This document shows, in pieces, positions 1 through 64,000 of a stretch of DNA of 64,000 nt; the stretch's first letter is position 1; each line of letters begins with the position of its first letter. A program made the position numbers and the translations under genes. Under the pieces are notes generated by a model, which was not told the origin of the DNA, did no database searches, and saw only the letters and a list, made by a program, of their open reading frames with translations. This stretch comes from Okamejei kenojei (Eukaryota), in assembly GCA_035221665.1 (NCBI GenBank), contig CM069142.1:58280001-58344000 (forward strand). Direction: 5' to 3'.

Positions 1-458
1 AAATGAAATGAACAATGAAATGCTGACTGTTGTTCTAAAGTACAAAACTCAACGAACACAGGAAGAGGTTACCATTTTAAGATAATATAATTTCCCTCTA
101 TTTCTTTGGGAAGGAATCAGTGCATCTCCCAGTGTACCACATAAATACTCCTGGTGAATGGTGAGCAGCAGGCATTGTGGTTCGCAAGGTGAAGTGGATG
201 GGGAGTCTATTCCCCCCTCCACCCAAAAGAATTGCAAAGAGAACAGAATTATCTGTGGAGTCATTAATTTATCATTGCACGAACATGTATCTAATCAAAA
301 TTAACATATTTTAAATTCTGCTTTTTAAAGGCTTAATCTATGTATTCTCCCTCCGTAGCTCTGCTCTACTCTACTAATGATGCCCAGAATTAACATGACA
401 CTGAATTATCTGTTACTTGGTCATCATTTCTATCCTGCATGACCATCATTTGGGTCAC

Positions 459-678
459 TTAGAGCCATAGAGTCATACAGTGTTTTAACAGGCCCTTCGG
501 CCCAACTTGCCCACAACGACCAACTTGTCCCATCTACACTAGTCCCACTTGCTTGCGTTTGGCCCATATCCCTCTAAAACTGTCCTATCTAATTGTTTCT
601 TAAATGTTGGGCTAGTCCCAGCCTCAACTATCTCCTCTGGCAGCTCGTTTCATACAACCACCGCCCTATATGTGAAAA
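459..678 (-). mobile_element. CR1 LINE 3' fragment
   Basis: (catagagt)-type tail, ggcccttcggcccaac hairpin region and RT C-terminal remnant; homologous to 53445-53827. Confidence 0.75.
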
Positions 679-855
679 TATATGACCTTGTGCATCTAAA
701 TTTAAAACAAATCTCATCATTGCAGACAGCTTCTGTTGAAAGAAAAATGGAGTTACATTTCAGGTCAAATACATTTGTTTCCTTGTGAAGCTATTCTTGT
801 CCATTGGACATATTTGCCATGTTTTGTTACACAGGCACTATCTCTCAAGACTTAC

Positions 856-1110
856 TTGTTATGATTGTTCCCTGGATGCTGTGTGGCTGATCGCAAGTTC
901 TCACCGTAACAACTACTCGATATTGCACATCCAATTGTAGATCTCGAAATACTGCCTTTTTCTTATTTGTCACAAAACTTAAAATTTGAACGTCAGCTAT
1001 GAAGAGAGTGACGTTATAAACAGCTTTGGCATTTAAAGACGTTTCGAAAGAAATCGAAATTTCGCCACTTTTTACTCTGATGAAATTCACACGAATTAAC
1101 TTCACGGGTA
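856..1110 (-). CDS. 255-nt phase 1-1 exon encoding a fibronectin type III-like domain, downstream exon of the mucin gene
   Basis: Acceptor ctttcattttcag|TA CCC GTG; donor ATA ACA A|gtaagt; 85 codons. The peptide VPVKLIRVNFIRVKSGEISISFETS...YNVTL...AVFRDLQLDVQYRVVVTVRTC...IIT shows alternating beta-strand hydrophobicity and the FN3-like L-x4-Y-x-V-x-V motif. It is in frame with the giant exon (G+TA=Val). Confidence 0.8.
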
Positions 1111-1249
1111 CTGAAAATGAAAGAAATTTCATTAGTAGTAACCGACTTAATTTCTTAATTAACACGTCCATTAACAACACATCCTTGAGACATAAAAATG
1201 GTTCACTTTAATGTACCTTTGACTGTGTAGTAGCTGTAAGGAGTATAGG

Positions 1250-2203
1250 AGTGAGGATTTGAGTATAAGAGTAAAGAGGTCCTTCTGCAGTTGTACAGGG
1301 CCCTAGTGAGACCACATCTGGAGTATTGTGTGCAGTTTATGTCTCCTAATTTGAGGAAGAACATCCTTACTATTAAAGCAGTGCAGCGTAGGTTCACAAG
1401 GTTATTCCCAGGGATGGTGGGACTGTCATATGAGGAAAAATTGGAAAGACTGGGCTTGTATTCACTGGAGGATGAGAAGGCAATCTTATAGAAACATATA
1501 AAATTATAAAAGGACTGGACAAGCTAGATGCAGGAAAAATGTTCCTAATGTTGGGGGAGTCCAGAACCAGGGGCTACAGTCTAAGAATAAAGAGGAGGTC
1601 ATTTAAAACTGAGATGAGAAAAAAAATTTTCACCAAGAGAATTGGGAATTTGTGGAATTCTCTGCCACATAAGGTAGTAGAGGCCAATTTATTGGATGAA
1701 TTTAAAAGAGAGTTATGCCCCTGTCCCACTTAGGAAACCTGAACGGAAACCTCTGGAGACTTTGCGCCCCACCCAAGGTTTCCGTGCGGTTCCCGGAGGT
1801 CCCCGGAGGTTTTTGTCAATCTCCCTAATGGTCGAAAGTGGTTTCCGTTTTAAAAATCGGTAATTTTTTAGTCGAAGCCGGTTGCGATGCTAGTTGAAGG
1901 TGGTTGCCAGAGGACAAAAACCTCCGGGAACCACACGGTAACCTTGGGTGGGGCGCAAAGTCTGCAGAGGGTTCCGTTCATGTTTCCTAAGTGGGACAGG
2001 GACAAAAGATAGAGCTCTAGGGGCGAGCAGAATCAAGGGATATGGGGAGAAGGCAGGCACGGGTTACTGATTGTGGATGATCAGCCATGATCACAGTGAA
2101 TGGTAGTGCTGGCTCAAAGGGCTAAATGGTTCACTTTAATGTACCTTTGACTGTGTACCTACCTCCTACTGCACCTATTGTCTACGTTTTTATGTTTCTA
2201 TGT
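1250..2203 (+). mobile_element. 5'-truncated CR1 LINE (RT C-terminus and 3' UTR), interrupted by a MITE
   Basis: YRALVRPHLEYCVQF...YEEKLERLGLYSLE and RTRGYSLRIK...NLWNSLP peptides; (tttctatg)n-like tail. Confidence 0.9.
1716..2004. mobile_element. Non-autonomous DNA transposon (MITE), PIF/Harbinger-like
   Basis: About 85-100 bp terminal inverted repeats (tgcccctgtcccacttaggaaac... / ...gtttcctaagtgggacagggaca), inserted after TTA in the CR1 sequence gagagtta^gatagagc; the right-hand TSD is degenerate (aaa). Confidence 0.8.
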
Positions 2204-2349
2204 AAGCAAAAATGACAGACATTGGGCTGCCCACATATAAATTCTGTAAACAAAATATGCATTGAAATTGCTGGTTTGATTAATGAACATATATTGTTTA
2301 AGGCCTCATGAGAACTCCAGAGTCAACCACTATAATATTCATTATTGAG

Positions 2350-2441
2350 AACACGATGTGCTGGTGCAACTCAGGGGTCAGGCAGCATCTCTGGAAGGCA
2401 TGAATAGGCGATGTTTCATGCCAGGGCCCCTGCTCAGACTC
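2350..2441. mobile_element. Short Penelope-like/SINE-like repeat fragment (gtgctgg...caggcagcatctctgga family)
   Basis: Homologous to the copies at 52110, 53120, 57310 and 59780. Confidence 0.6.
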
Positions 2442-2474
2442 AATGTTCTCATTTGCTTTGCTGCATGTCAATTG

Positions 2475-2536
2475 AGCATCAGTCTAACACCTCATCTAAT
2501 GGATCAGCATCAGTCTAACACCTCATCTAATGGATC
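2475..2536. repeat. Perfect 31-bp tandem duplication
   Basis: agcatcagtctaacacctcatctaatggatc x2. Confidence 0.95.
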
Positions 2537-2649
2537 GTGCTTGTTGCTATGCTGAATGCTTAGAAGGGAAAGTGATTGAATTATTGTTATGCCCAAACTC
2601 TAGAGTCAGTGCATAAATGGACAACCTTATATACTTTGATTGTCATAAG

Positions 2650-2955
2650 GGATGGTACCGCAAGGAATTTGAAATTTTAAGGAGCGAATTGGAAAAGTTT
2701 TCAAAATATTAAGGCAAAATGGTATGGATAAACCAGAATTATTTTGCAATCTTTAGACTGTTGAGAGCTCGGGGCATAGTTTAAAATTAACACCATGGTC
2801 TTTGGGACTGTAATTGGAAAATACTTCCACGAAGGGTAGGTAGAAGTTTAAAACTTTCTTCTGTAAGTGGAGTTTGATGCCAGTACAATCGTAAATTTAA
2901 ACATGGATGATGTATTTTGTGATACAAAATTATCAAGGATTAAGATGGATTGCTT
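2650..2955 (+). mobile_element. Old, degenerate CR1 3' fragment
   Basis: Residual similarity to the CR1 RT C-terminal coding region (gggcatagtttaaaatta...gaagggtaggtagaagttt...atcaaggattaag). Confidence 0.45.
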
Positions 2956-3066
2956 CATCAGATCTAAGAAAAAGAGAACCCGGTGAAAGCGAGGAGACCA
3001 GAAACGTTAACTGGTTCTCTATCCGTAGATACTGCCTCAACTGTTTTGCCAACATTTTCTGTATTT

Positions 3067-3219
3067 NNNNNNNNNNNNNNNNNNNNNNNNNNNNNNNNNN
3101 NNNNNNNNNNNNNNNNNNNNNNNNNNNNNNNNNNNNNNNNNNNNNNNNNNNNNNNNNNNNNNNNNNNNNNNNNNNNNNNNNNNNNNNNNNNNNNNNNNNN
3201 NNNNNNNNNNNNNNNNNNN
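3067..3219. other. Assembly gap (153 N)
   Basis: Run of N. Confidence 1.
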
Positions 3220-3323
3220 AATATAAAATATATTGATAATATATAGTTATATATATATTTATCAACCTATTATCAATATATTTTATATTTTGTCAATTTG
3301 TCAATTTTTGGCAATATTGATAA

Positions 3324-3409
<86 letters not shown>

Positions 3410-3462
3410 GCAACATATTATCAGTATATTTTATATTTTGTCAACATATATTGATAAAAATA
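3220..3462. repeat. (TA)n microsatellite / AT-rich low-complexity tract
   Basis: Long (ta)n runs at 3332-3405 next to the gap. Confidence 0.95.
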
Positions 3463-3476
3463 AATACAGAAAATGC

Positions 3477-3548
3477 TTCGGCACGGACTGGAAGGGCCGA
3501 GAGGGCCTGTCTCCGTGCTGTAATTGTTATATGGTTATATATGGTTAA
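3477..3548 (+). mobile_element. Extreme 3' end of a CR1 (same family as 50325-52085)
   Basis: gcacggactggaagggccgagagggcctgtctccgtgctgtaattgttatatggttatat is the reverse complement of the tail at 50325-50388. Confidence 0.8.
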
Positions 3549-3833
3549 ATGACTACCCTCTTAGACCACATGCAAGAAATGAATGTTGTCAGCTTGAAAA
3601 ACAAGTCAGGCAGTATCTATATACAAGATCGACACAAAATGCTGGAGTAACTCAGATGGTCAGACAGCGTCGACACCTGAAGAAACAGTTCCTTCCTACA
3701 CTGCATCTATATACACATATTTACTGTACAAAGAACTATATATGTGTGTGCATGTGTGTGTGCTTCAAATTGCATTCTTTGCAAGTAAAGGATGTTTGCT
3801 CAGGTGTTTTAAATGAAAAATGGTATTGAAATT

Positions 3834-3842
3834 ACTTACCAC
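3834..3842 (-). promoter_or_regulatory. 5' splice donor of the giant exon
   Basis: GTG|GTAAGT consensus exactly at the end of the coding composition. Confidence 0.85.
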
Positions 3843-6800
3843 AGGATGGATCAGGCATAGATTCGGTGGAGTCTGGTCGAATAGCTGGAATAGTTGTGGT
3901 AATTATCACTGGTTTGGTGGTAGTGGTTTGGTTGGTGACCTTGCCTCGTATGGCGGTAATGATTGGTTTGTTGGCTGTGGTTGAAGTGACGGTTATGGTG
4001 GTGATGGTTGGTGTGGTGGTCGTGATTGGTGCGATTGTTGCAGAAGTTCTTGGTGTGTTGGTTGTGGAGGAATTGGATGAAGCAATGATTGTGGCAGTGG
4101 TAGTCGTGATGGCTGTAGTGGAAGTGGTAGGTCTGATGGTTGTGGAGGTAGTTGTAGGTCTGATGGTTGTCGTAACTGAGGATGTTCTGGTATTTGGTGT
4201 GGCAGCACTGGTGGTTGCGATTAGTGTGGTCCTTGTGGGTTGTGAGTTTGCTGTAGTAGCTGTAACCGGAGTGGTTTTGTGGGTAATCCTCGATGAGGTT
4301 GGTCTTTTGATTGTCATTGCCATTGTACGTGGTGAGGTAAATGTGCTTGGTATGGCGCTTGCTGTGGTAGCAATTGTGAATGAGTTTGGTATGCTTGATG
4401 AAGTTAACGTTAAGGTTGGTGTGGGAGTAGTCCTTGGTGTGAATGAAGAGTTGCTTGTGGTAAAAGTGGATGGTATATTGATTGGTTTTTGGGATGTGAT
4501 TACAGTTGGAGAAGTTTGTGGTGTAGCCTCAGTCAGAGTTGTTTGGGATATGACCTGTTTGGTAAATGTTTGGGTTGTGTTCTCTCCTGTTCCAGCTTGT
4601 GACGTCATCACTCCTGCAGTAGATTGGGATATGGTCTCTCTTGTTGTACTTTGGGGCTTGATCTTTCCTGCAGTAGTTTGGAATGTGGATTCTTCTTCAG
4701 AACTTTGGGAAATTATTTTTCCTGTTGTAGGTAGGGACATAATCTCTCCTTCAGTAGTTAAGGATGTTATCTCTCCTGCAGTAGAGAGGAACATGATTTC
4801 TCCTGTGGTCGTTGTTGACGTAGACTCTCTTGCAGTACTTTGGTTTGCCGTCTCTCCTGTTGTTCTTCGGGACATTGGCTTTTCCGTCGTAGATTGGGAC
4901 ATTATCGCTCCGGCAGTAGTTTGAGCCATGGTCCATTGTGCAGTAGTTTGAAATGTGGTCTCTCCTGCAGTAGTTAGGGATATGATCCCTTCTATGGTAG
5001 TTTGGGATCTGTTGTCCACTACAACAGTTTGGGAGGAGGATTTGCTTTCAGTACTTTGGGTTATGACTTTTCCTGTTGTACTTTGGGACATGGTGTCTCC
5101 TTTACTAGTTTGGGCTCTGGTCGCTCCTTTAGTAGTTTGGGACATGATCTCTCTCGCAGTGGTTTGGGATGATGTCTGTCCTGTTGTAGGGTGGGATGTG
5201 GTCTCTCCTGCAGACGTTTGGGAGGTGATTTCATTTTCAGTACTTTGGGACATGATTTTTTCTGTTGTAGATTGGGACATGGTCTCTCCTTCAGTAATTA
5301 GGGATGTGGTCTCGCCTGCAGTACTTTGGGACCTGATCTCTACAATGGTAGTTTTTGACATAATCTCTCCTGTAGTCATTTGGAACATTGTCTCTCCTGT
5401 TGTAGTTTGGGTCATCATCTCACCTGTTGCAGTTTGGGACATTGTCCTTCCTGTCGTACTCTGGGATATGGTTTCTCTTTCAGAAGTATTGGGTGTGGTC
5501 TCTCCTGTTGTACTTTGGGACAAAGACTCTCCTACTGTAGTTTGAGACATCATCTCTCCTGCAGTAGTTTGGGCTGTGGTGTCACCTGTTGCAGTTTGGA
5601 ACATTGTTTCTCCTGTAGTAGTTTCAGTTGTGATCTCTCCTGCAGTTGTTTGCGATGTTGTCTCTACTGTAATAGATTGAGACATCATATCTCCTGTTGG
5701 ACTCTGGGACATGGCCTCTCCTGCAATAATTTGGGACGTGGTCTCTCCTGTGGTAGTTGTGGACGTGGATTCTACGTCAGTACTTTGGGAAATTCTTTTT
5801 CCATTTGTAGATTGGGACATGATCACTCCTTCAGTAGTTAGGAATGTGGTCTCTCCTACAGTAGTTTGGGCCGTGGACTCCCCTGTGGTAGTTTTTAATG
5901 TTGTCTCTCCTTCTTGAGTTTGGGCTGTGGTTTCTCCGGCAGTAGTTTGGGCTGTGGTCTTTGTTGCAGTAGTTTGGGACACCATGCGCCCTGTTGTAGT
6001 TTGGGACATAGTCTCATCTGTGATCGTTTGGGATGTTGTCTCTCCTTCAGTAGTTTGGGACACAATCTTTCCATCAGTAGTTTGGGACGATGTTTGTCCT
6101 GTTGTATGCTGTGATGTGATCTTTCCTTCAGTACTTAGAGATGTTGTCTCCACTGTAGTACTTTGGGCCTTGGTCACTTCAGCAGTAGTTTGGGATGTTG
6201 TCTCTTCTCCAGTAGCTTGGGCCGTAGTCTCTCCTGCAACAGTTCTGCGTGTGGTCTCTCCTGGAATAGATTGAGACATTGTATCTCCTGTTGTACTCTG
6301 GGACATGGTCTCTCCTGCAATAGTTTGGACTGTAGTCTTTCCTATTATACTTTGGGAAATCATCTGCCCTGCAGTAGTTTGGGATGAGATCCCCACTGCA
6401 GTAATTTGAGCTGTCGTCTCAACTATTGCAGTTTGGGATATTGTCTCTCCTGTAGTAGTTTCAGATGTGATCTCTCCTGCAGTAATTTGGGATGTGGTCT
6501 CGACTGTAGTAGATTGGGACATGGACTCTCCTGTTGCAGTTTGTGACATGGTCTGTTCTGCAGTAGTTTGCGATATTGTCTCTCCTTCAGTAGTTTGGGA
6601 TATGATTTCTCCTGCAGAAGTTTGGGATGATATCTGTCCTGTTGTACGTTGGGATGTGATTCCTCCTTCAGTAGCTAGGGATGTGGCTTCTCCTGCAGTA
6701 AAATGGGATGTTGACTCTTCTGCATTACTTCGGTCTGTGGTCACTCCTGCAGTAGTTTTGGATGTTGAATCTCCTGCATTAACTTGGGCCATAGTCTCTC

Positions 6801-9800
6801 CTGAAATAGTTTGGGTCAAAGCCTCTCCTGTAGTAGATTGAGACATCGTATCTCCTGTTGTACTCTGGGACACGGTCTCTCCTGCAATAATTTGGGACGT
6901 GGTCTCTCCTATGGTAGTTGTGGACATGGATTCTTCTTCAGTACTTTGAGAAATCATTTGTCCTGTTGTAGATTGGGACATGATCACTCCTTCAGTAGTT
7001 AGGAATGTGGTATCTCTTGCAGTAATTTGGGCCGTGGTCTCCCCTGTAGTAGTTTTTACCATTGTCGCTCCTTCTTGAATTTGGGCTGTGGTCTCTCCGG
7101 CAGTAGTTTGAGCTGTGGTCTCTGCTACAGAGGTTTGGTACATCATCCGCCCTGTTGTAGTTTGGGACATAGTATCTTCTGTCAGAGGTTGGGATGTTGT
7201 CTCTCCTTCAGTAGTTTGGGACACGATCTCTCCTGCAGTAGTTTGGGACGATGTTTGTTCTGTTGTGTGTTGGGATGAGATCTCTCCAGCAGTAGTTTGG
7301 GATGTTATCCTTCCTCCTGTAGTTTGGGCCGTAGTCTCTCCTGCAATAGTTCTGAACGTGGTCTCTCCAGTAACAGATTGAGACATTGTATCCCCTGTTG
7401 TACTCTGGGACGAGATCGCCACTGCAGTAGTTTGGGACGAGATCTCCACTGCAGTAGTTTGGGCCGTCATCTCAACTGTTGCGGTTTGGGACGTTATCTC
7501 TCCTGTAGTAGTTTCAGATATGATCGCTCCTGCAGTAATTTGCGATGTAGTCTCTACTGTAGTAAATTGGGACATGGACACTCCTGTTGCAGTTTGTGAC
7601 ATGGTCTGTTCAGCAGTAGTTTGGGATGTTATCTCTCCGTCACCAGTTTGGGACAATGTCTGACCTGCTGGACGTTGGAATGTGGTCTCTCGTTCAGTAG
7701 TTAGGGATGTGATTTCTCTTTCATTAGTAGTTTGGGACATGGTTTCTTCTGCAGTAGTTTGGGACATGATCTCTTCTGCAGAGGTTTGGGACATTGTCTC
7801 TCCTGCATTAGTTCCGGATGTCATCTCTCCTGTAGTAACTTGGAATGTTGTGGATGAGGTCACTGCTGGAGTAGATTGTGACCTTGTCTCCCCCACTGTA
7901 ATCTGGGACATGGTCTCTCCTGCAGTAGTTTGGACCAATATCTCCCTTGTTGTACTTTGGGACAGAGTCTCGCCTGTTATACTTTGGGTCATCATCTCTC
8001 CTACAGTAGTTTGGGATGAGATCTCTCCTGCAGTAGTTTGTGCCGTGGTCACTCCTGTAATATTGTGGAAAATTGTCTCTCCTGTAGTAGTTTCGGATGT
8101 CATCTCTCCTGTAGTAACTTGGAATGTTGTCTCTATTGCAGTACTTTGGGTTGTGGTCGCTGCTGGGGTAGTTTGGAGTGTTGTCTCTCCTCCAGTAGCT
8201 TGGGCCATAGTTTCTCCTGCAATAGTTCTGGATGATGTCTCTGCTATAGTGGATTGTGACATTGCCTCTCCCACCAAATTTTTGGACACGGTCTCTCCTG
8301 CAGTAGTTTGCACTGTAGTCTCTCTTGTTGTACTTTGGGACAGAGTCTCGCCTGTTGTACTTTGGGGCATCAAATCTCCTGCAGTAGTTTGTGACGAGGT
8401 CTCTACTGCAGTAGTTTGGAACATTGTCTCTCCTGTAGTAGTTTTGGATGTGATCACTCCTGCAGTAATTTGAGATGTTGTCTCTACTCCAGTAGCTTGG
8501 GCTGTAGTCTCAAGTGCAATAATTTGGGACGTGGTCTCTCCTGCAGTAGTTTGGACACTGGTCTCTCCTGTTACACTCTGAGACATAGTCTCGCCTGTTG
8601 TACTTTGGGAAATCAACATCCCTGTAGTAGTTTGGGACAAGATCTCCACTGCAGTAGTTTGGGTCGTCGTCTCAACTTTTGCAGTTTGGGACATTGTCTC
8701 TCCTGTAGTAGTTTCAGATGTGATCTCTCCTGCAGTAATTTGGGATGTGGTCCCTACTGTAATAGATTGGGACATGGACTCTCCAGTTGCAGTTTGTGAC
8801 ATGGTCTGTTCTGCAGTAGTTTGGGATGTTGTCTCTCCTTCAGATGTTTGGGACATGATTTCTCCTGCAGTAGTTTGGGATGATGTCTGTCCTGTTGTAT
8901 GTTGAGATGTGTTCTCCCCTTCAGTAGTTAGGGATGTGGTTTCTCCTGCAGTAGTTTGAGACATGGTTTCTTCTACAGTAGTTTGGGAAATGATCTCTCC
9001 TCCAGTAGTTTGGGACATTGCCTCTCCTGTAGTAGTTTCAGATGTCATCTCTCCTGTGATAATTTGGAATGTTGTCTCTTGGGCAGTACCTTGGGTTGTG
9101 GACACTCCTGCAGTAGTTTGCAATGTTGTCTCTCCACCAGTAGCTTGGGCCATTGTGTCTCCTGCAATAGTTGTGGACAAGATCTCTGCTGTAGTGGATT
9201 GTGACCTTGTCTCTCCCGCAGTACTCAGGGACATGGTCTCTCCTGCAGTAGTTTGGAACATTGTCTCTCCTGTTGTCTTTTCAGTTGTCATCCCTCCTGT
9301 AGTAACTTGGAATGTTGTCTCTATTGCAGTACTTTGCGTTGTGGTCACTCCTGCAGTAGTTTGCAATGTTGTCTCTCCTCCAGTAGATGAGGTCTCTGCT
9401 GTAATGGATTGCGACATTGTCTCACCCAGTGTACTCTGGGACATGGTCTCTCTTGTAGTAGTTTGGACTGTTATCTTTCTTGTTGTACTTTGGGACAGAG
9501 TCTCGCCTGTTGTACTTTGGGGCATCAAGTCTCCTGGACTAGTTTGTGACAAGGTCTCTACTGCAGTAGTTTGGGACATTGTCTTTCCTGTAGTAATTTT
9601 GGATATGATCGCTTCTGCAGTGGTTTGAGATGATGTCTCTCCTCCAGTAGCTTGGGCCGTCATCTCATGTGTAATCATTTGGGACATGGTCTCTCCTGCA
9701 GTAGTTTGGACAGTAGTCACTCCTGATATACTCTGGAATATAGTCTCTCCTGTTGTACTTTGGGACATCATCTCCCCTGCAGTAGTTTGGGATGTTGGCT

Positions 9801-12800
9801 CTACTGTAATAGATTGGGACATGGTGTCTCTTGTTACTGTTTCTGAAATGGTCTGATCTGCGGTAGTTTGAAATGAGGTCACACCTTCCATTGTTTGAGA
9901 TGTTGTCTCTCCTCCAGTAGCTTGGCCTGTAGTCTCTCCTGCAATAGTTTGGGATGTGGTCTCTCCTTTTGCACTTTCGGACATGGTCCCTCCGGTTGTA
10001 GTTTGGGACATGGTCTGTTCTGCAGTAGTTTGTGGTGTGGTCACTACTGAACTAGATTGGGACATCGTCTCTCCTGTAGTAAATTGAGTCATTGTCTCTC
10101 CTGCTGTTTTCTGGGACATGGTCTCTCCTGCAGTAGTTTGGGACACGGTCTCTCCTATGGTAGTTTTGGACATGATTTCATCTTCAGTACTTTGGGAAAT
10201 GACTTTTCCTGTTATGGATTGGGACATGGTCTCTACTTCAATAGTTTGTGATGCAGTCTCTTCTGCCGTAGTTTGAGACATGATCTCTCCTGTGGTAGTT
10301 TTGATCGTTGTCTCTCCTGCAGAAGTTTGCGCGGTGTTCTCTGCGGCAGTAGTTTCAGCCGTTGTCGCTCCTGCAGTATTTTGGGATATCATCTGTCCTG
10401 TTGTAGTTTGAGACAAGCTCTCTTCTGTGATTGTTCGGGATGTTTTCGATCCTTCAGTAGTTTGGGATATGATCTCTCCTGCGGTAGTTTGGGACGATGT
10501 CTGTCCTGTTGTATGTTGGGATGAGGTCTCTCCTTCTGTGGTTATGAAAGTGATTTCTTCTGCAGGAGTTTGGGACATTGTCTCTCCTGTAGTAGAATGG
10601 GCCATGCTCTTTCCTGCATTAATTCTGGACGTGTTCTCTTCTATAGTTGTTTGAGACGTTGTCTTTCCCGCCGTTCCCTTGGACATGGTCTTCCCTGCAG
10701 TAATTTGCACTGTAGTTTCTCTTGATGTACTTTGGGACTGAGTCTCCACTGTTGTACTTTTGGACATCAATTCTACTGCAATAGTTTGGGAGGTGGTCTC
10801 ACCTGTGGCAATTTGGGACATTGTCTCTCCTGTAGTAGTTTCAGATGTGATCTCTGGTGCAGTATTTTGGGATGCGGTGTCTACTGTAGTAGATTGGGAC
10901 ATGGTCTCTCCTGTTGTAGTTTGGAATGTGATCTCTTCAGTAGAAGATTGGAACACAGACTGTTCTGCAGGAGGTTGGGATGTTGTCACTACTGAACTAG
11001 TTTGGGACATTATCTCTGCTATAGTAATTTCAGATGTCAGCTCTCCTGTAGTAGCTTGGGCCGTAGTCACTGATGCAATTGTTTGGTTGGTGGTCACTCC
11101 TGTGGTAGATTGAGACATCATCTCCCCTGTTGTACTCTGGGACATGATCTCTCCTGCAGTAGTTTGAGACGTGATCTCTCCTATGGTAGTTTGTGATATC
11201 ATCTGTCCTGTTATAATTTGAGACAAGTTCTCTTCTTTGATAGTTTGGGATGTTTGCACTGTAGTCTCTCTTGATGTACCTTGGGACTGAGTCTCCACTG
11301 TTGTACCTTGGGACATCATCTCTACTGCAATAGTTTGGGAGGTGGTCTCACCTGTGGCAGTTTGGGACATTGTCTCTCCTGTAGTAGTTTCATATGTGAT
11401 CTCTGGTGCAGTATTTTGGGATGTGGTCTCCACTGCTGTTGATTGGGACATGGTCTCTCCAGTTGTAGTTTGGAATGTGGTCTCTTCAGTAGAAGATTGG
11501 AACATGGTCTGTTCTGCAGGAGGTTGAGATGTTGTCACTACTGAACTAGTTTGGAACATTGTCTCTGCTGTAGTAATTTCAGATGTCAGCTCTCCTGCAG
11601 TAGCTTTGGCCATAGTCACTGGTGCAATTGTTTGGGTTGTGGTCTCTCCTGTAGTAGATTGAGACATCATCTCCCCTGTTGTACGTGGGGACATGGTATC
11701 TCCTGCAGTAGTTTGGGACGCGGTCTCTCCTATGATAGTTTTGGACGTGGTATTTTCTTCAGTACTTTGGGAAATTATTTTACCTGTTGTAGATTGGGAC
11801 ATGGTCTCTACTTCAATAATTCGTGTTGTAGTCTCTTTTGCAGTAGTTTGAGACATGATCTCTCCTGTGGTAGTTTTTAATGTTGTCTCTCCTGCAGATG
11901 TTTGGACGGCGTTCTCTGCGGCAGTAGTTTCGGCCATTGTCTCTCCTGCAGTATTTTGGGATATCGTCTGTCCTGTTGTAGTTTGAGACAAGCTCTCTTC
12001 TGTGATTGTTCGGGATGTTTTCGCTCCTTCAATAGTTTGGGAGGTATTCTCACGTGTGGAAGTTTGGGACATTGTCTCTCCTGTAGTAGTTTTAGATGTG
12101 ATCGCTGGTGCAGTATTTTGGGATGTGGTCTCAACTGTAATAGATTGGGACGTGGTCTCGCCTGTTGTAGTTTGGAATGTGATTTCTTCAGTAAAAGATT
12201 GGAACATGGTCTGTTCTGCAGGAGTTTGGGATATTGTTACTACTGAACTAGTTTGGAACATTGTCTCTGCTGCAGTAATTTCAGATGTCATCTCTCCTGT
12301 AGTAGCTTGGGCCGTAGTCACTGCTGCAATAGTTTGGTTTGCAGTCTCTCCTGTAGTAGATTGAGAAATCATCTCACCTGTTGTACTCTGCGACATGGTC
12401 TCTCCTGCAGTAGTTTGGGACGCGATCCCTCCTATGGTAATTTTAGATGTTGTATTTTCAGTGATAGTTTGGGATGTGTTTGCTCCTTCGGTAGTTTGGG
12501 ATGTGATCTCTCCTGTGTTAGTTTGCGACGATATCTGTCCTGTTGTAGGTTGGGATGTGGTCCCTCCTTCAGTAGTTGTAGGTTGAGATGTGGTCTCCAC
12601 TTCAGTAGTTACAGATGGGGTTTCTCCTGCAGGTGTTTGGGACATTGTCTCTCCTGTAGTTGTTTTGGATGTAATCTCTTCAGTAGTGGTTTGAGATGTT
12701 GTCTCTCCACCAGTTGACAGGGCTGTGCTCCCTCCTGTATTTGGTCTGAATGTGGTATCTCCTGTAGTAGATTGAGGCGTTATCTCTCCTGCTGTTCTCT

Positions 12801-15691
12801 GGGACAAGGTCTCTCCTGCAGTAGTTTGGACAGTAGTCTCTCTTGATGTACTTTGGGACCGAGTCTCCACTGTTGTACTTTGGGACATCATCTCTACTGC
12901 AATAGTTTGTGTCATGGTCTCACCTGTGGCAGTTTGGGACATTGTCTCTCCTGTAGTAGTTTCAGATGTGATCTCTGGTGCAGTATTTTGGGATGTGGCC
13001 CCAACTGTAGTAGATTGGGACACTGTCTCCCCCGTTGTAGTTTTGAATGTGATCTCTTCAGTAGAAGATTGGAACATAGTCTGTTCTGCAGGAATTTGGG
13101 ATATTGTCACTACTGAAATTGTTTCAGATGTCAGCTCTCCTGTAGTAGCTTGGGCCGTTGTCACTGGTGCAATTGTTTGAGTCATGGTCTCTCCTGTTGT
13201 AGATTGAGACATCATCTCCCCTGTTGTACTTGGGGACATGGTATCTCCTGCAGTAGTTTGGGATGCTGTCTCTCCTATGGTAGTTTTGGACGTGGTATCT
13301 TCTTCAGTACTTTGGGAAATGATTTTACCTGTTGAAGATTGGGACATGGTCTTTACTTCAATAGTTTGTGATGTAGTCTCTGCTGCAGTAGTTTCGGCCG
13401 TTGTCTCTCCTGCAGTAATTTGGGATATCATCTGTCCTGTTGTAGTTTGAGACAAGCTCTCTTCTGTGATAATTTGGGATGTTTTCGTTCCTTCAGTAGT
13501 TTGGGATATGATCTCTCCTGACGTAGAGTGGGACGATGTCTGTCCTGTTGTACGTTGGGATGTGGTCTCTCCTTCTGTGGTTATGAATGTGATTTCTCCT
13601 GCAGGTGTTTGGGACATGGTCTCTCCTGTAGTAGTTTCAGATGCCATCTCTCCAGCACTAGTTTGGGATGTTGCTTCTCCTCCAGTAGAATGGGCCGTGC
13701 TCTCTCCTGCATTGATTCTGGACATTGTCTCTTCTGTAGTTGTTTGAGACATTGTCTTTCCCGCTATTCTCTGGGTCATGGTCTCTCCTGCATTAGTTTT
13801 CACTGTAGTCTCTCTTGATGTACTTTGGGACTGAGTCTCTACTGTTGTACTTTGGGACATCATCTCTACTGCAACAGTTTGGGCCGTGGTCTCACCTGTG
13901 GCAGTTTGGGACATTGTCTCTCCTGTAATAGTTTCAGATGTGACCTCTGGTGCAGTATTTTGGAATGTGGTCTCAACTGTGGTAGATTGGGACATGGTCT
14001 CTCCTGCTGTAGTTTGGAATGTGATCTCTTCAGTAGAAGATTGGAACATGGTGTGTTCTGCAGGAGTTTGGGATATTGTTACTACTGAACTAGTTTGGAA
14101 CATTGTCTCTGCTGTAGTAATTTCAGATGTCAGCTCTCCTGTAGTAGCTTGGGCCGTAGTCACTGCTGCAATAGTTTGGTTTGTGGTCTCTCCTGTAGTA
14201 GATTGAGAAATCATCTCCCCTGTTGTACTCTGGGACATGGTCCGTCCTGCAGTAGTTTGGGATGCGATCTCTCCTATGGTAGTTTTATACGTGGTTTCTT
14301 CTTCAATACTTTGGGAAATGACTTTTCCTGTTGTAGATTGGGACATGGTCTCTCCTTCAATACTTTGTGATGTAGTCTCTCCTGCAGTAGTTTGAGACAT
14401 GATCTCTCCTGTGGTAGTGTTTAACGTTGTCTCTCCTGCAGTAGTTTCGGCCATTGTCTCTCGTGCAGTATTTTGTGATATCATCTGTTCTGTTGTAATT
14501 TGAGACAAGCTCTCTTCTGTGATAGTTTGGGATATTTCCGCTCCTTCACTAGTTTGGGATATGATCTCTCCTGCCGTAGTTTGGGACGATGTCTGTCCTG
14601 TTGTACGTTGGGATGTGGTCTCGCCTGGAGTAGTTTCAGATGTCATCTCTTCAGCAGTAGTTTGAGATGTTGTCTCTCCTCCAGTTGACTGGGCCGTGCT
14701 CTCTCCTGCATTTGCTGTGGACACGGTCTCTGCTATGGTAGTTTGGACTGCAGTCTCTCTTGATGCACTTTGGAACCAAGTCTCTACTGTTGTACTTTGG
14801 GACATCATCTCTGCAGCAATAGTTGGGGCCGTGGTCTCACCTGTGGCAGTTTGGGACATTGTCTCACCTGTAATAGTTTCAGATGTGATCTCTGGTGCGG
14901 TATTTTGGGATGTGGTCTCCACTGTAGTAGATTGGAACATGTTCTCTCCTGTTGTAGTATGGAATGCGGTCTCTTCAGTAGAAGATTGGAACATGGTCTG
15001 TTCTGCAGTAGTTTGGGATGTTGTCACTCCTGAACTGGTTTGGGTCATCGTTTCTGCTGTAGTAATTTCAGATGTCATCTCTCCTGTAGTAGCTTGGGCC
15101 GTAGTCACTGGTGCAATTGTTTGGTTTACGGTCTCTCCTGTAGTAGATTGAGATATCATCTCCCCTGTTGTACTCTGGGACATGGTCTCTCCTGCAGTAG
15201 TTTGTGACGCGATCTCTCTTATAGTAGTTTTAGACATTGTATCTTCTGTGATAGTTAGGGATGTTTTTTCTCCTTCTGTAGTTTGGGATGTGATCTCTCC
15301 TGTGTTAGTTTGGGATGATATCGGTCCTGTTGTAGGTTGGGATGTGGTCCCTACTTCAGTAGTTGTAGGTTGAGATGTGGTCTCCACTTCAGTAGTTATA
15401 GATGGGGTTTCTCCTGCAGGTGTTTGGGACATTGTCTCTCCTGTAGTTGTTTCGGATGTAATCCCTTCAGTAGTAGTTTGAGATGTCTCTCCACCAGTTG
15501 GCAGAGCTGTGCTCTCTCCTGCATTTGCTCTGAATGTGGTCTCACCTGTTGTAGATTGAGCCGTTGTATATTCTGCTGTTCTCTGGGACATGGTTTCTCC
15601 TGCAGTAGTTTGGACTGTAGTATCTCTTGATGTACTTTGGGACCGAGTCTCCACTGTTGTACTTGGGGACATCATCTCTACTGCAACAGTT
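3840..15691 (-). CDS. Mucin exon segment 6 (~3,950 codons), ending in a T/P-rich stalk and ...SMPDPSC
   Basis: ORF 3832..15708; its stop lies just inside the intron after the GTAAGT donor at 3839. Confidence 0.9.
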
Positions 15692-18600
15692 TTGTGTCGT
15701 GGTCTCACCTGTGGCAGTTTGGGACATTGTCTCTCCTGCAGCAGTTTCAGGTGTGACCTCTGGTGCAGTATTTTGGGATGCAGTCTCTACTGTAGTAGAT
15801 TGGGACATGGTCTCTCCTGTTGTAGTTTGGAATGTGATCTCTTCAGTAGAAGATTGGAACATGGTCTGTTCTGCAGGAGTTTGGGATATTGTTACTACTG
15901 AACTAGTTTGGAACATTGTCTTTGCAGTAGTAATTTCAGATGTCAGCTCTCCTGTAGTAGCTTGGGCCGTAGTCACTGCTGCAATAGTTTGGTTTGTGGT
16001 CTCTGCTGTAGTAGATTGAGACATCATCTCACCTGTTGTACTCTGGGACATGGTCTCTCCTGCAGTAGTTTGGGACGCGATCTCTCCTATGGTAGTTTTA
16101 GATGTTGTATTTTCAGTGATAGTTTGGGATGTGTTTGCTCCTTCGGTAATTTGGGATATGATCTCTCCTGTGTTAGTTTGGGATAATATCTGTCCTGTTG
16201 TAGGTTGGGATGTGGTCCCTCTTTCAGTAGTTGTAGGTTGAGATGTGGTCTCCACGTCAGTATTTATAGATGGGGTTTCTCCCGCAGGTGTTTGGGACAT
16301 TTTCTCTCCAGTAGTTGTTTCGGATGTAATTTCTTCAGTAGTAGTTTGAGATGTTGTCTCTCCACCAGTTGGCAGGGCTGTGCTCTCTCCTGCATTTGCT
16401 CTGATTGTGGTCTCTCCTGTTGTAGATTGAGCCGTTGTATCTCCTGCTGTTCTCTGGGACATGGTTTCTCCTGCACTAGTTTGGACAGTAGTCTCTCTTG
16501 ATGTACTTTGGGACCGAGTTTCCACTGTTGTACTTTGGGACATCATCTCTACTGCAATAGTTTGTGTCGTGGTCTCACTTGTGGCAGTTTGGGACATTGT
16601 CTCTCCTGTAGTAGTTTCAGATGTGATCTCTGGTGCAGTATTTTGGGATGTGGTCTCCACAGTAGTAGATTGGGAGACTGTCTCCCCTGTTGTAGTTTTG
16701 AATGTGATCTCTTCAGTAGAAGATTGGAACATGGTCTGTTCTGCAGGAGTTTGGGATATTGTCACTACTGAAACTGTTTCAGATGTCAGCTCTCCTGTAG
16801 TAGCATGGGCCGTAGTCACTGGTGCAATTGTTTGGGTCACAGTCTCTCCTGTTGTAGATTGGGACATCATTGCCCCTGTTGTACTTGGGGACATGGTATC
16901 TCCTGCAGTAGTTTGGGATGCAGTCTCTCCTATGGAAGTTTTGGATGTGGTATCTTCTTTAGTACTTTGGGAAATGAGTTTATCTGTTGAAGATTGGGAC
17001 ATGGTCTCTACTTCAATAGTTTGTGATGTAGTCTCTGCTGCGGTAGTTTCGGCCGTTGTCTCTCCTGCAGTAATTTGGGATATCATCTGTCCTGTTGTAG
17101 TTTGAGACAAGCTCTCTTCTGTGATAATTTGGGATGTTTTCGTTCCTTCACTAGTTTGGGATATGATCTCTCCTGCCGTAGGGTGGGACGATGTCTGTCC
17201 TGTTGTACGTTGGGATGTGGTCTCTCCTTCTGTGGTTATGAATGTGATTTCTCCTGCAGGTGTTTGGGACATGGTCTCTCCTGCAGCAGTTTCAGGTGTG
17301 ACCTCTGGTGCAGTATTTTGGGATGCAGTCTCTACTGTAGTAGATTGGGACGTGGTCACGCCTGTTGTAGTTTGGAATGTGATCTCTTCAGTAGAAGATT
17401 GGAACATGGTCTGTTCTGCAGGAGTTTGGGATATTGTTACTACTGAACTAGTTTGGAACATTGTCTTTGCAGTAGTAATTTCAGATGTCAGCTCTCCTGT
17501 AGTAGCTTGGGCCGTAGTCACTGCTGCAATAGTTTGGTTTGTGGTCTCTCCTGTAGTAGATTGAGACATCATCTCACCTGTTGTACTCTGGGACATGGTC
17601 TCTCCTGCAGTAGTTTGGGACGCGATCTCTCCGATGGTAGTTTTAGATGTTGTATTTTCAGTGATAGTTTGGGATGTGTTTGCTCCTTCGGTAATTTGGG
17701 ATATGATCTCTCCTGTGTTAGTTTGCGATGATATCTGTCCAGTTGTAGGTTGGGATGTGGTCCCTCCTTCAGTAGTTGTAGGTTGAGATGTCGTCTCCAC
17801 GTCAGTATTTATAGATGGGGTTTCTCCTGCAGGTGTTTGGGACATTGTCTCTCCTGTAGTTGTTTTGGATGTAATCTCTTCAGTAGTAGTTTGAGATGTT
17901 GTCTCTCCACCAGTTGACAGGGCTGTGCTCCCTCCTGCATTTGCTCTGAATGTAGTCTCTCCTGTAGTAGATTGAGCCGTTGTCTCTTCTGCTGTTCTCT
18001 GGGACATGGTTTCTCCTGCACTAGTTTGGACTGTAGTCTCTCTTGAAGTACTTTGGGACCGAGTCTCCACTGTTGTACTTTGGGACATCATCTCTACTGC
18101 AATAGTTTGTGTCGTGGTCTCACCTGTGGCGGTTTGGGATATTGTCTCTCCTGTTGTAGTTTTGAATGTGATCTCTTCAGTAGAAGATTGGAACATGGTC
18201 TGTTCTGCAGGAGTTTGGGATATTGTCACTACTGAAATTGTTTCAGATGTCAGCTCTCCTGTAGTAGCTTGGGCCGTAGTCACTGGTGCAATTGTTTGGG
18301 TCACGGTCTCTCCTGTTGTAGATTGAGACATCATCTCCCCTGTTGTACTTGGGGACATGGTATCTCCTGCAGTAGTTTGGGATGCGGTCTCTCCTATGGT
18401 AGTTTTGGATGTGGTATCTTCTTCAGTACTTTGGGAAATGAGTTTACCTGTTGAAGATTGGGACATGGTCTCTACTTCAATAGTTTGTGATGTAGTCTCT
18501 GCTGCAGTAGTTTCGGCCGTTGTCTCTCCTGCAGTAATTTGGGATATCATCTGTCCTGTTGTAGTTTGAGACAAGCTCTCTTCTGTGATAATTTGGGATG

Positions 18601-21600
18601 TTTTCGTTCCTTCAGTAGTTTGGAATATGATCTCTCCTGTCGTCGAGTGGGACGATGTCTGTCCTGTTGTACGTTGGGATGTGGTCTCTCCTGTGGTTAT
18701 GAATGTGATTTCTCCTGCAGGTGTTTGGGACATGGTCTCTCCTGTAGTAGTTTCAGATGCCATCTCTCCAGCACTAGTTTGGGATGTTGCTTCTCCTCCA
18801 GTAGAATGGGCCGTGCTCTCTCCTGCATTGATTCTGGACATTGTCTCTTCTGTAGTTGTTTGAGACGTTGTCTTTCCCGCTATTCTCTGGGTCATGGTCT
18901 CTCCTGCATTAGTTTTCACTGTAGTCTCTCTTGATGTACTTTGGGACTGAGTCTCTACTGTTGTACTTTGGGACATCATCTCTACTGCAACAGTTTGGGC
19001 CGTGGTCTCACCTGTGGCAGTTTGGGACATTGTCTCTCCTGTAGTAGTTTCAGATGTGACCTCTGGTGCAGTATTTTGGAATGTGGTCTCAACTGTGGTA
19101 GATTGGGACATGGTCTCTCCTGCTGTAGTTTGGAATGTGATCTCTTCAGTAGAAGATTGGAACATGGTGTTCTGCAGGAGTTTGGGATATTGTTACTACT
19201 GAACTAGTTTGGAACGTTGTCTTTGCAGTAGTAATTTCAGATGTCATCTCTCCTGTAGTAGCTTGGGCCGTAGTCACTGGTGCAATTGTTTGGTTTGTGG
19301 TCTCTCCTGTAGTAGATTGAGACATCATCTCCCCTGTTGTACTCTGGGACATGGTCCGTCCTGCAGTAGTTTGGGACGCGATCTCTCCTATGGTAGTTTT
19401 ATACGTGGTTTCTTCTTCAATACTTTGGGAAATGACTTTTCCTGTTGTAGATTGGGACATGGTCTCTCCTTCAATACTTTGTGATGTAGTCTCTCCTGCA
19501 GTAGTTTGAGACATGATCTCTCCTGTGGTAGTGTTTAACGTTGTCTCTCCTGCAGTAGTTTCGGCCATTGTCTCTCGTGCAGTATTTTGTGATATCATCT
19601 GTTCTGTTGTAATTTGAGACAAGCTCTCTTCTGTGATAGTTTGGGATATTTCCGCTCCTTCACTAGTTTGGGATATGATCTCTCCTGCCGTAGTTTGGGA
19701 CGATGTCTGTCCTGTTGTACGTTGGGATGTGGTCTCGCCTGGAGTAGTTTCAGATGTCATCTCTTCAGAAGTAGTTTGAGATGTTGTCTCTCCTCCTGCA
19801 TTTGCTGTGGACACGGTCTCTGCTATGGTAGTTTGGACTGCAGTCTCTCTTGATGCACTTTGGAACCAAGTCTCTACTGTTGTACTTTGGGACATCATCT
19901 CTGCAGCAATGGTTGGGGCCCCGTGGTCTCACCTGTGGCAGTTTGGTTTGACATTGTCTCACCTGTAATGTGATCTCTGGTGTATTTTGGGATGAGTAGA
20001 TTGGAACATAGTAGTAGTGTGGTCACTCCTGAACAGTAGTAATTTCAGATGTCATCTCTCCTGCTCTCTAACGCGATCTCTCTTATAGTAGTTTCATTGT
20101 ATCTGTAGTTTGGGATGTTTCCTGTGTTAGTTTGTAATCTCTTTGTAGGTTGGTATGTGGTCCCTACATCAGTAGTAGTTTGAGATGTGGTCTCTTCCTC
20201 TCAGGTGTTTGGGACACTCTCCTGTAGTTGTTTCAGCAGGGCTCTCCACCAGTGCTCTCTCCTGCATTTGCTCTGAATGTGGTCTCACCTGTTGTAGATT
20301 GAGCCGTTGTATATTCTGCTGTTCTCTGGGACATGGTTTCTCCTGCAGCAGTTTGGACAGTAGTCTCTCTTGATGTACTTTGGGACCGAGTCTCCACTGT
20401 TGTACTTGGGGACATCATCTCTACTGCAACAGTTTGTGTCGTGGTCTCACCTGTGGCAGTTTGGGACATTGTCTCTCCTGTAGTAGTTTCAGATGTGATC
20501 TCTGGTGCAGTATTTTGGGATGTGGTCTCAACTGTAGTAGATTGGGAGACTGTCTCCCCTGTTGTAGTTGTGAATGTGATCTCTTCAGTAGAAGATTGGA
20601 ACATGGTCTGTTCTGCAGGGGTTTGGGATATTGTCACTACTGAAACAGTTTCAGATGACAGCTCTCCTGTATTAGATTGGGCCGTAGTCACTGGTGCAAT
20701 TGTTTGGGTCACGGTCTCTCCTGTTGTAGATTGAGACATCATCTCCCCTGTTGTACTCTGGGACATGGTATCTCCTGCAGTAGTTTGGGACGCGATCTCT
20801 CTTATGGTAGTTTTAGACGTTGTATCTTCTGTGATAGTTTGGGATGTTTTTGCTCCTTCCGTAGTTTGGGATATGATCTCTCCTGTGGTAGTTTGGGATG
20901 ACATCTGTCCTGTTGTAGGTTGGGATGTGGTCCCTCCTTCAGTAGTTGTAGGTTGAGATGTGGTCTCCACTTCAGTAGTTATAGATGGGGTTTCTCCTGC
21001 AGGTGTTTGGGACATTGTCTCTCCTGCAGTTGTTTCGGATGTAATCCCTTCAGTAGTAGTTTGAGATGTCTCTCCACCAGTTGGCAGAGCTGTGCTCTCT
21101 CCTGCATTTGCTCTGAATGTGGTCTCACCTGTTGTAGATTGAGCCGTTGTATATTCTGCTGTTCTCTGGGACATGGTTTCTCCTGCAGTAGTTTGGACTG
21201 TAGTATCTCTTGATGTACTTTGGGACCGAGTCTCCACTGTTGTACTTGGGGACATCATCTCTACTGCAACAGTTTGTGTCGTGGTCTCACCTGTGGCAGT
21301 TTGGGACATTGTCTCTCCTGCAGTAGTTTCAGATGTGATCTCTGGTGCAGTATTTTGGGATGCAGTCTCTACTGTAGTAGATTGGGACATGGTCTCTCCT
21401 GTTGTAGTTTGGAATGTGATCTCTTCAGTAGAAGATTGGAACATGGTCTGTTCTGCAGGAGTTTGGGATATTGTTACTACTGAACTAGTTTGGAACATTG
21501 TCTTTGCAGTAGTAATTTCAGATGTCAGCTCTCCTGTAGTAGCTTGGGCCGTAGTCACTGCTGCAATAGTTTGGTTTGTGGTCTCTGCTGTAGTAGATTG

Positions 21601-24600
21601 AGACATCATCTCACCTGTTGTACTCTGGGACATGGTCTCTCCTGCAGTAGTTTGGGACGCGATCTCTTCCTATGGTAGTTTTAGATGTTGTATTTTCAGT
21701 GATAGTTTGGGATGTGTTTGCTCCTTCGGTAATTTGGGATGTGATCTCTCCTGTGTTAGTTTGGGATAATATCTGTCCTGTTGTAGGTTGGGATGTGGTC
21801 CCTCTTTCAGTAGTTGTAGGTTGAGATGTGGTCTCCACTTCAGTATTTATAGATGGGGTTTCTCCCGCAGGTGTTTGGGACATTTTCTCTCCAGTAGTTG
21901 TTTTGGATGTAATCTCTTCAGTAGTAGTTTGAGATGTTGTCTCTCCACCAGTTGGCAGGGCTGTGCTCTCTCCTGCATTTGCTCTGATTGTGGTCTCTCC
22001 TGTTGTAGATTGAGCCGTTGTATCTCCTGCTGTTCTCTGGGACATGGTTTCTCCTGCAGTAGTTTGGACAGTAGTCTCTCTTGATGTACTTTGGGACCGA
22101 GTTTCCACTGTTGTACTTTGGGACATCATCTCTACTGCAATAGTTTGTGTCGTGGTCTCACTTGTGGCAGTTTGGGACATTGTCTCTCCTGTAGTAGTTT
22201 CAGATGTGATCTCTGGTGCAGTATTTTGGGATGTGGTCTCCACAGTAGTAGATTGGGAGACTGTCTCCCCTGTTGTAGTTTTGAATGTGATCTCTTCAGT
22301 AGAAGATTGGAACATGGTCTGTTCTGCAGGAGTTTGGGATATTGTCACTACTGAAACTGTTTCAGATGTCAGCTCTCCTGTAGTAGCATGGGCCGTAGTC
22401 ACTGGTGCAATTGTTTGGGTCACAGTCTCTCCTGTTGTAGATTGGGACATCATTGCCCCTGTTGTACTTGGGGACATGGTATCTCCTGCAGTAGTTTGGG
22501 ATGCAGTCTCTCCTATGGAAGTTTTGGATGTGGTATCTTCTTCAGTACTTTGGGAAATGAGTTTACCTGTTGAAGATTGGGACATGGTCTCTACTTCAAT
22601 AGTTTGTGATGTAGTCTCTGCTGCGGTAGTTTCGGCCGTTGTCTCTCCTGCAGTAATTTGGGATATCATCTGTCCTGTTGTAGTTTGGAATGTGATCTCT
22701 TCAGTAGAAGATTGGAACATGGTCTGTTCTGCAGGAGTTTGGGATATTGTTACTACTGAACTAGTTTGGAACATTGTCTTTGCAGTAGTAATTTCAGATG
22801 TCAGCTCTCCTGTAGTAGCTTGGGCCGTAGTCACTGCTGCAATAGTTTGGTTTGTGGTCTCTCCTGTAGTAGATTGAGACATCATCTCACCTGTTGTACT
22901 CTGGGACATGGTCTCTCCTGCAGTAGTTTGGGACGCGATCTCTCCGATGGTAGTTTTAGATGTTGTATTTTCAGTGATAGTTTGGGATGTGTTTGCTCCT
23001 TCGGTAATTTGGGATATGATCTCTCCTGTGTTAGTTTGCAATGATATCTGTCCAGTTGTGGGTTGGGATGTGGTCCCTCCTTCAGTAGTTGTAGGTTGAG
23101 ATGTCGTCTCCACGTCAGTATTTATAGATGGGGTTTCTCCTGCAGGTGTTTGGGACATTGTCTCTCCTGTAGTTGTTTTGGATGTAATCTCTTCAGTAGT
23201 AGTTTGAGATGTTGTCTCTCCACCAGTTGACAGGGCTGTGCTCCCTCCTGCATTTGCTCTGAATGTAGTCTCTCCTGTAGTAGATTGAGCCGTTGTCTCT
23301 TCTGCTGTTCTCTGGGACATGGTTTCTCCTGCACTAGTTTGGACTGTAGTCTCTCTTGAAGTACTTTGGGACCGAGTCTCCACTGTTGTACTTTGGGACA
23401 TCATCTCTACTGCAATAGTTTGTGTCGTGGTCTCACCTGTGGCGGTTTGGGATATTGTCTCTCCTGTTGTAGTTTTGAATGTGATCTCTTCAGTAGAAGA
23501 TTGGAACATGGTCTGTTCTGCAGGAGTTTGGGATATTGTCACTACTGAAATTGTTTCAGATGTCAGCTCTCCTGTAGTAGCTTGGGCCGTAGTCACTGGT
23601 GCAATTGTTTGGGTCACGGTCTCTCCTGTTGTAGATTGAGACATCATCTCCCCTGTTGTACTTGGGGACATGGTATCTCCTGCAGTAGTTTGGGATGCGG
23701 TCTCTCCTATGGTAGTTTTGGACGTGGTATCTTCTTCAGTACTTTGGGAAATGAGTTTACCTGTTGAAGTTTGGGACATGGTCTCTACTTCAATAGTTTG
23801 TGATGTAGTCTCTGCTGCAGTAGGTTCGGCCGTTGTCTCTCCTGCAGTAATTTGGGATATCATCTGTCCTGTTGTAGTTTGAGACAAGCTCTCTTCTGTG
23901 ATAATTTGGGATGTTTTCGTTCCTTCAGTAGTTTGGAATATGATCTCTCCTGCCGTCGAGTGGGACGATGTCTGTCCTGTTGTACGTTGGGATGTGGTCT
24001 CTCCTGTGGTTATGAATGTGATTTCTCCTGCAGGTGTTTGGGACATGGTCTCTCCTGCAGCAGTTCCAGATGCCATCTCTCCAGCACTAGTTTGGGATGT
24101 TGTCTCTCCTCCAGTAGAATGGGCCGTGCTCTCTCCTGCATTGATTCTGGACATTGTCTCTCCTGTAGTTGTTTGAAACGTTGTCTTTCCCGCTGTTCTC
24201 TGGGACATGATCTTCCCTGCATTAGTTTGCACTGTAGTCTCTCTTGGTGTACTTTGGGACTGAGTCTCCACTGTTGTACCTTGGGACATCATCTCTACTG
24301 AAACAGTTTGGGCCGTGGTCTCACCTGTGGCAGTTTGGGACATTGTCTCTCCTGTAGTAGTTTCAGATGTGACCTCTGGTGCAGTATTTTGGAATGTGGT
24401 CTCAACTGTGGTAGATTGGGACATGGTCTCTCCTGTTGTAGTTTGGAATGTGATCTCTTCAGTAGAAGATTGGAACATGGTCTGTTCGGCAGGAGTTTGG
24501 GATATTGTTACTACTGAACTAGTTTGGAACGTTGTCTTTGCAGTAGTAATTTCAGATGTCAGCTCTCCTGTAGTAGCTTGGGCCGTAGTCACTGGTGCAA

Positions 24601-27600
24601 TTGTTTGGTTTGTGGTCTCTCCTGTAGTAGATTGAGACATCATCTCCTCTGTTGTACTCTGGGACATGGTCCGTCCTGCAGTAGTTTGGGACGCGATCTC
24701 TCCTATGGTAGTTTTATACGTGGTTTCTTCTTCAGTACTTTGGGAAATTACTTTTCCTGTTGTAGATTGGGACATGGTCTCTCCTTCAATACTTCGTGAT
24801 GTAATCTCTTCTGCAGTAGTTTGAGACATGATCTCTCCTGTGGTAGTGTTTAACATTGTCTCTCCTGCAGTAGTTTCGGCCATTGTCTCTCCTGCAGTAT
24901 TTTTTGATATCATTTGTTCTGTTGTAATTTGAGACAATCTCTCTTCTGTGATAGTTTGGGATATTTCCGCTCCTTCACTAGTTTGGGATATAATCTCTCC
25001 TGCCGTAGTATGGGATGATGTCTGTCCTGTTGTACGTTGGGATGTGGTCTCTCCTGTAGTAGTTTCAGATGTCATCTCTCCAGCAGTAGTTTGAGATGCT
25101 GTCTCTTCTCCAGTTGACTGGGCCGTGCTCTCTCCTGCATTTGCTCTGGACGTGGTCTCTCCTACGGTAGTTTGGACTGTAGTCTCTCTTGATGCACTTT
25201 GGAACCGAGTCTCCACTGTTGTACTTTGGGACATCATCTCTGCAGCAATAGTTGGGGCCGTGGTCTCACCTGTGGCAGTTTGGGACATTGTCTCTCCTGT
25301 AATATTTTCAGATGTGATCTCTGGTGCGGTATTTTGGGATGTGGTCTCCACTGTAGTAGATTGGAACATGTTCTCTCCTGTTGTAGTTTGGAATGTGGTC
25401 TCTTCAGTAGAAGATTGGAACATGGTCTGTCCTGCAGTAGTTTGGGATGTTGTCACTCCTGAAATGGTTTGGGTCATCGTCTCTGCTGTAGTAATTTCAG
25501 ATGTCATCTCTTCTGTTGTACTCGTGGACATGGTCACTCCAGCAGTAGTTTGGGATGTGGCCTCTTCTCTGGTAGTTTTGGATGTTGATTCCTCCTCAGT
25601 ACTTTGGGAAAATATTTTTTCTGTTACAGATTGGAACATGGTCTCACCATCAGTAATTAGAGATGTTGTCATTCCTGCAGTAGTTTGGGCTGTTGTCTCT
25701 CCTGCAGTAATTTGGGATGATGCATGTCCTGTTGTACTGTGGTATGTGGTCACTCCATCAGTAGTTAGGGATGTGGTTTCTCCTGCAGTAGTTTTGGACA
25801 TTTTCTCTCCTGCAGTAGTTTGAGACATTGTAGTAGTTTCGGATGTCATCTCTCCAGCAGCAGTTTGGGATGTTGTGTCTCCTCCAGTAGCTTGGGACGT
25901 AGTCTCTACTGCAATAGATCTGGACATGTTCTCTCCTGTAGTAGATTGAGTCATTGTCTCCCCCACTGTACTCTGGGACATGGTCTCTCCTGCAGTTGTT
26001 TGGGGCATGGTCACTCCTGCAGCAGTTTGGAATGTGGTCTCTTCTGTAGTAGATTGGAACATGGTATGTTCTGCAGTTGTTTGGGATGCCACTCCTGAAC
26101 TAGTTTGGGTCATTGTCTTTGCTGTAGTAATTTCAGATGTCAGCTCTCCTGTAGTAGTTTGGGCAGTAGTCACTGGTGCAATTGTTTGGGTCACTGCCTC
26201 TCCAGTAATAGATTTAGACATAATTTTTCCTGTTGCACTCTGGAACATCATCTCTCCTGCAGTAGTTTGGGACGCAGTCTCTCCTATGGTAGTTTTGGAT
26301 GTGGTTTCATCTTCAGTACTTTGGGAAATGATTTTTCCTGTTGTAGATTGGGGCATGGTCGCTATTTCAATAGTTAGCGATGTGGTCTTTTCTACAGTCG
26401 TTTGGGACATGATCTCTCCAGTGGTAGTTTTTAACATTGTCTCTCTTACTGGTGTTTGGGTTGTGGTCTCTCCAGCAGTAGTTTCAGCGGTTGTCTCTAC
26501 TGCAGTAGTTTGGGATACCATTAGTCCTGTTGTGGTTAGAGACAAGCTCTCTTCTGTGATAGTTTGGGATGTTATCGCTCCTTCAGTAGTTTGGGATATG
26601 ATCTCTCCTGCAATAGTTTGGGACGATATCTGTCCTGTTGTATGTTGGGATGTGGTCTCTCCTTCAGTAGGTATGGATGTGATTTCTCCTGCAGGAGGTT
26701 GGAACATTGTCTCTCCTGTAGTAGTTTCAGATGCCATCTCACCAGCAGTCATTTGGGATGTTGCCTCTCCTCCAGTAGATTGGTCCGTGCTCTCTCCTGC
26801 AATAGTTCTGGATGTGGTCTTTCCTGTAATCGATTGAGACATTGTCTCTCCCACTGTACTTTGGGACATGGTTTCTCCTGCAATAGATTGTGCTGTAGTC
26901 CCTCTTGTTGTACCTTGGGACAGAGTCTCTCCTGTTGTACTTTGGGACAGAGTCTCTTCTGTTGTACTTTGAGACATCATCTCCCCTGCAGTAGTTTGGA
27001 ACAAGGTATCTACTACAGTAGTTTGGGCCGTGATTTCATCCGTTGCAGTTTGGGACATTGTCTCTCCTATAGTAGTTTCAAATGCGATCTCTGCTGCAGT
27101 AGTTTGGGATGTGGTCTCTTCTGTTATAGATTGGGACATGGACTCTCCAGTTGCAGTTTGGAACATGGTCTGCTCTGCAATAGTTTGGGATGTGGTCACT
27201 CCTGCTATAGTTTGGGACATTATCTTTCCTGTATTAGTTTTGGATGTGATATCTCCTGTAGTAGCTTGGAATGATGTCTGTCCTGTTGTACGTTCAGATG
27301 TGGTCTCTCCATCAGTAGTTAGGGATATGGAGAGGGCCATAGTCTCTCCTGCAATAGTTCTGGACGTGGTCTCTCCTGTAGTAGATTGAGTTATTGTCTC
27401 TCCCGTTGTTCTCTGAGACATGGTCTCTACTGCAGTAATTTGGACTGTAGTCTCACCTCTTGCTGTTTGGGCCAGTGTCTCTCCTGTAGTAGTTTCAGAT
27501 GTGATCTCTGCTGCAGTAGTTTGGGACGATATCTGTCTTGTTGTACGTTGGAATGTGGTCTCTCCTTCAGTAGTTAGGGGTGTGGTTTCACCTGCAGTAG

Positions 27601-30600
27601 TTTTGGATGTTATCTCTCCTGCAGTAGTTTTGGATGTTATCTCCCCTGTAGTAGTTTTGGATGTTATATCTCCTGCAGTAGTTTGAGATGTTATCTCTAC
27701 TGCAGGACTTCGGGTCCTGGTCATGCCAGTAGTAATTTGGGATGTTGTCTCTCCTCCAGTAGCTTGGGACGTAGTCTCTCCTTTAATACTGGATGTGGTC
27801 TCTCCTGTAATAACTTGAGACATTGTCTCTCTTGTTGTACTCTGCGACATGGTCTCCCCTGTTGTACTTGGGGACATCATCTGTCCTGCAGTAGTTTGGA
27901 ACGAAGTCTCCACTGCAATAGTTTGGGCTGTGGTCACACCTGTTGCAGTTTGAGGCAATGTCTCTCCTGTAATAGTTGCCGATGTGATCTCTCTTACAAC
28001 AGTTTGGGATGCGGGCTCTACTGTAATAGGTTGAGACATGGACTCTCCTGATGTAGTTTTGGACATGAACTGCTCTGTAGTATTTTGGGATGTGGTCACT
28101 ACGGCAGTAGATTGGGACGTTATCTCTCCTGTAGTAGTTTCAGATGTGATCTCACCTGTAGTTGTTTTGGATGTTATCTCTACTGCCATACTTTGGGCCA
28201 TAGTCTCTCCTGGAATAGTTTGGGATGTGGTCTCCCCAACGATAGTTTGTGACGTGATCTCTCCTGTGGTAGTTTTTAACATTTTCTCTCCTGCAGGAGT
28301 CTCGTCTGAGGTCTCTCCTGCAGTAGTTTGGGCCATGGTTTCTCCTGCAGTAGTTTGGGCCATGGTTGCTCCTATAGTAGTTTTGACCATTGTCTTTCCT
28401 GCAGTAATTTTGGACATCGTCTCCCCAATTGTAGTTTGGGACATCATCTCTCCTCCAGTAGTTTGGGGGATGGTCTGTTCTGCAGTAGTTTGGGACATGG
28501 TCTCTCCTATGGTGGTTTTTAATGTCACCTCTCCTTCAGTAATTAGAGCCATGTTCTCTCCTGCAGTAGTTCTGGATGTCATCTCTCCAGCTGTAGTTTG
28601 TGATTTTGCCTCTGCTGCAGTACTTTTGGTCACGGTTACACCCTCAATAGTTTGGGATGTTGTCCCTCCTCCAGTAGCTTGGGCCGTGCTCTCTCCTGAA
28701 ATAGTTCTGAACGTAGGCTCTCCTGCAGTAGTTTGGGACACGGTCTCCCCTGATGTACTTTGGGACATCATCTCTCCTCTTGTAGTTTGGGACCAGGTCT
28801 CTACTGCAGTTTCTTCGGCCGTGATCACATCTGTTGCAGTTTGGGACATGGTCTCTCTTGTTGTAGTTTGGGACATGGTCTGTTCTGCAGTAGTTTGGGA
28901 TGTTGTCTCAACTGCAGTAGCATGGGCCGTGGTCTCTTCTGCAATAGTTTGGGACGTGGTCTCATCAGTAGTAGATTGAGACATTGTCTCTTCTGTGATA
29001 GTGTACTTTGTTCTACTTTGGGACATCATCTCTCCTCCAGTAGTTTGGGACATAGTCTGTTCTGCTGTAGTTTGGGATGTGGTCTCTCCTATGGTAGTTG
29101 TTAACGTTGTCTCTCCTTCAGTAGTTTGGGCCATTATCTCACCTGCAGTAATTTGCAATGATGACTGTCCTGTTGTAACTTGGGATGTGGTCTCCCCTTC
29201 AGAGGTTTGGGCCGTGGTCCCTCCCGTTGTACTTTGCGACATAGACTCTCCTGCTGTGATTTGGGATCTCATCTGCCTTGCAGTAGTTTGGGATGTAGTC
29301 TCTACTGTAGTAGATTGGGACATGGTCTCTCCTGTTGTAGTTTGAGATATGGTCTGTTCTGCAGAAGTTTGGGATGAGGTAAATCCTGCAGTAATTTGGG
29401 ACATCTTCTGTCCTGTTGCCATTTGAGACATAGTTTGGGACTTTGTCTCTCCTTCAGTAGTTTGGAACATGACCTCTCCTGCGGTAGTTTGGGATGATGT
29501 CTGTCCTTTTGTACGTTGGGACATAGTCTCTCCTGCTGTAATTTGGGATGTGGTCTCTATTGTGGTAGATTGGGACGTGGTCACTCCTATTGTAGTTTGG
29601 GACATCGTCTCTCCTGGAGTAGTAGGGGGCATGATCTCTACTGCAGTACTTTGTGTTATGGTCTCACCTGTTACAGTTTGGGACATTGTCACTCCTGTAG
29701 TAATTTCATATGTGATCTCTCCTGCAGTAAATTGGGATGTTGTCTCTCCTCCAGTAACTTGAGCCATAGTCTCTCCTGCAATAGCTTGGGACATGGTCTC
29801 TCCTGGTGTAGTTTGGAACAAAATCTCTCCAACTGTAGTTTGGGACACCATCGTCCCTGGCGTAGTCATTGACATTGTTTCTCCTGATACCATTCGTGAC
29901 ATCATCCCTCCTGCATTAGTTAGGGCAATGGTCTCTCCTGCCGTAGTTTGGGATGTGATCTCTCTTGTTGTAGTTTTGGTCTGTTCTGCAGTAATTTGGG
30001 ATGTGGCCACTCCTGAACTAGTTTGGGACATTGTTTTCCCTGTAGGTGTGATCTCTCCTACAGTAGTTTGAGATGTTGTCTCCCCTCCAGTAGCTTGGGC
30101 CGTAGTCTCTCCTGCAATAGTTCTGAATGTGGTCTCTCCTGTAATAGATTGAGATATTGTCTCTCCTATTGTACTCTGTGACATGGTCTCTCCTGCAGTA
30201 ATTTGGGATGTGGTCCCTCCTATGGTAGTTTCGGACATTGTCTCTCCTGTTGGAGCTTGGTCTGTGATCTCTCCTGCAGTAGTTTTGGCTGTTGTTCCTC
30301 CTGCAGTAGTTTTGGATGTGGTTTCATCTTCAGTACTTTGGGTTATGATTCTTCCTGATGTAGATTGGGACATGGTCACGCCTTCAGTAGTTGGGGATGT
30401 GGTTTCTCCTACAGCAGTTTGGGACATGATCTCTCCAGCAGTAGTTTGGGACATTATCTCTTCTGTAGTACTTACGGATGTCATCCCTCCTGCAGTCGTT
30501 TGGAATGTTGTCTTTACAGCAGTACTTTGGGCCATGGATACACCTGCAGTATTTTGGGATGTTGTCTCTATTGCAGTAGCTTTGGCCGTAGTCCCTTCTC

Positions 30601-33600
30601 CAATAGTTTGGGATGAGGTCTCTACTCCTGTAGTTTGGGCCTTGATCTCACCTGTTGCAGTTTGGGATATGGTCGCTCCTGTCATAGTTTGGGACATGGT
30701 CTGTTCTGCAGTAGTTTGGGATGTGGTCTCTCCCTGCAGTAGTTTGGGATGTTGTCTCAACAGTAGTAGCATGGGATGTGGTCTCTCCTGCAATAGTTTG
30801 GGACATGGTCTCAACAGTAGTAGATTGAGACATTGTCTCTTCAGTGACAGTGTAGTTTGTTGTACTTCGGGACATCATCTCTTCTCCAGTAGTTTGGGAC
30901 ATAGTCTGCTCTGCTGTAGATTGGGATGTGGTCTCTCCTATGTTAGTTTTTAACATGGTCTCTCCTGCAGTAGTTTGAGATGTGTTCGCTCCTGCAGTGT
31001 TTTGGTCTGTGGTCCCTCCGGTTATACTTTGGACTGTGGTCTCACCTGTTGGACTTTGGGAGATCAACTCTCCTGTAGTATTATCAGATGTGATCTCTCC
31101 TGCAGTAATTTGGAGTGTTGTCTCTCCTGCAGTGTTTTTGGCCTTAGTCTCTTCTATAATAGTTTGGGTCGCAGTCTCTCCTGCAGTAGAGCGTGTCATC
31201 TTATCTCCTGTTGTACTCTGAGACATGGTCTCTCCTGCAATAGTGTGGATAGCAGTCTCTCCTGCAGTAGAGCGTGTAATCGTATCTTCAGTTGTACTCT
31301 GGGACATGGTCTCTCCTGCAATAGTTTGGGATGTTGTCTCTCCTGCAGTAGAGTGTGTCATTGTATCTCCTGTTGTAGTCTTGGATATGGTCACCCCTGC
31401 AGTAGTTTGGGCCGTGTTCTCGCCTGTTGGAGTTTGGAACGTAGTCACTCCTAATGTAATTTGAGTTGTGGTCTCTCCTGCAGTAGTTTGGGATGTGGTC
31501 TCTCCTGTAGTAGATTTTAACATCTTCTCTCCTGCAATAGTTTGGGCCATTGTCCCTCCTGTTGTACTTTGGGATGTGGTCTCTCCTACTTTAGACTGTG
31601 ACATTGTCTCTCCTGTTGTAGTTTGGGACACAATCTCTCCTGTAGTTTGGGACATAATCTGTTCTGCTGTAGTCTGGGACATGGCCTCTCCTATTGTAGT
31701 TTTTAACGTGGTCTCTCCTGCAGTAATTTTGGACATTGTCTGTCCTGTTACAGTTTGAGACATGGTCTCTTCTGTGATAGCTTGGGACACTGTCTCTCCT
31801 TCTGTAGTTTGTGACATTAGCCCTCCTGCTGTAGTTTGGAGGGGGGACTGTCCTGTTGTAAGTCGGGATGTGGTCTCTCCTGTTGTACTTTGGGACATAG
31901 ACTCTCCTGCTGTAGTTTGGGACGTCATCTCTCCTGCAGCACCCTGGGATGTGGTCTCTACTGTAGTAGATTGGGACATGGTCTCCCCATTTGTAGTTTG
32001 AGACATGGTCTGTTCTGCAGAAGTTTGGGATGTGGTCACTCCTGCAGTAGTTTGGAACACCGACTCTCCTGTTATACTACGGGACACTGTTTCTCCTGTA
32101 GTAATTTGGGATGTGTTCTTTCCTGTGGGAGTGATGGACGTGGACTCTCCTTCAGTACTTTGCAATATGATTATTCCTATTGTAGATTGGGACATGGTCT
32201 CTCCTTCAGTAGTTAGGGATGTTGTTTCTCCTGCAGTAGTTTGGGACATGGATTCTCCTGTGTTAGTTTTTGACACTGTCTCTCCTGCAGTATTTTGGGC
32301 AGTGATGTCTCCTGTTGTACTTTGGGCTGTGGTCTCCCCTGGTCGAGTTTGGGACATGGTCTCTCCTGTAGTAGTTTTGGATGTGATCTCTCCTGCTGTT
32401 ATTTGAGATGTTGTCTCTCCTGCAGTTCTTTGGGCCATAGTCTCTCCTGCAATAGTTTGGGTCGTTGTCTCTCCTGTTGTACTTTGGGACGTGGTATCTA
32501 CTGTCGTTGTTTGGGATGTGGTTTTTCCTGCAGATGTGGGCTGTGACATCGTCTCTCCTGTTGTAATTTGGGACATGATCTCTCCTGTAATTTGGGATAA
32601 TGTCTGTCCTGTTGAAAGGTGGGATGTGATCACTCCAGCAGTAGTTTGGGATGTTGTCTCTATTGCAGTAGTTTGGGATGCTGTCTCTCCTGTGGAAGTT
32701 TTGGATAATCCTGTGGATTCTTCAGTACTTTCGGATATGATTTTCTTTATTGTTGATTGGGACATGGTCTCTTCTTCAGTAGATAGGGATCTGGTTTCTC
32801 CTATTGAAGTTTGGGACATGATTTCTTCTGTGTTAGATTTTGACATAGTCCCTCCTGTAGTCGTTTGGGACATGGTCTCTCCTGCAATAGTTTTGGACAT
32901 GGTATCTCCCATTGCACTTTGAGATATCGTATCTTCTTCTGTAGTTTGGGACATCATACCCCCTGCAGTAGGTTGGGGTGTTGTTTCTTCTGTAGTAGAT
33001 TGGGACATGGTCACACCTGTTGATGTTTGGGACATGGAATGTTCTACAGTAGTTTGGGATGTGGTCTCTTCTGATGTAGTTTGAGACATGATCTCTCCTG
33101 TAGTAGATTGAGACATTGTCTCTACTGTTGTACTCTGGGACATCCCTCGCACTGTAATTTGGGACATTATTTCTCCTGCAGAAGACTGAGACATGGTCTC
33201 TCTTGTAGTTTGAGACGTCATCATGCCTGCAGTAGTTTGTGTAATGATCTCTCCTGTGGTAGTTTTGGATGTGGATTCTCCTTCAGTACTTTGGGTTATG
33301 ATTTTTCCTGATGTGGATTGGGATGTGGGCTCTCCTTCAGTAGTTAGGGATGTGGTTTTTCCTGGAGTAGTTTGGGACATGGTTTCTCCAACAAGAGTTT
33401 GTGAGGTGATCTTTCCTGTGGTAGTTTTTGACATTGTCTCTCCTGCAGGAGTTTGGGCTGTGGTCCCTCCTGTTGTAGTTTGGGACTTGATCTCTTCTGC
33501 AATAGTTTGGGATATGTTCTCTTCTGATGTAGTTTTGGACATGATCTCTCCTACAGTTGTTTGGGCTGTCATCTCCCCTGTTGTACTTCGAGATATAGTC

Positions 33601-36600
33601 TCTCCAGCTGCAGTTTGGGACATCGTCATCTCTGCAGTAGTTTGGGGTGTGGTCTCTCCTGTTGCACTTTGGGATATTGTTTCTCTTGGTGTAGCTTGGG
33701 ACATCATCTCTCCTGCAATAGTTTGGGATGTTGTCCTTCCTGCGGTACTTTGGGTCATGGTGACTCCTGCCGTAGTTTGCGATGTAGTCTCTCCTGCAGT
33801 AGTTTGGGCCATAGTCTCCCCAGCAATAGTTTGAGATGTGGTCTCCCCTGTAGGAGTTTGTGATGCTGTCTCTCTTGTACTTTGGGATGTGGTATCTACT
33901 GCAGTCGTTGCGGATGTGGTCTGTCCTGCAGCAGACTGTGACATTATCTCTCCTGTTGTAGATTGGGACACGATCTCACCTGCAGTAATTTGGGATGATG
34001 TCTGTCCTGTTGTACGTTGGGACGAGATCTCTCCTGAGGTCTTTTTTGATGTACTCTCTGCTGCAGTAGTTTGGCCCATGGTCTCACCTGCCGAAGATTG
34101 GAATGTGGTTTCTCCTGCAGTAGTTTGGGATGTGATTTCACCTTCAGTAGTTTGAGACATTTTTCCTGATGTAGATAGGGACATGGTCTCTCCTTCAGTA
34201 GTTGGGTCCGTGGTCTCACCTGTTGGAGTTTGGGATGTTGTCTCTCCTGTAGTGGTTTCAGATGTGATCCTTGCTGTAATAGTTTGCGATATAATCTCTC
34301 CTGTTTGTGACATGCTCTCTCCTGCTGTAGTTTGGAGCATCATCCCCCCTGCAGTAGACTCGGACATTGTCTCTCCTGTTGTGGTTTGGGACATGATCTC
34401 TCCTTCACTAGTTTGGGTCGTGGTTTCCCCCGCAGTAGTTTTGAATGTAGTCCCTCTTGTGGTAGATTGGGACATTGTTTCTCCAGTTGTAATTTGGGAC
34501 ATGATCTCACCTGTTGTAGTTTGGGAAATGGTCACTTCTGCAGAAGTTTCAGATGTGGTTTCCTCTGCAATAGTTTGGGCCGTGGACTCCCCTGTTGTAC
34601 TTTGGGATGTTGTCTCTCCTTCAGTAGTTTGGGCCGTGATCTCTCTTGCAGTAGATTGGGACATGATCTCTCCTGCAGTAATTTGGGACAATGTCTGTCC
34701 TATTGTAGTTTGGGATGTAGTCTCTCTGGCAGGAGATTGGGACATGGTCTCTCCTGCAGTAGTTTGTGGCATGATCTCTCCTGAGGAAGGTTTTGACGTT
34801 GTCTCACTTGTTGTAGTTTCAGACATGATCTCTCCTTTGGTAGTTTGGGCCGTGGTGTCACCTGCAGTGGATTGGGACATGAATTCTCCTGCAGTAGTTT
34901 GGGATATGGTCCCTCCTGTGGTAGTCTCAGTTTCAGACATGATTACTCCTGTGGTAATTTGGTGTGTTGTCTGCACTGTAGTACTTTGGGGTCTGGTGTC
35001 TCTTGCAGTAGTTAGGGAAGTGGTCTCATCTGTTCTAGTTTGGGACGTGTTCTCTTCAGCAGTAGCTTGGATGATGATATCTTCTGTGGTAGTTTGGGAC
35101 GATGTCTGTCCTGTTGTATGTTGAGGTCTGGTCTCTCCTGCAGTCGTTTGGAAAGTGGTCTCCTCTGTTGTAGTTTGGGACGTGATCTTCCCTGTGGTAG
35201 TTTGGGACATGAATTCCCCGTCAGTACTTTGGGATATGATTTTTCCAGTTATAGATTGGGATATGGTGTCTTCTTCAAAAGTTTGGATCATTCCTACAGT
35301 AGTTAAGGACATGCTTTCTCCTGCAGCAGTTTGTGACAGGATCTTTCCTGTAGTAGATTGAAGCATCATCTCTCCGGCAGTAGTTTGGGATGTGGTTTCT
35401 TCTGTTGCAGTTTGAGACATGACATCATCTGTCGTAGATTGGAATGTTGTCTCACCTTCAGTTGCTTGGGTGGTGGCCTCTCCTGCAGTAGATAGGGATG
35501 TAGTTTCACCTTCAGTAATTAGAGATATGACTTGTCCTGTTGTAGATTGGGACATGATCTCTCCTTCAGTAGTTAGGGATATGGTTTCTCCTGGAGTAGT
35601 TTGGGATGTTGTCTCTCCTGCCGTAGCTTGGGATTTAGTCTCTCCTATAGTTGATTGGGAAATGTCCTGTTCTGCAGTAGTTTGGGATGTGATCACTCCT
35701 GCATTTGTTTGGGCTGAGGTCTCACCTGTTGTACTTTGGGATATCGTCTCACCTGTTGTAGTCTGGGACATGGTATCTCCTGTCGTTGTTTTGAACGTGA
35801 AATCTCCTTGAGTACTTAAGGATATGATTTTTCCAGTTGTAGATTGGGATATGAATTGGGACATCGCCTCTCCTGCAGTAGTTTGAGATGTTGTCTCTAC
35901 TGCAGTAGCTTGGGCCATAGTCTCTCTTGCAATAGTTTGAGACATGGTCTCTACTGTAGTAGATTGAGACATTGTATCTCCAGTTGTACTCTGGGACATC
36001 ATCTCTCCTGCAGTTGTTTGGGCTGTAGTCTCATCTGATGTTGTTTGGGATACGGTCCCTCCTGTCATAGTTTGAGACATGGTCTCTCCTGCTGTAGTTT
36101 GGGACAACATCTGTCCTGTTGTACTTTGGGATGTGGCCTCTCCTGCAATAATTTGGGATATGGTCTCTTCGTATGTAGTTTGGGACATGATCTCTCCTAT
36201 GGTAGTTTTGAATTTCATCTCTCCTGCAGTAGTCTGGGCTATTGTCTCTCCTGCTGTAGTTTCATACATGGTCTCTCCTGCAGCAGTTTGGGATGTGGTT
36301 TCTCCTTCAGTAGTTTGAGACATGATTTTTCCTGTTGTAGATTCAGACATCGTCACTTCTCTAGTATTTACGGCTGTGGTCTCTCCTGCAGTACTTTGGG
36401 CTGTGGTCTCCCCTGCAATAGTTTGGGATATACTCTCTCCTACTGTAGTTTGAGACTTCATCTCCCATGCAGTAAACTGGGTCATTGTCTCTCCTGTTGT
36501 AGTCGGGGACACAATCGTTCCTGCAGACGTTTGGGCCATTGTCTCTCCTGCAGCAGTTTGGGATGTGTTTCCTTCTGTTGTAGACTGGGATATCATCTCT

Positions 36601-39600
36601 CCTTTTGTAGTTTGGGATGTATTCCCTCTGGTTGTAGTTTGCAACATGGTCTCTCCTGCAGAAGTTTCAAATGTGGTCGCTTCTTCAATAGTTTGGGACA
36701 TAGTCTCTCCTGAAGTAGTTTGGGCCATGTTTTGTTCTGCAGTAGATTGTGATATGGTCTCTCCTGTTGTAGTTTCAGACATGATCTCTCCAATGGTAGT
36801 TTGGACCGTGGTCTCTCCTGCTGTGGATTGGGACACGAACGATCTTTCAGTAGTTAGGGATATGGTCTCTCCTGCAGTAGTTTGTGTCTTGGTCCCTCCT
36901 ATTGTACTTTGGATCATTGTCTCTCCTGTAGTAGTTTTTGATGTTATCTCTCCTGCAGTAGCTTGGGCTGTGGTATACCCTGCAATAGTTAGAGATGTGG
37001 TATCTCCTGTGGTAGACTGGGATGTTGTCTCTCCTGTTGTTCTCTGGGACATGATCTCTCCTTCAGTATTTTGGGCCGTGGTCTCTCCTGTAGTAGTTTT
37101 TGCTTTGGTTTCTCCTGCAGTAGATTGGGACATAATCTCCCCTGTTGCAGTTTGGGACATGATCTCTTCTGTGGTAATCTGAGACGTTGTCTGTCCTGTT
37201 GTACTTTGGGATGCTGTCTCCCCTGCAGTAGATTGGAACATGGTTTCACCTTCAGTAGTTTGGGGCATTAACTCTGCTGTGGTAGGTTGTGACGTTGTCT
37301 CTCCTATTCTACTTTGGGACAGGGTCTCTCCTGCAGTAGTTTGAGTTGTGGATTCTCCTTCAGTACTTTGAGATTTGATTTTTCCTGTTGTTGATTGAGA
37401 CATAGTCTCTCCTTCTATAGTTAGAGATGTAGTCTCCCCCGCAGTAGTTTGGGAATTGATCTCTCCTGTGGTAGTTTTTGATGTTGTCTCTTCTGCAGTC
37501 GTTTTTGCTGTGGTCTCTCCTGTAATAGATTGAGACATCGTCTCACCTGTTATAGTTTGGGACATCATCTCTCCTGTGGTAGTTTTGGATGTGATCTCTC
37601 CTGCAGTAGTTTGGGATGTTGTCTCTATTGCAATACTTTGGGTTGTGTGTACTCCTGCAGTAGTTTGCGATATGATTTCTCCTGTAGTAGATTGAGACTT
37701 GGTCTCTCCTTCAGAAGTTAGTGATGTGTTTTTTCCTGCAGCAGTTTGGGACATGCTTGGGACATTCTCTCCTCCAGTACCTTGGGACATTGTCCCACCT
37801 GTTGTAATTTGTGACTTGGTCTCTTCCGCAGTAGTTTGGGCCATGGTCTCCCCTGCAGTAGGTTGGGACATGATTTCACCTTCAGTAGATTGAGACATGA
37901 TTTTTCCTGTTGCAGATTGAGACACGGACACTCCTTCAGTAGTTAGGGATATGGTCTCTTTTGCAATAATTTGGGGCATGGTCTCTCCTATTGTACTTTG
38001 GGTTGTGGTGCCTACTGCAGTAGTTTGGGCTGTGGTCCCTCCTATAGTAGATTGGGTCATCGTCTCTCCTCTAGTAGTTTCAGATGTGATCTCTCCTGAA
38101 ATAGTTTTGAATGGAGTCTCCCCTGCAATACTTTGGGCCATGGTTTTTCCTGTAATCGTTTGGTAAGTGGTTTCTCCTGTAGTAGATTGAGTCATCGTCT
38201 CTCCTGTTCTACTCTGAGACATGGTCACTCCTGCAGCACTTTGGGCCGTGGTCTCTCCTGTTGTACTTTGGGACATACTCTCTCCTGTTGACATCATCTC
38301 CCCTGCAGTAGACTGGGACATCTTCTCTCCCATTGTAATTGGGGACATGATCGTTACTGCAGTTGTTTGAGCCGTGGTATCTCCTGCAACTGTTTGGGAT
38401 GTGACCTCTCCTGTAGTAGATTGGGACATTCTCTCTCCTGTTGTAGTTTGGGACATTGTCTCTTCTGCAGTAATTTTGGGAATGGTCTTTCCTGAAGTAG
38501 TTTGTGTTGTGGTCTCTGCAGTAGTCTGTGCCATGGTCTCTCCTCCAGTAGATGGGGACATGATCTCTCCTGCAGTAATTTGGGAAGATGTCTGTCCTGT
38601 TGTACTTTGGGCTGAGGTCCCTGTGGGTGCGTTTGTTGTCTCAGCTGCCGTGGTGGTTGAACTCTCAGATAATGTAATTGTCGAGGTAGTCTCAGTTTGT
38701 GTCACTCTTGAGCTGGTCCCACTTGGTGTAGCTTTTGGGTTGGTCTCACCTGAAGTAGTTGTTGGGGTGGTCTCTACTGGTGTAACTCTTGAGGTGGTTT
38801 CATCTGGGATTATTGTTGTGGTGGTTGCTGCTGAGGTGGTTTCAGCAGGTGTTGTTGGTGAGGTGGTCTCAGCTGGCATCACTGTTGAGGCAGTCTCTGC
38901 TGGTATCTCCGTTGGGGTGGTTTCGGCCTCTGTCATTGTTGTGGTGGTCGCACTTGGTGTAGGTGTTGAGGTTGTTGATAAGGTGCTCTCAGCTGCTGTC
39001 GCTGTTGACCTGGTCTCACCTGGTGTACTTGTTGAAGTGGTCACACCTGGTGTAACTGTTGAGAAGATCTTTGTTGCTGTTGAGGTGATCTCCACTGGTA
39101 TCGATGTTGAGCTGGTCTTAACTGGTAGAGTTATGGAGGTGATGAATGTGTGTGTGGTTGTTGAAGTGATCTCAGCTGGTGATTTTGTTGAGCTAGTCTC
39201 AGCTGGTGCTGCTGATGGAGTGGTCTCAACTAGTACAGTTGTGGAGATGGTCTCTGCCAATGTAGTTGTTGAAGTGGCCTGTGTTGGTGTTGCTTCTGAG
39301 GTGGTCTCAGATGGTGTCAGTGTAGGAGTGGTCACTGCTGGTGCAGTTGTTGCTCTGGTCTCAGCTAGTTTTGGGATGGTCTCTGCTGGTGCAGCAATTG
39401 AGGTGGTCTCAACTGTTGTTGCTGCTGAGGTAGTCTCAGCAGGTGTCAATGGTGAGGTGGTCTCAGCAGGTGTCAATGGTGAGGTGGTCTCAGCAGGTGT
39501 CAATGGTGAGGTGGTCTCAGCTGATGTCACTGTCTCTGCTGGTATCGCTGTTGGGGTGGTTTCAGCAACTGTCATTGAGATGGTCGAACTTGGTGTAGTT

Positions 39601-42600
39601 ATTCGACTCATCCCACTAGGTATGGATGTTGCACTCGTCTCACCTGGAGTCATTGATGAAGTGGTCTCAGATGATTTAGCTGTTGTGAATAACTCAACTG
39701 CTGTCGCTGTTGACCTGGTCTCACCTGGTGTACTTGTTGAAGTGGTCTCACCTGGTATAACTGTTGAGGTGGTCTCAGCTTCCGTCGCTGTTGAGGTAGT
39801 CTCAACTCGTGTTACTAGAGAGGTGGTCTCTTCTGAGGTCATTGTAATGGTGGTCTCAGCTGGTGTAATTGTTGATGTGGTCTCAGCTGGAATCGTTCTT
39901 AAGCTGGTCTCCGCTGGTGTTACTGTTGGATTGGTCTCAACTTGTGTAGCTGTGGAAGCTGACTCCATGCGTGTGGTTGATGAAGTGGTCCCAGATATTG
40001 TGGCTGTAGGAGTAGTCACAGCTGGTGCAGTTGTGCTGGTCTTGAGTAGTGTCACTGTTGGGATGGGTGTATCTGGTGTTGTTGTTGAGATGGTCTCAGA
40101 TGGTCTCACTGTTGATGTGGTCTCACGTGTTCTCTCTCTTGAGTTGGTCACACCTGGTGTTATGGATGAAGATGCCTCAACTGGTGCGGCTATAGGAGTG
40201 GTCTCTGCCGGTGAAGTTGTTGAAGTGACTTTTGTCAGTGACGTTTTTAAGGTGCTCTCAGATGACTTCACTGTAAGAGTGGTCACTGCTGGTGTAGTTT
40301 CACTGGTCTCATCCTGTATCGCTGTTAAGAAAGTTTTAGCTGTTAAGTTGATCTGATCTGGCTTAGTTGTTGAGGTGGCCTCAGCTAGTGAAATTATTGA
40401 GGTGGCCTCACCTTGTGTAGTTCTTGAGGTTGTCTCAGCTCGTGTAGTTGTTGATGTGGTCTCAACTGGTGTAGTGCTTGAGCTGGCCTCAGCTGGTGTT
40501 GGTGACCTGCTGTCAAATGGAGTTGCTGTTGAGATAGTCTTAGCTGGTGACATTGTTGAAGTTGTCTCAGCTGATGTAACGTTGAAGGTGGTCTCATCTG
40601 GTGTCACTGTTGAGGTGATCTCAGCTGATGCAGCAGTTGTGGTGGTCTCACCTACTGTCACTGTTGCAATGGTTTCAGCTGCTGAAGCTGTTGTTGTGGA
40701 GTCAGCTGGTGTAATAGTTGAGCTGGTCTCAGCTGGTGTCGCTGTTGATCTGGTCCCTCTTGGTGTAGCTATTGGGTTCATGTCATCTGAAGTAGTTGTT
40801 GGGGTGGTCTCAGCAGATGTCGCTGCTGAGGTGGTCTCAGCAGGTGTCACTGGTGAGGTGGTCTCAGCCGAACTTACAGTTGAAGTTGTCTCAGCTGTTA
40901 TCTCTCTTGGGGTGGTTTCAGGTGGAGTCATTGTGGAGATGGTCACACTTGGGGTAGTTGTTGAGCTCGTCCCACCAGGTGCAGATATTGTGGTTCTCTC
41001 ACCTGGAGTAATTGATGAGGTTATCTCAGCTGACGTAGCGGTTGAGAATACCTTAGCAACTGTCACTGTTGACCTGGTCTCACCTGCTGTAGTTGTTGAA
41101 GTGGACTCACCTCGTGTAACTGTTGAGGTGTTCTCAGCCTCTGTCATTGTCGCAGTGATCTCCGCTGGTTTCACTGTTGAGGTGGTCTCAACTGGTGTTG
41201 TAGGTGTAGATGCCTCAGCTGGTGTTGCTGTTGGATTGGTCTCAACTGGTGTAGTTGTGGAGGTAGTCTCTGGGAATGTGGTTGTCACAGTGGTCTCAGC
41301 TGGTGTTGCTGTTGAGCTTGTCTCAGCTGGTGTCGCTGTTGGAGTGGTCTCAACTACTATAGATATAGAGATGGTCTCTGCCGATGTAGTTATTGAAGGG
41401 GCCTGTGTTGGTGTCGCTTTTGAGATGGTCTCAGATAGTGTCACTGTAGGAGTGGTCACAGCCGGTGTTGCTGTTGTGCTGGACTCCACTTGCGATGCTC
41501 TTGTGGTGGTCTCTGCTGGTGCATTTGCTGAGGAGGCCTCAGCTGTTGATACTATTGAAGTGGTCTCAGCTGATGTTATTGTTGAAGTGATCTCATCTGG
41601 TGTTACTTTTGAGATGGTCTCTGTTAGTGTAGTAGTTGAGGTAGTCTCAGCTGGTGTTACTTTTGAAATGGTCTCAGTTTGTGCGGTTGTTGAGATAGTC
41701 TCACCTAGTGTAGCAGTTGAGGTTCTCTCAGCTGGTGTCAGCATTGATGTGGTCTCAAATGATGTTGCTGTTGAGATAGTCTCTGCAGGTGCGGTTGTTG
41801 AAGTGGTCTCAGCTAGTGTCGCTTTTAAGGTAGTCTGATCTGGAATAGTTGTTGAGGTGGCCTCAGTTAGTGTAATTATTGAAGTGATCTCACCTGGTGT
41901 AGTTCGTGAAGTAGTTTCTGCTTGTGTGGTTGTTGATGTGGTCTCAACTGGTGTAGTAGCTGAGCTGGCCTCAACTAGCATTGTTGACCTGCTGTTAAAT
42001 GGGGTTGCTGTTGAGATGGTCTCAGCTGCTATAGGGTTGATGGTGGTCTCATCTGGTGTCACTGTTGAGATGGTCTCATCTGGCGATGCTATTATGGTGG
42101 TCTCAACTGGTGCAGCAGGTGCAGTGGTCTCAGCAGCTGCTGCTGTTGAGGTAGTCAATGTTGCAACTCGTTTAGCTGCTGAACTAGTCTCAGCTGGTGT
42201 TGCCGTTACAGTGGTCTCAGTTTGTGGTGCTGCTGAGGTGGTCACAGCTAGTGTCATTGTTGGAGTGATCTTATCAGTTGTAGCTGTTGAGATGGTCTCA
42301 CTTGGTGTAGTTGTTGAGGTGGTCTCAACAGATATCACTGTTGAGGTGGTCTCAGCAGGTGTAGATGCTGAGGTGGACTCTGTTGGTATTACTGTTGTGC
42401 CGGTCACATCTGGTAACACTGTTGATGTGGTCTCACTGGCTGTAGTTCTTGAAGTTGTTTCAGCCTGTGTTGTTGTTGATTTGGTCTCAACTGGTGTAGT
42501 GTTTTGGGTTATTGTTGAGCTTCTCTCAGCTGGTGTCAGCATTGATGTGGTCTCAAATGATGTTGCTGTTGGGATAGTCTCTGCAGGTGCATTTGTTGAA

Positions 42601-45600
42601 GTGGCCTCTGATAGTGTCGCTGTGGAGGTGATGACTGCTTGGGTTAGGGTTGAGGTGGTCTCAGCTGGTGTCGCTTTTAAGGTGATCAGATCTGGATTAG
42701 TTGAGGTGGCCTCAGCTAGTGTAATTGATGAGGTGGTCTCACCTGGTGTAGTTCTTGAAGTAGTCTCAGCTTGTGTGGCTGTTGATGTGGTCTCAACTGG
42801 TGTAGTAGCTGAGCTGACCTCAACTAGCATTGTTGTTGACCTGCTGTTAAATTGAGTTGCCGTTGAGGTGGTCCTAGCTGGTGTCATTGTTGAAGTGGTG
42901 TCAACTGCTATAGTGTTGAAGGTGGTCTCATCTGGTGTCACTGTTGAGATGGTCCTAGCTGGCAATGCCATTAAGGTGGTCTCAGCAGGTGCAGCAGTTG
43001 TAGTGGTCTCAGCAAGTGTTACTGTTGCAATGGTTTCAGATGGTAAAGCTGTTGATGTGGAGGTGGTGTCAACAAATGTCATTGCTGTGTTGGTCTCAGC
43101 AGGTGTGGATGCTGAGGTGGATTCTATTGGTGTTGAGTTGGTCGCATCTGGTAACACTGTCGAGGTGGTTTTACCGGCTGTAGTTCTTGAAATTTTATCA
43201 GCTCGTGTATTTGTTGATGTGGTCTCAACTCGCGTGGTGACTAAGCTGGCCTCAGCGAGCATTGTTGTCGGCCTGCTGTTAAATGGGGTTTCTGTTGAGG
43301 TGTTGTCAGTTGATGCAGCAGTTGCAGTGGTCTCATCTGGTGTCGCTCTTGAGGTGGTCTCACCCAGTGTCACTGTTGCAATGGTTTTAACTAGCGAAGC
43401 TGTGGATGTGTAGTACACTGTTGTGGTGATATCAGCTGGCACACTTGCTGAGGTGGACACACCTGGAGTAGTTCTTGAAGTTGTCTCAGCTTGTGTAGTT
43501 GTTGAGATGCTCTCAGGTAGTGTAGTTGTTGAGCTGGTCTCAGCTGGTGTTATTGTCGATGTGTCATTGGTTACTGTTAAGGTTCTCTCAGCTGGTGTCC
43601 GTATTGATGTGGTCTCAAATGATGTCGCTGTTGAGATAGTCTCTGTGGGTGTGGTTGTTGAAGGGGTCTCTGATAGTGTGGCTGTTGAGGTGATGTCTGC
43701 CTGGGTTACAGTTGAGGTGGTCTCAGCTGATGTCGCTTTTAAGGAGGTCTGATCTGGATTAGTTGTTGAGGTGGACTCACTCGTTGTGGTTCTTGAAGTA
43801 GTCTCAGCTTGTGTGGCTGTTGATGTGGTCTCAACTGGTGTAGTAGCTGAGCTGACCTCAACTAGCATTGTTGTTGACCTGCTGTTAAATTGAGTTGCCG
43901 TTGAGATGGTCCTAGCTGGTGTCCTTGTTGAAGTGGTCTCAACTGCTATAGTGTTGAAGGTGGTCTCGTCTGGTGTCACTGTTGAGATGGTCTTTGCTGG
44001 TGATGCCATTAAGGTGGTCTCAGCAGGTGCAGCAGTTGTAGTGGTCTCAGCAAGTGTTACTGTTGCAATGGTTTCAGATGGTAAAGCTGTTGATGTGGAG
44101 GTGGTGTCAACAAATGTCATTGCTGTGTTGGTCTCAGCAGGTGTGGATGCTGAGGTGGGCTCTATTGGTGTTGAGCCGGTCGCATCTGGTAACACTGTCG
44201 AGGTGGTCTTACTGGCTGTAGTTCTTGAAATTTTCTCAGCACGTGTATTTGTTGATGTGGTCTCCAATGGTGTGGTGTCTGAGCTGGCCTCAACTTGCGT
44301 TGTTGTTGGCCAGCTGTTAAATGGAGTTTGTTTTGAGATGGTGTCAGCTGATGTTGCAGTGGTCTCATCTGGTGTCGCTCTTGAGGTGGGCTCAGCTGGT
44401 GTTGCTGTTGTGATGTTCTCAGCCGGCGATGCTATTAAGGTGGTCTCAGCTGATGCAGCAGCTGTGGTGGTCTCAGTAGCTGCTGCTGTTGAGGAAGTCT
44501 CATCCAGTGTCACTGTTGCAATGGTTTTAGCTGTGGATGTGTAGTCCACTGATGTAATAGTTGAGATGGGCTCAGCTTGTTTTGCTGCTGAGGTGGTCAC
44601 AGTTGGAGTGGTCTTATCAGATGTAGCTGTAGGGATGGTCTCACTTGGTGTAGTTCTTGAGATAGTCTCCCCTTGTGTCACTGTTGGGTTGGTCTCATCA
44701 GATGTTGCAGTTGAGCTGGTCCCAGTGGGTGTTATTGTTAAATTGGTTTCATCTGGTGTTGTTATTGGGGTGCTGTCAGCTTGTGCTTCTATTGAAGTGG
44801 TCTCAGCCTGTGTCACTGTTGAGGTGGTTTCAGCTGATTTTGAGTTGTTTTCAACCTGCGTAGTTTTTGAGATGGTTTCAATTGCTATGGTTGTTAAGAT
44901 GGTCTCAGCCTGTATCGCTGCTGATGTGGTCTCAACTGTTACTATTGCTGAAGTGGCCCCAACTAGTGCAGCTGTTGAGGTGATCTCTACTGGTGTTGCT
45001 GTTGTGGTGATATCAGCTGGCACACTTGCTGAGTTGATCACACCTGAAGTAGTTCTTGAGGTTGTCTCAGCTTGTGTAGTTGTTGAGATGCTCTCAGCTA
45101 GTGTAGTAGTTGAGCTGGTCTCAGCTGGTGTTACTGTCGATGTTTTGTCTTGTGTTAATGTTGAGGTTCTCTCAGTTGGTGTCAACATTGATGTGGTCTC
45201 AAATGATGTTGCTGTTGAGATAGTCTCTGTGGATGTGGTTGTTGAAGTGGTCTCTGATAGTGTCGCTGTGGAGGTGGTTTCAACTGGTGTTGCTATTGAG
45301 ATGGTCTCGGCTGGCGTTTTCATTGAGCTGGTCTCAGCTGATATTAATGTTGAGGAGATATCAGCTGTTGATGTGGTCTCAGTTTGTGTAGTGTTGGATT
45401 TGGCCTCATCTTGTATTGCTGTTGAATTGGACTCAGCTGTTGTAGTTGTTGAGGTTGTCTCCTCTGGTGTCGCAGTTGACCTGATTTCTGCTTGTGCTGC
45501 TGTTGTGGTGGATTCTGTTAATGCTGTCAATGTGGTCACAGCAGGCATCGCTGCTGAAGTGGTCTGATCTGGTGTAGTTGTTGTGATGATCTCCTCTGGT

Positions 45601-48600
45601 GTCACTGTTGAAGAGGTCTCAAGTGATGTTACTATTTTGATGGTCTCAGCAGATGTCAATGTAGATGTGGTCTCAGCTGGTGTAGTCTTGGATGTGGTCT
45701 CACCTGGTGTCACTCTGGAAGTGATCTCAGCTGGTATCGCTGTTTGGGCTGTCTCAACTAGTGTTACAGTTGAGAAGGTCTCAGCTGGTGTTATTGTATT
45801 TGAGGTGGTTTCCATTGGTGTCGTTGCTGGGTTGGTCTCAGCTGGTGTCGTTATTGAGGTGGCAATGGCTAGCATTGCTGTTGGGGTGGTCTCATGTGGT
45901 GTCATTGTTGAGGTGGTCTGTGCTGGTGTTGCTGTAGGAGTTGTCTCAGCTGGTATTGTTGTTCGGGTTGTCTCAGCGGGTGTTGTTGTTGGGGTTGTCT
46001 CAGCGGTCAGAGCTGGTGTTACTGTTGAGGCTGTCACACCTGATGTAATTGTTAACATGGTCTTAGCTGGTATAGATGTTGACGTGGTCTTGGCCGGCAA
46101 AAACAGTGAGGTGGTCTCAGCTGCTGTCTCTGTTGAGGTTGACACATCTAGCGTAGTTGTTGCAGTGGTCTCAAATGTTGCTGCTGTTGCAGTTGTTTCA
46201 GCTGGTGTTGATGCCGCCATCGGCACAGTCGGCATAGCTGTTGAGGTGGTTTCAGCTAGTGTAGTTGTTGTGATGGTCTCCACTGTTGTCGCAGTTGCTG
46301 TGGTCTCCGCTAGTGTTGTCGAGGTGGCCTCAGTTCTTGAGGTGGTCTCAACTGGTGTTGTGGTTGTGGTGTCAGAGTTTATAGTTCCTAAGGAGGTCCA
46401 AGCTGATATTGCTGATGAGATGGTCTCACCTGAAGTAGTAGTTAATGTGTTCTCAGATGCCAATATTGCAGAGGCGGGCTCAGCGGTTGTTGTTGTTGAT
46501 GAGGTGCCAGCGGTTGTCGTTGAGGTGGCCTCAGTTGTTGTTGATGCTGTTGAGATGCTCTTCGCTGGTGTAGCTGTTGAGGCAGTCTGAACTTGTGTAA
46601 CTGTGATCTCAGTCATTGGTGTTGCAGGGGTTGTCACAACTGATGAAGAAGTAGAGGTACTTTTAGTAGATGTTCCTGTTGGTATGGTCTCAGCTAGCAT
46701 AGTTGTGGTCATCTCAGCTTGTGTAGTTGATGAAATGGTCTCAGCTGGTGTGGTTGTTGTAGTGGTCTTACCTAATGTCACTGTTGAGGTCGTCTCAGCA
46801 GAATTTCCTGCTGAGGGGGTCTCAGTCTGTGTTCCTATTGAAGTGATCTCGCCTTGTTTAGCAGTTGAGGTGGACAAAGGTACTAGAGGTGACATGATGG
46901 TTGTGGAGGTCTCAGCAGCTGTTATTTTCATGCTGGTCTCGCTTGTTGTAGTTGGTGTTGTTATCGCAACTGATGTATCTGCCAAATTTGACTTACCCGA
47001 TGTTAAAGATGGCATGGTCTTTGCTGGTGTAGTTATTGCTATTGTCTGATTTGATGTAGTTACTGACGTGGCCTCAGCTGGTTTATGCATTGTAGTGGGC
47101 ACGGCCAGTGTGTTTATTGAGGAGGATTCAAATGGTGAAGTTGTCGATGTAGTCTCACCTGCTGGAGGAATTGAGGTGGTCTCACCTGGTGCAGATGCTA
47201 CGAATGTTGAGATCACCTCAACTGGTGTCGGCGTTGATGTGGTCTCAGGAGGTGTACCTGCTGAGGTGGTCTCAGCTGGTGCAAACGTTGAGGAGGCCAT
47301 GGCCGTTGTCACTGTTGAGATGGTCACAGCTGGTTTAGACATTGAGGTGTGCTCTGCTGGTGTAGTTGCTTTTGTAGTCTCAGAGGATGTTGTTGCTAAG
47401 ATGGATTCAGCTGGTGTCATTGTTGGGGTTGTTTCACCTGGTGTGGTTGTTGATGTTCTCCCATCTGGTGTAATGGTTGAGCTGGTCTCTTTTTGTGTAA
47501 TGGTTGAGGTCGTCTGAGCTTCTGTTGTCAAGGTGGTCTCAGCTGATGTCGCTGTTGATGTTGTCTCAGCCCCTCTCACTGTTGCAGTGGTTTCATTTTG
47601 TAACGTTATTGAGATGGTCTCAGCTGGTACAGCCCTTGTGGCGGTCTCAGCTTGTGAAGCTGGTGAGATGGTCTCTGATGGCAATTTTGCTGAGGTGGTC
47701 TCAGCTTGTGCTGTTGTTGAAGTGGTCTGAGCTGGTGTAGTTGTCAGGATGGTCACAGCTGGTGTACCTGTTAAAGTGGTGACATGTGGTTTAGTTATTG
47801 ATGTGGTCTCAGCTGGGGCAATTGCTAAGGTTATCTGATCTTGTGTATTTGTTGTGCTGGTCCTGCCTGGAGTAGGTAAGGTTTTAGGTGCTGTAGGCAT
47901 TGAGGTTGTTTCATCTGGTATGGGTATTGATATAGTCGTACCTGGTGTAATTGTTGATATGGTCTGAAGTAGTGAGGTTCCTGTGGGGTTCACAGCTGAT
48001 GTAATTGTTGAGGTTATCTCAATATGTGTACGTGCTGAGATAGTCTCAGCTGGTGTAGTGATGGCTGTTTCAGATGTTTCAGTTGTTGACATTCTCTCAA
48101 CTGGTCTCATTGTTGAGTTGGTCTCAACTGGTGTAGTTGTTGAGGTGGTTATAGCCTGTGCATCTGTTAAGGTAGTATCAGGTTTTGTGGTTGGGATCAT
48201 CTTAGCCGATGCACTTGTTAATGTGGTCTCAGATGGTGTAGTTGCTGAGGTTGTCTCTGCCAATGTAGCTGTTAACCTTCTCCTAGTTGGCGTAGTTATT
48301 GTGTTATCCATTGTTGTGGTCTCATCTGGTGTAGTCATCTCTGCTGGAGTAACTTTTGAGGTGGTCACAGGCTGTGTATTTGTTGTGACGGTCTCAACTT
48401 GTTTTGTTGTGGTGCTGGACTCACCTGGTATAGCCTTTGAGGTTGTCACAGCTAGTGTTGTTGATGACAAGATCTCAGACGATGCATTTGGCGAGGTGTT
48501 CTCCGCCAGTCTAGTTGTTGAATTTCTTGCTGTAGTTTTTGTTTGTGATGTGTCTTCTGCAGTGATCGTTTGATTTTTCATACGTGTGGTTACTTTTTCG

Positions 48601-48685
48601 GTTGTTGCTTGGCTGTCTGTTCTGAATGTGCTGGAAAAACTCACCGTGGCATAAGTTGTCGTATAATTTGCTCTCACGTCTGCAT
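3840..48685 (-). CDS. Giant internal coding exon (~44.8 kb, ~14,900 codons) of a mucin-like Thr/Ser-rich extracellular protein, possibly a UMODL1-type mucin-FN3 protein
   Basis: A chain of long minus-strand ORFs (6009, 3067, 466, 250, 1207, 3958 aa) shares one T/S-rich 9-aa repeat character and is joined by 1-2 bp indels. Acceptor ttcttcttgcaattcag|AT GCA GAC GTG at 48686/48685; donor CCA TCC TGT G|gtaagt at 3840/3839. No transposon fragments or intron-like sequence inside. Confidence 0.88.
15692..19167 (-). CDS. Mucin exon segment 5
   Basis: ORF 15542..19165; ends at acagttttgtg (T4), where the paralogous unit at ~21269 has acagtttgtg (T3). Confidence 0.85.
19168..19910 (-). CDS. Mucin exon segment 4
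   Basis: ORF 19146..19898; ends at aacatggtgttctg, where the paralogous unit at ~14045 has aacatggtgtgttctg (2-bp loss). Confidence 0.8.
20253..21667 (-). CDS. Mucin exon segment 3
   Basis: ORF 20233..21633 with the same repeat peptide; it runs into the garbled patch 19911-20253. Confidence 0.8.
21668..30732 (-). CDS. Mucin exon segment 2 (~3,020 codons), SQTTAGET(T/M) repeats
   Basis: ORF 21611..30814; the frame is lost at gatctcttcctatgg (21667-21668), where paralogous units have gatctctcctatgg. Confidence 0.88.
30733..48685 (-). CDS. Mucin exon segment 1 (~5,980 codons): T/P/A/E-rich domain, then start of the Q/G/E/M-rich domain
   Basis: ORF 30648..48677 is stop-free for 18 kb; the frame is lost at tctccctgcag (30732-30734), where other repeat units have tctcctgcag. 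Confidence 0.9.
38620..48600 (-). repeat. Coding minisatellite domain A, degenerate 27-bp unit, peptide consensus about TTPAETTST
   Basis: Plus-strand motif gttgaggtggtctcagctggtgt recurs every ~27 bp; near-perfect triplication at ~39425-39520; ~1.04-kb internal duplication (42868 vs 43906). Confidence 0.9.
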
Positions 48686-48712
48686 CTGAATTGCAAGAAG
48701 AAATATATCATA
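48686..48712 (-). promoter_or_regulatory. 3' splice acceptor of the giant exon
   Basis: Minus strand atgatatatttcttcttgcaattcag| lies exactly where the T/S-rich coding composition begins. A second in-frame CAG lies 6 nt downstream. Confidence 0.8.
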
Positions 48713-48995
48713 TTTATCTGAATAATTTTGGAATTACTCTTATGTCTTTAGCACAATCTCTTTTGCAGAATGTTGCTCACCTTCTTTCCACTGTATAGAA
48801 TATTTTGTAGTTTGAATGTTGTGATTTTGTCTGTGGCTTTATCTGGTATGTAATCTAACCTTTGTTTAAATTGTGCATTGGACACTTGCGGTAACATTAC
48901 TGTATTTATTTATTTTTTTATTTTTTTATTTTTTTTGAGTAACCAAAGACCAGTTTAATTTCATATGCAAGCCAGATAAACAGAAATTATTTAAA

Positions 48996-49653
48996 TTTTT
49001 TTTTGTAAAATATTTTTATTAGAAGTAATTACATATTAGGAAGAGATAATATAAAATCAAAAAAAGGGAAATATTATTTGTCAGATACATTCTTAATATT
49101 TTTAAAATTTACAGTCAATCTTATTTGTACTTCTATATTTTTTATTTTATAACAGTAGGAAATAAAGATAGGTAATAAAAAGATAAAGAGATAAGAAAGA
49201 GATAAATAAAATGAGTGGAATATTAAGCAAGATATTCTTCATTGGAGATAGATTCATGATCTATTGTATATAATTCGTCATCTATTCCTTCATTCAGGCT
49301 TCAGTCATGGTCACGAACCGGACCACCTTAACCCTTTAAATATTCAATAAATGGAGACCATATTCCTCTGAAATGATCTAACCTGTCCATTAGGACAAGT
49401 CTTAATCGTTCCAGATGAAGTGTCTCCGACATTTCTGTAATCCAGATTTTGATTGTAGGGGATATGGGACCTTTCCAAAATCTTAATATTAATTTTTTAC
49501 CAATTATTAAACGATAACCAATAAAAATTATTTGTTGTGTTGTTAGTATCTGATCAGTTTCTAATATTCCGAATATAATTAATTTTGGGTCTGGAATTAA
49601 ATTTGCATTAACTACTTTCGAGATTATCTTAAACATTTCTGTCCATTACTGTT
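48996..49653 (-). mobile_element. 5'-truncated L1 LINE (ORF2 C-terminus, 3' UTR, polyA)
   Basis: ORF 49328..49636 (...GKKLILRFWKGPISPTIKIWITEM...FRGIWSPFIEYL) resembles fish L1 ORF2 ends; AATAAA and an A-tail at ~49020-48996; possible tttaaat TSD. Confidence 0.75.
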
Positions 49654-50324
49654 TTTAAATGACTGTAAAGACAGCTCATCAGCTTACCTTTCAGTAGATT
49701 AAAGTAGGCAGTTATCATAGAACATCGAACAGTACGGCACAAATGTTTGTGCCGAACATAATGCCAAGTTAAACTCATCTGCCTGCACGTCACCTCTATT
49801 CTTCCAGTTATAACATTTTATTTCAAGAGCTACTGCAAAGCAATCATTTGCATAATTTATGTGTAAATTCAGCTTTGTGATGAAATGTGATTTCTGAATT
49901 AACACCAACGTACAGGAACATTTCAGTAGATCAGACAGTATCTACAGAGAGAGATGAGTAAATAATTCAAACCCATGGCATTGCACATATTCTCCAATCT
50001 TAAAAGTGTTCATTCACTTTCTCCCTCTCCACAGATAGCACCTGAGCGTCAGAGTATTTCCACCATTTTATGTTTTTATTTCCGGTCCCCATATCTGTTT
50101 GGATCCTAGTTGCTCCTGTCTGCTGCTTTCCACCGTTTCCCTAATGTGCAGTGATCATGGTTCATTCTTGTGGGTAGCAGTTCTCTGCTGTACCTATGTG
50201 ATGTTAGGCAATACCTGGCACACAGAATGAAAATATACTCATTGCATGCGGAAATCCAGCACGTGGATATCCCAGATATTTCTTGCTGCAATTCCTCGAA
50301 TGGTAGCATTATGATTAAGTGGAT

Positions 50325-52085
50325 CCATATAACCATATAACAATTACAGCACGGAGACAGGCCCTCTCGGCCCTTCCAGTCCGTGCCGACCATTTGTTTT
50401 CCCCTAGTCCCATCTACCTGCACTCAGACCATACCCCTCCATTCCCTTCACGTCCATATACCTATCCACTTTACTTTTAAATGTTAAAATCGATCCTGCC
50501 TCCACCACCTCTGCTGGAAGCTCATTCCACACAGCCACCACCCTCTGAGTAAAGAAGTTCCCCCTCACGTTACCCCTAAACTTCTGTCCCTTAATTCTCA
50601 TGTCATGTCCTCTTGTTTGAATCTTCCTTACCCTCAATGGGAAAAGCTTATCCACGTCAACTCTGTCTATCCCTTCCATCATTTTAAAGACCTCAATCAA
50701 GTCCCCCCTTAACCTTCTGCGCTCCAAAGAATAAAGACCTAACTTGTTCAAACCTTTCTCTGTAACATAGTTGCTGGAACCCTGGCAACATTCTAGTAAA
50801 TCTCCTCTGTACTCTCTCTATTTTGTTGACATCCTTCCTATAACTAGGCGACCAAAATTGTACACCATACTCCAGAATTGGTCTTACCAATGCCTTGTAC
50901 AATTTTAACATTACTTCCCCACTCCTATATTCAATGCTCTGATTTATAAAGGCCAGCACACCAAAGGCTTTCTTTACCACCCTATCTACATGCGATTCCA
51001 CCTTCAGGGAACTATGCACAGTTATTTCTAGATCCCTCTGTTCCACAGCATTCCTCAATTCCCTACCATTTACCATGTACGTCCTATTTTGATTTGTCCT
51101 GCCAAGATGTAGCACTTCACACTTATCAGCATTAAACTCCATCTGCCATCTTTCAGCCCACTTTTCCAAATGGCCCAAATCTCTCTGTAGACTTTGAGAA
51201 TCTACTTCATTATCCACAATACCACCTATCTTAGTATCATCTGCATACTTACTTATCCAATTTTCCACCCCATCATCCAGATCATTGATGTACATGACAA
51301 ACAACAGTGGACCCAACACAGATCCCTGAGGCACCCCACTGGTCACCGGCTTCCAACCTGACAAACAGCCATCCACCATTACTCTCTGACATCTCCCATT
51401 CAGCCACTGTTGAATCCATCTTGCTACTCCGCCATTAACACCCAAAGATTGAACCTTCTGAACCAACCTTCCATGGGGAACCTTGTCAAAGGCCTTACTG
51501 AAATCCATATAGACAACATCCACTGCTTTACCCTCATCAATTTCCCTAGTTACTGCTTCAAAAAAATTCAAGAAGGTTTGTCAAACATGACCTTCCAGGC
51601 ACAAATCCATGTTGACTGTTCCTGATCAGACCCTGTTTATCCAGATGCTTATATATATTATCTCTAAGTATCTTTTCCATTAATTTGCCCACCACTGACG
51701 TCAAACTAATAGGTCTATAATTGCTAGGTTTATTCTTTGAACCCTTTTTAAACAATGGAACAACATGCGCAGTACGCCAATCCTCCGGCACTATTCCCGT
51801 TTCTAATGACATTTGAAATATTTCTGTCATAGCTCCTGCTATTTCTACACTAACTTCCCTCAATGTCCTAGGGAATATCCTGTCAGGACCTGGAGACTTA
51901 TCCACCTTTATATTTTTCAAAAGTGTCAGTACTTCCTCCTCTTTGAATCTCATAGTTTCCATAGCTACTCTACTTTTTTCCCTTACCTCACAGAGTTCAA
52001 TATCCTTCTCCTTGGTGAATACCGAAGAAAAGAAATTGTTCAATATCTCCCCCATCTCTTTTGGCTCTGCAGATAGCTGTCCATG
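50325..52085 (-). mobile_element. CR1 LINE, 5'-truncated, RT domain with frameshifts
   Basis: KSPGPD, NYRPISLTSVVGKLME, DFSKAFDKVPH, GVPQGSVLGPLLF and KYADDTK motifs; (ttatatgg)n tail. Confidence 0.95.
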
Positions 52086-52107
52086 TATTTTAGATTAAGT
52101 GGGTGGA

Positions 52108-52320
52108 GACACAGGGAGCTGCAGATGTTGGAATTTTGGACAAAGTACAAAGCGCTGGAGGAACTCTGCAGGTCAGGCAACATCTGTAGTAGGAGTGCAC
52201 AGGCAATGTTTCGGGTTGGGACTCTTCTTCAGGCACTCGGCCCGAAACATCATCTGTCCATTCCCACAACAGATGATGCCTGACCCCCCCGCCCCGAACC
52301 CCTCCAGCACTTTGTGATTT
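52108..52320. mobile_element. Palindromic (head-to-head) Penelope-like short repeat with hammerhead-like core
   Basis: acaaagcgctggagg...caggcaacatctg...tgtttcgggt / cccgaaaca...cagatgatgcctgacc...cctccagcactttgt inverted arms. Confidence 0.65.
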
Positions 52321-52329
52321 TGATTAAGT

Positions 52330-53115
52330 TGATGGAGTTGCGTCCAGAGGTCCAGAATATTCATGTAGATTTATGAGGTTAAATTCTACCACAAGGCAGT
52401 TGGGGAATTTAGAACAGCACGGCACAGGAACAAACCCTTTGACCCACAATATCTGTACCAAACTAATTATTTCTGCACGTTCTCCATATCACTCTATCCC
52501 TGCACACCCATGTGTCTAAAAGGCACTTAATTGCCACTATCGTATCTGCTTCCACCCACCAACCTAGCAGCACATTCCAGGCACTAACCACCTCAGTGTA
52601 AAAAAATGTACACCGTGCATTGCCTTTAAACTATCCCTCTCTCATTTTAAAGCGATGCCCCCTAGTATTGGACATTGCCACTCTGGGAAAAAACATACAG
52701 ATTGTTTACTCTATCTATGTCTTTCATAATTTTATAAACTTCTATCAGGTCTCGCCTTAGCTTCCGGCACACCAAAGAAAATAATCAAATTTTGCCCGAC
52801 CTTACAGTAAATACCTTCTAATCCAAGCAACATGCTGGTAAAGCTCCACTGCACCCACTACAAAACTCGCACCTACTTCCACTAATGGGGCGACCAGAAC
52901 TGCACACTATAAGGCTGCACATAGCAAACTCAAGATCAAGCAGGTGAATAAAGCTAGAGATATAAAAAGTAGTGGTCACTGTGAAACTACCAGATTGTCA
53001 GAAATGCAACTTAATCAAATTCACTCATTTCCTTTGGGAAGGAAATCTACCATTTTAAGATGGTCTGAACTATATGTGACTTCAGGCAAACCAAACATTG
53101 AAACTTAACTACCCT
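52330..53115 (+). mobile_element. Old SINE-like element split by a CR1 insertion (5' part 52330-52411, 3' part ~52940-53115)
   Basis: ggttaaattctaccacaaggcagttggggaattt ... gtggtcactgtgaaactaccagattgtc...ttcactcatttcctttgggaaggaaatctac...tatatgtgacttcag resembles a recurrent elasmobranch SINE; recognition is from memory. Confidence 0.45.
52412..52910 (-). mobile_element. Degenerate CR1 3' fragment
   Basis: agaacagcacggcacaggaacaaaccctttgacccaca tail region and gaccagaactgcacac (CVQFWS-like on minus). Confidence 0.75.
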
Positions 53116-53119
53116 GAAG

Positions 53120-53299
53120 ATGTAGAAACAAGGAACTGCAGATGTTGGTTTACAAACAATGACACAAAGTACTAGAGTAATTCAGCGGGTCATGCAGCAT
53201 CTCTGAAGAACTAGGATAAGTGATGTTTCAGGATGGAATCTTTCTTCAGAAGAGTCTTGACCCAAAACACCCATGTTCTCCATAGATTCTGCCAGACTT
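53120..53299. mobile_element. Palindromic Penelope-like short repeat
   Basis: gtagaaacaaggaactgcagatg...gacacaaagt...cagcatctctg...ttcttcagaagagtcttgacccaaaac. Confidence 0.6.
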
Positions 53300-53301
53300 A
53301 A

Positions 53302-53420
53302 GAGGGCAGCACAGTGGTGCAGCAGTGGAGTTGCTGCTTTACGGCACCAGAGACCCATGTCAAATCCTGACTACGGGTGCTGTCTGTATGGAATTTGTAC
53401 ATTCTCCCTGTGACCATGTA
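53302..53420 (+). mobile_element. tRNA-derived V-SINE (HE1-like), 5' part
   Basis: A-box-like gtggtgcagcagtgg, degenerate B-box, and V-domain-like gtatggaatttgtacattctccctgtgacc. Confidence 0.75.
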
Positions 53421-53444
53421 GTTTACTTGATAGGATTTTTTTCT

Positions 53445-53827
53445 ATCATAGAATCATAGAGTCATGGAGTCACAGAGTGACACAGTGTGGAAACGGGCTC
53501 TTCGGCCCACCTTGCCCACACCGGCCAACATGTCCCAGCTACTCTAGTCCCACCTGCCCGTGTTTGGTCTATATCCCTCCAAACCTGTCCTATCCATATA
53601 CCTGTCTAACTGTTTCTTAAATGTTGGGATAGTCCCTGCCTCAACTACCTCCTCTGGCAGCTTGTTCCATACACCCACCACCCTTTGCGTGAAAAAGTTA
53701 CCCCTCAAATTCCTATTAATTTTTTTCCCCTTCACCTTAAACCTATGTCCTCTGGTCCTTGAGTCACCTACTCTGGGCAAGAGACTCTGTGCATCTACCC
53801 GATCTATTCCTCTCATGATTTTATACA
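53445..53827 (-). mobile_element. CR1 3' fragment
   Basis: YKIMRGIDRVD...RTRGHRFKVKG...FFTQRVVGVWNKLPEEVVEA peptide; (catagagt)-type tail. Confidence 0.9.
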
Positions 53828-54209
53828 TTAAAATCACTACATTATCAAATAAAAGTATTGTTGTAAAATAAAAGTGGGACAGGCCCTTTACTCTTCAATT
53901 TTAGTATTTGGCAGAGAACCCTAACCTCTGTGCAGGAAAGCTTCAGTAATGGCAGAGAGCCCTGTGAAACCTGTCACCACATCATGCACCAACATAATGT
54001 TGTCTCTCGTAAACAATTGAGGCTGCAAAGATTGTCGGCCAGTTCCTCCAGGATGTAATCAGTTCCTTTATTATCTGATTAAAATAACACCACAGCTTAA
54101 TGTTGCTGCCAATGTCAAGGCCAGAAATTGCCCACTTTTTTGCTGTGGTGTTTTCCTTTGAAATTTAGCTCCAACAGTTGTTAATTGTGTCCTCCTTTTC
54201 ATCTACCAT

Positions 54210-57022
54210 AGCACTGTCCGTGAGACGTGGCTGCAGGAGGAACGGGCCTGGGAACTTAATATTCAGGGTTATACATCCTATAGAAAGGACAGGCAGGTGG
54301 GCAGAGGAGGGGGGTAGCTCTGCTGGTGAGGGATGGAATTCAGTCCCTTGCGAGGGAAGACATATGGACTGACGAGGTAGAATCACTTTGGATTGAGTTG
54401 AGGAATTGTAAAGGCAAGAAGACACTAATTGGTGTTATTTACAGACCCCCAAATAGTAGCCCAGGTGTAAGTTGCAGCAGGAGTTAAAACTGGCATGTAA
54501 CAAAGGTAATACCACTGTGGTGATGGGGGATTTCAATATGCAGGTAGACTGGGAAGATCAGGTTGGTTCAGGACCCCAAGAAAGAGAGTTTGTAGAATGT
54601 CTCCGAGATGGATTCTTAGAGCAGCTTCTAATGGAGTCGACCAGAGAAAAGGCAATTCTGGATTTAGTGTTGTCCAATGAACCAGATATGATAAAGAGAA
54701 CTCAAGGTAAAGGAACCGCTTGGAGGTATTGATCCTAATATGATTAGTTTTAATCTACAATTTGAGAAGGAGAACGTTAAATCGGAAGTGGCAGTGATGC
54801 AGTTGAACAAAGGGGACTATGAAGGCATGAGAGGGGAGCTGGCCAAAGTAGACTGGAAAGGGATCCTAGCAGGAATGACGGTGGAACAGCAATGGCTGGA
54901 ATTTCTGGGCATAATCCGGAAGACTCAAGATCGTTTCATTCCAAAAAAGAAGAAAGATTCTAAGGGGAGTAGGAGGCAACCGTGGCTGACAAGAGAAGTT
55001 AGGGATAGAATAAAACTAAAAGAAAAGATGTATAACACAGCAAAGAGTAGCTGGAAGCCAGAGGATTGGGAAACTTTCATAGGACAACAGAAGGAAACAA
55101 AATGGGCAATACGGGCTGAAAAGATGAAGTATGAGGGGAAACTGGCCAGGAATATAAAGAAGGACAGTAAAAGCTTATTTAGATATGTTAAGGGAAAAAG
55201 AGTAGCAAAGTCAAATGTGGGTCCCTTGAAGGCAGACACGGGTGAAATAATTATGGGCAACAAGGAAATGGCAGAAGAGTTAAATAGGTACTTTGTATCT
55301 GTCTTCACTAAGGAGGACACAAACAATTTCCCAGATGTACTGAAGGGCAGAAGATCTAAGGGGGTAGAGGAACAGAAAGAAATTTTCATTTGACAAGAAA
55401 TAGTATAGGATATGCTAATGGGACTGAAGGATGATAAATCCCCTGGGCCTGATGGTCTGCATCCCAGGGTCCTCAGGGAGGTGGCGCTAGAAATAGTGGA
55501 CGCATTGGTGATCATTTTCCAATGTTCAATAGATTCAGGATCAGTTCCTGTGGATTGGAGGATAGCTAATGTTATCCCACTTTTCAAGAAAGGAGCGAGA
55601 GAGAAAAAACGGGGAATTACAGACCTGTTAGCCTGACTTCGGTGGTGGGAAAGATGCTGGAGTCAATTATTAAAGAGGTAATAATGGAGCATGTGGATAG
55701 CAGTAAAATGATTAGTCCAAGTCAACATGGATTTATGAAAGGGAAATCATGCTTGACTAATCTTCTGGAATTTTTTGAGGATGTGACAAGTAAAATGGAT
55801 GGTGCCAGTGGATGTAGTATATCTAGACTTTCAGAATGCCTTTGATAAGGTCCCGCACAGGAGACTGGTGACTAAAATTAGAGCACTTGGTATTGGGGGT
55901 AGGGTGTTGGCATGGATAGAAAATTGGTTGGCAGACCGGAAGCAAAGAGTAGCAGTGAATGAGTCCTTTTCAGAATGGCAGGCAGTGGCGAGTGGAGTGC
56001 CGCAAGGCTCGGTGTTGGGGCCGCAACTGTTTACCATATATATTAATGATTTGGAACAGGGAATTAGGAGCAACACTAGCAAGTTTGCGGATGACACAAA
56101 GCTGGGTGGCAGTGTGAACTGTGAAGAGGATGTTAGGAGGTTGCAGGGGGACCTGGACAGGTTGAGTGAGTGGGCAGATGCGTGGCAGATGCAGTATAAT
56201 ATAGATAAATGTGAGGTTATCCACTTTGGTGGCAAAAACAAGGGGGCAGATTATTATCTCAATGGGATTAGGTTTGGTAAGGGGGAGGTACAGAGAGACC
56301 TGTGTGTCCTTGTATACCAGTCGCTGAAAGTTGGTGTGCAGGTACAGCAGGCAGTGAAGAAAGTTAATGGAATGTTGGCCTTGTTAACAAGAGGATTTCA
56401 GTACAGGGGTAAAGAGGTTCTTCTGCAGTTGTGTCGGGCTCTGGTGAGACCACATCTGGAGTATTGTGTACAGTTTTGGTCTCCTATTTTGAGGAAGGAC
56501 ATCCTTGTGATTGAGGCAGTGTAGCGTAGGTTCATGAGATTGATCCCTGGGATGGCGGGACTGTCATATGAGGAAAGATTGAAAAGACTAGGCTTGTATT
56601 CTCTGGAGTTTAGAAGGATGAGGGGGAATCTTATAGAAACATATAAAATTATAAAAGGACTGGACAAGCTAAATGCAGGAAAAATGTTCCCAATGTTGGG
56701 TGAGTCCAGAACCAGGGGCCACAGTCTTAGAATAAAGGGGAGGTAATTTAAGACTGAGGTGAGAAAAAACCTTTTTACCCAGATAGTTGTGAATTTATGG
56801 AATTCCCTGCCACAGAGGGCAGTGGAGGCCAAATCACTGGATGGATTTAAGAGAGAGTTGGATAGTGCTCTAGGGGCTAGTGGAGTCAAGGGATATGGGG
56901 AGAAGGCAGGCACGGGTTAATGATAGGGCACGATCAGCCATGATCACAATGAATGGTGGTGCTGGCTCGAAGGGCCGAATGGCCTCCTCCTGCAACTATT
57001 TTCTCTGTTTCTATGTTTCTAT
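54210..57022 (+). mobile_element. CR1 LINE with most of ORF2 (APE endonuclease and RT), multiply disrupted
   Basis: ETWL, GVIYRPP, MGDFN, ILDLVL (APE); KSPGPDG, DFQNAFDKVPH, GVPQGSVLGP, KFADDTKL (RT); 3' UTR with (tttctatg)n tail. Confidence 0.95.
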
Positions 57023-57309
57023 GCCCACAAACATTACACGGAAAGGTGCCCAAGGGACCCAGAATAGAAAGGTTAATTTCAACGTGTGTCCCATGGAGAA
57101 ATATAAATACTTGCAGGGGAATTTCCAGAGCTGAAAGGCATGGCCAACAAGTTGGAAGGCAAAGAGTAGGGTATGGTTTTAAGTCTAAAGTTGGGGGACT
57201 TTGGGGGAGCGTAACTCCAGGCCTCTTTGGAACGAGCTGCCAGAGAAGGAAGTTTAGGTTTAGGTTTATTATTGCCATGTCTACTGAGGTACAGTGAATA
57301 CAAATAAGG

Positions 57310-57650
57310 AAAAAAATACATAAATTGCTGGATTCAGCAGATCCGGCAGCATCTCTGGAGAACACGGATAGGAGACGTTTTGGGTCGGGACACTTCTTCA
57401 GCCTGGAGAAGAACCTCTTCAAAGTAGACATACTTGAACTATGTCTACTTTGAAGAAATTTCAGAGTAGAGCAGTAAAATGTAGACACAAGGAACTGCAG
57501 AACTGGTTTACAAAGACTGAAGAAGTTTGAAGAAGGGTCCCGACCTGAAACGTTGCTTACCCATGTTTCCCACAGAGACCTGACCTGATCAGTTACTACA
57601 GCATGTTGTGTCATTTTTTTGTAAATCAACATCTGCAGTTCCTTGCATAT
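57310..57650. mobile_element. Cluster of Penelope-like short repeats with CTGAAGA...GAAAC-like cores
   Basis: ggcagcatctctggagaacacggataggagacgttttgggtcgggacacttcttcag and tttgaagaagggtcccgacctgaaacgttg. Confidence 0.65.
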
Positions 57651-57939
57651 AAGGGATAATTAATGAAAACAAACTGCTGGCTGAGGATAATTCACTGACT
57701 TGACCACTCGTCTGAATTCATTGAACTTATGCAATGCAACACTGCATACGGGTCCTTAGGGTTGGACATCATTAGCTTCTGACCCCACTGACTTTGAAGT
57801 GTTTCAACAGGGACTCACCTTGACAACTATCAACATCCCTTCAATGAGCCCCTTTCCAAGTTCCCTAATGCAGCATCCAACAACCTTAGAACACGTTGAC
57901 TCCCATGTGCAGACATTTGTCAACATCTCAAATTCACTT

Positions 57940-59590
57940 AATATTATATGCCTTCATTTTTGCTTATACTGTATGCTGTCTTTGACTTCCTTTGTTGGCT
58001 GAAGTCACCTCATTCTCCCCTTAGTAATTATTTCTTCTTTGGAATGAAAAGATCCTGTCTCTTCCGAATTACTCCCAGAAATTCCTGCCCTTGCTGCTCC
58101 ACCATCATTCCTCCTGAGGTCCCTTTCCGATCAACTTTAGCCACCTCCTCCCTCACACCTCTGTAGTTACCTTTACTCAACAGTAATACAGATACATCAG
58201 ATTTCAGCTTCTCTTTCTCAAACTGCGGGTCGAAAAGGACTGGACAATCTAGATGCAGGAAAAATGTTCCCAATGTTGGGTGAGTCCAGAACCACGGGTC
58301 ACAGCCTTAGAATAAAGGGGAGGTCATTTAAGACAGAGGTGAGAAAAAGCTTTTTTACCCAGAGAGTTGTGAATTTATGGAATTCCCTGCCACAGAGGGC
58401 AGGCCAAGTCACTGGATGGATTTAAGAGAGAGTTGGATAGAGCTCTAGAGGCTAGTGGAGTCAAGGGATATGGGGAGAAGGCAGGCACGGGTTATTGATA
58501 GCGGACGATCAGCCATGATCACAATGAATGGCGGTGCTGGCTCGAAGGGCCGAATGGCCTCTTCCTGCACCTATTTTCTATGTTTCTATGAATTTTATCA
58601 TATTATGATCACTATTCATTACACAACACCAAATCCAGAATTGCCTTTTCCCTAGTGGGCTCAACCACAAGCTGCTCCAATAAGCCATCTCGTAGGCATT
58701 CTACAAATTCCTTCTCTTGGATCCAGTATCACCCTAATTTTATCTGCATATAGAATTCACCCATGTCCCTACTGTAACATTGCCTTTCCTACATGCCTTT
58801 TATATCTCCTGTTGTATTTAGTACCCTAGATCCTAGCTACTATTTGGAGACCTATATATCACTCCCATCAGGTTCTTTTACACTTGTAGTTTCATAACTC
58901 TACCCACAAGGATTCCACATCTTCTGATCCTATGTCATTTCTTGCTACGGTTTGGATTTCATTCCTTACCAACAGAGCCACCCCAGTCACTCTGCCCACC
59001 TGCCTTTTTGATAGGATGTGTATCCTTGAATGTCAGCTCCCAGCTCTGATCCTCGTTCAGCCGCGACCCTGTGATGCTTACAACGCTGTACCTGCCAATT
59101 TCTAACCGCACTATAAACTCTTCCATCCTGTTTTGTACACTGAATGCATTCAAATATAATACCTCCAGTCCTGTATTCATCACACATTTTCTCACATTGG
59201 TCTCCATGTTGCCTGATGTTAGACACTGACCCTTTTCTAAACTTTCTGTCCTATTTCTCATTCTGGAAACATTGGTAACCTCCTCTGCTCTCTCCTTCCC
59301 TTTAACTTAATCCACGGTTTTCCAAACTCTTGAACCCACCGCCCACCCACACTGTTTAGCTTAAAACCCTATCTACAGCCCAAGTTATGCAATTGGCCAG
59401 GACCCTGATCCCAGCACGGGTCAAGTGGAGTCCGTCCCACCAGAACAGCTCGCTCATTCCCCAATGCAGATGCCAATGTCCTCTTTTTATTGTTCTAACC
59501 TACATCATTGGTATACACATAGACCACAACATTAAACATGGATCTTTCCACACCCACTCCAAATCCCTCTGCAGTTCATTTGAGATGCCA
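57940..59590 (-). mobile_element. Degenerate CR1 (APE region and upstream), interrupted by a younger CR1
   Basis: LYLNAFSV, ITGSRL and QFEKEKLKSDVSVL...FIPKKK peptides; inverse homology to 54210-55100. Confidence 0.8.
58236..58590 (+). mobile_element. CR1 3' fragment nested in an older CR1
   Basis: Highly similar to 56655-57022; (tttctatg)n tail; host sequence resumes at aattttatcatattatg. Confidence 0.9.
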
Positions 59591-59779
59591 ATCCCTTCCT
59601 CTAGCCTCCGTCTAATATTAGAATCAGACAAGAAAGGTGTAGACTAACAGTTTCTGTACACGGACCTCCTTTTCTACACCCCTGACAATGTCAAATCAGT
59701 TGTTATTGCAGACACCCTGTGCCTTCCTCAAATTAGATCATTCGCTAATGGCTGTGACCGTTATTCAACAACAGTTGTG

Positions 59780-59910
59780 AAGGAAAGAACTGCAGGTCCT
59801 GGTTTACACCAAAGGTAGACACAAAATGCTGGAGTAACTCAGCGGGTCAGGCAGCATCTCTGGAGAGAAGGAATAGGCGAGGTTACGGGTTGAGACCCTT
59901 CTTCAGACCT
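59780..59910. mobile_element. Penelope-like short repeat
   Basis: gacacaaaatgctggagtaactcagcgggtcaggcagcatctctggag...gggttgagacccttcttcagac. Confidence 0.7.
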
Positions 59911-60046
59911 TTCTTCAATAACAGTTTTCGGTTTCAGACTTTCCAGCAGTGAATTTACCTGGCCTACCTGTATCTCGTATTGATTAAAGTGGAAGTTATA
60001 AAGACAACCAACGGCGAGCGTTTCACAAAAAGCTGTTCCCCACCAG

Positions 60047-60231
60047 AGGGCGGCTCAGTGGCGCAGCAGTGGAGTTGCTGCCTTACAGCGCCAAAGACCT
60101 GGGTTCAATCCTGACTATGGGTGCCATCTGTACAGAGTTTGTACGTTCTCCCTGTGACCGCGTGGATTTTCCCCCGGGTGCTCTGGTTTCCGAAGGGCCT
60201 GTTTACGCGCTGTATCTCTAAAGTCTAAAGT
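60047..60231 (+). mobile_element. V-SINE (HE1-like), internally deleted, with CR1-type tail
   Basis: gtggcgcagcagtgg A-box, gggttcaatcc B-box, gagtttgtacgttctccctgtgacc V-domain, (ctaaagt)n tail. Confidence 0.8.
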
Positions 60232-60972
60232 CATTAGCAGGACCATTTCAGAGGAACAATTTGCCCGCGTAACTAGGCAGGTGCTATCCAAATCTACATT
60301 CCTTTCTATTGACTGGTGATCTGATGCAGATAAACAGAAAATATCCCCCAGCATTAAGCATTATAAAAACTAAATAATCTATCTCATTGACATAATTACA
60401 AAGAAACATGTACATTTGCACAGTCATAAGATACAATACGATACGATAAATCTTTATTCATCCCCGGAGGGAAGTTGGTTTGCGGACTGTCACAACGCAC
60501 AAGGTGCACAAAAACTTGAAATTAAACGTGAAAACTAGATGAAAAAGTCAAGCAACTGTTGGCTGGCTGCCGTGTGCACAGCGCCTTTACCGGAACAAAT
60601 TAATAAACAAACAAACAAACACAGACTTATCCCCTGGGCAGAGGATTCTAAACTAGAGTCCCCCCCCCCCCCCCCCTTTGTTCTCCCACCGTCCCTCATA
60701 GAACAAGTTCTTCCTTTCCTTTAAGAACATAATCTCCCTTTTAAATAGAGGGTGTGTTGTTTAAAGAGATGAGGTAGAATGGCCAAAATCAAATAGTAGG
60801 ATGGATGAGAATGTGAAATATCGAGAAAGAATTTATATCGAGAAAGAAAATTCCATAGTGTAAGAGTGATTGAGTAGGTAATGTGAGTGGTGATATAAAG
60901 GAAAGAATGCAGAACCTAACAAATAAATGGTGGATGGAGTGAGAATAAGAGGTTCAGCAATGGACCAACAGC

Positions 60973-61265
60973 TTTTAGTTTAGAGATAAAGCGCGGTAAC
61001 AGGCGCTTCGGCTCACCGAGTCCGCACCGACCAGTGATCCCTGCACATTAAAGCTATCCTACACACACTGGGGGCAATTTACACTATACCAAGCCAATTA
61101 ACCCACAAACCTGTACCTCTTTGGAGTGTGGGAGGAAACCAAAGATCTCGGAGAAAACCCATGTGGTCACGGGGAGAACGTACAAACTCTGTACACACGG
61201 CATCCGTAGTCGGGATTGAACCTGTTTCTCCAGTGCTACAAGGCAGCAACTCTACCCCTGCGCTC
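60973..61265 (-). mobile_element. V-SINE (HE1-like)
   Basis: Reverse complement of the 60047 element, including ggttcaatccc and gagtttgtacgttctccccgtgacc. Confidence 0.8.
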
Positions 61266-61424
61266 CGTGCAGTACAACAGCCTTGATATAAAATTCATCT
61301 ACAGTCCAAGCACCCAGTCGAGCTCACTCAAAGCTATGAATGTGGATGAACTCATCTGTGACAAGCAGACTGTCAATGGCCACTGGAAAAAAACACTTTT
61401 AAGTATTCAAGTATTGTGTTCTGT

Positions 61425-61552
61425 TTTGCTCTACCCTGCTAGAGGAAGGATGTCCTTAAGTTGGAAAGCGTGCAGAGAAGATTAATGAGGATGATGCCAA
61501 GACGCAAGGGCCTGAGCTATAGGGAGAGGTTGAGCAGGCTATGACTTTATTC
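61425..61552 (+). mobile_element. Small CR1 RT fragment
   Basis: aggaaggatgtccttaagttggaaagcgtgcagagaagatt...gagctatagggagaggttgagcaggct. Confidence 0.7.
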
Positions 61553-61845
61553 CTTTAGTTTAATTTAGTTCAGTTTAGTTTAGAGATACAGCGTGGAAAC
61601 AGGCCCTTCAGCCCACCAAGTCCATGCCGACAGATGATTAGTCGTATACTAGCACTATACTCCACACTAGGAACAATTTAGAGAAGCCAATTAATCTACA
61701 AACCCACACGTCTTTGGAGTGTGGGAGGAAAATGGAGAACCCATAGGAGACCCGTAGGGAGAATGTACAAACTCTGTACAGACAGCACCCATAGTCAGGA
61801 ACGAACCCGGGTCTCTGGCGCTGTAAGGCAGCAACTGTGCCACCT
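61553..61845 (-). mobile_element. V-SINE (HE1-like)
   Basis: Minus strand ggtggcacagttgctgccttacagcgccagagacccgggttcgttcctgac...gagtttgtacattctccc; (ctaaa)n tail. Confidence 0.8.
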
Positions 61846-61874
61846 TCAAGAGTAGAAGGCTGAAGGGTTATCTT

Positions 61875-62548
61875 ACATAGAAACATAGAAATTAGGTGCA
61901 GGAGTAGGCCATTCAGCCCTTCGAGCCTGCACCCGCCATTCAATATGATCATGGCTGATCATCCAACTCAGTATCCCGTACCTGCCTTCTCTCCATACCC
62001 TCTGATCCTCTTAGCCACAAGGGCCACATCTAACTCCCTCTTAAATATAGCCAATGAACTGGCCTCAACTACCATCTGTGGCAGAGAGTTCCAGAGACTC
62101 ACCACTCTCTGTGTGAAAAAAGTCTTTCTCATCTCGGTCCTAAAGGATTTCCCCCTTATCCTTGAGCTGTGACGACCTTTTCCTGGACTTCCCCAACATC
62201 GGGAACAATCTTCCTGCATCTAGCCTGTCCAACACCTTAAGAATTTTATAAGTTTCTATAAGATCCCCTCTCAATCTCCTAAATTCTAGAGAGTATAAAC
62301 CGAGTCTATCCAGTCTTTCTTCATAAGACAGTCCTGGCATCCCAGGAATCAGTCTGGTGAACCTTCTCTGCACTCCCTCTGTGGCAATAATGTCCTTCCT
62401 CAGATTTGGAGACCAAAACTGTACGCAATACTCCAGGTGTGGTCTCACCAACTGAAGTAGAACCTCCCTGCTCCTATACTCAAATCCTTTTGCTATGAAA
62501 GCTAACATACCATTCGCTTTTTTCATTGCCTGCTGCACCTGCATGCCT
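61875..62548 (-). mobile_element. CR1 3' part (continues at 63840-64000 beyond the LTR insertion)
   Basis: QVQQAMKKANGMLAFI...RPHLEYCVQFWSP peptide; (tttctatg)n tail. Confidence 0.92.
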
Positions 62549-62695
62549 TCTACATCCTTCCTCTACCAAAACAAACAGTGAGTGACATGTGTGGGTGATA
62601 TGTGTGTACACCTTTAATTGATAGTAACGATGTCCATGCTAACCACTCCCCCACCAGTTAGTATAATTGTAACCCACGCGCCCCTAGCTCGCTCT

Positions 62696-63554
62696 GAGAA
62701 GAGTCAGGGTCAGACGGGGGAAGATCATCGTGCTGGAGATGGGAACCAGACGCTGAATCATCACGTGTCAGGTGGCGAGACGGTCTCTGCTGTGGCTGTG
62801 CAGGGTTCCCACAGGAACGGCATGCAGCCGAGAAGTGGTTGGGCTTGTTGCAGAAATTACAGGTTTTCCCCAACGCCGGGCACACATTAAAACGGTGTGA
62901 GACAAAGTTACAATTTGGACATCGTTGAGGCGGTCTGAAGCCCTGCAGTGGTCTTACCCTCTGTCGCCGGGGAGCATTGTACTGGGGACCAGCGAGACTG
63001 GCTGTGTGGACCACAGGGTCAGGTACAGCGGAGGAGACAGCCTCAGCTAAACGAGAGGCATGCAGCGCCTCATCGAATGTCAGATCAGGCTTACGCAGCA
63101 GCTCAGAGCGCAGCTTATCATCCCGTAGACCAAAGACCAAGATGTCACGGGTCAAAGTATCAGGGGTCAGAACATGCAGGTCACATCAGCGAGCCAGTTG
63201 GCGCAGCACGGCCACGAAATTGTCAATAGATTCCCCAGGGTTCAGGCATCTGGAGAACAGTTTGAAATGCTCTAAGATGTGGTTAGTGGGAAGGTCACAC
63301 ATCGCCGTAAATTTAGCAAGCAGGCAATCAGGGTCCTGGATATTCTCGCCCTGCCCATAGATGAACGACTCCGAATGCTCGAGCGCTTCGGGACCAGCCA
63401 GGTTAAGCAGCAGGGAAGCCTTGACAGTGGGGGCCACAGCAGGGTGGGCGATGGTAACATAATGCTCAAAGTCCCGTCGGAACACACTCCAGCGATGAGT
63501 GATGTCTGCATCAAAGACTAGGATGTCAGGTTTACGACAGGCAGAAGCCATCAC
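62696..63554 (-). pseudogene. gag: Gypsy gag with one in-frame stop and 3' truncation
   Basis: ORFs 63186..63554 and 62658..63155 are in the same frame, separated by one TGA. Motifs ASLLLNLAG, NPGESIDNF, RDILVFGLRD and CPNCNFVSHRFNVCPALGKTCNFCNKPNHFSAAC. Confidence 0.85.
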
Positions 63555-63619
63555 GGCACAGGGAGGGGGTACTGGGACTAAGAAAATAATACGCGATAGA
63601 CCGGAGACGCAGAAAGAAG

Positions 63620-63633
63620 CACTTCTGACACCA
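63620..63633 (-). promoter_or_regulatory. Primer-binding site complementary to the tRNA-Leu 3' end
   Basis: Minus strand TGGTGTCAGAAGTG, the complement of CACTTCTGACACCA (vertebrate tRNA-Leu-CAA 3' end, from memory). Confidence 0.8.
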
Positions 63634-63836
63634 TGTAGAAAATGTACACAGCCACCTTAAAGTCTTCACTACTTTATTTAGCATACATTATACATAGCCC
63701 TGGCTGTACGTGGTCTGTCACGATCACTAGAGAGAGAGCTAGGGGCGTGTGGGTTACAATTATACTAACTGGTGGGGGAGTGGTTAGCATGGACATCGTT
63801 ACTATCAATTAAAGGTGTACACACATATCATCTACA
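63634..63836 (-). repeat. 5' LTR of the Gypsy element
   Basis: TG...CA ends with 6-bp inverted termini (TGTAGA/TCTACA), internal AATAAA, directly followed by the PBS. Confidence 0.85.
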
Positions 63837-63839
63837 GTA

Positions 63840-64000
63840 CCTACTTTCAATGACTGGTGTACCATGACATCCAGGTCTCGCTGCATCTCCCCTTTTTCTA
63901 ATCGGCCACCATTTAGATAATAGTCTGCTTTCCTGTTTTGCCACCAAAGTGGATAACCTCACATTTATCCACATTATACTGCATCTGCCAAACATTTGCC
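63840..64000 (-). mobile_element. CR1 RT region (upstream part of the 61875-62548 copy)
   Basis: Encodes WQMQYNVDKCEVIHF-like sequence and joins gaaagtagg^catgcagg across the LTR insertion. Confidence 0.88.

What the first reader, a model, noticed from the sequence alone, without database searches (positions are those of the whole stretch)
856..3860. Giant mucin exon splices in frame to an FN3 exon: candidate UMODL1-type protein with a hugely expanded mucin stalk
Seen: donor TGT G|gt plus acceptor ag|TA CCC gives ...MPDPSC-VPVKLIRVNFIRVKSGEISISF...VFRDLQLDVQYRVVVTVRTC...IIT, an 85-codon FN3-like unit. From recollection, vertebrate UMODL1/olfactorin has a T/P-rich region followed by a C-x-PV-initiated FN3 with a late Cys, then SEA, EGF and ZP domains. 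Classical gel-forming (VWD) and MUC1/16-type mucins lack this junction. Inference: this may be a lineage-specific ZP-polymerising protein carrying a megadalton mucin brush. It could be an undescribed way of building an extracellular gel or filament matrix in cartilaginous fish.
Basis: partly seen in the sequence, partly recalled or inferred. Interest (0 to 1): 0.8.

Follow-up and report, generated by a model that had tools for sequence, protein, structure and literature searches.

The report
Giant FN3-SEA cell-surface mucin gene
This is part of a ray-like fish's gene for a very large membrane-anchored mucus protein from an apparently undescribed, often mislabelled family also found in sharks, turtles and birds; it is not the filament-forming UMODL1 protein first suspected.

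Summary
A minus-strand 44,846-nt Thr/Ser-rich exon (48685→3840, about 14,950 codons, 9-residue repeat) splices phase 1–1 to a 255-nt exon (1110→856) that encodes an FN3 domain.

The ZP interpretation does not hold. The closest relative is a stingray protein (58% identical, tree support 97/95) that also shares the mucin's non-repetitive end. All 14 chondrichthyan relatives examined run from a final SEA domain straight into a transmembrane helix and short tail, most as PTS–FN3–SEA–EGF(n)–SEA–TM. So do all 14 of 118 turtle and bird relatives that have a C-terminal transmembrane helix. None leaves room for a ZP module.

Best reading: a tethered SEA mucin that works like MUC17/MUC12 and shares UMODL1's FN3–SEA–EGF module without being UMODL1. 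Databases label its relatives 'UROL1', 'DAN4-like' or 'mucin-5AC-like'; ten literature searches found no description.

Six frame breaks in the exon look like assembly errors. The exon size is within the human MUC12 range. The downstream and N-terminal exons lie outside the window, so the architecture is inferred from relatives.

The parts
3840..48685 (-). Giant mucin (PTS) exon, 44,846 nt, about 14,950 codons, phase 1-1; T 31%, S 13%, E 10%; 27-nt (9-residue) repeat; ends in ...PDPSC
   Evidence: Splice sites; read-through with X at breaks; tandem period 27
38620..48685 (-). Mucin block A (about 3,350 aa), unit TPAETTST-like, Pro 7.4%, T+S 46.5%
4600..38620 (-). Mucin block B (about 11,340 aa), unit TTGETMSQT-like, Pro-poor (1.6%), Glu/Gln-rich, net charge -8 per 100 aa
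11935..25520 (-). Recent higher-order duplications inside block B (segments of about 0.7-2.6 kb, 89-98% identical); the true exon length is least certain here
15691..30734 (-). Six frame switches (near 30734, 21667, 20238, 19918, 19169, 15691) with a deletion-riddled patch at 19.9-20.3 kb; probably consensus errors
   Evidence: 35 of 35 out-of-frame gap events between paralogous copies touch these sites; the other 26 of 61 gap events are 3 or 6 nt
3840..4600 (-). Non-repetitive mucin end (block C), partly conserved with the stingray relative P0003; supplies the first Cys of the FN3 unit
   Evidence: (24 of 45 identical, E 8e-8 pairwise)
1111..3839 (-). Intron (GT-AG) with repeat fragments and an assembly gap at 3067-3219
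856..1110 (-). FN3 exon, 255 nt, phase 1-1, with the conserved late Cys
1..855 (-). Start of the next intron; the expected SEA exon is not in the window
   Evidence: tblastn of 22 relatives finds only the FN3 exon at E < 0.1
48686..64000 (-). Upstream intron, mostly transposon remnants; no signal-peptide, EGF, WAP, EMI, FN3 or SEA exon identified

Best explanation
The window holds two internal exons of a type I transmembrane (tethered) mucin of a batoid-like cartilaginous fish. It belongs to a jawed-vertebrate family with the layout signal peptide - PTS mucin - FN3 - SEA - EGF/EGF-Ca (1 to several) - small Cys motif - SEA - transmembrane helix - tail of about 15-30 residues. Shown in the window: the giant PTS exon and the FN3 exon with their splice sites. 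Inferred from relatives: the SEA, EGF, SEA, TM and tail exons beyond the left edge, and a signal-peptide exon beyond the right edge. Inferred mechanism, from MUC1/MUC17 biology: the roughly 15,000-residue T/S-rich region is densely O-glycosylated into an extended, acidic bottle-brush some micrometres long. It is held on an apical epithelial membrane by the FN3-SEA-EGF-SEA spacer and the helix, forming a glycocalyx barrier, lubricant and microbial decoy. One or both SEA domains may self-cleave at Gly-Ser so that the brush can be shed under force. It does not polymerise through a ZP module.
For: phmmer of the exon over 1.84 billion representatives: 6 hits, of which 3 are full-length matches at 47-58% identity; all three are FN3-SEA-EGF-SEA-TM without ZP, and two carry a PTS region before the FN3. 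They are named as Hemitrygon, Cetorhinus and Pristiophorus proteins. The window FN3 is sister to Hemitrygon P0003 (97/95, 85 columns) and shares its mucin end. The 9-residue period is the top or joint-top lag in the window and in all five tested relatives of the same paralogue group (P0003, P0004, P0010, P0011, P0012), but not in the other paralogue group or in sauropsids. SEA-to-TM distance is 63-76 aa with no Cys in 14 of 14 chondrichthyan proteins, and 58-60 aa in the 14 of 118 sauropsid proteins that have a C-terminal helix. Last SEA motif is GSVVV in 8 of 14 chondrichthyan proteins; the known cleavage motif is G/S[V/I]VV (PMC13643018 passages). Signal peptides lead straight into PTS in P0016, P0022 and P0049.
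Against: The exons after FN3 and before the mucin are outside the window, so the architecture is by proxy and rests on predicted gene models. No relative in the window's own paralogue group has a recognisable signal peptide in its model, so its N-terminus is unknown. The closest relative's last SEA motif is GSVQV, not canonical, so self-cleavage is uncertain. Six frame breaks mean that a recent pseudogene or a null allele is not excluded. 104 of 118 sauropsid models lack a C-terminal helix (mostly partial) and say nothing about ZP. There are no expression, glycosylation or localisation data.
Confidence: 0.8

Rival explanations
1. It is the true UMODL1/olfactorin orthologue with an expanded inter-module mucin stalk and a C-terminal ZP module that polymerises into filaments.
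For: A PTS - Cys - FN3 - SEA - EGF order like that recalled for UMODL1; UMODL1 clusters are the next-nearest after the family's own cluster in the ESM Atlas (0.81, 0.80; TM 0.49); automatic names 'uromodulin-like 1' and 'UROL1' on one shark and many bird relatives.
Against: UMODL1 is defined by EMI, WAP, FN3, EGF-Ca, SEA and ZP domains (PMC8874799 passages). ZP, WAP and EMI are absent from the domain lists of 26 of 26 and 120 of 120 listed hits and from fresh Pfam scans of 32 family members. There is no room for a module of about 260 residues between SEA and the helix.
Confidence: 0.05
2. The gene is a recently disabled copy (pseudogene or null allele) of the tethered mucin, and the frame breaks are real.
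For: Six frame switches and two in-frame stops in the best read-through; the family has several paralogues per shark genome (3 Heptranchias and 2 Cetorhinus models share a contig length), so one copy could decay.
Against: Three breaks are single-base extensions of a homopolymer and one is a dinucleotide loss. Each is private to one copy of otherwise 92-99% identical repeats (30734: nearest copy 81%). All other indels between copies are 3 or 6 nt. Both stops lie in the deletion-riddled patch. Splice sites and the FN3 exon are intact.
Confidence: 0.1
3. It is a secreted or shed mucin: the dominant product is released and forms a gel or jelly (skin mucus, ampullary jelly, egg jelly) rather than staying in a glycocalyx.
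For: Its extreme length and acidic, Pro-poor composition; SEA cleavage allows shedding. This can hold together with the best explanation.
Against: No VWD, cystine-knot, CysD or ZP cross-linking domain in relatives. Outside the degraded patch the mucin has only its final Cys. No tissue data.
Confidence: 0.15
4. It is a CD45/receptor-PTP-type protein (mucin stalk followed by FN3).
For: The top structural matches of the FN3 model are CD45 (VIA Z 11.9-12.2) and PTP-eta (Foldseek rank 1).
Against: Identity to these is only 11-14%, and dozens of other FN3 domains score Z 10-11. True relatives at 47-58% have SEA/EGF domains and 14-29-residue tails with no phosphatase domain.
Confidence: 0.01

Closest known systems
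SEA-type transmembrane mucins (MUC17, MUC12, MUC3A/B, MUC1, MUC13)
   Same: Large single-exon PTS domain, membrane-proximal SEA with a Gly-Ser-Val motif, EGF-like domains, one transmembrane helix, short tail, probable tandem gene cluster. The size is comparable to long MUC12 alleles (up to 23,080 aa; PMC13345508).
   Different: An FN3 domain directly after the PTS, two SEA domains separated by calcium-binding EGFs and a small Cys motif. Found here in sharks, rays, turtles and birds, with no mammalian member among the listed hits. Orthology to any human MUC was not tested.
UMODL1 / olfactorin
   Same: FN3-SEA-EGF module preceded by a T/S/P-rich region; nearest named family in the ESM Atlas; the source of the automatic 'UROL1' labels.
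   Different: Relatives have no ZP, WAP or EMI; a second SEA takes the place where UMODL1 has ZP.
Unnamed database family: Hemitrygon 'uncharacterized protein' (P0003), Heptranchias 'uromodulin-like 1, partial' (P0012), Carcharodon 'DAN4-like' (P0010), Corvus 'mucin-5AC-like' (P0019), bird 'UROL1 partial' models
   Same: The window gene is a member: FN3 is 49-58% identical to one shark/ray paralogue group, with the same C-x-P start, late Cys, exon boundary and 9-residue repeat.
   Different: Database models fetched here have at most 1,917 aa (searches were limited to 2,000 aa or less), and several start inside the repeat. The window shows a stalk of about 15,000 residues.
Xenopus secreted PTS/SEA alternating mucin-like proteins (Lang et al. 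2007, as cited in PMC4948705)
   Same: PTS plus SEA domains in a non-mammalian vertebrate.
   Different: Described as secreted with alternating SEA and PTS; no FN3 or helix mentioned in the passage seen.

Membership tests
UMODL1/olfactorin | FN3 followed by SEA and EGF | tested here: met
   FN3 in the window; SEA and EGF follow in the closest relatives. By proxy for SEA and EGF.
UMODL1/olfactorin | ZP module before the transmembrane helix | tested here: not met
   By proxy (the window's downstream exons are outside it): 28 of 28 relatives with a C-terminal helix go SEA to helix in 58-76 aa without Cys; no ZP hit.
UMODL1/olfactorin | N-terminal EMI and WAP domains | tested here: inconclusive
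   No such exon within 15 kb upstream. Relatives with a signal peptide (P0016, P0022, P0049) lack them, but none of these is in the window's own paralogue group.
UMODL1/olfactorin | Synteny and phylogenetic orthology with mammalian UMODL1 | not testable with these tools
   No neighbouring gene in the window, and no ZP-bearing UMODL1 sequence was returned by any search.
SEA-type transmembrane mucin | Large PTS tandem-repeat domain in a single exon | tested here: met
   44.8-kb exon, T+S 43%, 9-residue repeat; six frame breaks in this assembly.
SEA-type transmembrane mucin | Membrane-proximal SEA domain, one helix, short cytoplasmic tail | tested here: met
   By proxy: 14 of 14 chondrichthyan relatives.
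SEA-type transmembrane mucin | G/S[V/I]VV autoproteolysis motif | tested here: inconclusive
   GSVVV in 8 of 14 chondrichthyan relatives, variants in 6, including GSVQV in the closest one.
SEA-type transmembrane mucin | Dense O-glycosylation and apical epithelial expression | not testable with these tools
   No expression or glycoproteomic data.
SEA-type transmembrane mucin | Orthology with a named human MUC gene | not tested
   No human MUC sequences were among the hits.
Gel-forming mucin (MUC2/5/6/19) | VWD-C8-TIL assemblies, CysD, cystine knot | tested here: not met
   No such Pfam hit in relatives; no Cys-rich inserts in the mucin exon.
CD45 / receptor PTP | Cytoplasmic phosphatase domain | tested here: not met
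   By proxy: tails of 14-29 residues in relatives.

The most novel reading that the evidence does not exclude
An old, unrecognised jawed-vertebrate family of tethered mucins arose from the UMODL1 FN3-SEA-EGF module by replacing the polymerising ZP module with a sheddable SEA anchor. It persists in sharks, rays, turtles and birds but not mammals, where it may do the job of the MUC3/12/17 cluster. In rays and sharks it carries one of the longest vertebrate coding exons (about 45 kb, about 1.5 MDa), hidden in databases because annotation truncates the repeat, and builds a glycocalyx several micrometres thick.
Probability: 0.4. Interest if true: 0.62.

Novelty: new variant of a known kind. Interest (0 to 1): 0.42.

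Why it matters
A chicken mucin inventory found no MUC3, MUC12 or MUC17 homologue in chicken or fishes (PMC1552070 passages), which leaves open what builds the tethered glycocalyx in those animals. An FN3-SEA-EGF-SEA tethered mucin kept from sharks to birds is a concrete candidate that can be tested in chicken or quail. It would also mean that about a hundred bird 'UROL1' labels are probably wrong, and it would link tethered mucins to the UMODL1 module. The 45-kb exon is remarkable but has a human precedent. The more surprising claim, a ZP filament bearing a megadalton brush, is not supported, which lowers the interest.

Tried and rejected
PDB sequence search with the exon alone: 0 matches at E <= 10. 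Word-index homologue search with the exon alone: 0 of 41 candidates. Three of the six phmmer hits (P0002, P0006, P0007) were dropped: they are repeat-rich, bacterial-type proteins scored by summing short stretches. Eight EGF-only hits (fibulin, ADGRE and similar, 18-33% coverage) were dropped from the family counts. P0009, P0014 and P0015 were left out of the FN3 tree because they lack a whole FN3; the tree used 20 of 132 family proteins (30 FN3 domains plus the window's). Searches for upstream exons (AG-GT enumeration, EGF-type Cys pattern, signal-peptide scan, tblastn) gave nothing convincing: five weak signal-peptide candidates, none resembling the relatives' signal peptides and two of them inside repeat-derived sequence. 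The CD45 structural match was rejected as generic FN3 similarity. The profile of FN3+SEA matched only FN3-type chains at E < 0.5 in the PDB. Cluster membership of the hits could not be looked up, and no model of the FN3+SEA pair was obtained, so the predicted disulfide between the two conserved Cys is untested. 45 of the 165 hits were not listed and could include ZP-bearing UMODL1, amphibian, teleost or mammalian proteins. Ten paper searches showed no description of this family; the library lacks most subscription journals, and no supplements were read.
Full report
Observation. On the minus strand a Thr/Ser-rich exon runs from an acceptor at 48685 (ttcag|AT, phase 1) to a donor at 3840 (TGT G|gtaagt), 44,846 nt in all. 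After a 2.7-kb intron that contains a 153-N gap, a 255-nt exon spans 1110 to 856 with a polypyrimidine acceptor and a gtaagt donor, phase 1-1. The mucin has a 27-nt period throughout. It falls into a Pro-containing block (about 3,350 aa), a Pro-poor Glu/Gln-rich block (about 11,340 aa) and a non-repetitive end. Read through with X at breaks it is 14,949 residues, about 1.54 MDa, with T 30.7% and S 12.6%. The longest stop-free run is 6,011 codons; 100 base shuffles reach at most 238.

Frame breaks. There are six frame switches between 30.7 and 15.7 kb and two stops in a degraded patch at 19.9-20.3 kb. The region 11.9-25.5 kb consists of recent duplications 89-98% identical. Compared with paralogous copies, three breaks are one extra base in a homopolymer, one is a lost dinucleotide, and the patch shows many short deletions (part of that output was cut). 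Among 77 high-identity self-alignments, all 35 out-of-frame gap events touch these sites, and the other 26 gap events are 3 or 6 nt. No break was copied by the duplications. This pattern fits consensus error, or else very recent mutation; reads are needed to decide.

FN3 identity. Pfam alone is weak: FN3_Tor_3rd E 0.0012 and fn3 E 0.15, both below cut-off, and the PDB sequence search found nothing. The ESM Atlas puts fn3 clusters first at 0.96. The single-sequence model has seven strands at pLDDT 74.8 and matches FN3 domains in Foldseek and VIA-align (Z 10-12). CD45 tops the VIA list, but at 11-14% identity among many similar scores.

Relatives. An exhaustive phmmer search gave 6 hits, 3 of them full-length at 58, 50 and 47%; the other 3 are repeat artefacts. 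Searching with residues 330-833 of the best hit gave 26 proteins: 14 from sharks and rays, 4 from birds and 8 EGF-only matches. A profile of FN3+SEA from 7 relatives gave 165 hits, of which the 120 listed are 116 bird, 2 turtle and 2 chondrichthyan proteins. Names given by the sources are inconsistent: 'uncharacterized', 'uromodulin-like 1', 'UROL1 partial', 'DAN4-like', 'mucin-5AC-like', 'fibrillin-1-like', 'jagged-2-like'. In an FN3 tree the window is sister to the stingray Hemitrygon protein P0003 (97/95) inside a chondrichthyan clade, apart from a second shark paralogue group (96/89) (85 columns, midpoint root). It shares a 45-residue stretch of the mucin end with P0003. The 9-residue period is also seen in P0003, P0004, P0010, P0011 and P0012 but not in the second group or in sauropsids. 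The source is therefore probably a ray or skate.

The junction is supported by comparison. The Cys two residues before the FN3's first Pro is invariant in the 7 aligned relatives, as is the late Cys (these 7 were chosen among models that keep the junction). In the window that Cys can only come from the mucin exon. Four gene models that lack it (P0005, P0008, P0011, P0013) diverge at exactly this boundary. This also argues against a hidden exon in the intron gap.

Architecture. Pfam scans of 32 family members show SEA, EGF, EGF-Ca and fn3, and no ZP, WAP, EMI or VWD. All 14 chondrichthyan proteins end in a SEA Gly-Ser motif, 63-76 Cys-free residues, a transmembrane helix and a short tail. The same holds, at 58-60 residues, for the 14 of 118 sauropsid proteins that have a C-terminal helix; the other 104 are mostly partial and uninformative. 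A ZP module (about 260 residues, Cys-rich; established knowledge) cannot fit. UMODL1 is defined by EMI, WAP, FN3, EGF-Ca, SEA and ZP (PMC8874799, passages). A relationship remains likely: for the stingray protein the Atlas ranks a ZP-less fn3+SEA chordate cluster first (0.92) and UMODL1 clusters next (0.81, 0.80), with TM 0.49 over residues 330-632. Scores below 0.9 are leads only, and no true UMODL1 sequence was available for a tree. No further exon of the gene was found in the window, so these features are inferred for the window gene itself.

Mechanism. By analogy with MUC17 and MUC1, the PTS region should become an O-glycosylated bottle-brush anchored at an epithelial surface, and SEA may cleave itself at G/S[V/I]VV and release the brush under force (PMC13643018, passages and section 11). 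MUC17 builds a glycocalyx about 1 micrometre thick. At about 0.25 nm per residue (recalled value) this stalk would extend 3-4 micrometres. The canonical motif is present in 8 of 14 chondrichthyan relatives but is GSVQV in the closest one. The two conserved Cys probably form a disulfide that caps the FN3 (inference, untested).

Novelty. Tethered SEA mucins are a known kind, and the exon size has a precedent: human MUC12 alleles span a 55-kb range and reach 23,080 aa (PMC13345508, passages). What appears new is the FN3-SEA-EGF-SEA variant as a family across sharks, rays, turtles and birds. Ten searches (listings and abstract starts) showed no description. Term searches inside the chicken inventory (PMC1552070), the metazoan survey (PMC4948705) and the carp survey (PMC11414713) found no mention of fibronectin or FN3. 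The shark skin proteome (PMC10707392) has no mention of uromodulin or SEA domain. PMC6262864 (passages) reports ZP-bearing 'uromodulin-like' genes in Chondrichthyes, which are not shown to be this gene. PMC11378355 (one passage) added nothing. Most subscription journals and all supplements were not seen, and metagenome and viral collections were not relevant or examined.

Verdict.

Noticed in passing
P0012, P0013, P0014 (Heptranchias) and P0004, P0017 (Cetorhinus): Several family members share one contig length per species, and the Cetorhinus locus numbers are nearly adjacent (LOC144691900, LOC144691902), suggesting a tandem cluster of two paralogue groups. P0013 begins with a SEA fragment and may fuse two neighbouring genes.
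   Followed up: partly
Bird and turtle hits: About a hundred bird models labelled 'UROL1 protein, partial' have fn3+SEA and no ZP; full-length relatives end SEA-TM. The chromosome-scale contigs listed for the turtle, fowl, waterfowl and ostrich hits are 175-347 Mb, which from recall is chromosome 1, where UMODL1 is also expected; adjacency was not checked.
   Followed up: partly
window 48685-48655 (-) versus P0008 residues about 63-72: The first residues of the mucin exon resemble by eye a short stretch just before the FN3 in the Chiloscyllium model, as if that model kept the exon's start and skipped the repeat; not significant in BLAST.
   Followed up: partly
C-terminal tails of relatives: The helix start and a tail pattern with two Tyr and a final hydrophobic residue are conserved between sharks and birds; a possible sorting or PDZ-type motif.
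   Followed up: no
P0016 (Mustelus), P0031 and P0032 (turtles), birds: The FN3(-SEA) module is internally duplicated with PTS spacers, independently in sharks and sauropsids according to the FN3 tree.
   Followed up: partly
window 50693-52094 (-) and 55787-56521 (+): LINE reverse-transcriptase remnants (Pfam RVT_1) in the upstream intron.
   Followed up: yes
window about 62658-63656 (-): Two open frames with a CCHC zinc-knuckle-like motif read by eye near 62,860-62,815, probably a retrotransposon gag remnant; no Pfam hit at E <= 0.001.
   Followed up: partly
window 3045-3480: The assembly gap (3067-3219) is flanked by AT-rich low-complexity sequence and a short inverted copy of the sequence before the gap, typical of an assembly break.
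   Followed up: no
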